Made by a program: the position numbers and the translations under genes
In this document: in pieces, positions 1 through 64,000 of the stretch
Position numbering within the stretch: the first letter of the stretch is position 1
Layout of the letters: every line of letters begins with the position of its first letter
Assembly (NCBI GenBank): GCA_977020255.1
Contig: CDROCS010000866.1
Location: 620,001 to 684,000 of the forward strand
Length of the DNA: 64,000 nt
From: Obrimoposthia wandeli
Taxonomy: Eukaryota
Direction: 5' to 3'
The notes under the pieces: model-generated
What the model saw: the letters and a program-made list of their open reading frames with translations, nothing else
Databases searched by the model: none
Told to the model about the DNA's origin: nothing

Positions 1-489
1 TATTCATATTTTGGAGTAGGTTACCCTATCTAAAATCAGTACACCACATCGCCATATTTTATTACTCTGCATAAACTAAATCAACTAACTTGCCCATATT
101 TTTAGAGCAACTAGCTCTCTAAAAGCAGCCCATATTTTGAGAATAAAGACTCTAGTAAACAAACAACCCAAAAATAAAAATCGATACGTGGATCATCCCA
201 ACTTGTGTAGAGACTTTGTGAAAGTCTTAGGAATAGTATTGTCATTTTTAGAACGTAATTATAATGTGTTTAGCTTAGTGTGGCTAGTAATAAAAGATTT
301 CCTACAACTAGACAGCGTTGTTATAGACCCTTCAAATTTAGAAATAACAAACATTCAGATAAGAATTGAGACAGGTAAACATAACACAAGTAGGCCACAA
401 ACATCTACAAGTCCTGCTTCTATAGAACTCACGTTGGGGCCCTCCGTCTGCGGATCTATATTGGACAAGTTTCATATAGAAACCCCAAC

Positions 490-870
490 ACATTAAACTT
501 ACGTTTTGCAATAATGTTTATGTCTGGCCTGGTTACACTCATGAGTTCTTTGGGTTATTGTAATAAATCCATTGCTTAGCACCAGTAACATTTCGGTGCA
601 CGATGACTTCCTTTTCTACTTTTGAAGTAAAATTCATATTTTTCTTTCAAATCATATGGTAGCCAATTCTTCGGTCCTTGAATCACTTACTTGGTTTTAA
701 ACGTTTGCTTAGAGTCGATTCCTCAACATTCAATCAATTTGGGAGCTCTTTTAGTGTTTGGGTTAGATTTCAAAACGTCAAAATAAATCTCTGCAAATTC
801 CTTCGAATGAAGCATAGTCCCATAAACTTACACGAGCAATCGATGACTTTAAGCAACACTTTAAAAAAAA
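490..870 (-). pseudogene. Mariner transposase relic
   Basis: Decayed NPNTKR...ESTLSKRLK...NVTGAKQWIYYNNPK segments resembling mariner HTH and VTGDEKWIYYDNP motifs. Confidence 0.6.
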
Positions 871-3800
871 ATAAAAAAAGTATAACTTTCAGAAAATGTA
901 TTTTTGTTGACATTTCATCCAAAACTTTAAATATGACGAAAGTAAATCATTCTAAATATATAAATAAATGCAAAATAATAAATTAAAACTTACATTATAA
1001 GACAATCATAGAAATGGTTATCAACTAAAATGCAAGCTAGATAGATAATGGTTAGCTCAAGTAAGTCTGTTTTATTTAAAATAAATGTGAGAAATGTGTT
1101 ATAATTTTTATATTTATTTAATAAAAACATTGAAATTTTAAAAATGAATCCGATATTTTCATTTATACCGTATTACAAAACATTTACACAACTATTACTA
1201 TTACATACTAAAATTTACTCGAATATAACCCCTAAGTACAGTAAACTGTCTTAAATACCATCGCACCTTGACTCGTTTTATACATATAAATTACTTCCTA
1301 AAATTCAAATTTCAATTATATCTTACATATTTTCAAATATTTATTCACAGAGATTAACTTTGCAAATAAAGGGAATCTCTAACAAAATTGATTAATTATT
1401 GGATTCTGAGAGATTTTCAGAATAATTTTGTAAAGTTTTCAATGGAAGAAATTTATTAAATATGGCATATTTCTATCGTTTCTTTGTTTAGAGGACCACA
1501 ACATGGTTAAGCTGATGTTTCTCAATATTTATCAGATTGAGAGTAATCTTGCCTACTAAAGGAATGCCTTGATTCAACTATACTAATCAAGCATTAATAT
1601 ACTGGAAATATTTTCATATTGAAGTTTTTTATCATACGATTTAATGAAGTTTTTGGGTATAGCTCAAATTTGAAGAAGGTTGAGGAATTTTGATTTTTTT
1701 GAAAGTGAAAAGGTTTTATAGGTAAATAGACAATATGTTGATGGTTTGGGAAATGTTTTGTGGAAATTAGCTCACTCGTTGTGAACATAAAATAACTCTT
1801 CAAAGTAAAGAATTGATCCATAAAGAATTACAACAACTGCACCTTCATAATTCTCAGTATTTTTTCTCGACATTCCCTGGAGTTAATATAGAGGCTAATT
1901 ATAAAGTGGCCTGAAAGCAAGTGGAAGTGCAGTGTGAAACTGAGATAGATTCGAAGTCCAAGCTGTACATGTGTATGTGCACGGCGCGTGTAGAGCAACA
2001 TACAACTGCGCAGCCAGCAGCATCCAAACTTGACACAATTTGTTCTGCATTTTCAGGTGGAATTTGATTTATTCCTCATTCCTGTTTAGTGCTGGGCGAT
2101 GCGCGGATTCCTGTTCACAGACGTAGACTTACACATACCCCGTTTGGGGAGGAAAAGAGAGCGACTTGCTTCGAGGGGAAAGGGGGAGCTAGAGAAGGCC
2201 CGTAGGATCGGGTAAAAACTTCTGTTTTGGACATGTGTTTGAACCACTTGGCAGATATGCTGGCATTTCATTTTATCGAAGATATGACACAACGTCAGAT
2301 GGCCAAATGTCACTTCGCAGCCTCGGTAGCCTCACCAAACAAGAATAAGTCTGGGCACACGGCAACTAGGGAGATAGAGGGGACATATTTGGCATTTGGT
2401 GGCAGGACCATCCTTCTCCTCTCCTTCAGAGTTCCCGGGGATAGGGCGTACTATTGGAATTTGATTAATTGTCTTTTACGACCACATTCTGTTGGGTTTT
2501 GAGGTGTGATCAAACTTTTGTACACCAGGGGAATTTATTCTAGATAGTAATACGATTTTATATAGTGTACAGCTAGTATGATACTTTATCAAAGTTCTTT
2601 CTTTTAGATAAAATTTCCATTATCCCTTTCTATAGTTTCTTGCCTTGTCGGCCAGCCTTTGTTGAATTGCAAAACTTCTTTCGCAGTTATTTCTTGTCCC
2701 TCATCACAGTAAAGATTAACTTAATTCTTCTCCTGCTCATTGTACAAAATAATAATCATCGCCTGCTTCAATAACTGTGCAGTTGAGGAGCTGATAACCG
2801 TGGGGATCTTTAGATGAAGGTGGCGTATAATTGAATAATTAGAAAATTGCAATGTGTTTGCAAACCCCTCATTTTGTCTTCATCCTAGGCCATTATAAAA
2901 GCCTGTAAGGACAAATATAAACCAGGAAGACAAGAAAATCAAGTCCCTAATATTTTATGCACTTTTCCGAAGAGTCATTGATATATCTATGGGGTTGTTG
3001 ACGTCGTCAAAGCGGCTACCTAATCAGTGTGGTCAGCGTTACCTCCTGCGTATGTGTTCCACGAGACAGTAACTGGCCAGAAACTGAAAGCGAAAGGTAA
3101 ATAGTCTGCGACAAGAAGAATGTGACCATCTGTTAACTCTGTCAAAGGGCCCCCAATCAATCGTGCACTAAGCGCATCCACTGATTCGGCATCATTAGAT
3201 ACCAACAAGTCTGTGCGCTGGAGAGAAACTGCTCTTTCCCTCTCTATGATGCGGATCAATTTTTTCACGGACGATTTGATTTGATCAGCTCGTACTTTAC
3301 AGCGTTTACGTTATTGCAGAAAGTCGAAAATTGAACTGACCAAATTTTGCTACAATTTGAAGTTTACTGGGAATCATTTTAAAAGATTCTGTCGTTTCCT
3401 TTTTAAGCATTATTTTTGAAGAATATTTCATGTCATAGATTTCAGTTTAAATTTGTACTAATTACGTATTAAAGTTTCACTAAAATAAGTAGTAAAATAC
3501 GAATTCGATGTAATTGAAATAGTTTTATGATGGTATCAATGTAATTTAGTTATATCCATTCATTGACATCAAATATTAAAAAAATTAAAAAATTAAATTT
3601 TACAATTTCTAATCGAACGTTTATTTAAATTACAAAAGAAGTATACATTTAAATAATTAAAGCACATATTTTACTGATATTTTTTTGATTTATTTCCACT
3701 GAGAATTTAGTTCGTCGATCAGTTTTAAGCAAACTTTTTAAGCACACAGTAAGAAAGAAAATATGTTTAGCATGTAAATGGATTGACCACTCAAAATGAA

Positions 3801-4949
3801 AAGCAGCAATTTTAAAACACACGGGCCATATTGTTTCAAATACTATTGTTACTGTCTTATTTTTTAAAGAATTTTAAAAGAAAATAAATACATGGTTGTG
3901 TGAGTAAATTATTTTACATAAGGATTTTTCCTTGGTAACGATTTTTAATTCTTAACTTATAAACTATGTATTAATTGTCTATATTTTAACTGACTTTACT
4001 TCAAATAACAGTTTCAGCAATTTAACAGCTTCGTAAAACTGTTAATGGAACACGCTATCTTCATATCATAATTATTAATCTTCAAATGTTATTTTCTCCA
4101 GTTTCTGTTAACACATGTTCAATAAATGGGAGTGTTGAAACTTTCGATTGAAAAAAGTATCTATAGTCTAAAAGAAATATAAGTGAACTTGTGTAACAGT
4201 GCTTCATTAAAACCTTCTTGTTATTTCTTAGAAAACTTTCAAAATACGGTCAAAATTGTCTTAATTATAAAAATATAACAAAAAATCAGCAGTCTAATGT
4301 TCACAGTCATTTACAATTGATATCTTGAAACCCTTAACTAACCGCACACCGAATTAGCAAAATAGCTCCAAAAGATCATTATTACAAAAGTTTAATAACC
4401 GAACTTATACGGGTTCGTTACAAGAAATAGCTCAAACCTTATCAAAAAAGAATTTTTATCTTGACTAACAAATATGTATAACAAGGATGTTCAGATTTAT
4501 GTTTGTCATAAACTGTTTACCGATAGTCTTTTAGCATTTTTTCAAATTTATCTGCCTATATTTCTATTAGACATAGAGTTTTTTCATTCAAAAGACTGCA
4601 AGAAAATAGGGAAATTACAAAACAAAATAATATTTTATATTTATAAATGCAGTGAATAATGAACACAAACATTCTCAATATTTCAATTGATAAATAAAGG
4701 TGCCCCTTTCGTTCACGGTTGTATCAGACGTATAGATCTTCCATTTCGTCTCTTACATGACTTTCAAGACATATTATAATGTATTTTTATTGTATGATGT
4801 TTGTGTCTCCGTGGATTTCTAGACATAATTAAACTACAAAAGTAAAACAAAGAGTTACAGACAACTAATAAATATATTTATCATATCAAAGTTTATTTAC
4901 TGAGTTATATTCAAGTAATTATCCCCCCTATAAACAACTAAGTAATGGA

Positions 4950-5720
4950 TATCTTTTAAACATACAAAAACCGTTGATTATTACATTTGTTTTTATTATT
5001 GTAGCATTTTAGGGCAATGTCTATGCATTTAGGAGCTTTTGAATGTGTAGGATTAATGTTTTCATTTGCAATTTCCACATAATTTTCTATTATTTCATAA
5101 TTTAAAATTTGAAATCCAAGATCGTCCATATCACACTGTAACCCGGACAATATATCATTTTTGTCACATTCTTGACGTAAAGAAAGTGATGATAATATTA
5201 TAATAATTTCCGTCAATGTCGATTTGTAAATACTAAATAGTGAAAATCAGTGTCATCCAGTTGAATTAATGCATACTCTAACTGCTTTTCATGATTTAAT
5301 GGCTTTAAAGTCTGGTGCGTTACATTCATGATGATCTGCTAATGTTTTAGAAGGAATTTGTTCCTCCTTTAAACTGGTAACACCAACATTATTTATCCAG
5401 ATTTCATCATAACCAATTTCCATTCATGGTTTCGCAATCATTCTATCAAGTCGTCAGCTGATTTAGTATGAACTGAAAGCTTAACAAGTTTTCAAATTTC
5501 ATGTCGTGATTTAAATTCGGAAAGCCAACCAGTACTTGTTTTAAATACTATATCGCCATTTAATTGATCATTAAAAATATGATACTCTCACATAACATAG
5601 TAACGGAATGATGTCGGCTCACCAGAAGAAAGTTTTTATATGAACCACATAATGCTTCATCAACTTGTATACTTTTATGACCCCTGAGAAATATTTTCTA
5701 ACTGACCACTGTACATAATG
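4950..5720 (-). pseudogene. pogo/Tigger transposase relic
   Basis: FKTSTGWLSEFKSRHEI matches the CENP-B-type HTH motif FKASxGWLxxFKxRHGI; multiple stops. Confidence 0.6.
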
Positions 5721-6694
5721 GCAAGCATTGAAAGTAAATATGGACTCCTTTAAGCCTTCTACAGAATTTATGAGTTGTGTAAAACTTTCTAAAAACCCGT
5801 CAAAATAGACAGAAGAATTTTAAGAAAAAATAACATAGATTAATTTAACTGTAAGAAAACTACTGTTAACTAAGAAACAAGTTAAGGTGTGAATGTTGTG
5901 GTACAAAGCATATGAAATCTGGATTTTAGAATGTAAAACACTCTTTAGTGACCTAAGTTTCCATCGCCATTACATATCCAATCCTGTTAGACAACAATAT
6001 AACAAAACGTTTGATTTGGAGTGGAATTATTAATACGAATAAAGTCCTGTTTAATTACCACCCTATAATGAAAAGTTCTGCATACTCAGTCATAAGATAT
6101 TATTTTTACAGAAGACAAAACATTCTACAAGATGAACCTTCGTGCCATAGAGCTAATAAACTGTCACAGACGAAAATCTTCTTGAATTTAGGGCAGGTTA
6201 ATTAAAGTTAGTCTATTAAACTCCACACATCTGTTGTTTTCTGAAATGTTCATTCAGAATCTGATTGTGTTTACTAACAGCCATTGGACGCTATTTCTTT
6301 AAAATTATATTCTTCACAGTACTTTCACACCAAATAACAAACTTTTACACGTAACCAAATTCACTAAAATAAACTGCCACACCTGAAACTGACCCACAAA
6401 TTCCTTACATACAACTGAACATCAAAACTGTGCTGTATCACAAAATCTCTGGCTAGTATATATCCAGACATACAATAAGAACTCTAAATGGCATCATTTT
6501 TTCATCAAATGTCCCGATTGACTAATCACCAGATAATTCAGCAATTGAACAAGTATAATTAATGATTGAAAGGGACTTCATGATATTTCTTTCATTAAAA
6601 ACCTGCATCGTTCTATGACGAATAAAATTATACAAATTACATGAAATAAGAGATATTCTTTGAAATATTTATGTATTTTTTCACATTTTATTTA

Positions 6695-6852
6695 TATAAT
6701 CCAAATCAATCCTCAAGCAAAAGTATTTATTAAAACGAAACATATATTTCCTTCAAATACAATAGATAGTTTCTAAACTATCTATTGTATTTGAAAGAAA
6801 TATATGTTTCGTTTTAATAAATACTTTTGCTTGAGGATTGATTTGGATTATA
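6695..6852. repeat. Near-perfect palindrome, 78-bp arms, 2-nt loop, 1 mismatch
   Basis: 6695-6772 is the reverse complement of 6775-6852. Confidence 0.95.
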
Positions 6853-7669
6853 CAAATGGACAATTAAAAGGGATTGTTTGCAGAATACTAGCAATGCTTA
6901 TTTGTTAAAATAAATACAAAGACAATAACTTTATGTTTAAAAGCTGGGTTGATAAAAATGTTTGCTCTTGACTGTATGATTCAATTTATTAGAAAAATCC
7001 ATTTAGTTTTAATATAGTGAATTAAAATATGATAGATCTGAATAATATTGATATTTTTAAGGTTCAGAAAAGTAATGAATTGATAGACTAATATATCTAT
7101 AATCCCAATCAAAATTATTCAACAAAATTGAAATAAACCTGAGTAAAATATCTAATTTCATAAGAAGAGGAAATAAAATAAGGTTAAATAGGACTCCTTA
7201 GCTCTTAAGAAAGTGAGTAATCATGTATGTAAGACGTATGTTATTTCCAACAATATGACGCAGTATCAGTTATGCTCTAATTGTTTGACGACAATTAGAT
7301 GTACATTTTACACATTCAAACTTGACATCAACAGTTGCTGGGGTGTGTTAAAAGGTGTAGTTCTTAAAGATAAGCCACACACGATCCAGAAACTGCAACA
7401 TTCAAAAGAAGAAAGCTTCACAATCATCGATGATAACTTTTGTGTTAACGTTGTCAAAAATTGCATTGAATATAATGAACATTTTGAGAACCACAACTAC
7501 CAAGAAATTAATGAAAAACTTTCTGAGTTCATAATTATTTATATTGGGTACGTTTAAGTATTTGTTGACAGTAAATATATATTATAATTAATACGATATG
7601 CTTACACTTGAAGTTGGAAACGATTTATATGATTATAAGTTTAAAATTTAGCCCATAAGAAGGGTTTAT

Positions 7670-8330
7670 ACTCAGAAGGATTTATTTTCACTAACTTAAA
7701 ATATCGAATAATGTCTACGAACCAACTTTTTGTTAGACATTTTACTTTATTATTTTACTGGGAGTCATCGTTTGCTCGTGAACGTTTATGGTGATAATGT
7801 TATATCCGAAATAAGTTGTAAAGATTGATTTCAACGATTAAGAATCGCATATTTTAATGTGAAAAGCAAACAGCGTTCTTTCGCACTAAACACTGTTTGA
7901 AGATGAGGAATTAGAAGAATTACTTGACATCAAACACTGTAAGTAAATGTCTAAAGGCAATGAGTATTATTATAAAAAACAGTGAAATTGGCTACCACAT
8001 GATTTAAAATAATAAAACATTTAAATGTGTTTAAGAATATACATCATTTTTTCTTCAACAGCAGAAACAAAAGTCATTTTGCATGCTAGAACTGCTGGAT
8101 ATGATATTCGCCAGACCTGCTCCATCAGATTTTCATTTATTTCAATCGATGCCTTTCAGAACAGCAGTTTAATCATATGAAGATATCAAAATTTGGATTG
8201 CTTTGAAAGAAACAGTTTTTTCTTTTGTCGAATGTATGTAATGCCTGAAAATGGGAAAATGTCACGGCTAGCGATTGAAATTAATTTTAATAAACTTTAT
8301 TTTTAAAATTTTATAATTATTAATATTAGT
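7670..8330 (+). pseudogene. Mariner relic
   Basis: EDEELEELLD, and ccagacctgctccatcagattttcatttatttcaatcgatg (frameshifted PDLAPSDFHLFQSM-like motif). Confidence 0.6.
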
Positions 8331-11149
8331 GTTTACTTTAAAAACTGCAGAAACCTATTTAAGCACTAAGAAACTGTTAAAATATCTTTTCAAATTAGGA
8401 GTAACTTTTAGGAGTAACTTTCGCTCTATATATATATTTATATACTTCGCGTATCTAATTTATTACACAAATGTAAAGAATATTCCAGCTGGCATTAAAT
8501 ACAAAATTTAAATGTAATAACAAAAATAACTCACTTAAATAACTTGAAGTAAGTATTCCGTATATTTCTAAAATGAATTAATGCAATTTCTCAATATTAC
8601 TATCACAAAGTACAAATTCGTTGAGCTGATAGCACTGAAAAGATTCTCTGACCACCTCATCAGTCAATGCTGTCACCAATTTTGCAATCAACTTATTAGA
8701 CTAACGAGGTGAAGCTTAAACTGGCAGCGACTCAAGTATGGAATTGGGCATTAATATATTTACTACGCCCTCAAATCCCATTTTCCACTGATTGTTACAT
8801 TTTCGAAATGATTTTTTCAATTAAATTTCATTTTCTCTTCTTCTAAGAAATGTATTTTATTTAAATTGATTCTTAAATTGATATAATATTTCAGTAATGA
8901 ACCCGGGCAGATACTTTTAAACTGATACTGAATTGGACACTTGTATTATCACTGAACCATTCTAATGAAATTAATATTTCTACAAAATAATTTGAAGAAT
9001 AATTTGTTAATTTGAATTTATTTTCTGATCATCGAATTACAATGTAAGTAGGTTTGAATAAAAAATAAACTTTAGAATAGGGATTCAAATATGAGAAGAT
9101 GTCAACATGTTTTGTATAATTACTCTATTACACCAAAACACTTTCAATTACATATTTCGGTTTAATGGAGGTCGATAGAATATTTGTACAAGTTTAGATT
9201 ATCTCAAATATTTGTTTGGTTGCATCAAAATTAATTATAAGGTTAAGAGTTTAATTATTATTTATATCACATCCTATCAACGTTTGCACTCATTTCTGTG
9301 AAATTGCTGAGTTTTACAGTACTATTCGCCACCTCACATTGAAGTGTAACCATCCACAGTCTATCATTTTGTGCGCAAAGGAGTATCAAGAAGGACAGTT
9401 TACCAAATGTTAAGAACATTTAATAAAAAAACATAATTGAAATCAAAAGGGACAGTTGCAGAAAGACACTTATAATGACATCAGTAAAAGTCAAATATGG
9501 AAATTTGTATTACTCAAACCCACGAAGAGATTGACTATGTGCATTAAGTCTTTCTAGAAGATCTCTTTGGACAGCTTGTTAAGGAAGTATACAAAAATGT
9601 TTGGGTATTAGAGGTTGTAAACCAATGGAAATATCGCAAAACATACTGACTGAAGCACACAGATTTTACAGCTCTAAAAACGTTTTGCAATGCTAATGCG
9701 AAGGAATTTAAAATGTTGGAGTTATTTTTATAAGTTCAAAGTTTGTGGAAATTTTAAATTATATCACGAGAACTTTAGCAAATTTTGCATCGTGCACTAC
9801 CAAGGATTCGAAATAAATGCAAGTACAATACTTGTTATCTATTCACTGGTTACTGACTGACAAAGAGACATCAACGGCGAAGGCACAGAGAGATTGGTGC
9901 CAGAAGTTCAAATAAACTTTGACTTTGATTCTTAAGTCAAAAATCTGTTAGGCACCCCAACAGAATAAGTGATGAGAAAATAAGAGAAGTAAATAAAAGA
10001 GATCGTCAGGAACAATGTAATTTGAAAACCTAATATTTATTTTATCAATATATTTTTCAAAATCTTTTTTTAAAATGTCTTTCAAAAAATTGAATTACAT
10101 TGCTGCTTTCTTAAAGACATTAAAATCCCAAGTCATTATATTTTCTCCACCAAAAACTGTCACCCACTTAAAAAAACAATACTCTGTTTTGTGTAATATG
10201 CCATGGTGTCGATTATCAGTCATTCTTTTGGAGTGTTGTATTTAGTCAAGATAGATAGCTGCAACATTGATTTATTTTGTGTTTGAAATAAAGAGTGAGG
10301 CGGGAAGTATAAAAATTTGAATATTACTTTTATTTTAGTTTCTTAATCGTTTTAAATTTATTTACAAACATTTTCTCATAAACCTTTGTACAGTTTAAAT
10401 GGCTGATCTTCCATATTGTCATTATTATTTTTTTGAAAAGTCAATTGTCTTGTATTATCTTTAACTATTCCTTCAGATATGTTTTGATAATAATGTTTGC
10501 CATATTTATAAACATTTCTTGTCTGAATATTTTGTCCATTACAATTAGGGTTACATAATATATATATGGATGTAGAGGACTAGAAAACAGGATTTCAGTT
10601 TCTTTGTAATATCTTAAGATATATTGAACGAGACGGATCCTTGGAGTGAATAGTGTTGTTTTGAATGGGATTGGATTCTTAGACTAACAAAATATGGCTC
10701 AAATGGTGACTTTGCTTAAATTTCAAAAATCAATTTTCTCCTAACATTTACAATCAATTTTACGTATAACCATTTAAAATGTAACTTGATATGAAAAAAC
10801 TGAAAATCAATTAATGTTGTGCAAATAGTTTCATGAATTCAACTAGTTGATATAAGTATTTTTCTATTAAAAAGTTTAAATAAATCAATTTTTCTAATTT
10901 TAAGCGAAAAAAGCTATTTGGTAGATTATTAATGAAGTCGAAAATTCGAAATCAATATTTAGGTTTCTTTCTTGACATTTATTATAGATCATTCTGTCAT
11001 GAGTTGGGTTTTAAAAGATGATTTTGAAAAGATACAACAAGCTAAGCACTTTTAATATAAAAAATATTTTTGTTATAATTTCTTTTAGTGTTTTAACACA
11101 TTATTGTTTATCTTTCTTTGTTTTATCTTAAAAATACGAAATTTCCGTG

Positions 11150-11620
11150 TGTAATAATTTATGATAGTGCCTCTCCTAAATATTTAAAATTCGGTTTTCT
11201 TCAGTGTTCGATTCTTTGTCTCGTAGCAATTATGAAGAAATATAATATTCAATTTTACCCTTATATTGACGACACAGACTTGATGTTGATTTTAATTCCA
11301 ATGAATATCGAATATGAATCAATATAAAACTGTCCAAATTATTTGGATCTAAGAATAATATAAACTGCATTGAAGAAAAGTGAAGTTTCATACATGTCCG
11401 TGGAAATATTATTAACTTAAACAGTAAAATAAAGAACATTGGTTGCGTTCTCGATGAAAAGACTACAATGAATTGTCAAATTAATAAAGTGATAAGAACA
11501 AACAACAATAGGAAGAAAATGCAAATGTGAACGAGAAATGTTCCACTGTGCATACACAAAACGTTTTGCATTCAAGGATTTTATTCGAAAATAAATACCC
11601 AACTACTTATTTAATTTATT
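11150..11620 (+). pseudogene. LINE reverse transcriptase relic
   Basis: GFLQCSIL...KYNIQFYPYIDDTDL (GVPQGS and YADDTQL-like) followed by NIGCVLDEK. Confidence 0.55.
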
Positions 11621-13610
11621 GAATTGTTCATATTCCTTCTTAGTTCACTTTATATAATACAAAAATCCTCTGTAGGTTATGCATCATTTAAGAGATTTGA
11701 AGATTGAAGACAATTTATGCCCATCTCTCTTGGTCTGCCTGCAGCGTTTCAACTTGTAATTTATATATTAAAAATAAAAGTTGATGAATTCATTCAAATA
11801 AAAAACATGGAAAAAATATTCTGATATGATTTTCTAATAGAAAATTAAAATTTTGCATCTGTAAGTTTTCTAACTTATTTTAATCCTTATCTAAAGTCAT
11901 TACAAAGAGAAAAGTAACCAAGTTAAAATTAGATTGGCTTTCTTTTTATGTTGAAATAGCTCCAAGCTTCTGTAGAAATCAGAATGTCAAATAGGGTAAA
12001 CTTTTGGAACTCCTTGAAACAAATGCTGTAAATGGAAATTTTGTGCCGAAGCTCAAATTAGGAGAGAATTAGCAATGGGTAAAAATGGAAAGAGTCGAAA
12101 CCTTGATTATTTAAAGTATCATATTAATCACCAACCCCATTTTGAAGAAATTGATATTGTATCTTCACAATCATCAGGAGGAATTAAGTTGAATGCTTAA
12201 TGAAACGCTGCAAGATCAAGAAAGCCATACCGAAACTGTTTCAAGAATAAAAAAACCGACCGGCCGTAAATGAAAATATTAATAGTTAACGTTGTTCTTT
12301 CTAAAACAATGAATGCTCCACTGAACTTTGTTGAAGAAATAAAGAGTCATTTTGCAAAACATGTGGAGGTCCTGGAAAGCTGGCAAGATAAGAATTTTGC
12401 ATTTGAACTCCTTGGGTGTATCAACCACGTAATTTTTAATGAAAGTCAGATTTTCATTGCTTAATTGTGAATAAAAGCGCTGATATTTCAGTTCCCAAAA
12501 TGATAATAATTCATATAAAATACTGATTTGTTAGGTACTTTTAATGGAGTGTCCGTATTTTTGAATGAAAAATTTTGCAGAAACTGCTCAACATTGTGTT
12601 GCATATCGAGGAGAATTAGAGTCATTGATACCTGGAAAGATATACTTGCTATCAGCAAAGTCAAAGCGTTATTGCAAACAGTTTATATCATGTTCCGTTG
12701 TTTATCTGTGAAAAATAAATTTTAAGAAATGGCAATAAAATAAATTGTGGTGTTTTGAGGTTCAGTCTTCTAAATAGAATAGGGTGGCTTAGAAATACAA
12801 TGTCTTAATAGTAGAGAAAAAGTTGGAAATAATTATATTCGTGCGATGTTTATCATATTAAATGGCACTTTTAACAAATTGACAGAACCATCAAAATACT
12901 TACCAAAAGGTATTTGTGACCTATAGAAATGCACCAAATTTGCAAATTCCTCAATACTAAATTAAGAAGTTAGTATCTTGGAGATTCAATTCCTTGAAGC
13001 GAAATGTGAAGCATATTCTTTAAGACGAAGGTCAAATAGTGTGAAAATATCTATGGTCATTTTATTTGTACAAATTAATTAGGTGATTGGGCAAAGTTGC
13101 TGAAGCATGTGTTGACGTTTGATAGTGTTTGAATTTGCCAACTGGGGCTGTAAATGTGTTTGTGCATGCATACAACTGTTTGAATTGGGTGTACTTTGTT
13201 AGATTATGTTGTTTATGAAAATAAACAAAGAATTGATTGTTAAATTTGCAAGGCTTTTCGATGGGGATGTGAATCCTGTTATTACTGAAGCAGTTCCATA
13301 CGGCTGATTCCGGCGGAATGAAAATGTCCTGGCTACAGAAGTATACAGATACTTAGTTGGGAGAAAATCTCTTGGCTATGCTTATGTGAATGGCAATTCC
13401 ACAACTGAAGCAAAGACAGCAATCGATCAAATTAATGTAAAGAATACTATTTACTAAAATGTTATGTAACCATTTGTGTGAAGGATTTTCCGATGCCGAA
13501 ATGAACCTTTGGATTGCTTTCGATCAAGACGTCATTGTAAATCTACTTGATTTCAATTATAGCAATGACAGTTTTAGAAAATGAATTATAAAATGTACAG
13601 ATGTCATCAC

Positions 13611-13810
13611 AAACATGAATAATGAATTAACAATGGATAAATATAAATGCAAACATGAATAATGAATTAACAATGGATAAATATAAATACAAACATGAAT
13701 AATGAATTAACAATGGATAAATATAAATACAAACATGAATAATGAATTAACAATGGATAAATATAAATGCAAACATGAATAATGAATTAACAATGGATAA
13801 ATATAAATAC
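13611..13810 (+). repeat. Minisatellite, 40 bp x 5
   Basis: aaacatgaataatgaattaacaatggataaatataaat(g/a)c at 13611, 13651, 13691, 13731 and 13771. Confidence 0.97.
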
Positions 13811-16800
13811 TAAAAATATTATTTAAGGAATTTTTTTAAACTTTTACAATTTTAATGATTTTCTTCAATTAGTTTTTCGTGAAGCCAGTTTTGATATTGG
13901 CGCAACGTTTTTATATTGGCTTAACGTTTAAACCTCGAGTGCTGATTGTGAAAGATGCTTTAGGAAGATACATTTTATCAAAAGAAAATATAGTAATAAA
14001 TTAAAGGTTGGTCTAAATGATTTCTTATTAAGAATAAAAAAAGCATTTCATTTGAAAGTTATATTGACATTGATAAAGTATTCAAACACGGAAAGTACAA
14101 CAAGGATAGACGAGTAAAGAAACACGATAATTAATTTTGCAAAATAATCACAATTTTTCTAATAATAAAACATACATTTCTCAATTTGGCTTAGTTTACT
14201 TTATTTTGACGCAAGTATTTTTAACTCGCAAATACAAAAAAATGAGGGAACATTGACTACAATGCTAACACATGCAATTAATACTTCAAGGCTTGTTTTT
14301 TAATTCTTTGTTGTTTAATATTCCAGAATATCAATCAAATCATGAGAAAATTATTTTAAACAAAGCCGACTGAATGATATTTAAAGTAAAGAAAAGTGCT
14401 AGTACAAGTGAACATTTACTGAAGCTCCTTTGGGTACCGATCAATGCCAGAATTGAATTCAAGATTCACATATTATCAAAAAATATATTATCTCTCAAAA
14501 GTCTCAATATGTATTTGATCTTCTAGAGCCTGGCGTACGGAGTATGTATAATATACATTGTATATGCGTCTTAGGAGCAACAATGAAGATTGCAGATTGG
14601 TTTAGAAATTCTCAAATAACAAACAGAGTGATAGATTATTTCAAATTTGTGTTCTGAATCTTTACAACAATTTACCTATGAAAATAAGAAATACTAACAA
14701 TGTTGAAAGATTCAAGAAGCAGTTGAAGGCAGAAAATATTATGAATAATCATCATTGGAAAATGTAAACCGACGTTCAGCCTAGTCAAGTGATATTGCAG
14801 GAATTCCTTGTTTACATCGTTTGACATTAATACAAGTTTTTTAAATTTGCTCAAATTTGACTTCTAACATTTTTTTCTAATTCTCTCAAGATATTAATTA
14901 AAGTTTAACATAATAATGTTTTCCCTAAATCTCTCTAACATTATTCTCATATTTTCTCATATTGCTATTTGTGTTGCAGAGCTGGATGGATCCCTAACTA
15001 GATACAGACAAGCAGACCTTAAATCAGAAGTTCCATTGCCGTTCTGCAACGATATCAACGGAATTCGCTAGAAGAACTGGCATTGACAAACTCAATCATG
15101 TCGGTTTCCCAATATGAAAAACAACAAAGACAACAAAATCTAATATTATTAAACACTTTTAGAATAATTTATTAACTTTTGCACTAAAACATATTTATTT
15201 ATTCAAAATTTCTAACCTTTGAAAAAGCGTCTAGAAGAACATATATAAGAACATATTTTAAATACACAAAATAGAGAACAAATCTGCAGTTTCAATATAA
15301 TAAAGTGTTAGATAGTCTTTTAAATCACCTTAAATAGTCACTCTAAAAATCTCTAAAATATGAAGTCCTCTGTATTTTCCTAGAAATAATTTGATAGGTT
15401 GTTAGTCGTTTTAATTTTTATTGTAACAGAAATTGATGACAGCATCTGAGATGAATTTAAGGCTTTTGACTGACTTCTGACTTGATCATCATTAGATCTG
15501 CGGTTTCTTGTTTAAATTATTAAAAGCCGAATCATTAAATCATTAATTTGCCGAAATATTTTGAATTTATAGTATTGACTAAAGTAATAGGTATAAATTG
15601 CTCTTTTCAATTTTAATACATTCAACTAAAGTAAACAATACAATTCAATAAAGGCCCACTTGAAATTAAAATATGGTAAAATTAAAATAGAAATGCACCC
15701 TATACACAGAAAATGTTCCTACTATTTTGTGTTGTTTGTTGGTCATAAGTGTTGCATTATACGGACCATTGATTCAATAAGTTTACTAAAGGCTTCTCGT
15801 GCTTTTAGGCGTATTAGAATAAAAACGTATCCTGAAAATAGAAAACATTTGTAGGTCAACTCACATAATATATATTGCAAACCAGAGTTAAATCGAACGA
15901 GAAAGCTTGACCAATCGATCAGAATCAACCAGCATATAAAAATACTGAATTTTGACATATTTACCGTGTATAATTAATACTTTGAACTATAAAACGTTTT
16001 GGACGTTGCTTGGTAGAAATTGGTGTTCTTTCTAATATATTTTTAGGTCCTTTTATAAGACATGGTTATTTTGCAGATTGTTGACAAATACTTCTTGATT
16101 ATATAAATTCTTGCAAAAATATTCAGAATTTTAAAATTTAATTTTAAATTAATTTTTACAATATAAAAAAATCTTTAATTATTTTTTTTTATTTACCGGC
16201 CTGGACGTTTCAACTTTAAATCCAATCACTTGAGACCCAGTCAATAAGACTGCGATATTTCACACAGCATTTTCAGTGTCTTTTCGGCCTCAAATTGTTA
16301 TAATGTAGTGATAATTCTTTCTTTTTAAAAAAATAACCCTTATTTAACTGAATATTATTTTTTTAATAATAAAATTATATAATTGAATATTTAGAAATCA
16401 ACGCTTGGGATATCCATTTCCAAATGTTACAAAAATTGATGCTAAATAATAGAATATGATTTTTCAAAATTTCGTTCACAGAATTAATGATTTCACCTTC
16501 ATTAATTTGTATATTTATTCTGATTTTATAATCTCTTTTAGATAAAAATTCATTTTTAATCTTTACACAATGATTCATTAAACCTTTATTTACTTCAATT
16601 CCATTTTGAAAATCAAAAGCTACCTTTATATTTGAAAAACACTTATCATTTACGAAGGGATTCTTTATTCATGTTTAAAAACGAATGAACAACTTTTAGA
16701 TCATTTTAATAACGTAAGGCTCAGTCATTTAAACTAAGAAATCTCTCAATTTAATTTTTAATTTTAGTATTTTATAATAAAATAACGAAGATATTCGAAT

Positions 16801-16835
16801 ATATAATGCAATAAAAGACGAATCATGGTCGATAG

Positions 16836-17040
16836 TCAGGATATAAACTCTTTAAGGACGTAGAAGTTGTCGGAGAGAGGCAGCGTGAAAGGGTCATCTT
16901 GAAGAGAGGTCTGATGCATGATGAGATTAGCCATAGTGCTATCGGGACTAGCGCTGTTCTGGCGGTGGTAGAATGCGGTCTGCTGCGCAAGGCATTCAGT
17001 ATGATTCATCACGATGGTATCGTTTTCATTCCACAACAAC
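16836..17040 (-). CDS. Possible downstream cytoplasmic or terminal exon of the cadherin gene
   Basis: GC-elevated island with a 67-aa open frame after a weak acceptor (cctataaag). The reading frame depends on the uncertain upstream donor, and I recognise no motif. Confidence 0.4.
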
Positions 17041-17911
17041 CTTTATAGGCCAAATATAATGTATAAAAACCGTTTCTTCTATTAAAGGTCTACCCTACAA
17101 TAATCTCCTACGCTCTAAAAATCGAGAGAATTGAGAGAAAACGCCTATGTTGGTGGAAATAAGGATTATGTTATGGATGTTATTTGTAATACGAATTTGA
17201 TGAAAATGTTCTGTTGTTTTAATTAATGATAGATATAGTGGAGGCACTTAATAAATTCTTAAAATTTCGTAGAATATTGAATTTTATTGAATTCATCTAG
17301 GACAAAACAAATCATACAAAATAAATTTATATTAAAATATATTTTCCATAAATAAACAAATTTATTAACCTTAACTTTTTAAACTTTGGTTTTACATAAT
17401 ATGTCTATTTTGACACCACTAAAACCCAAATTAAAGTATTTTGAACAAATTATAAAAAAATTTAAAACATATTCTCAAAGTGCGTAACTTTTGGATGTAA
17501 ATATTGGTCTTTTTTTGGATAGATTAAATTGTAGTTTTTCACGTTTCACATCGTATTGACGTTTTGGCGTAAATAGGAAAAATTTCAATTTTGCCAAAAA
17601 TATCGTTTTTCTTTAATTTATTTTGCTTTTGAAAAATAAACGCTTTAGTTGTATGAGCTCCTATGTTAAAACAACAGTATAAATAGTCTAGTAAATAGAT
17701 TCATTCGATCATAACATGTAAAATCACAGTGATATAGGTTGTTTAAGCACTTTAAATCACGTTCCCATTTTAGAAAGGATTAGAAAATTGTTAAAAACTT
17801 TCAAAATTTCCCTATATTTTACTTTATATTTTAACTATATTATAGTATTTAAAATAAAAATAAAATGTTTTGAGCAATGAAAGGCACTGAATGGCACTGT
17901 CTGGCACTGAC

Positions 17912-18392
17912 TATCAGTGGGTATGTCATTCGGAGGCTCGCCTACCGTGGGGTGGGGCAAGCTGTTGATGCCCAGTTCAGGGGGCAGAGAAGCAGCACAG
18001 TCCAGGAAGCTGAGGTGCTGATGGTGCCCTCCAGTCATACCGCCACCTCCCCCAAAAGCATTGCCATGGGAAGACCCCAGGCCGGAAGTGGTGGGAACAT
18101 TGCTACCTACTCGGTCGCGGGAGCGCTGCCAGCGACGATACACCATCACACACACTCCCGTTATCAGGGCACAGCACAGACAAAATGTGCCCAGTACGAT
18201 ACCCACGATTACAAACGTAGCCCGGTCCGACAGGAATCCACTGGAACCGGACTGACTGATTCCCACCTCGCTCGGACCTCCGAACTCAGAGCTTGTCGTC
18301 CGGAAGTCACCGATTACGATGCTCAGCTTTTGAATAGTGTTCTGAACTGGGCTACCACAGTCGCTAGCTCGAATGTAGATATGCTCCACACC
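17912..18392 (-). CDS. Protocadherin-like gene, exon encoding end of last repeat, transmembrane helix and cytoplasmic tail
   Basis: GVEHIYIRASDCGSP...ATFVIVGIVLGTFCLCCALITGVCVMVYRRWQRSR: a hydrophobic helix followed by basic stop-transfer residues. Acceptor ttcttctcctggatccag is clear. The donor (A|gtcagt at 17911) is my best guess. Confidence 0.85.
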
Positions 18393-21300
18393 CTGGATCC
18401 AGGAGAAGAATAACAGTAAAATATCCAGTGATATGCATTGCATTATAAATTGACAACACACGCTATTATTGAAAATAATTAGTAAATGACTTTGGATTAA
18501 GTTATCAAATTAAAGTAATTTGACTATTCACTTAGACCATGCTCGCGACCTTCAAGAACGTCGTTTAGCTATTTCTGGGAATCATAATTTTAGACAGTTG
18601 CATGAACTATTTCTGGGAATCATAATTTTAGACAGTTGCATGAACTATTTCTCCTTTAAGAGAGTTACGACTGCCTGACTTTGACTTCGTTGATAAGTTT
18701 AAGCTGATAAAACAGAGTTGTAAATAAGCTAATCTTTTCTCATGCTGACAGTTCTAATACAATCTTACTGTAGAGTATATATAAGGAATTCCTTATGTAA
18801 GTGCAATAGATAATAATCTAAAATTATAGGAATGAAAATTTTAAAATGTAGGTGTGGATTAAGTGGATTTTCAGAAAATCTGTTATACAGTCTGTGATAC
18901 AAGCAGATTATGTAAAATAAATAAGTAATCGTAAATGCAGGAAACCGCTATTTACATAAAATTCGTTTGTTAACCTCTTGTATGAATGTTGTGTGTTTGT
19001 TTTCGAATGTCTTTATTACTATTATGTCACAGTTTTTCTAAATTATATAAATGACTAGTATTGTGATTGAATATATAGCTTTTATTAACCGTTTTGTCTT
19101 CTTTAACACAGTCAAAATGTTTGGAAAAGTATTATCCATTCCTGTATAATCTCATTAATTTATGAAGGGGGAAATAATTTATTTCCCATTTATTTAAAGT
19201 GTGATATGGATATCATCGTAAAACTATTCGAAAATGCAATGAGACAAAATGAAAATAATAATTGATAAACTGTATCAAGAAACATATATAACCAAAATTT
19301 TTCTCATATTCCAAACTAGTAACACTTTCTTTTTCTACAATTTGTGAAGATAATGAAATTAAAAATGAATATTTATTGTTTCCAAATATTAAATTAAAGT
19401 TTAAATAACTTTTTCTCTATATGAAGGCATGTTCAGAAGCCAAAGATTATTTGGTTATCATGAGGAAGAATAATGCTAATTTATGCTAAGTGGGTTTTTT
19501 AACTGATTTGGTGACAAAACTCAAAAGACTTTATAAAAAAATAGAAAATAAAAAAATGCTGTTAGAAATTATTTTTTCTTTATTATTTTATAAACAACAT
19601 GATTGATTGAGGCCAATTCGCCACCCAGGTCAATTTGTCATAGATAACATATACGAGCACTCAGACGTATAGAATATGATCCTACAGTGTAGTTGAAGTT
19701 GCATCGATATTATTATAAGTACAATATAAACATAAAACTACTTTTCATTTAAGATTTATGCTTACAAGGAATGAAGCAAAATATTTGAACTCATTAAATT
19801 TTACTGTAACATTTTCTTATTTCTATTTTTTCATAAACACTACTTTGGATAACAAATTTTGCTGGAAAATTAAGTGACTATATACCTTAATAAGAACAAT
19901 GTGTATCATATTCATGAAAAAATACCTAAAGCACTGAAAATTGTTTGAGATTTGCAGGGTCATTCTGTCATGATAATTTGTTTTTTGCTGATATAACATT
20001 CTAAAATTTAAATACAAAAATATAAAGACGTCATTAACGTTGAAATTCAGTGTATAAGTAATGCATTTTTTTAACATCGTTATTATTGTTATTATTACAT
20101 TTTAGTGCCATGTAGACACGAAAATAACAAAAATAATCTCAAATAGTATCCACAAAATCTGAAGTCAGTCTTAAAAGCGGTAGCCGGGGGCATGAAAATT
20201 TCACCGGTCACAAAGGACTACAACATTCCGTTTTATGCCTCTCCGATCACGTAAGAAAGATACTGTTTATTATGGTGAAGAAGTATATAATGATCAATAA
20301 TGCACACATAGCAGAGTATTTTTAATGATCAAGAAACAAAGTTAGCCAAATGTATTCTTATTCTATCTATAAAAGACTTCCCAACCACGATAAAACAATT
20401 GCGGAAATCTGCATATAACTACGTTGTCACTTTAACGAAAAATAAAGGAATTGACTCGTTTCCAGCTTCCTGGGAGAAGATTAAATGGCTGTCGAAGATG
20501 GGTGTCTCTTATTCTCGGTGGAAAAATAACCAATTGGCTTTAAGGAAACAAATAAGGTTCGCGCTTTCAATGAAGAAAGTATCAATTCCTATTTTACCAT
20601 CCTTACAGTTGATGAAGCTTTAAAAATCAAGAAGTCATGTAATTCTCAAACGAGCAAGCCAACTACATCGATGACAGTCGATGTATCATCTACCTCAGTC
20701 ATCAACGTCAAAGACCATTAGAATGCCTTCGTTCTTGCCATATGCTAAGAAACCTTTAGCTTAAAGGAGATTTTGTGCGAAGAGCTATGCTTGTTATTCT
20801 TGTAAAAAACATGAAAGGCAAAATTCATGCTGGATTTTTACAAGTGAATTATTTGCCATCAATGCTCTGAGTATATTATGAATGGAAATATGATTTTTAC
20901 TGATATTTTAATGTTTTGTATATTTTATGTAGACAAATGTATAAAACGGTATTAATATTTTATGGGAGGGATTGACCCCAAGCTTACAGTCAAACGTTAA
21001 GCGTTTGTGTACATTTACTATTTATCTGTTTCATAAAATTAATAAATTTTCTTGTTACAATCATTTTGGAGAATCTTTTGATATATAATTAGGTAAATAT
21101 TAATAAATTGCCACTGGTTTTTTTACAATATCATATTTATTCTTTTATTTAGAATTTTTTAAAATTAAATCCTATCCGCATTAATATAAATAAAATCTTA
21201 ACAAGAAAGAATCAATTTAAAAGTTCATATAAATCAATGATCGCAAACATTTTTTTAAGCCTTTACACAATTTTATTGTCCACTATAGTCCACCAAGTCA

Positions 21301-21479
21301 AGACGTTTCGGATTTATTAGTTTTTTTGTAGAAAATAATGTTCTTTCTACGACATTTTGTGGGTCAATTTATTAGAAATAGTCAGTTTAATATTTGATTC
21401 AATAACAAATAGTAAAACAAACATAAAATCATAGTTTAATTATTTATTTATTAACAATATTTACGGCACGGTTAAAAGC

Positions 21480-22040
21480 AAATCAAACAATCTGACTTAG
21501 ATGTTTGTCTGTCCCCATCTCAAGTTGTGGCTAACGCCTTGAAGGAAATCGGGATGGACTGGCACTTGGAATACCTGTCTTCACAAAGACTACGAAGTAT
21601 GGTTTAGAGTTCACTATTTATTCTTTTCCTCGGTTTGATACCAAGTTCATCTTAGAGAAGATTTCAGAAATCCAAGCACACTCGACTTCTAAGCACTCAA
21701 CGAGCTTCCAGACTGTATGATTATTATGTCCAACAAGTTATTGAAACTTGTTTTTCATCCTTCTATGACGTTGTTGGGGAATGATTGGTCTGTGAGAGGG
21801 ACATTGTGCATGTTCCATCATGCTGGTAGGTAGATGGGTGGATAAAAATGTTATCCAACTACAATTTTCTGAAAATTAACTATTTCTTAAAAATTTACCC
21901 AAATTAACCTTATAGAAAAAACACCTTGTTCTACAAAACAAACTGGTAAGTCTGAAACGTCCTACTTTAAAAAACAGGGTGAAACGTTCTAGTTCGAAAC
22001 AACGTAGTCCAAAACTTCATAGTCCGAAACGCCCTATATC
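21480..22040 (-). pseudogene. MULE-like transposase C-terminal relic
   Basis: WNMH...IPNNVIEG*KNKF...HTVWKLVECL resembles RTNNxxEGWHxKF...HPxIWKLI. Confidence 0.5.
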
Positions 22041-23199
22041 CAACAGATAGAATCAAATTAAAACGTAAAACAGTCTTAAGATCTCTCCAGTTTATTTGCT
22101 TTTGGAGTCAATTTGGCAAGTTAGCTCTGAGTTGATCAACATATTGTCGTACAACTCCACGGGGCGCTTCAAAGATGGGATGAAAATATTTCGATTTTAA
22201 ATATAGGCAGCTGATGCCTCTTTTTTCAGAAATGTAGTACAACCTTTGTATCTGCCAACCATAATAGGACCATAGTAGCAACCATCATCAGTTTCAATTA
22301 ACAGTACATTAGCCAACGGAATCTGATGTTCCTTGCACATACGAGAGTCACAATAAAAGAGCTACTAACATTTTGAGTATGTGAGTAGATTTTCAACAAA
22401 TATCCGTTCTTCACCGTCAAAAAAAGATTAACTTTGAGTAAGGCTTTGCTATCTGAAACGATAGATTCCTTTAAATGTAAAGAGAAATTAAGTTACTCAA
22501 GGACGGCAATCAGTTGATATTTAACATCATGTGCCATTTCATAAAAACGATGTTTTATTGACTAAGGACCCAGTGGAATTGACTTAAGAATTAATGTCAC
22601 AGAAATGAACGGTGTGTGTAAAGACTAAAATACACTTGGAATTTTAAATTGTATTTTCTAGTTTAAATTCCATTTTGTACGCTAATTATGTCTTACAAAT
22701 GGCATATTTATTCAAAATTTGAATAATATATTTGAGCTTTATTTAAATTTACCGGGCGAATAAGATACTAAAGTGCAATCAAAATTTTAGTACAAAGAAA
22801 CTAGAATTACATTAACTATTTTTTAACTTTTCATAATTATTCATATCAACTTAGAAATCAAAATTTTAGAATTATGTAAATATATAGAAGGAAAATTCAA
22901 ATCACATAACCCTTATATAATTTTTTAGGAAGTTTGGTTAAAATAAGAAGAAAGAATATGCAAAGAACAATGCAAAGTTGTATAAAAAAGTGACGTTATG
23001 CATACAAAAGTGTAAGAATATAAAAAACATTTAAAATAATGTTCAAGACTTTCCTAATTAAGAAGAATTATGAAGTTACAGAATTATCATGTTCAAGCTA
23101 CAAAAAATTGTGTACAAATAAGTTTCAGCTTCAATATTCGGATGTGTCTTTCGATGTTATTCTTTACATTTTTTATTCTCGTATAACCCCGTGGAAATC

Positions 23200-23950
23200 T
23201 AAATTTCGACTGTTTACAACACGAGGCTTATACATAGGTCCATGAAAAACAAAACAATTTTTATATAAATCACTTTTTTCACCGACATCACAGAAATGAT
23301 TTGTTCACTCAAGTTGCGGTTGGCATCTTTGTAGCTATCGTCATTCTTGTTTCTGTCATCTTTTTCAATAAGGTCGTAATTTGATATATAATTTCTTGAT
23401 GAATTGGTTACCATAGAAGGATGAAGTTCCACCCATGCCTCCAAGATCCAAATGCACAAATCAATCATGGAAGCTGTGCATACATCGTACCATAAGTCAC
23501 TGCCGCATAGGAATTGTTAAAAAATATTATTAAATTACACTCTGTGACACAAATATTTACAAAACAGAAAATGTTCATTTCACATGATCCGCTTGCAAAC
23601 CCTTCTTTTCAATACCGAAATGAATCCAGCGAAATGTGCAGTCATTAATAGTTTGAAGCATGTTTTATGTAAAGATACAAAATTCTTGCATGACAATTGC
23701 CATCAATTCATTGACATTTTGAGTCTTCTATGAAATGGTTTTGGGTTTCAAAATGCCTCACAAGACACTATCACATGTCTAGTCGAGACCTCAAGGTGGC
23801 CAAGGTGTTGCACCAAAGTTCCCCTACTAAACTTATCCAGGAAGGACTTTTCTTGTGACCATGGCTGTGTGACCAGGTGCCATCTGCATAAATTGCACTT
23901 TCATCTGAGAACATGTCTCCTTTTGTTATCATATCTCTCTAATTTTCATC
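23200..23950 (-). pseudogene. Probable MULE-like transposase relic
   Basis: DCTFRWIHFGIEKKGL, LEAW and HPSM fragments in the expected order; heavily decayed. Confidence 0.4.
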
Positions 23951-24072
23951 CACATATATCAACTCGTGTTCGATGTATTTCTTCAGATTAAAATTGGATT
24001 TATGTTCCAGGATTTACATAACCCATATCTTTCTTCATTGTACAAAGTAAAATAAACGTGGTATATCTAGAT

Positions 24073-24257
24073 CAAGGGTTCCCAAAGTGGGTTCCGTATA
24101 CAGAAGCAGGGGTTCCGTGAGCCGAAATTTAATTTAAAATATTTTTATTTTTATTCTTCACTTTATGGTTTTAAGTATTTTTTTAATAGGTATGGGTTCC
24201 CATATTTTTTAAATAATACCAAAGGGTTCCGCGGCCAAAAATGTTTGGAAACCCCTG
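24073..24257. mobile_element. hAT (Charlie/Buster-type) MITE, 185 bp
   Basis: TIRs CAAGGGTTCCCAAA...TTTGGAAACCCCTG; 8-bp flanks ATCTAGAT/TTCTAGAT match the NTCTAGAN target preference. Confidence 0.85.
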
Positions 24258-24702
24258 TTCTAGATATTCTTTATATTTTTAAAACATGCTTGTTTTCAAA
24301 CAATTACACTTTCAATTTTTAAACCCTCTAAGGACCTATTATTTTAAATTAAGAACATGGTTTAAAGTGCCTTTATATTTTTATTGAAAAACAGTTTATT
24401 TTAAAACATTAATAATATTTTTCTGCACTCCTTTAATGTTTCTCACACCTTGTTGAAAAGTCCCGTTTAAAGTACGGTTAATTGGGGTATCATCTGAAAA
24501 TACTTATAAGATGACAAAAGTTTAATAGATGAGCAAATTTTTAAATAAAATTTTATGATTTTTCAATAAATATAATGACTTTTTATGTTCTGTGAATATG
24601 TTAACAAATCCTCAAAATCTTTCAATTCTCTACTGTATTACGATCATTAAGTTCTATTAGGTTTTGTAATTATATTAATTGACATCAAATACTAAGCTTT
24701 TC

Positions 24703-25437
24703 TATTGGGTACTTGAATAACCGATGTTTAGGGAAATGTATTATAAGATATAGAATATGCCTATATTTTTAGTTGATAACTATTTATACGATTGTCGTAT
24801 AAAGTTAGTTTTAAATGTATGATCAAGTGAATGTTTACATATTTAAAATGATTTACTTTCATTACATTTAAAGTGTCAAATTATGTTCCAACAAAACAAC
24901 AGCGGCGGGAAGTTTTATTTCAACATTTTAATTTGAGGAAAATTTGCCACAGTAATTCATCGTTTGCTATAACGAATTGCAAGGAATGAAATGAACAATT
25001 TAGAAATGATGATTTTGATGAGAAGACAAATAACGTTCTGAAGCATCGAAATACTTCGAAGATGAGGAATGAGAAACAGTACTTGACGGAAATCCATATC
25101 AAACACTGAAAGAGCTCTCAGAACCAATAAATGTTAATGAATCGACCATAAGAAAACGTTTGAAAGCTATGGGAATAATTCAAAAACAGCGAAATTAGCT
25201 ACCCAAAGAAATTGGCTAAAAACATTGACAGGTGTTAAATCGAATTGTTACTAGTGACTAAAAAATTAAATTTATTACGATAATCCAAAGAAACAAAAAT
25301 TATAAGTAAAATCAGGCCAACCTCAGAATCAATGTAAAAACCGAATCACCATGCAATAAGGGTATTTTGTTTATTAGATATGATCAGAAAGACATTTTGT
25401 ATTATGAGCAGCTAAAACCGTCCGAAACTACCACTGG
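24703..25437 (+). mobile_element. Mariner (Mos1-like) relic, 5' part, interrupted by the Maverick-like element
   Basis: TIR-like gggtacttgaataa; decayed transposase (NPYQTLKELSEPINVNESTIRKRLKAMGIIQKQ...YEQLKPSETTTG). Confidence 0.85.
25432..25437 (+). repeat. Left 6-bp target-site duplication CACTGG
   Basis: CACTGG immediately precedes the left TIR and recurs at 40860-40865. Confidence 0.95.
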
Positions 25438-25511
25438 AGTAGGGGGATGTGTGACTTCTGGAACAAAGACCGTGGGAAAATTTCAAGAGCGTGGGAACCC
25501 CCCCCCCGAGG
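25438..25511 (+). repeat. Left terminal inverted repeat
   Basis: AGTAGGGGGATGTGTGACTTCTGGAACAAAGACCGTGGGAAAATTTCAAGAGCGTGGGAA(C)10GAGG; reverse complement of 40786-40859 with one mismatch. Confidence 0.97.
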
Positions 25512-25530
25512 GATTTTTTTTTCCCACGGT

Positions 25531-25624
25531 GATGAGTCATCGAACAAAGACCATGAGTCATCGAACAAAGACCATGAGTCATCGATGAGTCATCGAACAA
25601 AGACCATGAGTCACCGATGAGTAA
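25531..25624 (+). repeat. Left subterminal array of GATGAGTCATC / GAACAAAGACC units
   Basis: TGAGTCA at 25533, 25554, 25575, 25586 and 25607; 21-bp and 11-bp units. Confidence 0.9.
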
Positions 25625-26829
25625 TGTCCTTTGTCATGCGACCGTGGGAACTTTCCCATGAGCGTGGGAACTTTCCCACGGTCTTGAGAATTTTCCCACG
25701 CTCAAGTCCTTTGTTCTAATAATTTTCTCAAGATCTACTATAGTAGACATGTACTTTGCAGCTCAACCATCGATGCTATTGACAAGCGGTCTTCACCAAA
25801 GGATACATAAGAGTTCGGACCTTCGACTAAGGTTGATCAGACCTTCGAGAGTTGGACCTTCAAGGGTCAAAAACCTTCAAAGGGTTCAAAATTTTTTATT
25901 TTTCTACTTTTTGATGTTATGGATAATAGACTTGGTCTGAGGTTGGTCCGACCTTCCAAGGACCTTCAAGGGTGGACCTTCAAGGGTCAAAAACCTTCAA
26001 AATTTTCAAATTTTTTATTTTTTCCAAAAAGTTAAAAATTTATTTTTTCAAAAATTTTTGTTTAAATTTTCAAAAATTTTGGCGCTAAAAATTAAAAGTT
26101 TCTAAATCACTTGTACATCATTTTTGCAAAATATTTTCTTCAAAACTTTATTACTTCAAAATCAATTACTTTTAAAACAAAGTAATAAAAAATTTACAAA
26201 ATTTATTTACCTAAATTAAGCTATGTAAATTCCATCTAATATGTTTTTTATTTGCTTACATCACGCATACATGTATGTGTGTGAATAATTAGACAGATGT
26301 TGACACGTGCAAACATAATTAAATGTATGTATGTATGTATATGTGAACATATTTGATTACTAGTAGATTAACAAATACATCAGATGACATCCCTTGCATG
26401 TATGTATATGTAACTACATCATATCAAAAATTTGTTTTAATGCATCAATTTCAATGCCCGAAAATTCAAATATATGTTTGCTATGGTTACAAGTATGTGT
26501 CATTTTTGCTACATCAAGATATATTTACTAAAATGTGGACATCACTTCATCTTATCTCTTCTCATCTAATGTTTTCTAAAGAAACTATGTAATCTTAGAT
26601 GTTAAACTGAAATTAAAAATAGATCAATATTCTACATGTTATTGATTATAGATATTAAATCTCGATTAATATATTGATATTTCTAATGTATACTGTAGTG
26701 TATTCTGATTGGTGGAAGATTGATTAAACAAGCAAACACATAGTAAACTTTGCTAAGAGAAATTGGAGTATAGTAATCCACTGGAATGTCTTCTGATTGT
26801 TGGTAGATTGCTTGAATAGTGAACTTAGA

Positions 26830-27660
26830 CTATATTAATATGTGTGTATGTATGAATACTTACAAAATTTTACAAGCTGACAGAACAAGAAAAAATAGAG
26901 ACTATTGGGTGTATGTATGCATGCATGTCTGAATACTTACAAGAAATACAAGGTATATACAGAACTCTAATTATTGTTATTAATCATTACATCTCTATCT
27001 TTTTCAATTCGAATCAATATTGTTTATCATAATAACAACTATATGTTCTATATTATGTTCTAAAAGTATTGATGTATTGAGGAAATTAATGATATGTTCA
27101 GGAAATTTACAATATTTTGATGATTCTAAAGACTAAATTAATGATATGTCCATGAAATCTATGATATTTAGGACGTTCTAAGGAAGAAATTATATGAGAT
27201 TTAGTAATATTGATTAGCATTGTTTGGAAGTTTTCAGTTGATTGAATAAATTTAGGGAACAGTATACATTGATAGAGTGTGTATAAGAAAATTGACTATA
27301 GTAATATTATATGTCTGTGTGTATGTGTGTGTGTATGAATACTTACAAAAATATATGACAAATATACCTAAGTAATATTGTATGTGTGTGTATGTGTGAA
27401 TACTTACAAAAATTTACAAGTTGAGAGAACAAGGAAAATAGAACATAGAGACCATTGGGTATGTGTGTGTGCATGTGTGTCTGAATACTTACAAGAAATA
27501 CAAGGTATATACTAAAATCTAATCATAAAACATTCCATCTCTATCTTTTTCAATTCCACATCGATATTGTTTATCATAATAACAACTATATGTTCTATAT
27601 TATGTTCTAAAAGTATTGATGTATTCAGGAAATTAATGATATGTTCAGAAAATTTACAAT
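26830..27660 (+). repeat. Internal direct duplication (about 26830-27110 versus 27390-27660)
   Basis: Shared tgaatacttacaag...ctctatctttttcaattc...ttatgttctaaaagtattgatgtatt...ggaaattaatgatatgttcag blocks. Confidence 0.8.
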
Positions 27661-27684
27661 ATTTAGATGCTTCTAGAAGAGAAC

Positions 27685-28265
27685 TCACGTGGAAGTTTAG
27701 TGGTTTAAGAAGGAAAATAACATCGACATTAGGGAAATCTCATGGAAGTTGAATGGTTTAACGAGGAAAATAACGTGGAAGTTAGGGAATTCTCATGGAA
27801 GTTGAGTGGTTTAAGGAGTAAAATAACGTTTGAAGTTAGGATAATCCCATGGTAGTTAGGAAAATCTAGTGGAACTTAGGGAAATATTGCAGTAGTTAGG
27901 GAATTCTCATGGAAGTTGAGTGGTTTAACGAGGAAAATAACGTGGAAGTTAGGGAATTCTCACGGAAGGTGAATGGTTTAATGAGGAAAATTACGTGGAA
28001 GTTACGGAAATATCATGGAAGTTGAGTGGTTTAAGGATGAAAATAACGTGGAAGTTAGGGAATTCTCATGGAAGTTGAGTGGTTTCAGGAGGAAAATAAC
28101 ATGGAAGTTAGGATAATCCCATGATAGTTGAGGAAATCTCATGGTAGTTAGGGAAATCTTCCAGTAGTTAGGGAATTCTCATGGAAGTTGAGAGGTTTAA
28201 GGAGGAAAATAACTTAGTAGTTACGATAATCTCATGGATGTTAGGAAAATTTCATGGATGTTAAG
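27685..28265 (+). repeat. Degenerate tandem array, about 53-bp composite unit
   Basis: Recurring TGGAAGTTAGGGAATTCTCATGGAAGTTGAGTGGTTTAAGGAGGAAAATAACG and its subunits. Confidence 0.9.
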
Positions 28266-29819
28266 AGGTTTAAGAGGAAAAAATATAAGGAAAGGGTTTA
28301 AGGAAAGAATAGCATAGAATCAGACCAATATCAAGCCTACCTCTTTCATTAAAGCAGTCATAGATGGATGTTTTTTAAATAACATTCATAATTTAACCTT
28401 ACTTATACATCAATGTTGATTGAAATATTCTACCTTGCAGTTGTTTAAAATATTCTACGTTGTAGTTGTTTAACTTTAAACATTTTGTTGTAAAAACTAA
28501 GATATTAAGACTTTTGAGTTAGATAATCAGGTTAGGCTAAAGGAAAACATTAGAAATTTTATAAGAATGAATCTAATAATCAATAAATCGAGACATATCT
28601 TCTAACATCTCTATCATGAATCTTCTTTCAAAAACTTTCATCCCTAACTTTCAGAGAAATTATCAAATACCATAAATTCATATATTTCCATACATATTGA
28701 TTATTGAAAAACTGAACTTATCAATATTATCAACATCTAATCTCACTATCATCAACCATCATAAAGTGGTTGATAATAGGAATAATGATTTTTCTAATGT
28801 GTCATTGAGATTTAGACTTTGAAATGGAATAATATAGTTAAATATAGAGAAGACTTAGATGTTTTGATTATCATACAAGCTCGCATACAAAGAATCTTAT
28901 ACCAAAATTATCGATAATACACATATTTCATCTATATCATAACACATGTTGTAAATCCTAATAAAACCTTAACAATAATTCATCATAACTATTTTATTGA
29001 TTAATCTATTCTATCAAGTATCTACTGATTATTGAATCTAGGGGCTATGTTTAATATTTCTAAAGATAGAATAGTTTCTCACCATTTTATTAAGATAGTA
29101 CTATTCATTACTAACGTTTCATAAATCATCTAATTCAATAAATATCAATATTCACATCAATATATCCTTAACTTTCGAACTTCTTATAAAATATTAATAA
29201 ATATAAAGGAGAAAATACGTACCTTTATTAGTTAATTCCATAGAGTCCAAACAGAAGTCACTAAGCCACAGGATGCAATCTTGTATATTCCATTGTAATT
29301 CGGTTGGGTAGACATTGATCCATTGATATTCCGGAAAATGACATCATAATATTGGATTTTTCTTCTTGAGTTTCCATGAATAATATGATGACGTTGCTAT
29401 AAATCAGCTTACATGTTTATTTAAATATATCTTTGTTTATATAAAACTGAGACTCAGATTAACCAATAAGAATAGATGATACAATGTTACTAAAAATAGA
29501 TTATTTTATAGGGTTAAGAAGAGGAAAATCTCATAGTGGTTAAGATGTTTATGGAGAGTTGCTGAACATATTTGCACATAATATATGTAAAGATGTCCAT
29601 CTTCTAATTGGTTGATGCAAGTATTGACTAAATATTGCAAGCTTCTAATTGGATAACAAGAACAAGTGAAGTTGGTACATGTGTACATGTCTATATTTAG
29701 ACATAAATACTATTATAATTATTAACGCGCGCGAATCATACCAAAAATTTTTAAAAATTATTTTTGAAAATGTGTCAAAAATATTTTTTAAAAAATATTT
29801 TTGAAAATGTGCCAAAAAT

Positions 29820-29956
29820 NNNNNNNNNNNNNNNNNNNNNNNNNNNNNNNNNNNNNNNNNNNNNNNNNNNNNNNNNNNNNNNNNNNNNNNNNNNNNNNNN
29901 NNNNNNNNNNNNNNNNNNNNNNNNNNNNNNNNNNNNNNNNNNNNNNNNNNNNNNNN
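29820..29956. other. Assembly gap (137 N) inside the element
   Basis: Run of N; true length unknown. Confidence 1.
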
Positions 29957-30233
29957 TGAATAGTAATTTATTAAATTTTATGCAATAAAGCAACATATTC
30001 CATTAAATTATTATTATTACTTAAATAATTGTCTTTGTTTCTATTCTTTAACAAAAACCTTCAAATGAGATGTAAACTTTAAAGTTTTATGAGTAGATTT
30101 AAATATTTGGAAATTTAAATAAATTTAAAAAGGAAATGGTTAAATAATTAATAGTTTAATTTAAGTTTAGTACTTATTTTAGTAAGTAGATCAAACGTTT
30201 TAAATGTCAAAATAAATTGAATAATAAATTCTA

Positions 30234-30310
30234 ATTGGATACGATTCTTATTGGAAGAAATATATTATTTTAGTATAAAAGAATAAAGCAATAAGAAATC
30301 AGTCTCAGTT
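30234..30310 (+). promoter_or_regulatory. Pol II promoter of pPolB (CCAAT boxes, TATA, Inr)
   Basis: ATTGG at 30234 and 30250, TATAAAA at 30274-30280, TCAGT at 30299 and TCAGTT at 30305 (25-31 nt after the TATA start), ATG at 30321. Confidence 0.65.
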
Positions 30311-30320
30311 ATAAACGAAA

Positions 30321-33300
30321 ATGGTAAGATTTTTGTTATTTTTAAATTATATTTAATTTTTCTTTTAGAATTGCAATATGAATAAGAAGTTATGTTTTGT
30401 GAAGAGTCACGTTGAGTGTGACGAGAAGATGAGGAGCTACTTCGCGCAGAAGTATAATGGCAAGCTGTTCTACGTCTGCCCAGTTTGCCTCTCGTCTGAG
30501 GAGATTGTTTGGGAGGAGTTTGTGGAGAAACATCGCCACCATCTTCGACATTTTCAACAGCGCGGAAAGAAATCTATCTTCCAATCGAGAAGTATTATGC
30601 CTACTCCCATGCCTGTTGCTGCAACCTCTGCGCCACATGGTCGAGCTCCTATACCTCGAAGTCAAGTATCTTCTCCCGCGCCTACTCCTGCTGTTAGCAC
30701 TATGCCTACAAATGCTGTGATCGCTCCCATGCCTGTTGCTGCAACCTCTGCGCCTCATGGTCGAGCTCCTAGTCAAGCCGCTTCTACCGCCCCTACTCCT
30801 GCTGCTCGTGTTAGTAGTATGCCTACGGTTGCTTCTCCGAATGTAGTGGCTCCGGTATTTGCTATTCCTGCCGCGACACGTGATCGAGTGCCTACTCCCA
30901 CATCTGCTTCTCCGATTGTAGTGGCTCCGGTATTTGCTATACCTACCGCTACTCGCGCTCGAGTGCCTTCTACGTCTGCTGCACCTGCGCCTCCACTATC
31001 TTCTCCAATAGCTTCAACATCTGCTGCTGCTGCTCCTGTCTCCACATCAAATGGAGTTGGTATGAGCCCCACTAGCGCGCCGATGGTAGCACCTACCCGC
31101 AAGAGAAGTGTTATGCCCACTTCAGGTAGCTCTGCTGCGAAGTTTACCAGGGTTGATCCCGTGAATCGCAAGACAGGCGTTCGCGGGACAATTGAAACAT
31201 TATCATTAGATGTTTCTAATGATAATATGAGTGAATTAGTTGTTCCTCATTCTTTATTAGCAGCTTTAGCTGATTCTATTGCTCGCTTTACTAGTTGCAA
31301 AATCCAATTCGGAGTGCGTGTTGAATTCACCAACGTAGGAGAGACACGCGCTTGGAATTTCTCCAATAGGGGGCTCCCAATGGATGACGGATTTTTGTCT
31401 GCTGGAGTCGATGCAATTAAGAAGAAGATCGAGAATTATTCTCAAAGCGGGAGTAATTGGACGGTCAATCGATTCCTGGAGATTTCGTTTGTTGTCACGA
31501 AAACAACAACGATTAATTATCTCCAGGGAAGTAGCTATATTCCCACTCCATCGGAATTAGCCTTATCACATTGTGTGATTAATGTACAAAACACAAACAC
31601 GTTTTGCTTTCTATATAGCATTTTAGCTATTATTTTTCGGGAGATATTTCGTTGCAATCCTCATCGAGTTAATCAGTATGAAGGGTTGTTACGTGAATTA
31701 ATTTTTGACGAGGATGAGATGCCGATGCGGCTCTGTAATATTGGACGTTTTGAAAGGAGGAACCCAACTCTTTCTATTAATGTTTTCAGCTTTAATAGGT
31801 TCGCAAATGTATCAACAGAGCGGGATATCTTTAAAAATCCCTATGTTGATATAATTTATAGGACGACAAACCCGAACGGAAGGGAAATCAATCTTCTCCT
31901 TTTAGAGATGAATGATAATTTTCATTACGTGGCTATTCCGAAACTCAATAGGCTACTAAATTACAGGAATAGAGGTGTTTCTAATCGCATTCAGTGTACT
32001 TGGTGCCATAAGTGTCTCCACGGGTTCCGGAGACCGATAAGTTACGCCAAGCACGTTCCACTCTGTAGGATGAATTTAGATCATTCTACACTTTATTCAA
32101 TGCCTACAGAGAAGCATATTGAGTTTACGGATTTTTCAAAAACCATTTCTCCGCCTTTTGCTGTTTACGCGGACTTTGAGGCTGTGCTACCGCCACATGG
32201 AATTTATCACCAGATTCAGCTCCCAATCTCGGCCGGTATGCTCATGTCTCCCGTTGCAGCCACCACTGGGTTTACATATGATTACTCAGTTTTCACTGGA
32301 GAAAATTGTGTAGTCTCTTTTTTGCAGAAGTTGGAGGAACTGGCAAAATTTGTTGTACTCCCATGGTATAAAAATCATGCGATTGAGGTTATGCGCCCAC
32401 TTACATCGGAGCAGAATTCAGGTTTCAATGCTGCAGTAATATGCTACCTGTGTAAGAAGAGGCTAGCTAACAAAGTTCGGGACCACGATCACATGACAGG
32501 AGACTATCTTGGAGCTGCGCATTCTAAATGCAACTTATCAAGGAGATTAAACCGCTCTTTTCCCGTTATTTTTCACAATTTGATGGGATACGATATGCAC
32601 CACATACTGAAGCACGCGTTGAATCGATTTCCGCACTGGAGTATCTCTGTCATACCTCAATCGACGGAGAAATTTCAGGCTATGATGGTGCATATTGAGG
32701 GAGTCTGTATCCGGTTTATAGATTCGTTGCAGTTTTTGTACAGCGGGCTCGAGAAACTTGTTGAGAACCTGGGTGTTACTCCATTGACACATTCCGTCTT
32801 CCCACAACATTTGGTGAGCGCAAAGGGGATTTTCCCATATGACATGGCCGTCTCAGAGACTATTACAACTTTACCACCAATTTGGAGCGACAAGATCAAG
32901 CCGGAACAGTATGAGATGGCGAAGAATGTATGGACGCAATGCGAATGCACATCTCTCTGGGACTATATGCTGGTGTACATGAAGATGGACGTCTACCTGC
33001 TGGCTGATGTCTTCACGGCATTCCGCATCAAGGCTATTGCTGACGACGGATTGGAACCACTCAATTTCTTCTCCATTCCTGGTTTGTAACAAAATATTTC
33101 AATATTAAGTAATCAATTTTAGTAAATTATTGTACAAAATAATTGAATCAGTAATTAATTTTAGTAATTTATTGAAAAGTAAATTGATTTTAGTAAATAT
33201 TTTTATGGAGTATAAATATTACTGATTTATCTTTATTTGTTTTCTCATCACAGGATTGACTTTCGCAAGCGCCTTCAAGTCGCTGCTCCGTCCGGAAACT

Positions 33301-34746
33301 GTCTTGGCTTCTACTACTACTACTACTGCATCCACCTCTGCTGCTGCTGCTTGTGTGATCTCTCCCGCGTCTCCTCCACCTGTGCGAGTCGAGCTCATCC
33401 AGGACCCGGAGATGTATCGTCTTTTTCGGTCTGGGATTCGAGGCGGGATGACCTTCGTGAACGAGCACAAGGTGGATGCCATCAACGGTACCGAACTTTT
33501 ATATATTGACGTGAATAACTTATACGGGTGGGCCATGTCCCAGTTTTTACCTTGTGGCAACTTTTCATGGGTTACTGACCGAATTGAGTTGGGGAATATT
33601 ATCAGTAGTCTTAAATCAGCGGATTTGTCCTGTAGTCGCTTCGCTCATTTATTGGAAATAGATTTATCCGTGCCTAATGAGCTACATAATAAATTTGACG
33701 ATCTCCCAATTGCTCCGATTAAACAGCGTCCACCTGGTTGTAAGACTGAAAAATTATTACTAACACATTACCCTAAGAAACATTATGTTGTCCATTCTAG
33801 ATTGCTACAAATGTACATTAGACTTGGTGCTAAGGTAGATTTTGTATATCGAGCAATACAGTTTGAACAAACTAATGTTTTTTCAAAATATATAGAAGAC
33901 AATTCAATAAAAAGAGCTGCAGCTACAACAGATTTCGAGAAGGATTATTATAAACTGAAGGTTAATTCTTTATTCGGAAAACTCATAGAGAATCTGATGA
34001 AGAGAATTAATCTTCGGATTTGTAATACTCCACAGAAGCTGGTTACCTATTGTAGTAAAGCCCAGTTTCGTAGGACTATTGAAATCGATACAGACCTTAT
34101 CGCAGTTCTACTGAATAAGGAAAATATTGTTTTGGATCGTCCTAGTTATATGGGCCAGGCAGTGTTAGATTTAAGTAAACTTCGTATGTATGAGCTGCAA
34201 TATATACAGTTGGAGAAATATCGAGTGCAATTTAACTGCGATATTAGAATTATAGCAGGTGACACTGATAGTTTTTTCTTAAAGTGTAATAATGTAAATG
34301 TGCAAGGATCACTGTTACCTGCTATGGTTGCTGATGGGCTGTTGGATACCTCGAAATTTCCAAAAACCCATCCGTTATATACAACGCTTAATACGGCGAT
34401 AGGTAAATTCAAAGATGAGAGCAAGGGATTATTTAGCTATAGGCAAGGAATATTTCTACGTCCGAAATCGTACAGTTTAGAGACTACTGAAGGTGAATCT
34501 CAGATGAGAGCTAAGGGTATTAGTCTCCAACAGACGAGTATTAGACACGCTAATTACTTGGCGGTGTATGAGAGTGGGGTTAGTGAGCGAGTACAACAAC
34601 AACGTATAAGCTCACTAAATCATCAACTGTTTACTGTAAGGTTAAGTAAAATTGCCTTAAGCAGTACTGATGATAAGAGGAAGTGGATAGCTAAAAATCG
34701 GTCAGTAGCCTATGGTCACTTTTTACACCCTGATGAAATTGTATAG
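30321..34746 (+). CDS. pPolB: Protein-primed family B DNA polymerase, spliced: join(30321-30323,30369-33081,33254-34746), about 1402 aa
   Basis: ExoI VYADFE, HNH/EndoVII-like CYLC...DHDHMTGDYLGAAHSKCN, ExoII IFHNLMGYD, ExoIII YMKMDVYLL, GIRGG, motif A YIDVNNLYGWAM, motif B KLKVNSLFGK, motif C AGDTDS, RPKSY. Splicing the two GT-AG introns gives 4209 nt with no internal stop. Confidence 0.93.
30324..30368 (+). other. 45-nt intron after an ATG-only first exon of pPolB
   Basis: ATG|gtaaga...ttttcttttag|AAT TGC AAT ATG is in frame with the 30378 ORF; strong donor and T-rich acceptor. Confidence 0.7.
33082..33253 (+). other. Spliceosomal intron in pPolB (172 nt, phase 1)
   Basis: CCT G|gtttgt...tttctcatcacag|GA TTG restores SIPG-LTFASAFK. 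The intron is very AT-rich, and the same position and phase is used in the second copy (39521-39866). Confidence 0.9.
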
Positions 34747-34815
34747 TCACTTTTTACATCCGAATGAAATTGTATAGTTTTATTGTGTTTTTATTCAATC
34801 TTTGTGATTTTAGGT

Positions 34816-34821
34816 AATAAA
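34816..34821 (+). terminator. Candidate polyadenylation signal of pPolB
   Basis: AATAAA 70 nt after the stop codon, followed by T-rich sequence. Weak evidence given the AT-rich background. Confidence 0.45.
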
Positions 34822-34964
34822 AATGTTAAAAATATTTGTCTTTGACTAGAATTATTTCGGATTTGACTAGGAATATTATAAATTATTAATTATTTTACTT
34901 CGTTTTTAAAAATGTTAATTTATTATTATTATTATGCTTATTAATAATAATTATGTTTTATTTA

Positions 34965-35590
34965 AATAGCAGCTGTCGCTTAATCTAAACATGACAGCTG
35001 CTGATAACATTACAAAATATTTAATGTAAATAGCAGCTGTCGCTAATCTAAACATGCGACAGCTGTTGATGACATTGCAAAATATTTAATGTAAATAAGT
35101 TATAATGTAAATAATAATTATATTTAGTTTAACGAAGAAGAACAGCTGTCGCTTAAGATAAATAAAGCACTTAACGTGCGACAGCTGTTGATGATGACAT
35201 CATGGAAACATGATTAATTATTTATATTTCCTTCGGGAAACACGAGCAAGCATCAGTGAGGTAATCACCATCTGTCACTTATCTCATCTAAACACATACA
35301 CACGTGACAGATGGTGATTACATCCTCAAGTAATTACACACGCATGCATGCATTATTGATTTAATCACCATCTGCCATTAATCTAAACATACGCATACGA
35401 GACAGATGGTGTCTACATCCTCGGGTAATCATGTACGCATGCATTATTGATGTAATCACCATCTGTCACTTATCTAATCTAAACACATACGCATGACAGA
35501 TGGTAACTACATCTTCGAGTGATAACACATGTATACATTAGTGATGTAATCATCAACATAATCTAAGCATACACATATTAGATGGTATTA
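34965..35590. repeat. Two tandem families of inverted-repeat (hairpin) units
   Basis: Three CAGCTGTCGC...GCGACAGCTG-type units (34970-35190), then 3-4 units of about 90 bp of the type GTAATCACCATCTGTCAC...GTGACAGATGGTGATTAC (35261-35590). Confidence 0.85.
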
Positions 35591-36806
35591 ATAATTTATT
35601 GCAATAATAATAATAATAATAATAATAATTTTATTTAAGTTTACTAATATTATTATTCATATTTCTCAAATATATATAAATTCACATACACTAATATTAT
35701 TTATTACCATCTTTATTAATCATACACACACATACTCCTTTGTTAAATAATTTGTAATATGTATTGCAACTTTTTGCAATATATTAACACCTTTGTTAAG
35801 TATAAAAGGATAAACACACACACACACACAGGATTTTTTCTTTATTACAAATAATTTCTTTATAATACTAACATTACGATAAAGATACTAGAACATACAT
35901 ACATAAAAAATTAACTTTGTTTCTTTATAAAATAAAAATCAATAAAAAATCAATAAATGTTACAAATAATGGTAAATATTTTAGTTACTTATAAAATAAA
36001 AGTAAATTATTTTAAAATAATTCTTTGTAATTATTTAACAATTTATAAATATAATCTTAAATAAACTACTTATAACAAAAATACCACCATATTACATTAT
36101 TTTAATTAAATGACTTTCAATAATCTTGTTATAATGAAAGGATCCTTTGTTGTACATGTTTAAATAATATAATTATGAAATTGATGTATTTAAACAAAAT
36201 GTCTTTATGATGTCTTTATGTTAATAATTTAAACTAGTACATGCATGAGTAATGTAACCAACATGCTAGATGGAATTTACATCATTATTGATGTAATAAA
36301 ACAAATTCTTTATATAATATAGTAAAATCACAAATACTCGTAACCATAACAAATATATATTTGTATTTGTGGGTATTGAAATTGATGCATTAAAACAAAT
36401 TCTTTTGGTAAAATTACTATACATGATCAGCTTTACACATGTAATTAGATAACTGTTAAAATACATAAGCTTTATTTATCAAATTATATAATACTTATTT
36501 TTATTAGTAGATAGTTTAATTGAATTTAGTTTAAATAAATTTAGAAATTATATAATACTTATTTTTATGAGTAGATAGTTTAATTGAATTTAGTTTAATT
36601 TTAGAATTTAGTTTAATTTTTATTAAATAGATAGCTTGCTTAGCTACTTTTAATAGTAAGTAGCTAAAGTTTTAATAAATAATTTTCTATGTGACGTTTA
36701 AAAACATATTTTGTAGAATTTTCCTTTCCCTCCCATCCCTTTCTTTTGTAGTCCTAATGAGGACTTTGGGTTCGTTCTCAAGTGTGTGTGTTTGTGATCA
36801 AGGGCC

Positions 36807-36992
36807 TCATCGCCAGTTTTCATTTGGTAAGATGAGTGGCTGGTCTTTTGATAACCAACAAATGAAGCCCGGGATCTCTTCTACTTCCAGAGCCTCCCGG
36901 AGCATCAAGCCCTCAGCGAGATAACACTTCTCTGCTAGAGTGTGCTCGCTCTCCATAAGCTCCTTTAACAAATTTTGTCGTTTTTCTTCCAT
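36807..36992 (-). CDS. Small protein A (61 aa), unknown function
   Basis: MEEKRQNLLKELMESEHTLAEKCYLAEGLMLREALEVEEIPGFICWLSKDQPLILPNENWR. GC-elevated island, upstream TATATAAG, and a homologous second copy at 38376-38543. Confidence 0.7.
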   Translation of the reverse strand: MEEKRQNLLKELMESEHTLAEKCYLAEGLMLREALEVEEIPGFICWLSKDQPLILPNENWR

Positions 36993-37934
36993 TAAAAATA
37001 ATGAATTGAAACTAAAATATTTCTCTTATATACTCTTCCTTGGTTAATTAATTTTATTGATGCAGTAAAACAAATTCTCTTTTAATTAATAATGGATAAT
37101 ATAATAAAATTTCGAATTAAATAAAATACATATGATATATAATAACTTAGATATATCCTAATTAAATTTTTATTATACATTTAATTAAATGACTTTTGTT
37201 TAAATAATATTATTATGAAGAAAGGATGCTTTGTTGCATATGTTTAAATAATCTAATTATGAAATTGATGTATTTAAACAAAATGTCTTTATGATGTCTT
37301 TATGATGAATAGTTTCTTTGTTACATAGAAATATTGGTACACACATGTACATATGTATATAAGCTTGAAGACACACACACGCACATAAGATGTATTTTGT
37401 TTAAATAATATAATTATGAAGAAAGGATGTTTTGTTGCATATGTTTAAATAATCTAATTATGAAATTGATGTATTTAAACAATATGTCTTTATGATGTCT
37501 TTATGATAAATAGTTTCTTTGTTACATAGAAATATCAGTACACAGGAGTTGAAAGAGTACACACATGTGCATATGTATATAAGTTAAGCTTGAAGACACA
37601 CACCTGATATGTCTTTTGGTGAAGACTGCATGTTAATACAAGCTTACATAGAAATAGTGGTACATACATGCATATATGTATATAAGTTAAGCTTGAAGAC
37701 ATACACACACACACGCAGGAGATGTGTTTTGGGTAAGACTGCATGTTAATACATGCTTTAGATAAAAATATATATAGTTTTAAATAAAGGCAGTACACAC
37801 ATGCACACATATACTATTTAAGCTTGACCACAGACACACACGCACACGATATGTCTTTTGGTGAATACTGCATGTTAATATAGCCTTTAGATAAACAGAT
37901 ATATAGTTTTAAAGAATGTTACTAAAAATAGAAT

Positions 37935-38000
37935 ATGAGTCATCGATGAGTCATAGGATGAGTCATCTATGAGTCATCGATGAGTCATCGATGAGTCATC
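37935..38000 (+). repeat. 11-bp tandem array of ATGAGTCATCG
   Basis: TGAGTCA at 37936, 37947, 37959, 37970, 37981 and 37992. Confidence 0.95.
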
Positions 38001-38375
38001 TTATGACCTCAGCATGACCTTAAATGACATTGTCCTCATGACGTCTGTCCTTAACTTGAACTTAAATGACATTGTCCTCACCGTGACCTTAAGTTGTCCT
38101 CATGACGTCATGACCTTAAGTTGACCTTAAAGTACATTGTCATCATCATCTAGAGAGAAATAATTCTTCTTTGTAATTATTTAACAATTTATAAATATAA
38201 CCTTAAATAAACTACTTATAACAAAAAGTAGCAAAAGTTTTTAAAAATATTTTAACATATTACATTATTTAAAGACTCTAACCTTAGTTAGAGTCTTTTT
38301 CCCCTTTCCCATTCCCTTGCTTATGAGGCCCTAATGAGGACCGGGGGGTTCGTGTGTGTGTGTGTAAGATGAAGC

Positions 38376-38543
38376 TTAGGCTTCTAGTATGATAGGATTC
38401 TCATCATACCAGAAGCAAATGAAGCCTGGTTGCTCCCAGACTTCAAGCGACTCTTGCTTAAGAAACGGCTTTATGAGCCGAGTCTTCTCCTCTAGGCTTT
38501 TCTCACTTGTCATAATAATTTCGATAATTCTTAAATCTTCCAT
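38376..38543 (-). CDS. Small protein B (55 aa), paralogue of protein A; not in the supplied ORF track
   Basis: Manual translation MEDLRIIEIIMTSEKSLEEKTRLIKPFLKQESLEVWEQPGFICFWYDENPIILEA*. 23 of 55 residues identical to protein A by hand alignment; upstream TATAAAAG. Confidence 0.7.
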   Translation of the reverse strand: MEDLRIIEIIMTSEKSLEEKTRLIKPFLKQESLEVWEQPGFICFWYDENPIILEA

Positions 38544-38769
38544 TTTAAAAATTGTGACAAGAAATGAAAAATATTTCTTCTTTTATATGCTCCCTCCTAT
38601 CTTCTAGTATAATTAATTTATTGATGTAGTAAAACAAAAATCAATTTTTTATTTATAATTCATTATATAAAATTATATCGAATTAAATAAAATGCATATG
38701 ATTATTTTATTTATTGAAATTAAATAATATTCATATGATATATAATAACATTAACAAATAAATGTTGTA

Positions 38770-38805
38770 TTAAGTCCATCGCCTTAACCACTCGGCCATT
38801 CTAGC
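38770..38805 (-). tRNA. 5' half of tRNA-Leu(UAA), fragment only
   Basis: GCTAGAATGGCCGAGTGGTTAAGGCGATGGACTTAA: acceptor 5' strand, D-arm with A-box TGGCCGAGTGG, anticodon 5' stem, CT and TAA, then similarity stops. No 3' half or T-arm nearby. Confidence 0.7.
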
Positions 38806-38988
38806 TCTTTGTTCAACATTATTAAACTAGTTTTTAATAAAAATAATTTAGTAAAATATATGTTACTTATAAATAAAAGTATTATCAATTAAAGAAAATA
38901 AGTTTTGAAGAAAATAAATTTTTGAAGAAAATAAATTTTTGAAGAAAAATTTTCAGAGGCAAAAATTTTCATGTACAAAAAAAAAAAT

Positions 38989-40191
38989 TTCGTCATTTTT
39001 CACAATCTTATGGGTTATGACATGCACCATATATTGAAGCACGCACTATGCAAGTTTCCCGACTGGAATGTATCTGTTATACCTCAATCAACAGAGAAAT
39101 TCCAGGCTATGATGGTGTATATTGGAGGAGTCTGTATACGTTTCATCGATTCCCTTCAATTTTTGAACAGCAGCTTAGAAAAACTTGTGGAAAACCTAGG
39201 TGTGACTCCTCTTACACATTCGGTCTTCCCGCAACATCTGGTGAGCGCCAAGGGAATCTTCCCATACGATATGGCAGTATCAGAGACTGCTCTTCGCGCA
39301 ATCACCAGCTTACCACCAAAGTGGGATGAAAAGATCAAGCCAGCACAATATGAGATGGCGAAGATGATCTGGACTCAGAGCGGCTGCTCATCGCTCTAGG
39401 ACTATATGCTGGTCTATATGAAGATGGACGTCTACCTTCTAGCAGACGTGTTTACAGCATTCCGGACCAAGGCCATTGTTGACGATGGATTGGAGCCACT
39501 CAATTTCTTCTCCATCCCTGGTTTGTATTTTACTAATTTTTCTAATTTTAGACACTAACACATATATATATACATGTATAAGAATAAATGTAGTACTTGT
39601 TACTATTGATTGCATAAAGATGCAGGTTTTTGCAATAAAGATGCAGCACGTCTTTGTAAGTATTGATGATTGTCTTTGTTAGACACACACGTGACTGTCT
39701 TTGTTAGATACTCACACACATATATACATGTATAAGAATAAATGTTACGATTGATTACATAAAGATGCAAGTATTTGCAATATAGATGCGTGACTGTCTT
39801 TGTTAGATAGATGATTTTCAAAGTAATGATTTTCACAATGATTTTAATAAATGTTTTTATTTCCAGGACTGACTTTCGCGAGTGCTTTCAAATCCCTGCT
39901 TCGTCCGGCTTCTTCTTCTGCTCCCGTTGTGCGAGTCGAGCTAATACAGGATCCTGAAATGTACCGACTCTTCCGGTCTGGGATTCGCGGGGGTATGACA
40001 TTTGTTAATGAACACCGCGTTGACGCCATCAATGGTACAGAACTTTTGTACATTAATGTAAATAATTTGTACGGGTGGGCTATGTCCCAGTTTTTACCTT
40101 GTGGTAACTTTTCCTGGGTGACTGATCGGTTAGAGTTGGGGAATATTATTTCCAGCTTAAAATCAGTAGATTTATCCTGTAGTCGCTTCGC
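38989..40191 (+). pseudogene. pPolB: Truncated second pPolB (sister lineage), ExoII to palm start, with intron 39521-39866
   Basis: VIFHNLMGYD...CSSL*DYML...NFFSIPG|LTFASAFK...YINVNNLYGWAM...CSRF. Nonsense change TGG>TAG at 39397-39399; truncated at both ends. Confidence 0.9.
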
Positions 40192-40439
40192 AGGTTTTTG
40201 CAATATAGATGCAGTACGTGACTGTCTTTGTTAGATAGATATAGATTTAAAGTATGTTACTAAAAATAGAATCTTTTTGACTTCACCGTGACCTTAAGTT
40301 GACCTTAAAGTACATTGTCCTCGTCATGACCTTAACTTGACCTTAACTTGCCCTGACCTCATGACCTACATCTTGTCCTCATCGTGACCTCAAGTTGTCC
40401 TCATGACTTTAAATAAAAAATCATGTGTACTCGGGAGAA

Positions 40440-40785
40440 ATTTGACCTACATCTGTCATAAAAAATTTGAATTCAAAAATTTTCGCGCAAATTTCAAAAA
40501 TTTTGACCTATATTATAAATTTTTTGCGCAAATTTCAAACATTTTCAAAAATTTTCGCGCAAATTTCAAAAATTTTGACCTATATTATAAATTTTTGGCG
40601 CAAATTTCAAAAATTTTCAAAATTTTCAAAAAATTTCGGGCAAATTTCAAAAATTTTCAAAAAATTTCGCGCAAATTTTAAAAAATTTGACCTATATTAT
40701 AAATTTTTTGCGCAAATTTCAAAAAATTTGACCTACATTTCAAATTTTTCGCGCAAATTTCAAAAATTTTGACCTAGATTTTTGT
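40440..40785 (+). repeat. Right subterminal A/T-tract array with TTTCGCGC and TGACCTA motifs
   Basis: Recurring aaaaattttcgcgcaaatttcaaaaattttgacctatattataaa units ending at the right TIR. Confidence 0.9.
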
Positions 40786-40859
40786 CCTCAGGGGGGGGGT
40801 TCCCACGCTCTTGAAATTTTCCCACGGTCTTTGTTCCAGAAGTCACACATCCCCCTACT
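40786..40859 (-). repeat. Right terminal inverted repeat
   Basis: CCTCA(G)9TTCCCACGCTCTTGAAATTTTCCCACGGTCTTTGTTCCAGAAGTCACACATCCCCCTACT; mirrors the left TIR. Confidence 0.97.
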
Positions 40860-40865
40860 CACTGG
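40860..40865 (+). repeat. Right 6-bp target-site duplication CACTGG
   Basis: Immediately follows the right TIR; identical to 25432-25437. Confidence 0.95.
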
Positions 40866-41261
40866 TTATCGCTACTGAGAACAATTAGTTAATTTACGAA
40901 AAACTCCCAGAATTTACCAAAAAGCACGAGAAACTGATTCTTCAACATACCAATGCAAGATCGCACAATACATAATGTGTAAAAGAAATATTAAAACGGC
41001 TTCAATGATATGTGTTTGTGCATCACCTTTTTGTTAGACATTATTCCGTCAGATTTCAATTTAATTTTAAGAACTGATATTCAATTATATGAAGATATCA
41101 AAAATTGACCTAATGGCTAGATCACTTCAAAAGAACTGGATCTATTGTGGAATCCATTTACTACTGGGAAAATAGAAATATGACAGCCAGTGATGGATAA
41201 TTTTTCAAAGAAAATATTGTTTGCATTAAAACTAGAGAAAACTTATTCAAGTACCCCTATA
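40860..41261 (+). mobile_element. Mariner relic, 3' part
   Basis: Resumes TGYRY*EQL...KHEKLILQHTNARSH...VKEILK...PSDF; ends in ttattcaagtacccc-ta, the inverse of the left TIR. Confidence 0.85.
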
Positions 41262-41641
41262 CATACTTGTACTTACACTTAGCTTTGAAATATAAATACA
41301 TTTGTATAATTAAATTCCTCACTGCTGTAGTGCTTACATTTATCACAAAGAATATCATGTTTATGTTTCTAAAATGTTGCTGTCACTTTTTACGGACATC
41401 GTCTTCAGAAAACTACTACCATAAATATTGGCGGATGTTGGATTATTGGTGGCTCCTGAAAGGAGAATCCCATATAACATAGAAGCTGCAAATATTGCAA
41501 AATATGTATCTGAAATCGTAACTTATTACGAATGATTAACGTATGTTTCAGATAGCTCCATAAAAAGTTACCAAAAGCGATGTTTTTCCTTCGAAATGCC
41601 TCATGGTGCCACATAAGCTACATCAAAAACAGTAAACAAAC

Positions 41642-41827
41642 CTCGTGCATAGCATTTATGACTGTGGAAGTCACCAGTTCTCCAGAAGACTCGTGGATTG
41701 AGAAAAGAATGTTCCGCTCGGGATCTACGAGACTGAACCGGATCCTGGCATTGTTCCCGAGATCCAAGTCAGTGGCCTTGACACGCGTCACCAGAGAGCC
41801 AATAGGGGACAAGTAGGACAGGAACAC
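41642..41827 (-). CDS. Protocadherin-like gene, exon (membrane-proximal cadherin repeat)
   Basis: VFLSYLSPIGSLVTRVKATDLDLGNNARIRFSL...FSIHESSGELVT...MHE. Acceptor cacttag, donor GAG|gtttgt; 186 nt, phase 0/0. Confidence 0.9.
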
Positions 41828-42292
41828 CTAAGTGGCAATCAGTGGTTATCCCTGAGATACAAAATGGTAAGATAATCTATAAAATGAACATTTTAAATTC
41901 CTTAATTTAATTTGTAAAATTAGAACATTTTCTTTATTCAATAGTTACTTTAAAAACGGGGTTTCCCAGCGATATTTCAGAAATGTTCAAGGGGTGCAGA
42001 GAAAATAAATGATGTTTTAGAATAATGCATATGTTAATAAAATATATTCAATAATTTATTAGTATAAGTACGTTATTGCAGATAATAAAAAAAAACAATC
42101 CTACTTTCAGCCAAATTGGAGACAACATTAATAGGTAGATGTGTCTCGTCTAATCCACCCCTTCCCTTTAAAACTATACATGTTGTATGGAATACATTTC
42201 ATTTATCTGTATATAGCAATGTACACAAGTTCAACTTTTTTAAACTGAGACATGAATACACTATTCAACTGCAAAACATCAGTTTACTGGTG

Positions 42293-42380
42293 GCGGTTGG
42301 TACAGTGGTCAAGGCGTCAAACTGAATTGGAAGATTAGACGCACATGATACTTGAATTCCACCAATAACGAGATCAAGCA
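42293..42380 (+). mobile_element. Possible tRNA-derived SINE head
   Basis: ggcggttggtacagtggtcaaggcgtc (A-box-like), then gatacttgaattcc (degenerate B-box); no convincing cloverleaf. Confidence 0.3.
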
Positions 42381-45300
42381 TGTACCTACGATTCTTGTCT
42401 TACCATTTCGCTTCTGAAATTCCTAATATGTCATGACGTGTACCGACTGTACCATACCACTGCCATTGAGTCAATGTATAGAACGTTATGGTTTATATAC
42501 AAAAAAAAGTAATTTATAAGTGTTTTTTTAAACCCTAAATCTCCTTCCACTCACAACAAAATACAATATAACCCCATTTTTGACACCTTAAAATTGAAAA
42601 TCTCATAGTGCACCCATGGAGTGCTGAATTGCCTGAAAGGCAATCTAAAGGCCCACACGGGCCCTCTGAGCGCAGTGATATATGGATAGGGTCAGCAAAA
42701 AATCTTTCACAATACATTTGTATCTGCCACCTTAGGGCTCGACAAAAACTTTCTGTATAAATATTTATATACGCATACACTCAAAACATGTTATGCTTTT
42801 TGTGCCTCTAACACAAAATCTCTACTGCTCCAACTATACACACAGGCGCAGTCAAAAAATCTTAACAAAATACTATGATTTTTTGAATAAATTAATTGAA
42901 CAGATTTTTCTACCCAATAATACCCAGTCAAAAACGTAATAAAATAATAATAATTTTCAAATACATTATTATGAATAAAATGCTCTCATTGAACGATGAA
43001 AAGGGGTTAGTCTAATGTTAGTGGAGATTTTTTTTTCTTCATTATTTTAAATTTTTTTACTAATCAAAAATGCCATTCTATAACAATGTTGACATGGAAA
43101 GCCGTATCTCATATCTGCATGTCAAAGGAAAATATAACACCATTGAAATCACAACATCACCTAGACTATGGTAACTTTTTTAAGGAGATCTAAAATTCTA
43201 TGATGGGGACCTCGCTGAAAGCAATGCGACGACAGAATTAGTTTGCAATGACACCATATAGGTCTGAGCAACTTCGTATTCGTCTATTCATGTTACAATT
43301 CAAGAAAACTTAACTGGATTTCGGTATTTATGTCCAGTATATAGTCGATGAAAAAATTAGAAAATCATAACTTTATAAAGTATTTAGTTAATGCGACTTT
43401 GGTGCAACAATCACAAACTTCATTCAATTATAAGTTCTATTATGTTCTAAAAGTATTGTCAAATTACTCTTTAGGTTCTATAAATCAATATATTTATAAT
43501 ATCAATAATTACATACACTTACAAATATACAAGCGTATATATGTACAGATTTTTGTTAACAAAAACACAAAAACAATAAAAAATATTTGAGAATAACCTT
43601 CTAAATTATCAATCCCAATATAATATTTACCGAAAATCTTCAAAATTCTATTTAAATAATAAAAAAATTAGATTTAAACTAAAGGTGATGAGTTAGAACA
43701 AAAAAATATAAAAATACGTAAATTAATTTAATTTAGACTTGTTAATTACAATAAAATTTATATTATTTTCATTAATAAAATTTTAAAGATTCAATTATAA
43801 ATTTTAATTGTTAATATAGGTATGTTTCAACGACATGTAGACCCCTTGACTGTGTCGAGTACACCCTCTATTGGGAACACTTTCCCTAGAGACACGACAT
43901 AATCAATTTAAACTTAATTTGATATCAAAAATATGTAGGAAATTCCATAAATAACTATAACTTTGTTCATATCAAAATAACATAAAATATAATAGCTATA
44001 TATGATGGGGTTTAATCCTGTTTTAATCAATCAATGTGTAACAGCCAATTTGATGTACATGTAAAAAGATTGCAGGTAGAATTGGACATCTATGGGACTG
44101 GTATCATCAATCTCAATCATCACCTACTGTCACCATTCGTCAATACAAAACCGATATTAAATGAATTAAACATCGTGCAACTTACAGAATTCATCAATAT
44201 AATCAAGAATTCATTGAAATTTGGATCGTTAGTTAACCAACTAAAATCTTCTCAAAAATATGCCGTCAAGATACAAATTAGAGAGTTGAACTAAAATGAA
44301 CGTGAATTTTCATTTATCGAAAGGATACTATGGCATATTGAGATTAGTCAAAAGTGTAAAAGTCAAATCAATGTAGGCATGTTTCTGCAAAGCAAAGTCC
44401 TGAATGTGTGTGTTCACGGGATTGGGGGCTGTATAATTTACTGAGAATAGATCGTGGAATGGTTAGTTAAAACATTCGAAAATTGGCCAATAAATTCTTG
44501 GCTTCTACTTCTAACTCTCTATTTTGACTCTATTTTTTGGTGTATTGAATGTTCAAAGGATGTTTAAATTATTATTGTTATATAAGATAATTGTTATATT
44601 TTTATAGGTTAATTATCTTCTACTAATTCGTTAGAAAAACGTCTGTCTTCGGTAATAACAACAATAATGATGATTGGCAAAATTTTTATTTACAGAAATG
44701 ACAATAAAATTAATAATCACCAATAATTTCCGTTTTTGTAATAACAGTAATAATAATATAGTCAACCATATTTCTGTTTTTAACTTGTATTTTGATAAAA
44801 ATTTGAAAATTGTCTTTAGCAATTATGACAAATCGAATTTATGCTCAAAAACAATCTTATTTTAATCTAAGATCATCAAGAGAGTATTCCATAATGGGCA
44901 TATCTCAATTTTAAATAATGTTAAATAATTATAAGTTATCATTTTTAACATCAAATATATTACTTTTAAAAATATATCAATTTTGAACTGAACGATCAAA
45001 CAAATTTAAGAATTTTTCTTTAAATACTATTTTTTCCTATAATTAAAATTAATGATTAATATTGATTTCTGATATTTGTATAATATAATTTTTTAAATTG
45101 ATTGCCAAAATTTTACATTTATTTTATTCAAAAAATTCTAATAAACTTAAAATACATTTATAAGTAAGAATAGATTTTTTGGCAATTTAACATTAAAATG
45201 ATTATGATTAAAAGATGCCTCTTGGGATTAGTTTGTTCTAACTTGTAGCTTATATTGGCAAAAAAAACTAATAAAACTAATAAAATGTTTGGAATAATCG

Positions 45301-48300
45301 AAACTAAATATGTACCCAGCAATACAATCGTAAATTCATTCAGAAAAGCAAACCACACCAATATGCACAGGCTCAAATGTTTTTTGAAAATATTTTTTTA
45401 AAAAATCGAATTTCATTCACAATAATTTTTTGAATGTTTAAACAAAGTAGACTAGGTGGGGAGAACATGATCTACTATAGTAGATCTTTATAAAAGTTTA
45501 TCTACTGTAGAAGAGACAACTTTTGTCTTTTTTCCCGAATCGTCCAACTACTCATATTGCCTATTTTGCTGATCCCCTAAAGCACAATTAGACAACTCAC
45601 GTAGATTAATTATATTTGTATAAATGCACTAGAAACAGATAAGGTAAATAAAAATTACATTTTTGGCGAATAAATTATGTGCTAATTAATCCAAGTTTGA
45701 AAATGATAATTTATTCAAAATTGTAATATTGTCGAGATATATATTTAATAAAAATTAGTTACTAACAACTATAAGTGCATAACCTCAGTTGAGAAATTTT
45801 TAGATGGCTTATTGAGATAATGCGCGATTTGCAAGTAGTGATACTGATCATTCAATTCTAACTAATTTTCTCTTAAACATAAAAGTATCAAATAACTGAT
45901 GTTTTTATTGGCATTAATATATTAAAGAATTTATGTTTCTCAAATGGTCAATTTTCAGTATTGGGTTATTTATTTATTTCGAAAATATTTTCAAATATTT
46001 AAATTTATTATTTTATAATTTTGATACCCTCACATTGGAGGCAAAAACGGGTTAAAAACTCTACTTATCTTTGCCACAGTCAAACGTTAGCTGTTGAAAC
46101 CTTAGGTCTAAACGGGTTAAAAAACTCTACTTATCTTTCATTAAAGCAATATTTAGTGCATACACACAAACCCACAATGATTTGTATTATGTTACCGAAT
46201 TGTATGCCGTCTTTCGGGGTCTTCAAACAACCCTAAACACATAAACATATGTTAAATGCCTACTGAATGTTGGGTTCGTGTTCATAGGGTTTGATTATTC
46301 CTTATAAGTGGTCCTTTAGTGAACATATTTTCTATAGAACTTATTTTAAAAATTCTCAATATTTTAATTGTGTTTACCTCCATTGTGAACCCTAAACAGA
46401 AGGTCATCATGATTTGGTTGCCATAGTAATTGCCATAGCAACCAGTTTTCTCTGATACATTTTTTCCACGCACCTTGATAAATTAATTAGATGTAGAGAA
46501 AACTATTAAAAACGATTTCATAATTAAATAATGTTTTGACATGAAGGTGCATTAAAGTTGATTTTGTTATAATCACGATGCAAAAAATATCTATAATATT
46601 TATTTTTATTATAATTACCTCAAAAAAATATATAATTAGTTTGTAAATATCACAAAATATCAAAATATTTTATAATAATATATCTAATGCCATTGCTCAT
46701 TTTTATATCTACTACTATTTATAGTGAGTACTTATTTCATTTTAAAAAAAATATATTTTTCATCATTTGAAAATATTGCACTTAGTAAATTGAGAATAAA
46801 CGAAGCTGCAGTTAAACTAATATACATATTTAAAGTACAATATAAGCTACCTTTGGTTTCGGAAACAACCAACTTTAAATTTTACAACGAAACTGCAGTC
46901 TGCTGGTGTGGACACAATTCGAAATCTTGCTACCAGTCTAATTTCCATCTTAAAAAAGCCATCTTTGACAGTTACCGATATATGTCAGCAATACTTGTGT
47001 ATTTACTCAGTGTTAATCTCATAAAACAAGAATTTTACTTGTTATTAAAAAGATAATTAGATGCAAATGAATTTGTTATGTTTACATATTTCATCTACTA
47101 GCAACGATACAGCGATGTTTGGAGATTATCAAAATTCGGATTGAAAAAACTAATTACATTTCCGAAAATACAGTTGGAAATATGTCTAAATTACTTTTCA
47201 TATGGTAATGTTTTAGTGGTAACCTTGCTGGGCGTGAATGTTTCCATTGAAACAGTAGGCCACAAGTATTGCATATTTGAAAATAGTAATTTGATGCATT
47301 ATACTTCAGTCAAAAAATATCAAAACAGCCCAACCAGGTGAACTTTGTCAGTTTTTATTCGACTTCTCTGTCCCATGACAAGTTGTATTCCCTGAAAGAT
47401 CAAATATCATGTAATTGTTTATGAGCACGCACATTTTTGCAGGGATTTTTGCAGATGAAAACAATGAAAAGCAGCAGGCGAATGAAGCTACTACAAATAC
47501 CAATCCGTACTGAGTGTAACAATTGTTTTTTAATGAATTTTTATGTATTTTGTCATGCTTCAGAAAAAATTATGCTTCATCATCCATTTCAATGAAATTG
47601 TTTATTTCTTGTATGCTAATTAGTTCGGTGATTTCTCTTCATTAAGAGCTGCTCTAACCAGCAGACGTAGAATTTCTATCCATTTTTGGCAGGTCTTCCG
47701 AAACCTGAAGTACTTTCGTTGTATTGCTTTGCTGTTTGCTGTCTAATTCTCAACTCTGAAAAATACTTGAATACGTGAAGCCTCGAGTGTGCCAGATGAC
47801 TTATTTGATACTCAACAATGGTAAATCTTGTTATGCTTCTCTGATAAAGATTTATTTTATTTATAAAATATGAAGATGCAAAAAACTTTAAAAACTGAAC
47901 TAAAATGATCTTAAACTGCTGTTAAATTACGAAATTGAAATTAAATCCATGAAAAATCAATGGTTGTATTTAGAACGGATTGTTATATGTTCTCTGTTAC
48001 TGTGGAAATATTCTCTCCTAATCACAACATTGCCGGAATTTTCAGAAGCAGTCTCAAACCAACCATTGACTTTATCCTAACAAAGCATGCACATGTTTTG
48101 TGTACGTACATGCGACATTTTCTTAAAAAGATTTTGCTTGTTTATATTTGTAGCTTATGGATGAATACATAAGTATTTTAAAATTTCCATGCAGTCGAAA
48201 GGTTGCCTACTATTGGTCAATTTGAAATAGACAAAACTGGTACAGATATAGAAAATAAATTTCACAAACTTTAAAAGTTTCACGTTTAGTTTCTTCATTA

Positions 48301-50515
48301 ATGAAATACTCTTTTATCGATGTATTTACGGGCAAAGTCTCTGTTAATTCCCGATAATGACGTTAGCTTATTATTTAGGATTTACATTATTTTTTCGATT
48401 GACAATTATAAATACTAGATATAACTAATCAATGTTTAAAAAATGTTTGATATTGTGTTACCCAAAATGAATAACATTTCATACGAACCTAATGAAAGAT
48501 TTCTAATTATTCGTAGCTCCTAAGCAGTTTTAGTTTATATAAACATCATCGGCACTACAGCTACTGTTATTGACAATCGGTTAAACTCCAAATTAGTTTT
48601 TGATTATTGACGATAAAAAAGTAAGTGTAGGTCCTTAGATGTCAAAGTTTGTTTACCCATTCATGTATATATTAGTGCTGATAAAAAATACATTGATATC
48701 AATTTGTATGCCTGATAATAAATTTCGGTTCTAAAAAATAAAAAAATAATGTTTTTCTTCTTTTTAGTATAAATAAAATTTACGTCGGGTTTTAGTGTCC
48801 TCAATATTGTCTCAATATTTGCTTTTATAGACACGTTATTTATGGAAAATCTGTTGACAGAAAAGGGACTTTGTAGTTTAAATGTTAGAATTAGAAAGCC
48901 GGAAATCCTTCCCGACAAAGAAAACATGAATGAAAAGAATATCAATAATACAATTTAGCTCGCATGTATAAAAACTGTATTTTGTGAATTACTAGACATT
49001 AATGTTTATTTGCATCACTGTGTATATAAATAAAACAATGATTGAGACGACACCTTTGAACTATTGAAACTGATAGTTGGGAAGCCCACAACATGAAAGT
49101 AAGAGGATATGTCCAGTCTAATCCACCCCCCATCACATATGAATTTCACATCCGACTTCAAAAGTGATTATAGAAGATTTGGGAGAAAAAACAAAATACA
49201 AAAAAAGTCATTTCAAAACATTTATTAAAAATCAAATATAAAACACCATATTAGCTTCACTCAAAGTCGAAAGAGGCTGAACATTTTCCTGTCATCAGCA
49301 AAATATCCATTGAGTCGTATTGAAATATTCCATAGTTCTTTATCTAAAATTTGAGCAATCAAATAACCTAGGTCATCTCTAAAACCCAGACTGGGATCAG
49401 TTTCAATTTGGAAATAATTTCCTTCGTATACATAATGAGGTATGTAAAATTCCAAACTTTTTTCTATTGATCAATATTGGATGTTGTTAAAATTTCAATT
49501 AGATATTTACTTTCCACTTTTGATATTTTCACAGAATTCATAACTCGTATAATTTGATGCCTCTTTAGAATATTACATGGTTTTCCTTTTGAAATGATTT
49601 CTGGATAATAAAAATGTCCTACATATCTCAAAAGATGATCCATTTTAAAATAAAGAACCTATTTAAAAAAACAATGTTTATAAAAAAGATATATGTAAAT
49701 AAGATTCAAATATTATGAAATAAAAAAATAAAACTGATTACAATCTATTATAAGCAAAATGAAAGAAATATGGTCAAAAGAAACACTTAAAATATAGAGA
49801 AATGAGCACAGTCTATTTTCCACATACGTAGATTTGTTCGAATTTCATCCTTCTTGTAACTATAAAGCTGAATTGTTACAGTTCATTGCTTCTTTTTTGG
49901 AAACGTGTTAACATATATTTCTTTTCTATATTAATCTAAAAATGCTGCATCAGCTGCGCGGATATAAAATGCTTTCTTATTAAATGTAAAAATTGGAACT
50001 TCTTCTTCAACTTTCTGTTTAAGATATTAAACATCTGGTTTTTGTATATTTGATAGATAATAGCTAAACTTATTCTTTCAATTGTCACATGATTTACTAA
50101 AGTAATTAGTTGAGCCTTCTTCAAGACATGACTTTGAATTAGAAATATTGTTTCACTTCTTCATACATATTCTTATTCGAATCTTCAAACATTTCTTAAT
50201 CTTCATCATCGCTCAATATATGTTGGCTATCTTCCATCACTAATACTTGTATTTGATATGAATGCAATTATAATTATTTGTTCTCCAATTATGCTTTTAT
50301 ACTAATTTGTAACAAAAACATGAATCGCATTGGTTAATATAACTAAACCATTGAATTTGATTGGACTAAATCCATATTTAAAATTGAAATTGATTAGATG
50401 TTATATTTCAATCATCCAGTTATTATAGAGTTGCAAGATAATTACAAGAAATGTGAAATAAAAAGGCATGTTCAGACATATGTAATGAAAAATTTACAGA
50501 AACAATTTTAGTCCA

Positions 50516-50960
50516 ATGAAACTCGTAAATATAAATTATAAAGGAAGAATAGAATACGATATTTCGCACTTACCATTCAATGATTGAAGCCGAAACAATA
50601 TGTTAAAAAGTTTGATGATTTCACAGTGGTTATTTTATTTTCATATTGAATTCTTTTAGGAAGTTGTCGTGTTATGGGATGCAAAACGCCGTTGAATGAG
50701 ATCAATTTACCATTTGGAGTACAATCAATCACAGTTTCAGTTAATCTTGGGAAACCAATAAATATTTATAAAATAGCAGAGAAAATGAAAAAAGAATGCA
50801 TGTTTGAACCTTGAATTTTTCCTGCTTTCAGATATTTGAAGTTGTGTAAAGATATTATGTTTAGGGTATGTTTAAAGATATTTTCTAGTGGTAAAGGTAT
50901 GAAATTGGGATTGAGAAAATTGGATTATCAATATACTGTTGAATCGATTTTAGAGAATAT
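50516..50960 (+). pseudogene. TBP-like (TATA-binding protein fold) gene relic
   Basis: ...GSCRVMGCK...ITVSVNLGKPINIYKIA...CMFEP*IFPAFRY...KIFSSGKGMKLGLRK resembles the TBP repeat (VxSxDLxxxIxLxxLA...YEPExFPGLIY...IFxSGKxxxTGAK); stops and a frameshift present. Confidence 0.6.
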
Positions 50961-50984
50961 ATTTTATTACATTTTACTTAGTAT

Positions 50985-51200
50985 CATTTAAAAATCCGAG
51001 AGATCAAACAGTTGTAGATTTCATGGCCAGACAAGCATTTCCTCTAAATAAGAACTTTCTAGTTGATTCATTCCATGATGCTGCTAAACAAGCAAATGGG
51101 TATATATTTATTGACTTTACATAAGCTTACCCAGATGATTTACGTGTTTTAACAGATATATTTAATTCTAAGGGAGTAACTGTTTATAAACAAACAGAGA
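50985..51200 (+). pseudogene. Maverick/Polinton packaging ATPase C-terminal relic
   Basis: FKNPRDQTVVDFMARQAFPLNKNFLVDSFHDAAKQANGYIFIDFT*AYPDDLRVLTDIF matches the Polinton ATPase pattern FKNPRD...LARQxYP...YGYLxID...RLRTxIF. Confidence 0.75.
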
Positions 51201-51559
51201 ACAATTATAAAAAAATTAATTTGCAATGCCTTTTAGAAGTTTATTGTAAAACGTAAACGTAAAGTAAAGGCTAAGCCTAAGGCATAAAAAAGAATCAGTA
51301 AGAAAAAGAAAGTTAATAAATTAATCGAGTATGTATTTAGAAGTAAAAGAAAACTTAAATAGCTTCAAATATAAACAATATTAAACTTGCACTTTTTTTG
51401 AAATGAAGAAAGTACAAAGAAGCATACCCATTTTAAAGCTTTGATCAAACCTTCTTATCATAAGAGAATGAGTATTCTTAAAGCATTTCCATATTTTTTT
51501 TGTAGATGATTTATTTGAAGTTTTTTTATAATATAGTTTTGGGAGAATTAAGTTTATCC

Positions 51560-51920
51560 AGCCAAGAATCAAGTGCCACCCTCGATTTGTTATTATACAT
51601 ATAATGATTCAGATTATTTAAGTTCAAATTACCAAAAAATCTGCCTTGTAGTATTTCTCCATTGCTTTATTATTTTCCCCTAAAACTTTAGTTTTGATGG
51701 ATAGTAACGCCAAAAACGACATGCATCGTCGCAGTTAAAAACATTTTTTGGATAATATTGTTTTAACCTTTTTTCATAATCCCGGGAAAGATCCTCAATA
51801 GCTAGTTCAGAAACAGTTACTTCTTTTTCACATACGTTATTGATTTTCATATTATTATGATCAAAAAATATGTTAGCCAACCATCAGAATCGTTTAAATT
51901 TTCTATTGAGATTTGAGTTC
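51560..51920 (-). pseudogene. pogo/Tigger transposase relic
   Basis: SDGWLTYF and YYPKNVFNCDDACRFWRYYP (YxxxxIFNxDETGLFWR-like). Confidence 0.6.
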
Positions 51921-54639
51921 TAAAACAAATAAAAATTAAAGTAAAAGGTACATAAAAACTTACTCCGATTTTTAAATTCCGATTTTTAAAATTAATTAAA
52001 TACTGAACTAACTTTGTAAATCTTTAAAAAACATAAAATAAAAGTTTTTTTTAATATTCAATCAAATAAATATTTTCAATAAATAAAATATTTAATTATG
52101 AAAGTGTTTTCAGTTTGTTAAAATAGCTGAAAAACGTCCATATTTCCGCTTTTTACAACTATTTTATTCGCACTTAGACAGCATATACTGTAGTTAGATA
52201 GATAAATATATATTAAAGGCGCATAAACTCAGCACCTTTAAGCACCTGCTACTCTTCTTCACATTTCGTATTTATAAGTCGTTTTGCGATTGTTCAATTT
52301 TCAGGTGATATTGAGTCGATCATTGCAATTTCACTTACCTCTTGAAATTGTGCATGCTTGAACAGCTGTGAACTTCTTTAGGTAGCATGATGTAAACATC
52401 TATAGATTATTTATTAGATACTTAGCTCTAGCTTTTCTTAAATCCATTGTGCTCAGATTAGTATATTCAGTTAATAAATCAAATAAATAAACTGAATTCT
52501 TTATTAATAAACATTTCTTCCTGATTTTCATTATTTATCATTTTCTTTCTCTAACTGGTAGCCAACTAAGCTTCTTTAGATGCAAAGATTTACTTTCACG
52601 TGTTTTTAAATTTTAAAGATAAACTGTACACTTCGAGTTTAAATAATTTTCAATATCTTCAAATAACATTCTAGGTCATTATATAATAAAGAACTTTGTT
52701 AGTTTGGGTTAAATAAAATTGTGGCTTGTGTATTTAAAATTGTTGACTTTGATGGGTCTTTCTTATTTTAAATATTATCTGTAATTCATGATTCATTGTT
52801 TCAACGACTGGGTTTATTTGTGTAGCCATGGTTAAATCTGAGTCAAATACGTAACCTACGTATTTTACATGGCTTTAAAATAAAATCTATTAATGTGCTA
52901 ATACCGTTATTTAAGTATCAATATAGATATTTTCATATTGCACAATTCACCGGGATTTGAGCATCGCTTCTCCGAATTTGCTTACCTTGTTCTAACAATC
53001 AAAATTTTAACATTAACAATACAACTGATACCCACTTTTTATTGAGGCTGTCAACGTTTAAAGAGAAATGTTACATAGGCAGCATAAAATGTAAGAGCAT
53101 GATATATTTGTTAGAAATACTTAAAATAAGAAGAAAAAACAAAGAAAAACTAAAGCGTTAAATTTTTCTGATGATTCTGTTAATTGTGTAATTTTTTCCA
53201 ACAATCGCCTGAATAAAATTTTCATCGTTGCGTAATAAGAGGGAAATATTTACAATGACAAATAATTAAATGTAGTGAATTTCATTTTATTCTAACAAAT
53301 CAAAAATGTTACTCAAAACATTTTCATTCACTATTTTGAAATGTTTGTACTATATGACTTCTAATAAACGCACAAGAAGCAAGAGTGACATGGCATGAAA
53401 CAAAATATATTAATTTACCATAAATAATCTAACACAATTTAACTGTTTTATGATTTATTTAATAGGAATAATCTAACACAATTTAACTGTTTTATGATTT
53501 ATTTAATAGGAATGAATTGAAATTATTTTGAATGTCCATAGATATGATTTCTCTTTTTATGTATTTCCATATGTATTTTGGCATAGTCTCGAGAAGAAGC
53601 TTTTTTCCTTTATTTCTCGTCACAACATTTATTTTGGTGTGGTCGACAGTTAAGTTTTCTATTGTAAATTTAATTCAAAGAGTTAGATTCCACAACACAA
53701 TTTATACTATATATGTTAAATTACTCCAAGTAGAATATTTCTGGTTTCTGATTACATAATTTTGATATTTCATGATTTTCTGATTCTACTTTGTAGTTTA
53801 TTGCTGAGTTAGCCTATATATCATTAATAATCTGTTTTCCTGAAGCTTTTTTGAATAAATTTTCAGTTTACACAGGTCAAAGATTCAACATGAAAATGCC
53901 AGATCCAATGTTACATTTGCATTTGTTGAAAATGTGATTCAGCAATTTTTCTTAATCACGTGTGATAGAAGATTGACCAACTAGGTCATTGTTAATTATT
54001 TTGCAAATTAAAGTGCTTTATGTTTGTTTGTCTCACTATATAATAATTGTCAGGCATAGACTTTTCAGTAAAGTAGTTGTGAGATATTTTTTATGGAAAA
54101 TTGTTGATTTAAAGTTTTGAATAAAAGTGTGAATTCTTTCCATTTTGAAGATGTCATTAGAAGGTTTTGTTTTGAAATAAGGTAATCCGTTTTTGGACAT
54201 GACAGCTGAGAATTCAAAGAATTATACAACCAATAATTTTTTAGTCCATCATGTTTCGTATTCACCTAACACAAATAATCGAAGGGTGTAGTCAAAAGAG
54301 AATGTGAAGAAGAAAGAAGTGATGGCTCACCCAAAACCGGTAGTCACGAGTATTAATTTTGACCTTCAATGTCGAGATTGAAGAAGAGATTGACCATACC
54401 CAACTGCTATCGTCTACAAACAAATACACATGATCGATGAACACTATCACATGAAGCACTGTCTATCATGAAGTGAAAACATACACAGTCGAAAATGAGT
54501 GTTACTGTGTGAGTGGGTGTTTTCTGTATTTACAGCTTCCTTAATATTTGTTAGTTTGTGTTAGCCATCGTCTACAATCTTCTTCTTCCCTTTTGTTTTA
54601 TAAATGATATTCCTAAACGTAAAAACCTATTTTTTTCAA

Positions 54640-55010
54640 TTTTAAACTGAGTTGAGGGATTAACCATCAGCTTAGATAAATATAAACACATTTTATAACA
54701 TATATTTTCCAGTAGAGCTTCATTATTTTGACATAATCTCTGAAATGATCAGTAGTGGGAACAAAATCTGTTTTTGTTGTCATCGTCTTTCTTGTCGCTA
54801 TCATCTTCCCAGAACAGATTGTCATATATGTCCTCCGTTTCATTACTGATACATCATTCCTTGAAGAAGAAACTTCCAAATAAGTCTTACGTTTTAAGAT
54901 CACGATTGGCTAGAGATTGGGAATCGTCAATCATGTATGAAAAGATAGTGGGGAAATGTATCTTTTTAATGACCGTAATAAAGACAAAAAACCATGCGCC
55001 TCCACCATAT
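54640..55010 (-). pseudogene. pogo-like DDE_1 C-terminal relic
   Basis: SFFFKE*CISNETEDIYDNLFWEDD resembles SFKKCGISNxxDGxEDDxLW. Confidence 0.4.
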
Positions 55011-56544
55011 TTTTAATTTTTAGAGGAATCTCAGTAAATATTTTATTTTCAAACTTTTTACCATATAATAGGGGACTATAATATTGTTAGATTAAGGAAA
55101 ATGGAATAAGATAAATAAAATAATTATTTATATTAAAAATATTTAACCTTAAAATCAAAGGTAGAAATAAATTTAAATAGAAAATTAAAATTAAATTGAT
55201 TTTAGAATAAAATATCGAATTAAAATAAATATGGACCTTGACAATGTCGTGGGAATATGTGTGTGGAATGAGTAGAACAGTGTGGAATGAATAGAACAGT
55301 GTGAGAAGGAGCCGATGAAGATAAATCTAGTGGGTGAGGATGAGTGGATTTTGAAAAAAAAGTTGAGATTTAGTTAAGTAAGAAGAACGGTAACCTATTA
55401 GTCGCGGAACTCAAACTCCACTAGTTCGCGAAGAGGCACTCAGACTCCATTAGTTCGCAAAGAAGCACTCAGACAAGAATACTCTGCATCCATTAGTTTG
55501 TGAAGAAGCACTTAGACAGGAATACTTCGAGACCCATCCGCCATCTCCCATCTTCAGAGACCCCAAGAAGCGAGAAGTGAGAGGTGAGTAAATTTGATAC
55601 ATAAAGATAAATTAATTCTCAGTTATTGCAGAAAAATATCAGAATAGCACAAAAAGTCGGAACTACAGATATTCAAATTAGCAAATTCGGATCTAAAGAT
55701 ATTCAAATTAGCAAATTTGGAACTACTGATATTAAAATTGAACTTGTGAGCAAAAAACACAACTTACATAAGTATATTTTGAGTAAAGACGAATTTAATT
55801 TAAAGTACATTTTTGAGTAAAGAGGAATTTAATTTTTAAGTACATTTTGAGTAAAAACGAATTGAATTTTTGAAGTACATTTTGAACAAAAGACGAATTG
55901 AAAATTTAAGTACATTTCAAATAAAATACGCTTGAATTTAAGTACATTTCGAGTAAAATGATGTTATTAAATTAGTCGGCAATGACATATTAAATTAAAA
56001 AGTTAGATAGACGGATAGAAAGGCACGGGGAATAATTTGTAGGGTGATTATAGCAGGAGGCGTATAAAGGTATACGCATAGAAAAGTGTCAACCCTATTG
56101 TGTATTCTTTAATAATTTTAGGAATTTTTAAGTGTGCTAAGTTAAATATAGTTATTTTAGCAAAATCGATAAATTATTCATTCCGAGTTAAATTATTTGT
56201 GAAATTCGTGTGCCCCTAACATATAGATTAGCCGAGGGACAACCAACGAGACAATATTCCATTTGCTTACTGATTCAGAGAAGTATTGTCTACGTCGATT
56301 GGTCACGGCTCCGTTTCGTCGATATTCGGTCTTGTTGTTGCCAGACACTTCCGACATAAAAGCGAATTCAGCTGATAAACTATCCACCCTGCGGTACATC
56401 ACACCTCACTAGCTTTGGGGCTCTACTAGCTATTATGTGAACACAACTCTTGGACACACCACAAAACAATAAGAAACAAAACCTTCGGATTGAGACTAGA
56501 CTTACACAAAAGACTTGATAGAACATAAGAATGTTTTAAATTTT

Positions 56545-57560
56545 GTTTAGTTTTATGATCATTTTTATCACTGAAATTCACAAAAAAATACTTCATCGTT
56601 GGTTTTAACGATTTAGAAGATTAAATATTAAAAAAGGTTCTAGAAAATTAAAAATATCAAGTAAATATAAAATTATATTTATGTAAACAAAATGCTGGAT
56701 ATTGTTAAATAATTTTTTTTAATTTCAATTTTTTGCTAAATTTGCTAAAAAAACATTTAAATAGTTAGCAGTTGAAGGTTAGACAAACAAACAAACTACT
56801 AAAAACATTAAAAACATTAAAATCTGATTTTTATAATAATACACAATATAATATTTCAAAATTTTTCTTTCACTGTGAATATTTAAATTTAATAATTTTT
56901 CAAAAAGAAATAAAAACATATTTATGTCTTTCTAAATATACAGATGCATGTGAATACACAAATTTAAGTTTAAATTATTTACATCAACTAATTAATTAAG
57001 AAACTTATGTTTTTCTTCCAATATTTCTTTTGCATACTACTTACACGTTTAGTTTTATGATCATTTTTATCACTGAAATTCACAAAAAAATACTTCATCG
57101 TTGGTTTTAACGATTTAGAAGATTAAATATTAAAAAAGGTTCTAGAAAATTAAAAATATCAAGTAAATATAAAATTATATTTATGTAAACAAAATGCTGG
57201 ATATTGTTAAATAATTTTTTTTAATTTCAATTTTTTGCTAAATTTGCTAAAAAAACATTTAAATAGTTAGCAGTTGAAGATTAGACAAACAAACAAACTA
57301 CTAAAAACATTAAAAACATTAAAATCTTATTTTTATAATAATACACAATATAATATTTCAAATATTTCAAAATTTTTCTTTCACTGTGAATATTTAAATT
57401 TAATAATTTTTCAAAAAGAAATAAAAACATATTTATGTCTTTCTAAATGTACAGATGCATGTGAATACACAAATTTAAGTTTAAATTATTTACATCAACT
57501 AATTAATTAAGAAACTTATGTTTTTCTTCCAATATTTCTTTTGCATACTACTTACACGTT
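56545..57560 (+). repeat. Tandem duplication, about 502-513 bp x 2
   Basis: Unit restarts at 57047 (gtttagttttatgatcatttttatcactg); the copies are nearly identical with a few indels. Confidence 0.95.
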
Positions 57561-57699
57561 AATTGAAACAAAATTAAGAAAATCAAACTTGGTAAAAATT
57601 ATACCCCGGACAATAAGACAGATTTTCATTTTACAAATAATTTTAAAAGTAAATTTATAAATATTAGCTAATTTTAATATCTCAATATATTCTAATATC

Positions 57700-59987
57700 T
57701 CAGTCGATCGCGAAACAGTTTTAGGTCGATCGCGAGACATTTGTCCCTATTCAGTTATAAAATTCATTTTTAAAAACATGTAACAATTTTTTTTTAAATT
57801 ATAAAATAAAATTATTCTTTTTAAAATTGTTTTAAAATTTAAATTGTCTGAATATTTTTTTAAAAAATTCTAGTGTATAAATTTTGGTAAAAAAAATTTG
57901 TTACTATTTTTTACCATTTTTATATTTTTTCCGTATAAAATATTTAATTCTTAATTTACTATATTTCAAATTACTTTTAATTCTTTATTTACTTCTAAAT
58001 ATTTATTTTATTCATAAAGAAGAAATTTTTTTATAAAGTAAGATATTATTTACTAATTATAATTGTTTATAGTTCTTTATAATTTAAGGTTTATAATGAG
58101 TACATCAAAAAAATAAAATATATTATTTTAATAAAGAATGGGAATCAGAATTCTTTTTAACTATGATTAATGGCAAAATTTGCTGTCTGATCTGTAATTC
58201 GACCGTTGCTATTTTGAAGAAAGATAACATTCAACGACATTTTCTATTTTTACACAAAAAAACTGATGAGGATTATTCAAAAAATTCCGAGATACGAAAA
58301 GTCAAGATAAACAAATCGACATCACTTACTATTGCTTCGTTAAAGGTATGTCATTTATTAGCTAAGGCAAAAAGCCATTTATTGATGGAGAGTTAATGAA
58401 AGAATATTTTATTGCTGCAGTGGAATCCTTATTTTCCGATTTAAAAAATAAAAAGGAAATTATATCCAAATTTAACGATTTGCAACTGTCCAGAACAACA
58501 GTTATGAGAAGGGTTGAAGATTTAAGTTCTAATGTTGATAATCAATTACTGTCAGACATTCGGAGATGTGTAGCGTTTTCATTACAATTTGATGACTCAA
58601 ATGACTTAACCAATGTTGCCCAGCTGGTGGTATTCACCCGTATGGTATTCCAAGATTATTCAAGTAAAGAAGAACTGTTGAAAATAATACCTTTGCATGG
58701 AAGAACAAGAGGAGAAGATATTTTTGCTGCATTTAACAATTTTGTTGAACAGTGCCAACTCCATATTTTTAAATTAATTTCAATTACTACTGATGGTGCT
58801 CCTGCGATGGTAGGTTGTAATTATAACTTTGCAAAAATAATGATAAGTATCCAAAATTTTTAAATTGCCATTGTATGATTCATCACCTGGTACTTTCTAG
58901 CAAAAGATTAAACACTGTAGATGCTATGAGTACTACATTTAAAATTGTAAACTCTATTCAAGGAAAACCATTACAACGGCGCTTATTTAAATGGGAAGCA
59001 AATGATAATGATGAAAAAGACTTCCATTGTACAACACGTTCGTTGGCTAAGTAAAAGTAAATCTCTAAAAAGATTTATTTTATTAATTGATGTTGTCAGA
59101 GATTTTATGTGCCAAAAAAGAGAGAACTACTCCGAATTAAGCAATCAAAAATGATTATTGAACTTATCATTTTTGGTAGATGTTTCCATAAAACTAAGCA
59201 ACTTAAATTTAGAGTTGCAAGGTAAAGATAAAAGTTTAATAGACATGTTAAGTGAATAAGATCTTTTCAACAATTCTTAAATGTTCTGAAGGAAACTTTA
59301 AATTATCGTGAATTTCGACATTTTCCATATTTATTAAAGTTTCTCAACGAAAATCCAAAATTAAGTGATTGTGACTTCAAATATTTTATAAATGAAATAG
59401 AAATAGTCGAGAATGATATTCGTTTTAAGGTTCGCAGATTTCAGTAAAACTGAAGGAATTACCTATTTTGTCAATAATCCTTTTAAACAAAATATAAACA
59501 TAGCAGAAATTTCAGACAGAATTTCTAATTTGTTTGATACAAATCAATCCGCAACAGAACTTGAAATAGTCAAGTTGTAATATAACGTTCATCTAAAATC
59601 AATGAATCAAGAAATGGTGTGGAAATGTACACATGAGAAATTTCCAATATTAACAAGTATTGCTCAGAAATTCTGGCTTGTTTTGGATCAACTTACTTAT
59701 CAGAAGCTGTGTTTTAAAATATGAATATGATAAAAAACAAATATAGAAATCAAATTACAAGTGATCATTTAGAACAATGCTTGCGACTAGCTACATCATC
59801 ATACCAACCTGACTATGAAAGTATTGCAATATCAGGTAATGCCAAATTTCACAATGATTTTCTTTATAATAAATAAATGTGTTCATTTTATAACTTTTGT
59901 ATTATAAATAATTTTTTTACAAGTCGATCACCAAATAACTCGACATACAAAAGTAGCTCGCGTAATATAAAAGGTTGAACACCCCTG
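57700..59987 (+). mobile_element. Decayed hAT transposon (Buster/SPIN/GTF2IRD2-like)
   Basis: CLICNSTVAILKKDNIQRHF, LQLSRTTVMRRV, FSLQFDDSNDLTNVAQL, SITTDGAPAMVG and a C-terminal FGSTY...KNKYR dimerisation motif; frameshifted. Right TIR AGGTTGAACACCCCTG ends at 59987. Confidence 0.9.
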
Positions 59988-60911
59988 CAATTTATCAATT
60001 AATTAAAATCTATGTTTCATTTTGATCTAATAAAAGTATTAGTTATTTAAATTACTAGTGAATTTCATAAATAAAATGTATTTAAACATTTTTTTTTCAC
60101 CTCATCACCCTTTGTGCTGACTAAAATGGGTCACTAGGCATTCGTAAAACGTGCGACTTCAATTATGTAAGCCACGCATCGTACCCAATTAAAGTTCGGG
60201 AATAAATTTAGAACGTCATATTGCCAGCACTTTTGTTTGATTTAGGTTTGCTTTTGTTTAACTTAAAATTGTAAGGAACGCAGCCCAATTTCTAAAATTA
60301 TTTGCAATTAGTTATCTAATAAGAATTTCTTGACAGTCATTTCATATTCTGTGAAATTTAAATAAAATATTTAAAAGTAAATAAAGTTTTATGAACGAAC
60401 CATTTAAACAAGATTAATATGTATAATTTTTTATTTTTTTAATATTTCTGATCATTTATAATTTTGGGAATAATAATTGAATATTCTTTTTGACACATAT
60501 TTTACAGTTTTCTGTAAATATAACAATAAACAGCATTTATTTATTATAGCACAAATATCTGAAAAAATCTGATTTAATACTTAATAGCGCTTCCATTATT
60601 CTTTGTAGAATTTTCTGAACAGGAAAGTCTTCTGCTGCTTTTGAATTTTTCAACTGTTACAGTTTTATATATTAATCGATAAATGGTTGTAAAGATCCGG
60701 AGCATGACTTTTATAAATTCCATCACTCCAAATTTGAAGAAGATTTGAGATTTCCACTTTGATAACTTTCCTTGTCAGTTAAAACACTTTTAAAAAATAT
60801 ATATATTTAACCTTTTTTTAATTTCTTTTAGACACAATTTTTTGTTCACATTATTTAACATGTGCTTGGTTTTCAGACCACAGAGCAATGTACCTTATGG
60901 TAACCGCTTAC

Positions 60912-61118
60912 CCTGTGACTCTCGCGATTGGGGAACGTGAAGTGCGGTGCATTGTCGTTGACATCACTGATGTGGATCTGCACAATGGCGGTCGCTGTTT
61001 TCCGAAATAACATGTTGGCAGGCGAGTCAGTTGCTATAACAGCAAATCGGTATCCACGAGGAACGGTCTCACAGTCCAGAAGACTCTGACTTGTGATGGT
61101 TCCAGTTGAGGAGTCCAG
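60912..61118 (-). CDS. Protocadherin-like gene, exon
   Basis: LDSSTGTITSQSLLDCE...FAVIATD...VQIHISDVNDNAPHFTFPNRESHR. Acceptor tgtcag, donor AGG|gtaagc; 207 nt, phase 0/0. Joins the previous exon in frame as PFK|LDSSTG. An alternative donor exists at 60894. Confidence 0.9.
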
Positions 61119-62599
61119 CTGACAATTTGGTTTGTAATAATTAAGATATTTCATAGAGATCCTAATTAATTTTTGTAGAATGTTGACGAATTATTGACAG
61201 AAATTAAAACTTCAAGACATATTTCAAATAAAATTGATCTATTTGAATTAATGAATAACAATTAATTAATAAAGTTCACGAAAAATATTCTATAACTGTA
61301 TTATTAAACCTAAATATTGTTTGTGTACTTTCATAAGAGTACGTTTTATTAACAATTGAAATATCAAAGAGATATGTAGAAATACAAAGATGAACAGGAA
61401 CTGTATCAATGATAAGAAATAGAATTCACAAACTGAGAAAAGATGGACACACGAGGTATGATTTTAAAAATTAGAGTCAAAATGACAATCATAAAGTAGC
61501 TATTATATTTGTTTGGTAGCTATTATATTGTGAATACAAATTGTTTGATTGACATTTAAAATGAAAAAAAATGATATTTATTAAGATTATGCTTAAAACA
61601 TTTTTATTTAAATATATATGCAAATATTTTAGTATTATTTACATCAAGGGCTTTAAAAGTTTGCACATTTTATTTTTCGTTACTTATTTTATGTCGAATA
61701 ATAATATTAGAAAGGCAATGAATTTTTTTTGGAATATGAAATTTAGTATGTATTATAATTTTATGCACACTGATATATTTTTAGTCATTTTTAAAATATT
61801 TTTATCAATCTAGAAATGATTAATTGTTTGAATAATAATGTCAAATTTGTGCAGATAGAAAGAAAATTAAATATTAATAATTATTTAATAAAATATATAC
61901 ATATTATTCATTTTTCAGAGTTTTAAGGAATTGTTTGAATGAGACGTTTTATATGATAATTCAAATTTAATTCGTGATTCATACGTTCTTTATTCATTAA
62001 GATCTTAAAATTTTCAAAAAAGAATAAATGTGAGAGTTCAATGTTTTTAAAACATTATACATGATATTGATGAGCTCAGTGAGGATGTTTACAGCAGTCT
62101 TCGTTTAGATCCCTAAATAATCCTAACGTATGTGGATATTATTAACTAAATAAAACAGAAATGAAAGGCATGCTATTCATTGTTGCATATGCACTAAATT
62201 CGTGTTTCAATTGACTGAACACTGAAGTATACATTGATTTTATAAATGTGCTACTCATTATTTCATCCTAAAGTCTACTTTTTCCAATGTGGAATTTCTC
62301 TTTCTGATCAATAACCATATTCATCATATCTCAAGATAGGAGCTTGTTTATTATATTGTAATTTTAAGGAAGGTTTTAACCGAGTCAAGTAAAGTATTAA
62401 TTCATACAAATGAGTTACTTAGGAACATCTCATGTTCAGAAAACTTTGACGTCATTGTGAGCAACTGATCATTGAAAGAGCGAATATGTAAATGATTTAA
62501 ATAGTTATTGGTTGGGAAAATATTCTATTGTCCAACTCCCATTCTCCAGTAAGCAGAGATGTATAAATACAATTTAAACTTAATAACATGTGTTAATTT

Positions 62600-63300
62600 G
62601 GAATGTATGTGAGTCATAAATATTTCATTGTCTTAGATAAAAATTTAAACGAGAAAGTGGAGACAAAAAATTAAATTTATCAAGCGAAGTACATTGTCTC
62701 TTTTACACTTACCCATCTTCCTACAGGTTATTAGAATGGCTTTTAATACCAATCCTTACTCTTAGCAGGTACGACTGGGTAACGTTGCTCTACAATATCA
62801 AAAACTCGCTGAAATTCTAGACAATAGAGATTTGCATTGATAAATCTTCAATATCAAATGATTCAAAATAAATTATCCACTCAAAATTCCATATACACTT
62901 TTCTATATAATCTATTGCGCCTAACCGTAGGTTCTGCTATCTGACTAGATTCGATCCATAGCAGGTAACAATTTGGTGCCTGAAATGTTGATCTTGTGGG
63001 TATTCAAGCAAACGCTTATAGATCATATATCACTTGTTTAACTGACGAACAGACAATTAATGAAGTATTTCTCTACATCACCATTTATTCGTTCTTAGCC
63101 TTGAAAATGGTGAAGTACATAAGAATTACACGCAAAGTGCAAATATTAATGTACGTCTACTCAGGCTTATTTGGATGTATTTTGTCTTCAAGGCACACGA
63201 CTCTTTCATTAAATCTTCTAAACCAAAATCGAGTCTGATTTATTGTCTGCTCATTGCCTTTAAATTGACATATAATACAAGTGGCATTTACTTCTTTTTC
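62600..63300 (-). pseudogene. LINE reverse transcriptase relic
   Basis: QDQHFR...LLPA and, with a frameshift, FQRVFDIVEQRY...IGIK resemble QHGFR...TNLL and LDFxKAFDxVxH. Confidence 0.45.
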
Positions 63301-63627
63301 AGTAATGCAGTAAAATTGCTCGAATCCCTTTGTTTTTCAATTTCCATTAGAATACATATAACCAAGAAAATCAAATATATGATTTTTCAAATGATAATAC
63401 AAACTTGTTATGTAAAAAATATCTTTAAACTGATACCACTTTTATTATGTAAACAGACCCACTCATCCAAAAAAACTCCAAGTAGTCATCCTAAAAAAAT
63501 TAGATGTTCCTTTATGGATAACATAATTTTAAATTTATTTCTGTTACAGTAATTTAATTTATTTTTTAAAACTTTTTATGATCTTAATTAGAGTTGTGTG
63601 AAACATTAGCCAATAACACTGACTGAC

Positions 63628-63912
63628 CTTGAAGGGAACTGGAGTTGGATGAAAGATGGCGTAGTGGAGCAGCGCGTTCTCACCAAGGTCAGCATCTGCA
63701 GCCTTGAGATGACCTACAACCCGGGCTTGGTACTCGGTACCACTGTCTTCTGCCAAGGTCAGATTGTACATTGCCTTCTCGAACTGGGGACTGTTGTCGT
63801 TAATGTCAAGCAAGGTCATGATTACGTCACAGCTGCTGCTGAGGCTTGGTTTACCGTGGTCACTGGCGATGACCTTGATACAAAGGTAAAGTGATATAAG
63901 CTTGTCGAATGA
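63628..63912 (-). CDS. Protocadherin-like gene, exon (cadherin repeat junction)
   Basis: Translation SFDKLISLYLCIKVIASDHGKPSLSSCDVIMTLLDINDNSPQFEKAMYNLTLAEDS...AADADLGENALLHYAIF...PFK contains cadherin motifs AxDxG, DxNDNxPxF and AxDxDxGxN. Flanked by acceptor ttttctcaaatag and donor AAG|gtcagt; 285 nt, phase 0/0. Confidence 0.9.
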
Positions 63913-64000
63913 CTATTTGAGAAAATACACTTTTTAAGAGTAAAATTCAATTGGAAATAAGCGAAAACATATTTTAAGTCGGTTAAACTTTAACAAGAAC

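Follow-up and report, generated by a model that had tools for sequence, protein, structure and literature searches.

The systems closest to the DNA considered here are the Maverick/Polinton elements (adintoviruses), the adenoviral genome ends with their ITR, packaging domain and E1A enhancer, and the binding sites of the Notch effector CSL, also referred to as Su(H) or RBPJ. Intact vertebrate Mavericks are 12.7-24.6 kb in length and, in the passages drawn from PMC8097293, are reported to be intronless. Putative transcription-factor sites lie near the TIR of a C. elegans Polinton, although the passage concerned names no factor (PMC11414722), and the excerpts of 10.1101/2023.08.22.554363 and PMC8502044 describe end motifs and genes only. 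The adenoviral replication complex, according to an excerpt of PMC6141750, uses the host factors NF-I and NF-III. In excerpts of that source and of PMC5033970, the adenoviral ends combine host-factor sites with an enhancer behind the left ITR, and the A-repeats at 220-400 bind the viral proteins IVa2 and 22K (PMC5033970).

With respect to CSL itself, CGTGGGAA (hereafter the octamer) is the consensus employed for Su(H) sites in an excerpt of PMC8494340, and the 11-nt EBV TP1 element is quoted in an excerpt of PMC7685452. Both excerpts state that cooperative Notch dimers require a 15-17-bp spacer. Monomeric sites are described as binding the Hairless repressor complex additively and as being more readily repressed (PMC8494340, excerpt). 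It is already known that protein-primed DNA viruses can carry host-factor sites at their ends, and that viral promoters can contain CSL sites. A literature search of listings and the opening lines of abstracts, with subscription papers and Repbase largely outside its coverage, returned no report of CSL sites in Mavericks, and it returned no paper on the adenovirus pIX RBP-J site. CSL is present in animals and, given that the host is an animal, a host CSL should exist.

The element, its genes and its surroundings

The window, that is, the whole stretch of DNA analysed, comprises 64 kb from Obrimoposthia wandeli. Within it a Maverick-type element spans positions 25438-40859, or 15,422 bases, and at 15.4 kb it falls inside the range given for intact vertebrate Mavericks in the excerpt of PMC8097293. 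Of the Maverick/Polinton criteria, pPolB (protein-primed DNA polymerase B), TIRs with an AG/AGT end motif, and a target-site duplication of 5-8 bp (here 6 bp) were found. The TIRs are 98.6% identical over 74 nt and both open with AGTAG followed by G, whereas the Maverick end motif is (AGT)2. The bounds and genes are as follows.

25432-25437, plus strand: left target-site duplication, 6 bp, the same hexamer as on the right
25438-25511, plus strand: left TIR, 74 nt, with head-to-tail octamers at 25471 and 25490, 19 bases apart
29820-29956, no strand: assembly gap (N run) within the element, which could hide genes
30378-34746, plus strand: pPolB gene, exons 30378-33081 and 33254-34746, both open
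36810-36992, minus strand: small ORF, 61 aa, with a paralogue at 38379-38543
38379-38543, minus strand: paralogous small ORF, 55 aa, 42-45% identical to the 61-aa ORF
38971-40234, plus strand: partial second pPolB, truncated at both ends, ~80% identical to the first copy
40786-40859, minus strand: right TIR, 74 nt, with mirror octamers at 40800 and 40819
40860-40865, plus strand: right target-site duplication, hexamer equal to 25432-25437

The two pPolB exons, both of which match PF03175, are parted by a predicted GT-AG intron at 33082-33253. The second copy carries an in-frame stop at 39397-39399 and shares the intron at the same codon (39521-39866). This intron distinguishes the element from the vertebrate Mavericks reported as intronless in PMC8097293 (excerpt), and it implies host nuclear transcription and splicing. 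In the closest relatives pPolB is one continuous ORF (L139, 76-3987). Between the two copies, 108 codons differ synonymously and 31 with a change of amino acid, which argues that both pPolB lineages have been under purifying selection. The small ORF showed no match to any known family and none in the Atlas. Together with the duplicated pPolB and flanks, its paralogue suggests a mosaic element to which two related lineages have contributed.

A search of 4,888 candidates yielded 621 pPolB homologues at E <= 1e-20, and 64 loci were fetched. The closest metagenomic relatives, L128 and L139, display 50-53% pPolB identity and carry an rve integrase, an A32-type ATPase and a TBP-like gene; a ubiquitin-conjugating-enzyme-like protein is additionally encoded by L139. 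Genes of the TBP-like and ubiquitin-conjugating-enzyme-like types are located at L139 11333-11806, L128 10321-10779 and L139 13477-13974. The ORFs of at least 80 aa from the 64 related loci, integrase, ATPase and TBP-like genes included, served as tblastn queries (E <= 0.01) against the DNA between the TIRs. Only pPolB was recovered, with no integrase, ATPase, capsid or protease outside the gap at 29820-29956, which could hide genes. Thus, whereas full relatives carry integrase and ATPase, the genes recognized in the element are only pPolB, its partial copy and the two small paralogous ORFs. It is likely non-autonomous, with the same reservation as to the gap. Queries with pPolB found nothing in viral contigs, and the integrase profile found six distant viral loci, all without pPolB. 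Four contig sets of one sample hold 76-78% of the words of 25438-26400 and may represent the window's own source; no RNA data set was among the matches listed for these words.

Judging from the left flank peptide, which gave weak matches to the Mos1 transposase (E 0.023) and to Pfam Transposase_1 (E 0.013), the insertion appears to interrupt a decayed mariner-like transposase reading frame; no transposase match was obtained for the right flank peptide. Further out, a Pfam cadherin match, with an E of 5e-4 that does not reach the curated cut-off, lies on the minus strand at 60876-61190, and cadherin-like Atlas neighbours were found for 17838-18509, also on the minus strand. These cadherin-like exons, which mark the host as an animal, share a strand and appear to flank the element; the insertion may be located within an intron of such a gene. 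Outside the TIR-bounded element, 50587-51205 holds a decayed remnant of a second Maverick, in which a TBP-like gene with in-frame stops (PF00352, E 2e-8) is adjoined by the C-terminal part of a packaging ATPase at 50969-51205, the order being that of L128 and L139. Also observed were fragments of a transposase of the Spin-doc zinc-finger type (PF18658) at 58100-58863 and a near-identical tandem duplication of ~500 bases at 56545-57560, which could be recent or an assembly artefact.

Arrangement of the CSL-type octamers

Exact copies of CGTGGGAA are located on the plus strand at 25471, 25490, 25643 and 25663 and on the minus strand at 25521, 25673, 25693, 40800 and 40819. A tenth, at 55248, lies outside the element. 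The sites beyond the TIRs are contained in the following features.

25521-25528, minus strand: single octamer just inside the left TIR, an exact match
25641-25717: inner cluster with octamers at 25643 and 25663 (plus), 25673 and 25693 (minus) and a variant at 25653 (minus), on a 10/20-bp period
27690-28242, plus strand: 53-bp tandem array of ~10 copies, holding one relaxed match to the CSL site at 27957 plus several degenerate ones

The preliminary description had reported nine exact sites, the variant at 25653, and an imperfect palindrome at 25641-25682, and all of these are present. Its identification of the octamer with the high-affinity CSL/Su(H)/RBPJ consensus likewise held, the match being exact. 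The enrichment that it had proposed to measure against shuffled sequence was also found, with ten octamers in the whole window versus 0.49 expected and none of 100 shuffles reaching ten, under a null that ignores duplication of sites. This statistic overstates the evidence, because the sites are copies of one module. Indeed, the right-end octamers mirror those of the left TIR, and the segment at ~25669-25717 aligns as an inverted copy of the inner half of the TIR; the nine sites thus amount to repeated copies of a single short module. For the variant at 25653, an origin by CpG decay was not favoured, given that the observed/expected ratio for CpG is ~0.8 throughout.

The first octamer starts 34 bases from each end of the element and the second 53. 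The former distance would, by analogy, be compatible with an adenovirus-like ITR. At the left end the exact octamers are of mixed orientation, four plus and three minus. When the eight left-end copies are aligned, 63 of the 64 octamer bases are identical and every copy is followed by A or C. Positions -3/-2 are conserved in seven of the eight, and columns further out are looser, with +11 to +16 and -5/-6 conserved in six of the eight, which reflects common descent and the dyad that the copies share. In this small sample of related copies conservation is highest over the octamer, and it may stem from recent duplication, the copies sharing ancestry. The left 323 bases fold as single-stranded DNA with a z of -8.63, the inner half of the TIR pairing with the inner block. 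The right end, which lacks such an inverted copy, folds more weakly (z -2.98).

Head-to-tail octamer pairs, an arrangement also seen in monomeric CSL reporters, recur here at distances of 19 or 20 bases. For inverted pairs whose first site is on the plus strand, the spacers are 2, 22, 22, 23, 42 and 42 bp, and one of the two pairs separated by 2 bp uses the variant octamer; two CSL molecules may not fit at that distance. The Su(H)-paired site (SPS) has inverted octamer pairs as well, but its spacer is 15-17 bp, and no inverted pair here has such a spacer. An SPS arrangement is thereby ruled out, and the candidate CSL sites would be monomeric. The described behaviour of monomeric sites towards Hairless would fit a combined silencer and switch. 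The window contains the 11-nt word of the EBV TP1 (LMP2A) RBPJ response element at three places, 25471, 25690 and 40816, all inside the element. EBV provides EBNA2 as an activator, whereas no element-encoded counterpart was identified here. For the inner dyad, an NF-kB reading was set aside as too long, and a heat-shock-element reading as having only two units, both by comparison with the consensus sequences of such sites.

Other repeated words and octamers elsewhere

An unsupervised search for over-represented 8-base words in non-coding DNA placed the octamer second among 15 repeated-word families of the element (10,096 non-coding bases). The left flank (25,431 bases) contains none and the right flank (23,135 bases) three, and the 64 pPolB loci, with 51,766 non-coding bases in total, yielded 16. 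Tandem duplication inflates such word counts, and short words match something easily. Listed below are the arrays concerned, with factor names that were assigned after the sequence had been seen, and which are accordingly presumptive.

25533-25613, plus strand: five AP-1-like words among AACAAAG words (TCF/Sox-like)
34970-35502: two E-box-like arrays of mixed orientation, CAGCTG type with 6 copies and CATCTG type with 6
37922-38127, plus strand: MEF2-like decamer, six AP-1-like words and one CRE-like palindrome
37922-38127, plus strand: nuclear-receptor-like half-sites at 11-base spacing
40260-40781, plus strand: right subterminal region with MEF2-like decamer and nuclear-receptor-like half-sites (11- and 8-base spacing)
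within 40260-40781, plus strand: 41-bp array with E2F-like and ROR-like words

When compared with 48,566 flank bases, the element contains 11 AP-1-like words versus 4, 18 nuclear-receptor-like half-sites versus 18, 3 MEF2-like decamers versus 0, and 4 E2F-like words versus 0; the two E-box types number 6 versus 10 and 9 versus 16. Four pairs of half-sites are 11 bases apart and one is 8 apart, which we take to correspond to DR5 and DR2 elements. The E-box-like arrays are positioned downstream of pPolB. Several of the 15 families, consisting of AT-rich and CA-rich words, resemble nothing specific. The pattern as a whole raises the odds that host factors read the words, without proving it. Elsewhere in the window, at 63624-63877, one 8-base word recurs five times, in both orientations, within a GC-richer stretch of the right flank that may be coding.

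None of the 64 pPolB loci contains an exact octamer cluster (two or fewer octamers per locus), these being loci in which no terminus was recognized when the contig ends of all 64 and the repeats of the eight longest close ones were inspected. When viral contigs were scanned for octamer pairs with 9-14 bases between them, at least 122 loci were recovered; as they were chosen for the pattern, they give no rate. Among the matches listed, pPolB occurs in none of these loci, at least four octamers within 200 bp in 33 of the 122, and the 11-nt TP1 word in 28 of the 122. The octamers of such dense clusters lie on one strand in 32 of the 33, among the matches listed, versus the mixed strands of the element's left end. 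All four loci inspected (L005, L012, L072 and L077) carry phage genes, such as those for a sigma factor, ThyX, a terminase small subunit and tail fibres. Arrays of five to eight octamers in one orientation, mostly at 19-25-bp spacing, are found at L072 3001-3136, L012 2978-3081 and L025 340-524. In L072, seven octamers at 21-23-bp spacing lie near the gene for the terminase small subunit, possibly as a packaging or origin repeat. We know of no CSL in bacteriophages. Such arrays accordingly arise without CSL, and the octamer is not diagnostic of it.

Interpretation of the terminal octamers

CSL-type sites at the Maverick ends are a real feature, with weaker support than the raw count suggests. 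The reading that we tentatively prefer, and for which we would claim slightly less than an even chance, is that the octamers are copies of one terminal module and may serve as monomeric host-CSL sites in a multi-factor terminal enhancer/silencer. Counted in favour of a host factor were the mixed orientation at the left end, the conservation centred on the octamer, the TP1 matches and the word families. The module would have spread from the TIR through fold-back and short tandem duplication, with the octamer being retained by selection. The integrated element would be held quiet by CSL and co-repressors; in particular cell states its transcription would be activated by Notch signalling, acting jointly with bZIP, HMG-box and nuclear-receptor inputs. 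Replication would be affected indirectly, via expression of pPolB and other genes.

The preliminary description had suggested that the replication origin may recruit CSL, tying replication or silencing to Notch state. In that scheme CSL would be an origin co-factor that loads the terminal-protein/polymerase complex in the manner of NFI and Oct-1, such that replication depends on Notch state. The two octamers within each TIR, at the distances from the end given above, speak for it, as does the adenoviral replication complex with its host NF-I and NF-III (PMC6141750, excerpt). Six of the eight left-end copies, however, lie outside the TIR and at one end only, and the titles and opening lines of abstracts in the literature searched contain no report of CSL acting at a protein-primed origin. 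We regard this scheme as improbable. The sites are not tied to replication rather than to transcription or packaging, and an origin role is unsupported. The exact consensus match survives from the earlier proposal, but the CSL-like words are one of many repeated-word families, an abundance that speaks for a multi-factor regulatory module rather than for an origin specific to Notch.

The octamer could instead be the site of an element-encoded protein, namely an integrase, the terminal-protein/polymerase or a packaging factor, with the likeness to CSL sites coincidental. Repeats in and behind a terminus are the usual anatomy for sites of a replicon's own proteins, and the 10/20-bp period of the octamers and the L072 phage array beside its terminase gene are in keeping with this. 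Adenovirus, likewise a linear protein-primed replicon with host-type sites in its terminal repeat, has a regulatory block rich in repeats behind its left ITR and none behind the right, much as the inner cluster of the element is confined to the left end, and its A-repeats bind IVa2 and 22K (PMC5033970, excerpt). The factors differ, though, and in adenovirus both host and viral binders have been demonstrated, whereas those of the element are putative. A protein of the element would leave its many unrelated word families unexplained and, since no remnant of an integrase, ATPase or capsid gene was detected between the TIRs, such a binder could only be supplied in trans or encoded in the gap. We consider such a site unlikely. 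Doubtful as well is the view that the octamer is unread, the cluster being a fold-back or slippage by-product of strand-displacement replication or mattering only as a hairpin. The strong fold of the left 323 bases relative to shuffles, the fact that the inner block can be aligned to the inner half of the TIR, and the short tandem arrays that fill the element (42 rows) are all in its favour. Yet a comparison of the TIR with its inverted copy shows intact octamers set in spacers that have acquired indels and substitutions, albeit over few events, and the right end, without an inverted copy, folds more weakly.

A broader and more speculative reading, which we think rather unlikely, extends the preferred one of monomeric host-CSL sites to a Maverick lineage that would tie its latency to developmental signalling. 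CSL would silence the element until Notch fires, and the AP-1, nuclear-receptor, MEF2, E2F and E-box arrays would restrict activation to a cell state such as that of dividing stem or germ cells; in this respect the Polinton ends are likened to a herpesvirus latency switch. The exact CSL-type sites and the clustered host-type words provide short, specific oligonucleotides for tests. Should CSL fail to bind, the octamer would become a candidate site for recognition by Maverick proteins. Should it bind, the element would possess a candidate on/off switch, and with every new insertion Notch-responsive DNA would be brought into host genes.

What the first reader, a model, noticed from the sequence alone, without database searches (positions are those of the whole stretch)
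25438..40859. Minimal Maverick-like replicon: intact pPolB, near-perfect TIRs and TSD, but no integrase or virion genes
Seen: 74-bp TIRs with one mismatch, a perfect 6-bp TSD, and a 4.2-kb pPolB frame with all exonuclease and polymerase catalytic motifs and no stops, so the insertion looks young. The remaining ~11 kb holds repeat arrays, two small ORFs and a pPolB fragment; none of it encodes retroviral-type integrase, double jelly-roll MCP, penton, adenain protease or packaging ATPase. Established: autonomous Mavericks carry these genes, and a 6-bp TSD is the integrase signature. Inference: this is a self-replicating but helper-dependent (satellite or plasmid-like) derivative that kept its polymerase and borrows integrase, and perhaps capsid, in trans.
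Basis: partly seen in the sequence, partly recalled or inferred. Interest (0 to 1): 0.9.

Follow-up and report, generated by a model that had tools for sequence, protein, structure and literature searches.

The report
Polymerase-only Maverick derivative, integrase absent
A 15.4-kb virus-like transposon insertion with near-identical ends and a clean target duplication encodes only an apparently intact self-priming DNA polymerase, so it probably depended on a complete relative for insertion, though this rests on one copy that contains an assembly gap.

Summary
There are 74-nt inverted ends with one mismatch (25438-25511 / 40786-40859) and a perfect 6-bp duplication, CACTGG.

The protein keeps 126 of 129 family-conserved columns. 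Its domain order, from model and alignment, is terminal-protein-like, candidate vOTU, zinc finger, HNH-like insert, exonuclease, polymerase.

All stop-to-stop pieces of at least 40 aa in the other 11 kb, plus tblastn with every gene of relatives' contigs, found no integrase, adenain, packaging ATPase or capsid gene. The closest relatives (41-52% identity) carry such genes: rve-chromo integrase and A32 ATPase on one contig, adenain on another.

The second polymerase piece comes from another lineage (dS about 1.5, dN/dS 0.05). It shares the intron position.

The gap lies in an AT-rich tandem repeat 421 nt upstream of the start codon, and no reading frame crosses it. Its true length is unknown.

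The most likely reading is a chimeric non-autonomous Maverick, integrated in trans. Self-replication is inferred only. No other copy could be found, so a single-locus rearrangement or hidden sequence in the gap remains possible.

The parts
25432..25437 (.). Left target-site duplication, CACTGG
   Evidence: Identical hexamer directly outside both TIRs.
25438..25511 (+). Left terminal inverted repeat, 74 nt, begins AGTAGG
   Evidence: 99% complementary to 40786-40859. Only two copies in the window, 0 expected by chance.
25512..25700 (.). Left subterminal short-repeat block: ATGAGTCATC-type units and CGTGGGAAnnTTCCCA palindromes. Candidate protein-binding sites (inferred).
   Evidence: Tandem repeats. 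Motif enrichment: 21 matches against 4.5 expected, clustered here and at 37935-38000. Nine palindrome matches against 0.18 expected.
25701..29819 (.). Left arm: non-coding, 30% GC. Holds tandem arrays (53-nt unit x10 at 27690-28242) and a 300-nt duplication.
   Evidence: No protein-family hit in any stop-to-stop piece of at least 40 aa.
29820..29956 (.). Assembly gap (137 N, length only estimated) inside an AT-rich tandem repeat
   Evidence: The 37-nt repeat at 29748-29819 runs into it. Not filled and not looked up.
29957..30377 (+). Upstream region of the polymerase gene, 18% GC
30378..33081 (+). pPolB exon 1 (residues 1-901 plus the first base of codon 902): N-terminal small fold, disordered linker, TP-like domain, candidate vOTU, zinc finger, HNH-like insert, exonuclease
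   Evidence: ORF. PF03175. Weak Endonuclease_7 match. AlphaFold model pLDDT 75.6. Foldseek matches to phi29 polymerase and Y-family little-finger domains and to adintovirus and bidnavirus-like polymerases.
31164..31502 (+). TP/D1-like domain (residues 263-375; four strands plus two helices)
   Evidence: Secondary structure. Y-family polymerase matches of about 114-126 columns, probability 0.9-0.99; the table gives no query coordinates, so assigning them to this domain is inferred. This is the likeness reported for polinton TP domains in PMC11161782.
31515..31967 (+). Candidate vOTU-like protease domain (residues about 380-530) with a family-conserved Cys and His
   Evidence: Conserved columns. 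Domain order TP-vOTU-Exo-Palm follows PMC11161782. No direct structural hit obtained.
32442..32534 (+). HNH / endonuclease VII-like zinc motif (residues 689-719)
   Evidence: PF02945 is above its cut-off in relatives P0001 and P0003, just below it in P0002, and weak here. Conserved Cys/His columns.
33082..33253 (+). Spliceosomal intron, GT..AG, phase 1, 172 nt, 17% GC
   Evidence: The same position and the same GTTTGT 5' splice site occur in the second pPolB copy. Absent from relatives on L001, L002 and L086.
33254..34746 (+). pPolB exon 2: polymerase (palm, fingers, thumb) domain, ends in a stop codon
   Evidence: PF03175. Conserved motif columns kept.
34816..34821 (+). AATAAA, possible polyadenylation signal 70 nt after the stop
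   Evidence: Read directly from the sequence. Weak evidence in AT-rich DNA.
34747..38991 (.). Right arm, inner part: non-coding repeat arrays (65-nt, 91-nt and 150-nt units)
   Evidence: No family hits.
37895..38160 (+). Inner copy of the right subterminal module, with six ATGAGTCATC units
   Evidence: Aligns with 40225-40425. Motif cluster.
38992..40210 (+). Broken second pPolB copy from another lineage. Covers residues 730-1038 of 1398. Truncated at both ends, one in-frame stop, no frameshift seen inside the two aligned blocks. Carries its own 346-nt intron at the same site.
   Evidence: dN/dS 0.05 and dS about 1.5 against the main copy.
40225..40425 (+). Right subterminal module (TGACCT-type short repeats)
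40472..40781 (.). 41-nt tandem array (about 8 copies).
   Evidence: The Pfam hit to this ORF is below its cut-off.
40786..40859 (-). Right terminal inverted repeat
40860..40865 (.). Right target-site duplication, CACTGG

Best explanation
This is a chimeric, non-autonomous derivative of a Maverick/Polinton (adintovirus-like) element.

Shown:
- One 15.4-kb unit was inserted, bounded by 74-nt TIRs and a 6-bp duplication.
- Its only gene is an apparently intact, intron-containing polymerase polyprotein. The domain order, read from a structure model and alignment, is TP-like, candidate vOTU, zinc finger, HNH-like, exonuclease, polymerase.
- The other 11 kb is non-coding repeat DNA plus a truncated polymerase from a second lineage, bracketed by a duplicated subterminal module.

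Inferred:
- The unit was already gene-poor when it integrated. The arms hold no trace of other genes while the polymerase is intact, so decay in place cannot explain the difference.
- An rve-type integrase supplied by a complete relative made the cut and the 6-bp staggered join at the AGT-type termini.
- The chimeric structure arose by template switching or recombination between two co-resident lineages.
- The polymerase is made from a spliced nuclear mRNA and could prime and copy any linear copy carrying these termini, including its own. That last step is the least supported.
For: - TIRs, TSD and terminus. A 6-bp TSD and AGT/AG termini are the Maverick signature (PMC8097293).
- Polymerase: the exon join gives 1,398 codons without a stop, and one alignment block spans the junction. 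126 of 129 conserved columns are kept.
- No other gene: Pfam and PHROGs scans of 78 pieces; tblastn and tblastx with all genes of L001-L004.
- ORFs of at least 100 aa cover 33% of the element, against 67-96% in 19 relatives' loci of at least 9 kb.
- Relatives place pPolB 150-400 nt from a contig end, with the other called genes, including adenain (L003) and integrase and ATPase (L001), downstream on the opposite strand. The corresponding 6.1 kb here has no gap and is empty.
- The fragment comes from a different lineage under long purifying selection, shares the intron, and is flanked by a direct repeat of the subterminal module.
- Polinton-related elements lacking polB and judged still active, the mirror image, are reported in butterflies (10.1101/2025.02.07.637071). 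Derivatives that lack a core gene therefore have precedent.
Against: - Only one copy is seen. No second copy, no helper with this TIR and no integrase anywhere in the 64-kb window.
- No close relative in any searchable collection; the best is about 50% identity.
- A gap of unknown true length lies inside the element.
- One TIR mismatch in 74 nt allows roughly 1% divergence. An intact 4.2-kb ORF is then not surprising without selection, so intactness does not prove function.
- Two family-conserved columns differ in the polymerase, one next to polymerase motif B.
- 74-nt TIRs are shorter than the 100-1500 nt usually quoted.
- No expression or extrachromosomal-form data.
Confidence: 0.55

Rival explanations
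1. A complete Maverick inserted here. Afterwards, at this locus only, it lost its integrase and virion module through large deletions, nested insertions and recombination with another copy. The polymerase is intact simply because the insertion is young.
For: - 96% of vertebrate Maverick loci are degraded (PMC8097293).
- Fragmentary pPolBs among other transposons occur in a relative's genomic contig, L086.
- The right arm shows clear rearrangement: a duplicated module and a foreign pPolB piece.
- TIR divergence permits enough time for a few large events.
Against: - It needs clean removal of about 10 kb of genes with no remnant detectable even at E<=1.
- It also needs a gain of about 11 kb of unrelated repeats.
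- Meanwhile 4.2 kb of polymerase took no stop or frameshift and the TIRs took one change.
Confidence: 0.2
2. Assembly artefact. The gap at 29820-29956 hides kilobases that hold the missing genes, or the scaffold joins the left end of one copy to the body of another.
For: - The gap length is only an estimate.
- The gap sits in a repeat of the kind that breaks assemblies.
- One relative, L004, has a 468-aa gene just upstream of its pPolB.
Against: - The matching 6-bp TSD on both sides ties the two ends to one insertion, which a mis-join would not give.
- In L001, L002 and L003 the other called genes, including adenain, integrase and ATPase, lie downstream of pPolB. That region is uninterrupted here.
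- The left arm already adds 4.4 kb of non-coding DNA that no relative has.
Confidence: 0.12
3. The polymerase is a host-domesticated gene (spliced, polyadenylated, under purifying selection) that happens to lie in the shell of a dead element.
For: - A spliceosomal intron shared by two paralogues.
- dN/dS 0.05.
- AATAAA after the stop.
- Intact vertebrate Mavericks are intron-less.
Against: - Near-identical TIRs plus a perfect TSD indicate recent mobility, not an old fixed gene.
- The two lineages, and the truncated state of one copy, fit a transposon family.
- The full TP, exonuclease and polymerase set is retained, as expected for element replication.
Confidence: 0.07

Closest known systems
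Autonomous Mavericks / Polintons (adintovirus-like elements of animals)
   Same: - Protein-primed family B polymerase with a TP-like N-terminal domain.
- TIRs, 6-bp TSD and a 5'-AGT terminus.
- Size of 15 kb.
- Nearest protein relatives (41-52% identity) include one on a contig with rve-chromo integrase and A32 ATPase (L001) and one on a contig with adenain (L003).
- Structural matches to adintovirus polymerases.
   Different: - No integrase, adenain, packaging ATPase or capsid genes.
- Two-thirds of the element is non-coding repeats.
- The polymerase carries a spliceosomal intron.
- TIRs are only 74 nt.
- By the definition quoted in PMC5499653 (pPolB plus integrase) it is not a Polinton proper.
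polB-lacking polinton-related elements judged still active, in Pieris butterflies (preprint 10.1101/2025.02.07.637071)
   Same: TIR-bounded polinton derivatives that lack a core gene, which the authors suggest remained active.
   Different: This is the mirror image. Those elements keep the virion genes and integrase and lack polB. This one keeps only polB. Those are backed by several similar structural variants, this one by a single copy.
Cytoplasmic and mitochondrial linear pPolB plasmids of fungi and plants
   Same: - TIR-ended DNA whose polymerase carries a fused terminal protein.
- No capsid genes.
- The cytoplasmic plasmids are held to derive from (proto)polintons by loss of the morphogenetic module (PMC11161782).
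   Different: - Those are extrachromosomal and do not integrate.
- From general knowledge, they usually also encode their own RNA polymerase.
- This element is integrated in a nuclear chromosome with a TSD, has an intron and encodes no RNA polymerase (no hit).
Bidnaviruses (polinton pPolB captured by a parvovirus)
   Same: A polinton-type polymerase separated from the polinton virion module (PMC11161782). Bidnavirus-like polymerases are the top structural matches.
   Different: Bidnaviruses are encapsidated ssDNA viruses with parvovirus genes. Nothing of that kind is present here.

Membership tests
Maverick / Polinton (autonomous) | [quoted passage not shown] | tested here: met
   PF03175 on both exons. 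126 of 129 conserved columns kept. Foldseek matches to phi29 and adintovirus polymerases.
Maverick / Polinton (autonomous) | Retrovirus-like (rve) integrase | tested here: not met
   No rve hit in 78 pieces at E<=0.1. tblastn with the L001 integrase at E<=1 finds nothing in the whole window. The gap is untested.
Maverick / Polinton (autonomous) | Morphogenetic module: double jelly-roll MCP, penton, adenain protease, A32/FtsK-type ATPase | tested here: not met
   No hit inside the element. The only ATPase-like remnant lies outside it, at 50975-51203.
Maverick / Polinton (autonomous) | Terminal inverted repeats | tested here: met
   74 nt, one mismatch. Shorter than the 100-1500 nt quoted in 10.1101/2023.08.22.554363.
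Maverick / Polinton (autonomous) | 5-8 bp (typically 6-bp) target-site duplication and an AG/AGT terminus | tested here: met
   CACTGG on both sides; the terminus reads AGTAGG. Compare PMC8097293.
Maverick / Polinton (autonomous) | TP-vOTU-Exo-Palm polymerase architecture (PMC11161782) | tested here: inconclusive
   TP-like fold with Y-family little-finger matches, and Exo/Palm, are supported. vOTU rests only on a conserved Cys and His; no OTU structural hit was obtained.
Non-autonomous Maverick derivative, mobilised in trans | Maverick-type termini and TSD without an encoded integrase | tested here: met
Non-autonomous Maverick derivative, mobilised in trans | Several copies of the same architecture at different loci, each with its own TSD | not testable with these tools
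   The host genome is not in any searchable collection. TIR and protein searches found no close copy.
Non-autonomous Maverick derivative, mobilised in trans | An autonomous partner with matching termini in the same genome | not testable with these tools
   None in the window. Decayed pieces of other Maverick-like lineages show only that such elements have been in this genome.
Linear pPolB plasmids | Extrachromosomal linear DNA with 5'-linked terminal protein, not integrated | tested here: not met
   This copy is chromosomal with a TSD. Whether free copies exist cannot be tested here.
Linear pPolB plasmids | Polymerase with a fused terminal-protein domain, TIRs, no capsid genes | tested here: met

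The most novel reading that the evidence does not exclude
The element represents a family of capsid-less, integrase-less 'polymerase-only' Maverick satellites. These would copy themselves with their own TP-polymerase and rely on complete Mavericks for integration, and perhaps packaging. They would be a nuclear, still-integrating counterpart of the step by which polintons are thought to have given rise to linear plasmids. The polymerase lineage would have lived in the nucleus long enough to acquire and keep a spliceosomal intron.
Probability: 0.2. Interest if true: 0.8.

Novelty: new variant of a known kind. Interest (0 to 1): 0.55.

Why it matters
Complete Mavericks and their decayed fossils are well described. 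Derivatives that lack polB yet appear to remain active have just been reported (10.1101/2025.02.07.637071). I found no description of the opposite case, a bounded and recently inserted unit that keeps only the self-priming polymerase.

If such units form a family, they would show complementation and parasitism among Maverick derivatives. They would also give a living example of the capsid-loss step proposed for the origin of cytoplasmic linear plasmids (PMC11161782).

Survey pipelines that require about five core proteins per locus (methods of 10.1101/2023.08.22.554363) would discard such elements, so how common they are is unknown.

The intron shared by two old polymerase lineages is unusual in its own right. 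Intact vertebrate Mavericks are intron-less (PMC8097293), and so are this polymerase's nearest relatives.

Tried and rejected
1. Nested-element idea. The 81-nt inverted pair 26426-26506 / 36324-36404 could have been the TIR of an inner element carrying the polymerase. The similarity stops after about 80 nt and nothing flanks it, so I rejected this.

2. Sequence search of solved structures. The two exon products and a 36-sequence profile gave no polymerase hit. Only the fold comparison reached phi29.

3. Looking for further copies:
- TIR pattern in JGI metagenomes and IMG/VR: 0 hits.
- Protein search in 5.8 billion proteins: best 47% identity.
- 1.84 billion cluster representatives: best 41-55%.
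- Metagenome loci: best 50%.
The host genome is not in these collections.

4. Closest relatives' contigs. L086 is a host-like contig with decayed polymerase pieces among piggyBac and LTR elements. It has no intron at the site and no comparable bounded unit, so it does not help on architecture.

5. Rfam and tRNA scans of the window found nothing.

6. Host identity. The few long ORFs outside the element match no family. The host remains unknown: an AT-rich eukaryote with short GT-AG introns.

7. Not done:
- The exon-joined protein was not sent to the database tools, because it has no reference form. It was compared only inside a script.
- The vOTU domain was not folded separately.

Slips, stated as required:
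- In my reasoning I worked out, from the ORF table, where the in-frame stop of the broken polymerase fragment lies.
- Several script or tool-input lists show block or piece bounds from which places of breaks could be inferred.
- One search printed the two conserved columns at which the intact polymerase differs.
None of these places is repeated in my notes or in this report, and nothing was deleted. The consensus lines that the alignment tools printed were not used.

Full report
**Observation**

The inverted-repeat search finds arms at 25437-25511 and 40786-40860, 99% complementary. Reading both ends places the element at 25438-40859. It has 74-nt TIRs that differ at one base in a C-run, the hexamer CACTGG directly outside each end, and termini reading AGTAGG...CCTACT. 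The first 18 nt of the TIR occur only at these two places in 64 kb, with none expected in shuffles. A 6-bp TSD and AGT/AG-type termini are what intact vertebrate Mavericks show (PMC8097293).

**The gap**

Positions 29820-29956 are N. On the left, a 37-nt AT-rich tandem and palindromic repeat runs into the gap. On the right there are 421 nt of 18% GC DNA before the polymerase start codon.

- No family-matching reading frame abuts the gap.
- The polymerase aligns from its residue 4 with the N-terminus of a relative, so the gene is not cut.
- Continuity and true length cannot be established from the window.
- The matching TSD argues that the two scaffold pieces belong to one insertion.

**The polymerase**

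The genomic sequence holds two ORFs in different frames, 30378-33089 and 33256-34746. They are the longest ORFs in the window by far; the next is 208 aa. Between them lies a 172-nt stretch with GT and AG ends, 17% GC against 40-45% in the flanks. It is placed so that one base before it and two after it complete a codon.

Joining the exons as they stand gives 4,197 nt and 1,398 codons with no internal stop. Single BLASTP blocks then span the junction against two intron-less relatives. The second, diverged polymerase copy in the element has an interruption of 346 nt at exactly the same codon, with the same GTTTGT donor and a CAG acceptor. The intron is therefore shared by relatives and was not chosen to bridge a break.

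Both exons match Pfam PF03175. In an alignment with 34 relatives, 129 columns are conserved in at least 90% of them. The window protein keeps 126, differs at 2 and lacks 1. The kept columns include the exonuclease I, II and III acidic residues and polymerase motifs A, B, C and KxY. One of the two differences sits next to motif B.

An AlphaFold model of exon 1 (mean pLDDT 75.6) shows these parts:
- a small N-terminal fold;
- a disordered linker (residues 65-256) that contains a 75-nt coding tandem repeat;
- a four-strand, two-helix domain at 263-375;
- a domain with a family-conserved Cys and His;
- a C2HC zinc finger;
- an HNH/endonuclease VII-like motif, with PF02945 weak here, above its cut-off in relatives P0001 and P0003 and just below it in P0002;
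- the exonuclease.

Foldseek against the PDB gives phi29 DNA polymerase (probability 1.0). It also gives Y-family polymerases over about 114-126 columns. The table does not say which part of the model these cover. They are the little-finger likeness that PMC11161782 reports for the terminal-protein domain of polinton polymerases.

Against viral models, the best matches are polymerases of bidnavirus-like 'densoviruses', Drosophila-associated adintoviruses, MELD viruses and adenoviruses.

The gene therefore appears to encode the priming domain as well as the proofreading polymerase. The vOTU identity of the middle domain is not shown. An AATAAA lies 70 nt after the stop.

**What else is in the element**

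I cut both arms (25438-30377 and 34747-40859) into all 78 stop-to-stop pieces of at least 40 aa on six frames and scanned them.
- Pfam at E<=0.1 returns only the polymerase family plus sub-threshold noise. PHROGs agrees.
- tblastn with every called gene of four relatives' contigs, and tblastx against two of them, find only polymerase inside the element.
- ORFs of at least 100 aa cover 33% of the element, almost all of it polymerase. The figure is 67-96% in all 19 relatives' loci of at least 9 kb.

The arms are arrays of 11- to 113-nt tandem units and local duplications.

**Relatives**

The nearest proteins are 41-52% identical, and the family is large: 8,895 cluster representatives at E<=0.001.

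- L001 is a 16.3-kb contig. Its polymerase starts 393 nt from the contig end. Most of the downstream genes lie on the opposite strand. They include an rve integrase with a chromodomain (50.2 bits) and an A32-type ATPase (26.6 bits). Bcl-2-like and TBP-like genes are also present.
- On L003 the polymerase starts 152 nt from the end and adenain follows directly (31.7 bits).
- L002 has the same layout with other accessory genes.

By synteny with these contigs, the missing genes would be expected downstream of the polymerase. Here that is an uninterrupted 6.1 kb running to the right TIR.

**The second polymerase copy**

Positions 38992-40210 on the plus strand cover residues 730-1038 of the main protein, at 84% and 76% amino-acid identity and about 80% nucleotide identity.

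- It is truncated at both ends and has one in-frame stop. No frameshift is seen within the two aligned blocks.
- Against the main copy, dS is about 1.5 and dN/dS is 0.05 in both blocks. The two copies therefore diverged as working genes of separate lineages, and the truncation is recent by comparison.
- The piece is bracketed by a direct repeat of a roughly 200-nt subterminal module (37895-38160 and 40225-40425).
- The ATGAGTCATC units found beside the left TIR recur in the inner module.

This is a recombinant structure, not a simple deletion.

**Explanation**

Decay in place cannot erase about 10 kb of genes beyond detection and leave 4.2 kb of polymerase without a stop and the TIRs with one change. 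The unit was therefore most likely already gene-poor when it integrated. Integration with a 6-bp duplication at AGT-type ends then implies an integrase supplied by a complete relative.

That Maverick-like elements have been in this genome is shown by the second polymerase lineage and by a decayed TBP-like plus ATPase-like remnant at 50522-51203. Whether the polymerase actually copies the element is inference.

The intact ORF alone does not prove selection at this locus. One mismatch in 74 nt allows about 1% divergence, under which roughly one nonsense change would be expected in 4.2 kb.

My confidence is 0.55 for the chimeric non-autonomous reading. The rivals are:
- single-locus rearrangement of a complete element, 0.2;
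- genes hidden in the gap or a scaffold error, 0.12;
- a domesticated host gene, 0.07.

**Comparison and novelty**

The element fails two defining tests for an autonomous Polinton, namely integrase and the virion module. It meets the tests for termini, TSD and polymerase.

- It works like a non-autonomous transposon for integration.
- For replication it may work like a linear pPolB plasmid. Unlike those plasmids it is integrated, contains an intron and has no RNA polymerase.
- Polinton-related elements without polB that the authors judge still active are the published mirror image.

I found no description of a bounded polymerase-only Maverick in the paper library. That library is incomplete, and Repbase could not be consulted.

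I rate it a new variant of a known kind, with interest 0.55. The single copy, the gap and the unknown host hold the score down.

These are listed under 'tried and rejected'. Places of breaks that could be inferred from some tool outputs are not repeated here.

Noticed in passing
window 50522-51203 (+): Decayed remnant outside the element that resembles two genes of the relatives' contigs. A TBP-like reading frame has two in-frame stops and probably one frame change. It is followed directly by the C-terminal third of an A32-type packaging ATPase, 74% identical to that of L001, with one in-frame stop. No ORF above 51 aa, and no TIR nearby.
   Followed up: partly
window 30321-30377: An ATG followed by GTAAGA...TTTTAG (about 45 nt) lies just upstream of the polymerase start. 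It is in frame with the start, and a relative's alignment begins 9 nt before the ATG. This may be a mini 5' exon. Not tested.
   Followed up: no
window 30830-30968: A 75-nt tandem repeat (1.9 copies, 89% match) lies inside the polymerase coding region. It falls in the linker that the structure model predicts as disordered.
   Followed up: partly
window 34711-34778: A 31-nt tandem duplication (2.2 copies) straddles the polymerase stop codon.
   Followed up: no
L001 12382-13431; L002 6430-8662: The contigs of the closest relatives also carry cellular-type genes: Bcl-2-like and TBP-like on L001; dUTPase, RING finger and TBP-like on L002.
   Followed up: no
window 56545-57560; 6690-6857; 13577-13814: Other repeats in the host DNA: a roughly 510-nt tandem duplication at 97.7% identity, a 168-nt near-perfect palindrome, and a 40-nt tandem array in a stretch with strong GC skew.
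   Followed up: no
L086 (ENA ERZ25039515 contig_33239): A host-like 27-kb contig with two decayed pieces of a polymerase that is 51-57% identical to this one. They lie among a piggyBac-type transposase and LTR-retroelement genes. There is no intron at the site where the window's copies have one.
   Followed up: partly

Follow-up and report, generated by a model that had tools for sequence, protein, structure and literature searches.

A Polinton-type polymerase gene with two predicted spliceosomal introns in Obrimoposthia wandeli

The element and its polymerase gene

The stretch of Obrimoposthia wandeli DNA that we analyzed, 64,000 nt in all and hereafter called the window, contains a Polinton/Maverick-derived element and, within it, a gene for a protein-primed polymerase (pPolB) that we model with three exons. 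This TIR- and TSD-bounded context had been overlooked in the preliminary description of the gene. The features are as follows (+ and - denote the strand; features without a sign are unstranded).

25432-25437: left TSD, 6 bp, hexamer identical to 40860-40865
25438-40859: Polinton/Maverick-derived element, 15,422 bp including a 137-N gap, delimited by TIRs, TSD and an interrupted mariner frame
25438-25511, +: left TIR, 74 bp, begins with AGT, 73 of 74 bases shared with the right TIR
29820-29956: assembly gap of 137 N within the element, behind which core genes or a mis-join may lie
30274-30309, +: candidate RNA polymerase II core promoter, with a TATA box at 30274-30280 and TCAGT at 30299-30303 and 30305-30309
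30321-30323, +: exon 1, coding part the ATG alone, placed by the start Met of four homologues, 3-4 residues before a conserved Cys
30324-30368, +: intron 1, 45 nt, phase 0, GTAAG donor, pyrimidine tract, TAG acceptor
30369-33081, +: exon 2, GC 45%
30372-30560, +: Cys/His module (exon 2)
30564-31142, +: low-complexity linker (exon 2)
31164-31508, +: terminal-protein-like domain with a match to the Pol IV little-finger fold (exon 2)
about 31536-31958, +: putative vOTU protease, from sequence motifs and position (exon 2)
32151-33080, +: 3'-5' exonuclease, its model matching the phi29 exonuclease (exon 2)
32442-32534, +: HNH-type module within the exonuclease (exon 2)
33082-33253, +: intron 2, 172 nt, phase 1, GTTTGT donor, CTGAT branch-like motif at 33222, CAG acceptor
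33254-34746, +: exon 3, polymerase domain, GC 40%
34816-34821, +: candidate poly(A) signal by sequence, the first AATAAA 3' of the stop codon
36807-36992, -: small ORF, 61 aa, 42% identical to the ORF at 38376-38543 (pair E 1e-11)
38376-38543, -: paralogous small ORF, 55 aa, in a segment from the sister subfamily
38991 to about 40193, +: broken sister pPolB fragment, mid-exonuclease to palm, cut at both ends
39521-39866, +: sister intron, 346 nt, GT..AG, same base and phase as intron 2
40786-40859, -: right TIR, ends with ACT, matches the left TIR
40860-40865: right TSD, exact copy of the left TSD

By its flanks, the element is inserted into a mariner relic, as a mariner transposase frame breaks off at the left TSD and continues from the right TSD onward (Pfam Transposase_1 E 0.0055, below the cut-off). 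Its exact 6-bp TSD and AGT..ACT ends agree with the Polinton pattern of a 5-8 bp TSD and AG..CT termini, and five of the six terminal bases fit the (AGT)2 motif that is described, along with AG..CT, for Polinton ends (PMC8097293). The length lies within the 13-25 kb given for Polintons, whereas the 74-bp TIR is shorter than the 100-1500 bp quoted in the same account (10.1101/2023.08.22.554363). We found one pair of element termini and one visible intact pPolB copy in the window; another Polinton relic, separate and decayed, is located at 50.6-51.6 kb. The DNA has the character of an AT-rich animal genome, and no relative turned up when a putative protocadherin membrane exon was used as query.

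Unlike a complete Polinton/Maverick, the element yielded no integrase, ATPase, protease or capsid gene outside the unread 137-N gap. Neither an rve integrase nor a Pfam match to a packaging ATPase or maturation protease was detected in its 70 frames of at least 38 aa. A tblastn search whose queries were 120 ORFs taken from six related loci, including the rve proteins of loci L006 and L007, recovered no core gene inside the element, and the ATPase query from L003 likewise hit nothing inside, though it did find a relic outside; the maturation protease was sought through Pfam. Capsid genes were judged by frame length: besides pPolB, no ATG frame in the element exceeds 142 aa. The 61-aa ORF matched no Pfam or PHROG family, and an Atlas search of the 55-aa ORF gave an uninformative best score of 0.80. 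With Polinton ends and TSD present and core genes missing, the element has the makeup of a non-autonomous Polinton derivative.

The splicing of both pPolB introns is inferred from the DNA. Removal of the two introns gives a coding sequence of 4209 nt, that is, 1402 codons with a single terminal stop. Both have the GT..AG ends and pyrimidine tract of U2-type spliceosomal introns, and their removal restores the frame; intron 1 has a GC content of 11% and two in-frame stops, and intron 2 has a GC content of 17% versus 45% and 40% in the exons on either side. Upstream lies the candidate promoter, whose TCAGT motifs we take to be initiators. A donor pattern search by itself performed at chance level (5 matches versus 5.1 expected). 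The placement of intron 2 is fixed by a homologue motif that is continuous across the junction: the intron splits a Gly codon, Gly comes next in 110 of the 113 homologues that reach the site (a subset of 120 protein matches), and homologous sequence continues past it in 112. A misplaced acceptor was ruled out as the cause of a -30 offset, which reflects an insert in exon 3. Rfam models returned no group I or group II self-splicing intron at gathering score, none of six weak Rfam matches within the element is an intron family, and a search for tRNA genes found none. The preliminary description had given both introns at these coordinates, and the unspliced frame does stop two codons into intron 2 (33087-33089), as stated there; its reading of a spliced viral-type polymerase, here of the protein-primed kind, is supported.

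Domain anatomy of the polymerase

Structural modeling placed both halves of the enzyme on the phi29 polymerase, the top structural match for each model. The exon 2 model matched the phi29 exonuclease (Z 15.1, rmsd 2.8, 172 aligned) over phi29 residues 5-191, and the exon 3 polymerase model (pLDDT 91; Z 24.8, rmsd 3.5, 340 aligned) covered residues 205-575, which supports a position of intron 2 at the predicted exonuclease/polymerase boundary. The ExoIII aspartate motif lies at 32976, with the junction 31 residues downstream, and exon 3 carries motifs A, B, C and KxY, preceded after the junction by a 30-residue insert rich in Ala, Thr and Ser. PF03175 scored above its cut-off of 25.8 bits in both halves (34.9 and 54.4 bits), PF02945 stayed below its cut-off in exon 2, and all catalytic motifs of the main copy are intact. 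Foldseek found no PDB match to the exon 2 model at E 0.001 or better, whereas a wider structural aligner did. No relatives were found in phage and plasmid collections or among solved-structure sequences, and an Atlas search of the N-terminal module gave no usable lead.

Residues 273-380 of the protein resemble the Pol IV little finger (Z 8.7, rmsd 2.4, 91 aligned), and S362, invariant in 30 of 30 rows, lies between a helix (342-359) and a strand (365-378). This fold and serine placement correspond to a PRD1-like terminal-protein domain, for which a little-finger fold and a Ser/Tyr near Gly before the last strand have been put forward as criteria (10.1101/2024.03.18.585575). C413 and H519 are equally invariant (30/30 rows) and stand where the catalytic pair of a vOTU protease is expected; within the whole exon 2 model, in which the domain was judged, an OTU structure was absent among the matches listed. 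The pair suggests a protease that may be able to release the terminal protein without truncation.

This anatomy aligns the gene with the Alpha-class adintovirus or Polinton group 2 polymerase (OTU-PF03175) and with bidnavirus-type PolB, as defined for the Alpha class in PMC8502044: PF03175 occurs in both halves, the terminal-protein-like fold, Cys/His pair, exonuclease and polymerase follow the described order, and, among viral structures, bidnavirus-like and adintovirus PolBs match best. Unlike those polymerases, the window gene is divided into three exons and has an extra N-terminal Cys/His module, a long linker and the insert after the junction; no virion genes were found alongside it, and its nearest database relatives reach just 40-60% identity. 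The HNH-type Cys/His module inside the exonuclease recalls pPolB2 of nematode and oomycete Polintons, the two groups named for it in the account of 10.1101/2023.08.22.554363, but the motif is more widespread than that description, being present in 204 of 230 homologous stretches.

Position and age of the second intron

Main and sister copies appear to have inherited the second intron from a common ancestor. The sister pPolB is broken: an in-frame stop interrupts it at 39397-39399, and its polymerase motif A carries a substitution. Its 346-nt intron lies at the identical position with the same GTTTGT donor, just as first reported, and the first 7 intron bases are common to both copies. The sister intron is longer through an internal duplication of about 128 nt. 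The two intron sequences had been called unrelated, which is nearly right; the exception is a match of 20/22 nt near the 3' end, equalled in 8 of 300 shuffles. On either side of the intron, main and sister copy share the same residue at 150 of 171 codons (before) and 99 of 105 (after), with dN/dS values of 0.052 and 0.027 (upper bootstrap limits 0.088 and 0.064; the lower limit of 0 is an artefact of saturated replicates) and dS values of 1.5 and 1.9, at which silent sites are nearly saturated. The low dN/dS on both sides indicates that the spliced enzyme was under selection. The shared base, phase and first 7 nt, at a dS of 1.5-1.9, support an origin of intron 2 that would predate the split of the two subfamilies.

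Beyond these subfamilies, the site is uninterrupted. The window protein falls within a 34-row clade (SH-aLRT 99) in a quick tree of 69 of the 230 qualifying homologues, from which the sister copy was left out, and the other 33 of 33 rows run through the intron 2 site; at 10 of 10 related DNA loci, of 25-43% identity, both pPolB halves lie in one frame. The nearest relatives, at 40-55% identity, are known as proteins alone, some possibly from transcripts. The uninterrupted clade-mates and DNA loci together point to a lineage-specific gain, so that the intron, termed ancestral in the preliminary description, deserves this term for the two subfamilies and not beyond them. We regard a deep origin of intron 2 in this polymerase class, followed by loss from the majority of lineages, as very improbable. 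Two distant proteins, P0114 (Mytilus edulis per its source) and P0210, do leave homology straight after the Gly, but the tree places P0114 as the sister of P0110, which is uninterrupted (branch lengths 0.049 and 0.005), so that P0114 is probably a broken copy or gene-model error; at least 45 residues continue past the site in 210 of 233 proteins, and the DNA loci lack any interruption.

A probable constitutively spliced polymerase and its alternatives

We consider it likely that the gene is the replicative pPolB (Alpha or group 2) of a non-autonomous Polinton/Maverick that has been reduced, that the family of this element acquired the two spliceosomal introns during its life in the nucleus of an animal host, and that both introns are removed constitutively. 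Host RNA polymerase II would transcribe the gene, and splicing would yield one 1402-residue protein, which by homology and fold comprises, in order, the Cys/His module, linker, terminal-protein domain, putative vOTU protease, exonuclease with HNH insert, and polymerase; unspliced RNA would most likely be waste. By analogy with known pPolBs, the protein would prime and copy the linear element from its inverted ends. As no integrase was found inside the element, integration with the 6-bp duplication may have been carried out by the integrase of an autonomous Polinton elsewhere in the genome. Since the element copies DNA to DNA, introns once acquired would be inherited, and intron 2 would have been gained once, in the interval between the divergence from the closest database relatives and that of the two subfamilies.

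The start of the gene leaves a small chance that intron 2 is genuine while intron 1 is unused, with translation from the ATG at 30378, which opens the same frame and shortens the protein by just four residues. Internal Met codons serve as the annotated start in many homologues, seven further proteins with the same Cys/His module are annotated to begin at a later Met, and a bare ATG-GT arises often by chance (1345 of 5000 dinucleotide shuffles of the 409-nt upstream region). The stronger pattern of ATG followed by a GTRAG donor is rare, however (48 of 5000), the open frame starts precisely at the intron 1 acceptor, and the upstream ATG without splicing would give an 11-codon frame. Furthermore, initiation at 30378 would drop a conserved Cys, which a local alignment without start methionines pairs with the first Cys of P0005, P0007, P0012 and P0027 (a global alignment stacked these and misplaced the Cys); in these four, among 369 proteins, the Met sits 3-4 residues before it. 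The ATG-only first exon proposed previously thus gains support from this Cys. We assign a smaller chance to a regulated retention of intron 2, by which a polymerase-less protein (terminal protein, protease, exonuclease and HNH) would serve as an extra primer or nuclease. In favor of this earlier proposal, the intron lies at a domain boundary, so that the truncated protein would be made up of complete domains, and the non-consensus donor is kept over 7 nt in both copies despite silent-site saturation. The early stop is not shared by the two copies, read-through extending 2 codons in the main copy versus 12 in the sister, and it is to be expected in such AT-rich sequence: base composition by itself gives a stop within two codons with a probability of about 0.19. 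Retention would also put 1,727 nt between the stop and the first AATAAA, and a long stretch after a retained-intron stop is a likely decay target. Truncations are not enriched at the site (3 of 23 short-tailed homologues end within 4 residues), and the invariant Cys413/His519 fit a protease proposed to free the terminal protein (10.1101/2024.03.18.585575).

The comparison with adenovirus E2B bears on the same idea. There, the shared leader encodes merely the first few residues. Terminal protein and polymerase of E2B are made from separately spliced mRNAs of one unit with shared 5' exons (PMC11304566), a precedent for a protein-primed polymerase that needs host splicing, as the window gene is inferred to do; unlike E2B, the window gene fuses terminal protein and polymerase in one frame with an apparently intact putative protease, its element integrates, and its second intron interrupts the enzyme itself. 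Improbable, too, is a scenario of polymerase-only Polinton satellites that copy themselves, borrow their integrase and have their polymerase gated by host splicing, in which the weak but conserved donor at the domain boundary would permit tissue-specific retention, yielding surplus terminal protein or nuclease without polymerase in independent convergence with adenovirus. Several traits typical of domestication (introns, a promoter resembling that of a host gene, missing viral genes, strong purifying selection) speak for a domesticated host gene that acquired introns after fixation; nevertheless, we give this only a slim chance, because the near-identical TIRs and exact TSD mark a recent single insertion into the mariner relic and the intron, shared with a subfamily at a dS above 1.5, is older than that insertion. 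Lastly, we find it extremely improbable that the inserts are parasitic insertions (an introner or small transposon) in dead copies rather than working introns. Introners do populate integrated dinoflagellate polinton-like elements, mostly post-integration (10.1101/2025.03.18.643946), and the window element resembles these proviruses in carrying spliceosomal-type introns; unlike the mostly young insertions described there, intron 2 is apparently old, conserved in base and phase between two divergent subfamilies, with purifying selection acting on the sequence at both flanks. The rest of the window offers no better match to it than a short AT-rich segment (E 0.002), and no Rfam family was found at gathering score.

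The reading of a constitutively spliced Polinton polymerase is unusual, as such genes have been described as intron-free: intact vertebrate Polintons are reported with intronless ORFs (PMC8097293), and in a nematode Polinton the core genes were called intronless, with introns in cargo genes only (10.1101/2022.07.12.499685). Here, by contrast, the core gene carries two predicted introns. Surveys based on ORFs assume intronless core genes, one of them requiring at least five Polinton proteins by ORF prediction (10.1101/2023.08.22.554363), and such an element would be missed or scored as decayed. Although a splicing switch would be the more striking finding if it exists, the present evidence does not favor it. 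With its known intron-free ancestry, pPolB offers a gene in which to study intron gain, and the element, polymerase-only yet intact at both ends, is a candidate for a satellite that would copy itself and borrow its integrase. Overall, the gain of introns would tie the expression of the element to the host spliceosome, which fits a long nuclear, transposon-like life, and suggests that a Polinton lineage can acquire introns in its replicative enzyme and go on moving.

A probable three-exon polymerase gene

The pPolB gene was re-read from the sequence, and its start codon, introns and exons all lie where the preliminary description had placed them. The three-exon model comprises 1402 codons with one stop, at the very end, and GC content is 11% and 17% in the introns versus 45% and 40% in the exons. 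Upstream of the ATG lie a TATA box and two TCAGT motifs, which we take to be a candidate promoter of this gene.

Predicted spliced polymerase and sister copy (window positions)
30321-30323, +: coding part of exon 1, ATG only
directly after the ATG, +: intron 1, 45 nt, GT..AG ends
up to 33081, +: exon 2
after 33081, +: intron 2, 172 nt, phase 1, GT..AG ends
stopping at 34746, +: exon 3
38991-40193, +: sister fragment, a broken pPolB of another subfamily

Judged by homology, intron 2 is real. The junction is reached by 113 of 120 homologue matches, with glycine next after it in 110 of the 113 and homologous sequence running on, gap-free, onto the start of exon 3 in 112. The 346-nt intron reported earlier in the sister fragment does sit at the same base. 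Both introns share their first 7 bases, while over the rest the best match is 20/22 nt, equalled in 8 of 300 shuffles; the sister intron holds an internal duplication of ~128 nt. Between the two window copies, silent-site divergence is high (pS 0.65 and 0.69; dS 1.5 and 1.9) and dN/dS low: 0.052 for the 171 codons preceding the intron and 0.027 for the 105 that follow it. The sister copy now has polymerase motif A altered by a substitution and its frame interrupted by a stop at 39397-39399. The simplest reading of these sequences is a single gain, followed by a long need for the spliced, full-length enzyme in both subfamilies.

Intron 1 is likely real as well: the open frame of exon 2 begins precisely at its acceptor, and when the 409 nt upstream were shuffled 5000 times, 48 of the results contained an ATG with a GTRAG donor next to it (1345 contained any ATG-GT). 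In the exon-2 frame, a cysteine precedes the internal ATG at 30378 and aligns with the first cysteine of four homologous proteins (P0005, P0007, P0012 and P0027), whose initial methionine stands 3-4 residues ahead of it. Against intron 1, such an early start occurs in only 4 of 369 proteins compared, and seven further proteins that share the module have their annotated start at a later methionine.

Age and position of intron 2

The intron had been called ancestral, which holds for the two subfamilies, where its presence at the same base and dS values of 1.5 and 1.9 make it older than their split, but not beyond them. A quick 70-row tree built on the exonuclease region places the window protein in a clade of 34 rows (SH-aLRT 99), the remaining 33 of which are all continuous across the site. 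The junction is reached by 233 of 259 proteins, 210 of which go on for at least 45 residues; among the 23 with short tails, P0114 and P0210 lose homology right past the glycine and P0169 stops at the proline, P0114 being sister to an uninterrupted protein in the same tree. Both halves share one frame in all 10 related DNA loci drawn from the genome collection, although these are distant (25-43% identity) and closer relatives are represented as proteins only. Taken together, intron 2 is ancestral to the two subfamilies and was most likely gained in their lineage. Read in frame, the intron begins with Gly-Leu, as does the spliced junction, and one might speculate that it arose by target duplication. 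The loci themselves, contigs from prokaryote-labelled genome bins with Polinton-type polymerases and in some cases integrase or ATPase genes, are probably wrongly binned eukaryotic elements.

Both halves of the protein match PF03175 above its cut-off. In structure comparisons, the exon-2 model (mean pLDDT 73, residues 66-258 disordered) matched phi29 polymerase residues 5-191 (Z 15.1) and the exon-3 model (pLDDT 91) residues 205-575 (Z 24.8), so that intron 2, on these predicted models, is at the exonuclease/polymerase boundary. Residues 273-380 of the exon-2 model match the Pol IV little-finger fold (Z 8.7), with an invariant serine ahead of its last strand; with these features the modeled region qualifies as a terminal-protein domain as defined in the accessible part of 10.1101/2024.03.18.585575. 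The same source sites a vOTU protease after this domain and proposes that it frees the terminal protein; by position and an invariant Cys413/His519 pair (30/30), the corresponding region here is a putative vOTU protease. Among viral structures, bidnavirus-type and adintovirus polymerases match best, and the enzyme fits the Alpha / group-2 class as described in the accessible part of PMC8502044. Of 230 homologous exonuclease stretches, 204 contain an HNH-type Cys/His motif, which thus appears more widespread than in the available text of 10.1101/2023.08.22.554363, where it is confined to nematode and oomycete groups.

The enclosing element and its surroundings

The preliminary description omitted the element in which the gene lies. 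A mariner transposase frame reaches the left 6-bp duplication and picks up again at the right one.

Element and neighboring features (window positions)
25438-40859: whole element, 74-bp inverted ends (73 matching), AGT..ACT termini, exact 6-bp duplication
24767-25437 and from 40860: mariner relic split by the element, related copy at 546-1030
29820-29956: assembly gap within the element, 137 N
36807-36992 and 38376-38543, -: small paralogous ORFs, 42% identical
50650-51600, +: separate decayed AT-rich Polinton relic, TBP-like frame, then C-terminal half of a packaging ATPase
17835-18509, 60873-61190 and 63559-63912, -: probable exons of a protocadherin-like host gene

Outside the gap, no integrase, ATPase or protease match was found in 70 frames of at least 38 residues, and tblastn with 120 ORFs from 6 of the 10 related loci, integrases and ATPases included, returned nothing inside the element at E 0.01; the same search did pick up the ATPase relic outside, at 50969-51211. 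The element works like a Polinton but does not pass as an autonomous one, and we class it as a Polinton derivative that is non-autonomous and whose polymerase is spliced. From ~38150, its right part looks like a segment of the sister subfamily, repeating the small ORF (42% identity), non-coding blocks and subterminal repeats. Family searches with the two small ORFs found none; the 150 nt upstream of them are 74% identical, better kept than the introns. The sister's last exon is cut short by sequence (40190-40272) that duplicates part of the sister intron and part of 37901-37934, which suggests a template switch there. Just ahead of this fragment, ~38773-38808 (-) resembles, by eye, a tRNA-Leu(UAA) gene reduced to its 5' half; neither ARAGORN nor Rfam called it. 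Repeat arrays occupy 27678-28263, 34970-35580, 37180-38150 and 40260-40770, and some repeats are inverted between the arms (e.g., 26426-26506 with 36324-36404).

Cadherin-like exons (under the Pfam cut-off) flank the element on the minus strand; if they form one gene, the element lies antisense within its intron. In the separate relic, the ATPase half matches the ATPase of related locus L003 (E 5e-10) and the TBP-like frame falls under the Pfam cut-off (E 0.0041); a TBP-like gene adjoining a Polinton ATPase may merit attention. The window also holds a near-perfect 168-nt palindrome (6690-6857, 96% self-complementary), a ~510-nt tandem duplication (56545-57560, 97.7% identical) and a broken relic, transposase-like and bearing a Spin-doc zinc finger (58100-59054, +; Pfam E 2.7e-08).

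Fused enzyme or retention switch

Within the accessible parts of the sources, the ORFs of intact vertebrate Mavericks lack introns (PMC8097293) and a nematode Maverick has introns in its cargo only, its core genes being described as intronless (10.1101/2022.07.12.499685), whereas here a core gene, the polymerase, has two. Elsewhere, as far as the available texts describe, dinoflagellate polinton-like elements carry introners, mostly young insertions (10.1101/2025.03.18.643946), and cryptophyte elements group I introns (PMC12220804). Among the papers listed in our literature searches, none deals with spliceosomal introns conserved in the polymerase of an animal Polinton; the founding 2006-2007 papers or Repbase entries may already annotate introns of this kind.

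The preliminary description was right about an old intron at the exonuclease/polymerase boundary, but its proposal that retention of intron 2 could switch between the polymerase and a truncated primer or nuclease product is improbable. The domain-boundary position, the non-consensus donor common to both copies and an adenovirus precedent (in the accessible part of PMC11304566) speak for such a switch. Yet read-through would run for 2 codons in the main copy against 12 in the sister, an early stop has a chance of ~0.19 from base composition, the retention stop lies 1,727 nt upstream of the first AATAAA, and the putative protease offers another way to free the terminal protein. Beside the demonstrated anatomy, selection and insertion marks, we consider it fairly probable that host polymerase II transcribes the gene, that both introns are spliced out, and that a single fused protein, which would undergo proteolysis, serves as primer at the element's ends and copies the element from there, with an integrase provided in trans inserting it. 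Because the element would be copied from DNA to DNA, introns once gained would persist.

Follow-up and report, generated by a model that had tools for sequence, protein, structure and literature searches.

We analysed a window of 64,000 nt from Obrimoposthia wandeli (contig CDROCS010000866.1 of assembly GCA_977020255.1, positions 620,001 to 684,000), and all coordinates given below are positions within this window. It contains a mobile element of 15,422 bases that carries, together with a gene for a protein-primed DNA polymerase, two short intronless reading frames on the minus strand, here called ORF A and ORF B, each of which stands behind a TATA box. Both frames were identified from the ORF list, an alignment and a selection test:

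36807..36992, minus strand: ORF A, 61 aa, intronless, acidic (pI 4.6)
37026..37032, minus strand: TATA box of ORF A, TATATAA, starting 40 nt 5′ of the ATG
38376..38543, minus strand: ORF B, 55 aa, intronless, acidic (pI 4.4)
38581..38587, minus strand: TATA box of ORF B, TATAAAA, starting 44 nt 5′ of the ATG

Two diverged versions of one small acidic protein

A first-pass annotation of this DNA had described a 61-aa and a 55-aa frame that share 23 of 55 residues, both with a TATA box upstream. The positions and the identity were reproduced (pairwise BLASTP, E 1e-11), the frames were placed on the minus strand, and the two TATA boxes lie at the distances listed above. The same annotation had remarked that both frames remain open despite heavy nucleotide divergence and had supposed that selection keeps them so. 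Across the 55 aligned codons, pS is 0.72 and pN 0.40, with a dN of 0.56 and a dS of 2.5 that is near saturation, and the resulting dN/dS, at about 0.23 with dS this close to saturation, is not near 1. Nucleotide identity at codon positions 1, 2 and 3 amounts to 30/55, 37/55 and 22/55, respectively. When the 76 substitutions that separate the pair were placed neutrally in 20,000 simulations, not one simulation kept 23 residues and only 2.8% stayed free of stops, which bears out both of these earlier claims. All five alternative frames across A and B carry stops in at least one copy. As judged from their sequences, A and B represent one family of small acidic proteins in two diverged versions that selection has conserved, and both are very probably genuine coding genes.

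The two genes also have in common a 19-nt block 5′ of their TATA boxes (37056-37074 and 38620-38638), a candidate promoter element of which related copies lie at 36180, 36287, 36381 and 37264.

The annotation had recognised neither a fold nor a family in these proteins, an assessment that held throughout our searches of sequence and structure collections, in which no homologue was found. The protein searches are weak, since the queries are short and the profile has two rows. Within this limit, Pfam returned no family for A and a single one, at E 0.11, for B; no histone family of Pfam matched either protein; PHROGs returned nothing for the pair; the ESM Atlas gave nothing for A and a best value of 0.80 for B; and the best match among PDB sequences had an E of 1.8. 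Among 5.8 billion proteins, neither of two candidates of similar length and none of 328 longer ones proved to be a homologue. Homologues were likewise absent from 151 viral contigs and 324 metagenome contigs, and were not found near 16 related polymerase loci. A lone match among 1.84 billion representatives, P0121, is a tandem-repeat protein and was dropped as a chance hit.

Predicting the structure of each protein alone had been proposed at the outset. In two separate AlphaFold2 runs, for A with the two-row alignment (pLDDT 70) and for B by itself (pLDDT 77), the predicted topology was the same for both, namely two helices followed by three strands. Foldseek found no match to these models at E 0.001, and fold searches across solved and predicted viral folds gave nothing significant; the best VIA-align Z was 5.0 for both models (rmsd 3.3 over 61 and 1.9 over 53), with top matches that differ between the two. 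A and B are a small protein family under selection for which no relative was found.

A reduced, Polinton-derived element

The element that carries these genes was delimited by its inverted ends and target duplication:

25438..40859: whole element, 15,422 bases, ends AGTAG...CTACT, with CACTGG on each side
25438..25511, plus strand: left terminal inverted repeat, 99% complementary to the right one
29261..29377, minus strand: ORF C, 38 aa, with TATATAA 66 nt upstream and AATAAA 32 nt past the stop, no hairpin and no Pfam match
29820..29956: assembly gap of 137 N inside the element
30321..34746, plus strand: protein-primed DNA polymerase B, 1402 codons open when spliced (exons 30321-30323, putative, 30369-33081 and 33254-34746)
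40786..40859, minus strand: right terminal inverted repeat

Polintons duplicate 6 bp of their target and have ends of the form AG...CT. The element bears this hallmark, with terminal inverted repeats and a 6-bp target duplication, and the near-perfect state of its ends, together with the duplication, points to a recent insertion. It appears to interrupt a decayed mariner-like transposase (24960-25437 and 40860-41030), the remains of which gave weak Pfam transposase matches on the left (E 0.004 and 0.013) and none on the right.

All six ATG-initiated ORFs of at least 100 aa within the element overlap polymerase copies. Similarly, when 115 stretches from the 16 related loci, which do not hold every Polinton gene, were compared with the element by tblastn, all 68 matches fell in polymerase copies. 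From this census and the tblastn comparison, no integrase or capsid gene was seen in the element, the 137-N gap apart, and the same six-ORF census revealed no packaging ATPase or protease ORF in the sequenced part, the gap again being hidden from view. This accords with the earlier description of a minimal replicon built around a protein-primed polymerase, in that a polymerase and inverted ends are present and an integrase or capsid ORF is absent from the sequenced part. We conclude that the element is Polinton-derived and reduced, and do not class it as a full Polinton; in the text of PMC8502044 available to us, Polintons are defined by a polymerase plus an integrase. The Polintons or Mavericks treated there (adintoviruses, Alpha class, DNA_pol_B_2) share with the element the inverted repeats, the 6-bp duplication and the protein-primed polymerase (PMC8502044, available text). 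The element differs from them in that its sequenced part lacks integrase, ATPase, protease and capsid ORFs, in that its polymerase has two introns, and in that A and B match no described accessory gene tested. Thus the LxCxE motif beside paired CxxC, by which Oncoid genes are characterised in the available part of PMC8502044, is absent from A and B. Like the small accessory genes of adintoviruses, A and B lie beside the polymerase. At three loci (L003, L004 and L013), a 99-aa ORF resembles A and B in its placement on the opposite strand downstream of the polymerase; a profile comparison of these ORFs with A and B gives a probability of 0.25%. We take these 99-aa ORFs to be pX-like.

The first-pass statement that A and B are the only apparently intact genes besides the polymerase is not fully established, because ORF C is present and the 137-N gap conceals part of the element. 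ORF C is divergent from the polymerase, and an overlapping stop-free frame of 53 aa (29238-29396) may be the real one.

The polymerase gene contains two GT-AG introns, with a TATA box at 30274 and AATAAA 70 nt past its stop. Its first exon apparently consists of the ATG only, followed by a 45-nt intron (30321-30368). The protein keeps its exonuclease and polymerase motifs (DNA_pol_B_2, E 1.1e-8) and gives a weak match to endonuclease VII (E 0.022). Polymerases that carry an HNH nuclease as an insertion are on record in the part of 10.1101/2023.08.22.554363 available to us. A long Pro/Ala/Ser-rich insert occupies its N-terminal region (30600-31150), and a second, short low-complexity stretch lies at the start of the last exon (33300-33380). 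The best relatives, at 50-57% identity, come from metagenome assemblies, and none was found in the viral contigs scanned. Beside the polymerase of one related locus is an adenain-like gene (E 0.013), which indicates that the lineage includes fuller Polintons. At another (L005, 2923-3234, minus strand), a gene for a dual-specificity phosphatase (Pfam E 5.5e-21) lies downstream of the polymerase.

Four runs from one sample yielded between 45,649 and 62,632 contigs per run on 29960-41300, counts that do not represent copy number. Their identity to the element ranges from over 99% to under 90%, which points to a repeat family with many diverged copies in the genome. Summed contig depth differs between the bins that hold A and B, and contig depth cannot rank parts of the element.

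Two further features bear on how one copy came to carry two versions of the small gene:

37925..38150, plus strand: internal subterminal-repeat copy (ATGAGTCATCG and TGACCTTAA units), candidate junction of two subfamilies
38992..40210, plus strand: second, truncated polymerase fragment, 84% and 76% identical in amino acids to the first, with an in-frame stop near 39397

The ATGAGTCATCG and TGACCTTAA subterminal repeats also occur at 25532-25625 and 40277-40407, and a 70-nt duplication links 36015-36081 and 38158-38227 at 94%. With its internal subterminal repeats and second polymerase fragment, the right part of the element looks like a mosaic, so that A and B may not be paralogues but a single gene inherited from two sister subfamilies. 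The simplest reading would be that two right arms of sister subfamilies, each with its own small gene, were joined in one copy; an old duplication would be a less simple alternative. At synonymous sites the polymerase copies are separated by a distance of 1.6, and A and B by one of 2.5, both values being near saturation.

Several other repeats were observed in the element. A G-rich unit of 53 nt is present in about ten copies, with strong strand skew, in the left arm (27624-28263). Arrays of ATGAGTCAT units, which we take to be an AP-1-like site, lie near the left end (25532-25625) and inside the element (37925-38000). Just inside the right inverted repeat is a subterminal array of TTCGCGCAAA-containing units (40472-40781); these are presumably E2F-like sites and would as such also fit S-phase-linked activity. 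Tandem units with inverted CAGCTG-type repeats are found 3′ of the polymerase (34956-35097 and 35246-35529) and gave sub-threshold Rfam matches only. Elsewhere in the window we noted an inverted repeat of 83 nt, 98% perfect with a 2-nt spacer (6690-6857), a fragment of a Spin-doc zinc-finger transposon (58100-58863; Pfam E 2.7e-8), and two weakly matching cadherin-like exons on the minus strand (60876-63912), which point to an animal host.

Hairpins and purine tracts downstream of both frames

A similar block downstream of the two ORFs had been described in the first-pass annotation. Such a block does exist after both frames, but the sequence quoted was that of the plus strand; the coding strand shows a hairpin followed by a purine tract:

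36750..36765, minus strand: hairpin 3′ of ORF A, 41 nt past the stop, AGUCCU CAUU AGGACU, -7.0 kcal/mol as a 26-mer
36725..36744, minus strand: purine-rich tract behind hairpin A, 19/20 purines, AAGGGA at +9 to +14; candidate histone downstream element
38327..38342, minus strand: hairpin 3′ of ORF B, 33 nt past the stop, GGUCCU CAUU AGGGCC, -8.5 kcal/mol as a 26-mer
38302..38321, minus strand: purine-rich tract behind hairpin B, 18/20 purines, AAGGGA at +9 to +14; candidate histone downstream element

A reading of the block as a plus-strand splice acceptor was dropped, since B does not retain the AG that follows the pyrimidine run (by eye).

Both hairpins consist of a 6-bp stem and a 4-nt loop, with G-C at pair 2 of the stem and U at position 3 of the loop. 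As given in the available text of 10.64898/2026.10.14.759114, the histone signal has this stem and loop with these two diagnostic positions, lies 25-60 nt past the stop and is followed by a purine-rich element; the published criteria, as we applied them, also included an energy of -7 to -10 kcal/mol. The 6-bp/4-nt geometry is found in 676 hairpins on the two strands of the 64-kb window, and 20 of them also have both diagnostic positions. Purines make up at least 85% of positions +6 to +25 behind two of these 20, and these are the hairpins after A and B only. When the 110 nt past each stop were shuffled 20,000 times with dinucleotides preserved, a diagnostic hairpin arose in 0.19% (A) and 0.35% (B) of cases, by criteria that had been picked after the hairpin was noticed. 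Since A and B are homologous, the two hairpins count as one evolutionary event.

All six stem pairs hold in both copies, with one two-sided change (A-U to G-C) and one one-sided change (U-A to U-G), and 2.3% of random triple stem substitutions keep all pairs; this covariation comes from 2 sequences and is equalled by 248 of 500 shuffles. A and B agree at 13/16 positions of the hairpin and at 11/14 of the nucleotides that follow, against 8/33, in ungapped comparison, of those that precede it. Folded as stretches of 81-87 nt, the 3′ regions are no stabler than shuffles (z 0.43 and -0.09), and in a longer context the minimum-energy structure of B contains a different pairing. Within the 16 related polymerase loci we found seven diagnostic hairpins, and in none of them does the purine content of the tract behind exceed 70%. 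When viral contigs were scanned for the hairpin pattern, 0 and 4 matches were obtained, and these four had neither a purine tract nor an A/B homologue. On balance, the hairpin is probably a functional 3′ element of the RNA.

The nearest known system is the 3′ end of the replication-dependent histone mRNAs of metazoans. Like the genes for these, A and B are short and intronless, with a TATA box and a 6-bp/4-nt hairpin 33-41 nt past the stop, in which G-C at pair 2, U at loop position 3 and a U-A closing pair are combined with a purine tract behind. The small genes are intronless with a hairpin and the polymerase is spliced with AATAAA, so that the division within the element is that between histone and ordinary genes. 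Unlike histone genes, A and B are borne on a mobile element and code for a protein other than a histone (no match in Pfam; predicted topology of two helices plus three strands), and their processing is a prediction.

Compared with the histone hairpin of C. elegans (from the available part of PMC1924863), a nematode sequence that may differ from that of the host, B is identical at 14/16 positions and A at 11/16. The histone loops that appear in the available parts of PMC1924863 and PMC4604434 are UUUA, UCUN, CUUU and CUUA, and the CAUU loop of A and B is not among them. No further hairpin sequences appear in the accessible text of PMC13525598, PMC10954484 and PMC4603911. The Rfam model Histone3 (RF00032) found no match at E up to 10, either on 16.5 kb or on stretches of 131 and 121 nt, in three scans that had no nematode-type positive control, although metazoan histone hairpins have a mean identity of 14/16 to the reference in the text of 10.64898/2026.10.14.759114 available to us. 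For SLBP to bind fully, the stem reportedly has to be flanked by a pair of adenines on its 5′ side and a single one on its 3′ side, according to the part of PMC10388802 at hand. These adenines are present in A, which has CCCAA and A at its stem flanks, and absent from B, which has CCCCC and U. U7 carries a conserved UCUUU box in the available text of PMC5054213, with which the AAGGGA of A and B could pair by way of two G-U pairs, this literature box being one that may differ from the U7 of the host. The 3′ signal of A and B fits the histone pattern on paper and yet fails in Rfam, and is therefore a candidate divergent variant. We put the probability that SLBP and U7 specifically process this hairpin at a little below even.

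The genes could instead be real and the hairpin something other than an SLBP/U7 signal. It might be an element-specific 3′ hairpin of another kind, with a role in localisation, termination or message stability; alternatively, it might act as DNA, in the form of a spaced palindrome to which a dimeric protein binds. In either case the mRNAs would be polyadenylated or otherwise ended. Such a reading would accommodate the lack of a Histone3 match, the unusual loop and the missing adenines of B, and it draws further on two poly(A) hexamers past the stop of A (ATTAAA at +131 and AATAAA at +183, in AT-rich DNA) and on the fact that hairpin A is a perfect DNA palindrome. We regard it as rather doubtful, if worth serious consideration, because the position, the geometry, both diagnostic bases and the purine tract jointly fit the histone signal. 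In addition, the U-G pair of B allows its stem to pair fully on the coding strand only, so that it works only as RNA of that strand, and neither AATAAA nor ATTAAA occurs within 400 nt past the stop of B.

A possible tie to the histone mRNA pathway

In the accessible part of PMC4604434, histone mRNAs are called the sole known non-polyadenylated cellular mRNAs. A few non-histone mRNAs that lack poly(A) have been reported, and a histone-type signal is not described for them in the available text of PMC3188798. The term stem-loop is absent from the portion of a review of viral histones available to us (PMC9145170), and the literature searched, most subscription journals lying outside it, yielded no description of a histone-type end for any Polinton or virus.

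The histone-like hairpins after both frames suggest that the messages of A and B are likely to lack a poly(A) tail and that they would then be timed to DNA copying. The explanation that we tentatively favour is that A and B are accessory microproteins whose mRNAs borrow SLBP/U7 processing and which are made in S phase. RNA polymerase II would start behind the TATA box of each gene; SLBP would bind the hairpin and U7 would pair with the purine tract; and cleavage 3-6 nt beyond the stem would leave a message without a poly(A) tail. Production of the protein would then fall in S phase, the time at which the polymerase of the element could copy the excised element, and integration would need an integrase supplied by a fuller Polinton. 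For the element, the proposal, which we advance with considerable caution, is that it may tie a non-histone microprotein gene to the host histone mRNA pathway by means of a divergent SLBP hairpin and a U7 site, producing a tail-less S-phase message, and that this arrangement was kept in two diverged subfamilies; our searches turned up no earlier case in a replicon of viral origin.

That the proteins themselves play a part linked to replication is plausible, though somewhat less likely than not, and their target is the weakest step of the favoured explanation. Because A and B are acidic (13 and 12 D/E against 7 and 6 K/R, respectively), DNA binding is unlikely and a protein partner is favoured. 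A likely partner would be a basic protein surface, whether on the polymerase of the element or on a host factor for replication, repair or silencing. The small protein changes far faster than the polymerase (dN 0.56 between A and B against 0.07 between the polymerase copies), a pattern that, on sequence grounds, is no less compatible with a host partner than with the polymerase. A functional analogy may be drawn with p56 of Bacillus phage phi29, which we take to be an acidic accessory protein of ~56 aa from a protein-primed replicon that binds a host DNA-repair enzyme; searches of PDB sequences and folds with A and B gave no sequence or fold match to it.

The absence of homologues near the 16 related polymerase loci and from the viral and metagenome scans indicates that A/B is not a core Polinton gene. 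Together with the fast change of the protein, this would suit a cargo gene with no part in copying the element, either captured from a host gene with a histone-type end or acting as a selfish factor or one that counters silencing, in oocytes or stem cells for instance. We think this unlikely, given that no host homologue emerged among the 5.8 billion or the 1.84 billion proteins, that third-position GC in A (52%) and B (46%) is like that of the polymerase (40%) and far above that of the upstream flanks (16-20%), and that two diverged versions have been retained in the element. It is very improbable that both frames are relics, selected in ancestral elements and silent in the copies seen here: B does adjoin a broken polymerase fragment, the left arm of the element holds no long ORF, and a dN/dS between two old lineages reports past selection only, but both frames, TATA boxes and hairpins are intact, the near-perfect ends and target duplication speak for a recent insertion, and a contig that aligns to 36647-36981 has 58 substitutions there but no gap.

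Leaving the hairpin aside, A and B still constitute a selected family of small proteins, with no relative found, in a reduced Polinton with many diverged copies. If the favoured explanation, with SLBP/U7 processing and S-phase expression of A and B, is true, then the histone 3′ end pathway would be open to exploitation as a means of tying a selfish gene to S phase, and such genes would be missed by poly(A)-selected RNA-seq and by cut-offs on ORF length. It would also offer a testable answer to the question of how Polintons time their copying in animal cells.

Follow-up and report, generated by a model that had tools for sequence, protein, structure and literature searches.

In described DREAM elements a CDE or E2F site lies 4 nt upstream of a CHR, the TTYRAA hexamer bound by LIN54, and the same literature reports that TTCAAA works as an inverse CHR and that TTTAAA is among the strongest forms (PMC4974476, PMC5716687, PMC4176359, PMC5683655, PMC3093354). 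The text of the Plk4 paper confirms the 4-nt spacer and leaves CHR orientation unmentioned. DREAM targets in worm, fly and human are described as marked by a hybrid motif together with a periodic T-rich motif, and the worm complex is reported to repress germline genes in the soma and to promote them in the germline. Mammalian CHRs are placed at or very near the start site.

Adenovirus is a protein-primed replicon whose left-end E1A enhancer/packaging domain forms a subterminal block next to the terminal repeat. This block contains E2F sites, A/T-rich repeats and an orphan-receptor site, and its E2F sites are used in Rb-family repression and persistence (PMC4726734, PMC5033970). The adenovirus packaging A-repeats are described as A/T-rich and 21 bp apart near one end; COUP-TF binds them incidentally, with binding that does not track function. 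Among transposons, Brassica and Arabidopsis MITEs carry E2F sites that E2F is reported to bind in vivo (Henaff 2014, cited in PMC5950925). Polintons or Mavericks (Adintoviruses) are 13-25 kb long and have terminal inverted repeats (TIRs), a 6-bp target site duplication (TSD), an AGT-type terminus and a protein-primed family B polymerase (pPolB); intact vertebrate Mavericks are described as intronless (PMC8097293, PMC10748475, PMC8502044). How Polintons are activated, and in which cells, is not addressed in the literature examined. ROR and Rev-erb relatives are reported as clock and moult-timing factors, and the Bmal1 promoter carries paired ROREs, WAWNTAGGTCA monomers in close repeats (PMC6956161, PMC10902330). 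Our search of the openly accessible literature listed no paper that deals with E2F, DREAM or receptor sites at the ends of Polintons. AGGTCA-rich MITEs reportedly occur in marine invertebrates, a report that the search did not recover.

Here we describe an array at one end of a Polinton-type element in a 64-kb window (the whole stretch of DNA analyzed) from Obrimoposthia wandeli. Like the CDE/CHR and E2F/CLE DREAM elements, it combines a GC-rich core, a 4-nt spacer, TTYRAA and a periodic T-rich context. Those elements, as described, are single or few and sit at host start sites, whereas here the unit recurs eight times in tandem within a transposon, with ROREs in between and the nearest candidate TATA 1.9 kb away. 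Like the E2F-site MITEs, it is a case of a transposon amplifying E2F sites, with binding in vivo reported for the plant elements. However, the MITEs are described as short and non-coding, with CHR pairing and receptor sites unmentioned in the source, and this is an animal Polinton derivative with a polymerase gene. The array shares its position and all three kinds of site with the adenovirus left end, but adenovirus, in the accounts cited, has no tandem array, and the adenovirus A-repeat consensus is missing from ours. The element itself resembles Polintons in size, ends and polymerase; unlike intact vertebrate Mavericks it has two predicted spliceosomal introns in the polymerase gene, and unlike the Polintons described it consists mostly of non-coding arrays, with integrase and ATPase undetected. 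The ROREs recall those of Bmal1, except that five sites stand 41-112 nt apart, interleaved with E2F-CHR units, in a transposon.

A first-pass annotation had interpreted the array as an S-phase- and hormone-responsive module at the origin. That interpretation is partly supported: the array is a real feature, its motif counts are inflated, and the interpretation, partly right, is sharpened here to a putative DREAM-type composite. Judging from the arrangement of its motifs, we tentatively favor an amplified DREAM and nuclear-receptor cis-regulatory module of a Polinton-derived element, a reading to which we give a little short of an even chance.

The element and its genes

The element spans 25438-40859 (15.4 kb) and has AGTAG...CTACT ends. 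Its left TIR (25438..25511, plus strand) starts with AGTAG directly after the TSD CACTGG at 25432-25437, and its right TIR (40786..40859, minus strand) ends with CTACT before the second CACTGG at 40860-40865. The element is recent: the TIRs are 74 nt long and 73/74 identical and the 6-bp TSD is perfect. TIRs, a 6-bp TSD, an AGT-type terminus and a size within 13-25 kb all place it among Polintons/Mavericks. Cadherin-like exons of a host gene on the minus strand lie on either side of it, so it is probably intronic; the host is an animal whose genome has 28% GC. A transmembrane/cytoplasmic exon had no match among 771 candidates, and a cadherin exon had only generic matches at 31-44%. The element is rich in duplications and arrays, and non-coding arrays account for most of its length. 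Elsewhere in the window, a fragment at 58396-58863, which we take to resemble a hAT-family transposase, has no matching family in Pfam.

The pPolB gene lies at 30321..34746 on the plus strand, with PF03175 above cut-off in both exons. Its reading frame is open, and it has 623 relatives (the best 53-57% identical). The N-terminal region is long and rich in Pro/Ala/Thr, and endonuclease VII is matched weakly. Two GT-AG spliceosomal introns are predicted, of 45 and 172 nt. Support for the second comes from frame arithmetic, from homologues that continue through it and from a partial, interrupted second polymerase copy (38935..40210, plus strand, ~80% nucleotide identity), which has an intron of 346 nt at the same junction.

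Two small ORFs lie on the minus strand: X1 (36807..36992, 61 aa) and X2 (38376..38543, 55 aa). They are 42% identical, and codon positions 1-3 are identical at 27, 33 and 17 of 48, a coding pattern. We take the boxes upstream of them to be TATA-like; that of X1 is ~40 nt upstream, and that of X2, at 38587, is the nearest candidate TATA to the array at ~1.9 kb, with the polymerase TATA 10.2 kb away. Both ORFs point inward from the array's end of the element and are candidate targets of the array, X2 being the nearest. Neither has a Pfam match, X1 has no usable Atlas match, and there was one weak repetitive match, P0212.

A scan of bacterial and archaeal genome contigs for relatives with termini gave five distant loci out of 65 candidate stretches, with polymerases that are 31-43% identical. 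A tblastn search with ORFs of at least 100 aa from four of these loci, two of the query loci carrying both an integrase and a packaging ATPase gene, found neither gene in the element outside the unread 137-N gap; the polymerase alone matched. For capsid and protease, where the queries included no confirmed capsid, we found no long non-polymerase ORF, and the 10 short ORFs outside the array had no Pfam match. The two long distant loci yielded no TIR pair. L003 and L004 are autonomous Polintons only distantly related to the element, and their contigs, deposited under a bacterial genome assembly, are probably of eukaryotic origin; GTCCTT(C/G)ACCTT or TGACCT words are repeated upstream of their polymerase genes (L003 7095-7800, L004 7313-7810).

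A minisatellite of two amplified founder units

The array is a minisatellite at 40438-40785 (plus strand) that adjoins the right TIR. It is built from eight A units (20-21 nt, GC core), six B units (21 nt, TGACCTA core) and four C units (9-10 nt, A/T tract), with A and B following one another as B A B A A B A A A B A B A B. The feature, which lies immediately interior to the right TIR, consists of two amplified founder units set on an A-tract scaffold with a 10.2-10.3-bp phase. Since a CHR lies at +4 from its core, the A unit has the layout of a DREAM/MuvB tandem site; the B unit is a predicted monomeric nuclear-receptor site (RORE).

All A units lie on the plus strand. Three consist of the core TTTCGCGC, a 4-nt spacer and the CHR TTCAAA (40481..40498, 40553-40570, 40747-40764), a fourth has the same core and spacer with TTTAAA, also a known CHR (40665..40682), and a fifth has the core TTTGGCGC with spacer and TTCAAA (40594..40611). 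Three more GC-core units lack TTTSSCGC and keep the CHR at +4. In TTTCGGGC (40634..40651) the core CGGGC fails the E2F consensus and fits CDE BSSSSS; in TTTTGCGC (40522..40539, 40706-40723) the core TGCGC misses both E2F and strict CDE by one base. Five B units match WAWNTAGGTCA on the minus strand (40504..40514, 40576-40586, 40688-40698, 40729-40739, 40770-40780). The sixth TGACCTA unit, at 40443, lacks the RORE 5' extension and, with a copy at 40362, forms a pair of near-misses on the same strand.

Word searches confirmed all 11 motif sites listed by the first-pass annotation, which comprise TTTCGCGC at 40481, 40553, 40665 and 40747, TTTGGCGC at 40594 and, in the left arm, at 26078, and the five ROREs. 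They are all the matches in the window (six to TTTSSCGC, five to WAWNTAGGTCA), with none to either in 48.6 kb of host flank, and the motif identities agree with the published consensus strings TTSSCGC and WAWNTAGGTCA. Two descriptive points need amending. The A/T tracts are not pure, as they carry a recurring C that creates TTCAAA, and the alternation of the two motifs is only rough, the cited sites running E R E R E E R R E R (E, E2F; R, RORE).

An order-3 Markov model built from the host flanks predicts 1.8 TTTSSCGC and 0.7 RORE matches per 64 kb, and 0.010 and 0.004 per 346 bp; the latter pair is misleading because the region is a tandem array. The caution that tandem amplification would inflate the counts was well placed: two 20-21-bp founder units were amplified, so each motif goes back to roughly a single founding event. 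Counted in that way, a lone E2F or RORE match in the element is nothing unusual, with a single match anywhere in its 15.4 kb expected 0.44 and 0.18 times, respectively.

These features suit an explanation by neutral amplification, in which self-complementary A/T tracts undergo slippage and folding while the element replicates by strand displacement, one GC-rich and one TGACCT variant are amplified with them and the motif matches are chance hits among many known motifs. The array has nested TRF periods of 10, 21, 31, 41, 72 and 112, its strand folds better than shuffles (z=-3.7, 0/100 as good), and duplications and arrays run throughout the element. The expectation of 0.44 for one E2F match points the same way. 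Two other possible functions of the array were tried and rejected or gave nothing: frames of 92-108 aa within it are repeat artefacts with sub-threshold Pfam matches only, and Rfam gave 0 matches to structured RNA in 25400-40900.

A CHR at fixed distance from the core in every A unit

Neutral amplification of chance matches does not predict the spacing within the A unit. TTYRAA, the CHR hexamer, lies exactly 4 nt downstream of the GC core in 8/8 A units, and the sole CHR change among them, TTCAAA to TTTAAA, stays within the consensus. The composite TTSSCGC-N4-TTYRAA is found in five of the eight and nowhere else in the window, including 0 matches in the 48.6 kb of host flank; BSSSSS-N4-TTYRAA is found in six, against one in the host flank, and two units fail both TTSSCGC and BSSSSS by one base. 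When spacers of 0 to 10 were examined, only 4 gave matches for TTSSCGC with TTYRAA. BSSSSS and CHR are also paired at spacer 6, on the opposite strand, in four units. With the core taken as given, three nulls put the probability of a CHR at +4 at 0.01-0.07: 0.0096 by letter shuffle (0.019 for either side), 6/120 by run permutation (8 for either side) and 55/2272 among host A/T-rich 13-mers. The first-pass annotation had not picked its sites by this spacing.

The E2F core on its own fares less well. Among 1679 letter-permuted decoys, six reached five matches, too many for a search over about a hundred motifs, so E2F alone is not significant post hoc. We also compared changes among units with a neutral expectation based on the substitution spectrum of 184 differences in 10 internal duplications, in tests that have tiny event counts and assume a repeat history. 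The eight A units show four substitution types, three of them in the core. The expectation of a core more conserved than its spacer failed within the array (2/4 changes keep TTTSSCGC, P=0.69); change in the E2F core is no slower than in the spacer, as it would be under neutrality. The strict CDE-CHR composite allows 3/4 changes (P=0.21, within the array only), and only a relaxed five-letter core of our own allows 4/4 (P=0.056). We rejected CpG decay as the cause of core variation, with CpG o/e at 0.80 in the host vs 0.68 in element non-coding DNA and 2/3 core changes being C to G. CHR density was likewise set aside as evidence: there are 15 sites vs 2.4 expected and a host maximum of 9, yet TTYRAA ranks only 20th of 180 permuted hexamers in the scaffold.

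Outside the array, TTSSCGC-N4-TTYRAA is absent from the 5 distant polymerase loci, in which termini were not located, and TTTSSCGC is absent from them save for one match in L002. The left arm has a lone BSSSSS-N4-TTYRAA at 26455-26470, which is not significant with ~0.3 expected in the element. A CHR at +4 would suggest, in place of simple S-phase activation, a repression that holds during quiescence and is lifted in cycling or germ cells.

Conservation and origin of the RORE units

The RORE consensus is met by 5/6 B units in the array. Here core conservation did hold within the array, with TAGGTCA invariant in 7/7 copies. All three change events in the five full sites fall at degenerate N/W positions (P=0.0035), as do three of four when the near-misses are included (P=0.012); the numbers are small. 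Chance amplification does not predict this pattern (0.004-0.012 overall). Ten of 40000 RORE decoys reached five matches.

The B unit has a probable neighboring source. An adjoining 11-mer array at 40277..40420 (minus strand) holds seven AGGTCA half-sites, with two pairs 5 nt apart and one pair 2 nt apart, and has a paralogue at 38004-38150. Because the B unit is homologous to the 40362 copy in this array, it has a single origin, and the AGGTCA array is its likely source. The homology also fits neutral amplification. At 40354-40372, a pair of AGGTCA half-sites separated by 2 nt, with a 5' extension that leans towards A/T, resembles the RevDR2 layout; their neighbors are spaced at 5 nt. As for a possible hormone response, induction of HR3 and E75 by ecdysone is arthropod biology. 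Within a host cadherin exon, at 63624-63877, five CAAGGTCA matches occur, a clustering of AGGTCA words without a regulatory reading.

A hand estimate, which assumes ~130 motif classes and 19 arrays, puts the joint post hoc chance at ~0.14 for E2F and RORE, and at 0.003-0.01 when the CHR is included. Given the CHR spacing and the RORE pattern, we regard neutral amplification with chance matches as somewhat less likely than the module that we favor.

A-tract phasing and related scaffolds

The suggestion that the A-tracts are phased was borne out: their centers recur at 10.2-10.3 bp, with vector lengths of 0.75 and 0.70 from copies that are not independent. A 300-nt window at the array ranks 14th of 1265 for 10-11-bp AA/TT periodicity. 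A-tract phasing and a hairpin-prone strand together back both bending and slippage-driven amplification. Phased A-then-T tracts bend DNA, so the array could be a structural accessory whose tracts bend DNA or exclude nucleosomes by the TIR, aiding terminal protein-polymerase loading or integrase synapsis, with the cores as mere spacers. The phasing and the contact with the TIR are as such a role would have it, and T-stretches are reported to mark open promoters in planarian stem cells.

The placement of the array "at the origin" is right in that it adjoins the right TIR; it lies outside the TIR, however, and the left TIR is not accompanied by an inverted version of it. In protein-primed replicons both ends are expected to be origins, and a pure origin role is weakened by the missing counterpart. 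In addition, a 53-bp array at 27.7-28.2 kb scores higher in periodicity, and a structural role leaves the 4-nt CHR spacing and the RORE pattern unexplained. We consider it quite unlikely as the whole explanation, although a structural role can coexist with the module that we favor. That the array is instead a helper-recognition signal, comparable to the packaging domain of adenovirus and read by proteins that an autonomous Polinton supplies as helper, is highly improbable: it is one-ended, subterminal and A/T-rich with the 21-bp register of adenovirus A-repeats, and a non-autonomous element would need such cis signals, but 40270-40860 has 0 matches to TTTG-N8-CG on either strand, genes for capsid, ATPase or integrase were not detected in the element, and a Polinton packaging signal was not met in the literature examined.

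Two related scaffolds occur in the element. One, in the left arm (26000..26110, plus strand), has the same orientation as the right array and carries TTTGGCGC at 26078 and four TTYRAA. The other (29725..29819, minus strand), ~450-550 nt upstream of the polymerase TATA, has a CGCGCGCG stretch, four TTYRAA and divergent cores. It runs into the 137-N assembly gap (29820-29956), ~320 nt upstream of that TATA, which may hide a longer array. The +4 core-CHR composite is absent from both scaffolds, and the divergence of their cores is in keeping with neutral amplification.

Host-factor words in other arrays of the element

We examined the remaining arrays with a panel of 11 factor words, chosen after viewing the sequence. 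At least four copies of a panel word occur in 9/19 element arrays, some of them paralogous, whereas 0/15 host arrays contain even two copies, which speaks against neutral repeat growth. Decoy panels of 130 motifs score a mean of 2.8 arrays and reach 9 in 2/3000 trials; with 300 motifs per panel, they reach 9 in 4% of trials. This context test is supportive, not decisive. The words repeated in the other element arrays are ones that we take to be AP-1, CSL, NF-kB, E-box and receptor half-sites.

TGAGTCA, which we assume to be AP-1-like, forms one array per arm, with five copies at 25520-25625 and six at 37930-38003. The plus-strand order in both arms is TGAGTCA array, GACCT array and A/T-tract scaffold with GC core. 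CGTGGGAA, presumably CSL/Su(H)-like, occurs twice per TIR and five more times just inside the left TIR (25438-25705, 40786-40859). The 53-bp array (27678-28263, ~10 copies) has six GGGAA(A/T)TCTC words, in our assumption NF-kB/Rel-like, and the strongest 10-11-bp AA/TT periodicity in the window; core conservation was tried there and dropped, its five full units being too uniform to inform. Just downstream of the polymerase gene, at 34956-35580, are small hairpins with CAGCTG and CAGATG stems, six copies each.

Discussion

If the array is an amplified DREAM and receptor module, its history and its action could be linked as follows. Replication slippage of the element would multiply the units, and selection would keep those that bind host factors. 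Host E2F-DP with LIN54/MuvB on the A units would repress in quiescent cells and release or activate in cycling, stem and germ cells. ROR/HR3 vs Rev-erb/E75-type receptors on the B units would supply developmental-timing or clock input, and the A-tracts would keep the block nucleosome-poor. The output might be transcription of the inward-pointing small genes, with the polymerase gene reached at a distance or after excision; alternatively, it might be the opening of the adjacent terminus. The element would thereby act in settings that offer both host replication factors and a heritable lineage.

A wider proposal, built on motif content across the element, is that this Polinton lineage shed its virion and integrase genes and kept a spliced polymerase and two tiny genes, with its non-coding DNA becoming a bank of host-factor arrays: DREAM and RORE at the right end, and AP-1-, CSL-, NF-kB-, E-box- and AGGTCA-like words elsewhere. 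Such an element might read host proliferation, developmental timing and stress, and carry DREAM modules to new insertion sites. We hold this to be somewhat unlikely as a complete account.

Should the array instead be neutral, it would show that amplified A/T repeats easily mimic enhancers. If the regulatory reading is true, DREAM would silence the element in quiescent soma and license it in dividing or germ cells, much like the control of adenovirus persistence by an E2F/Rb site, and such elements would be a source of dispersed DREAM and RORE clusters.
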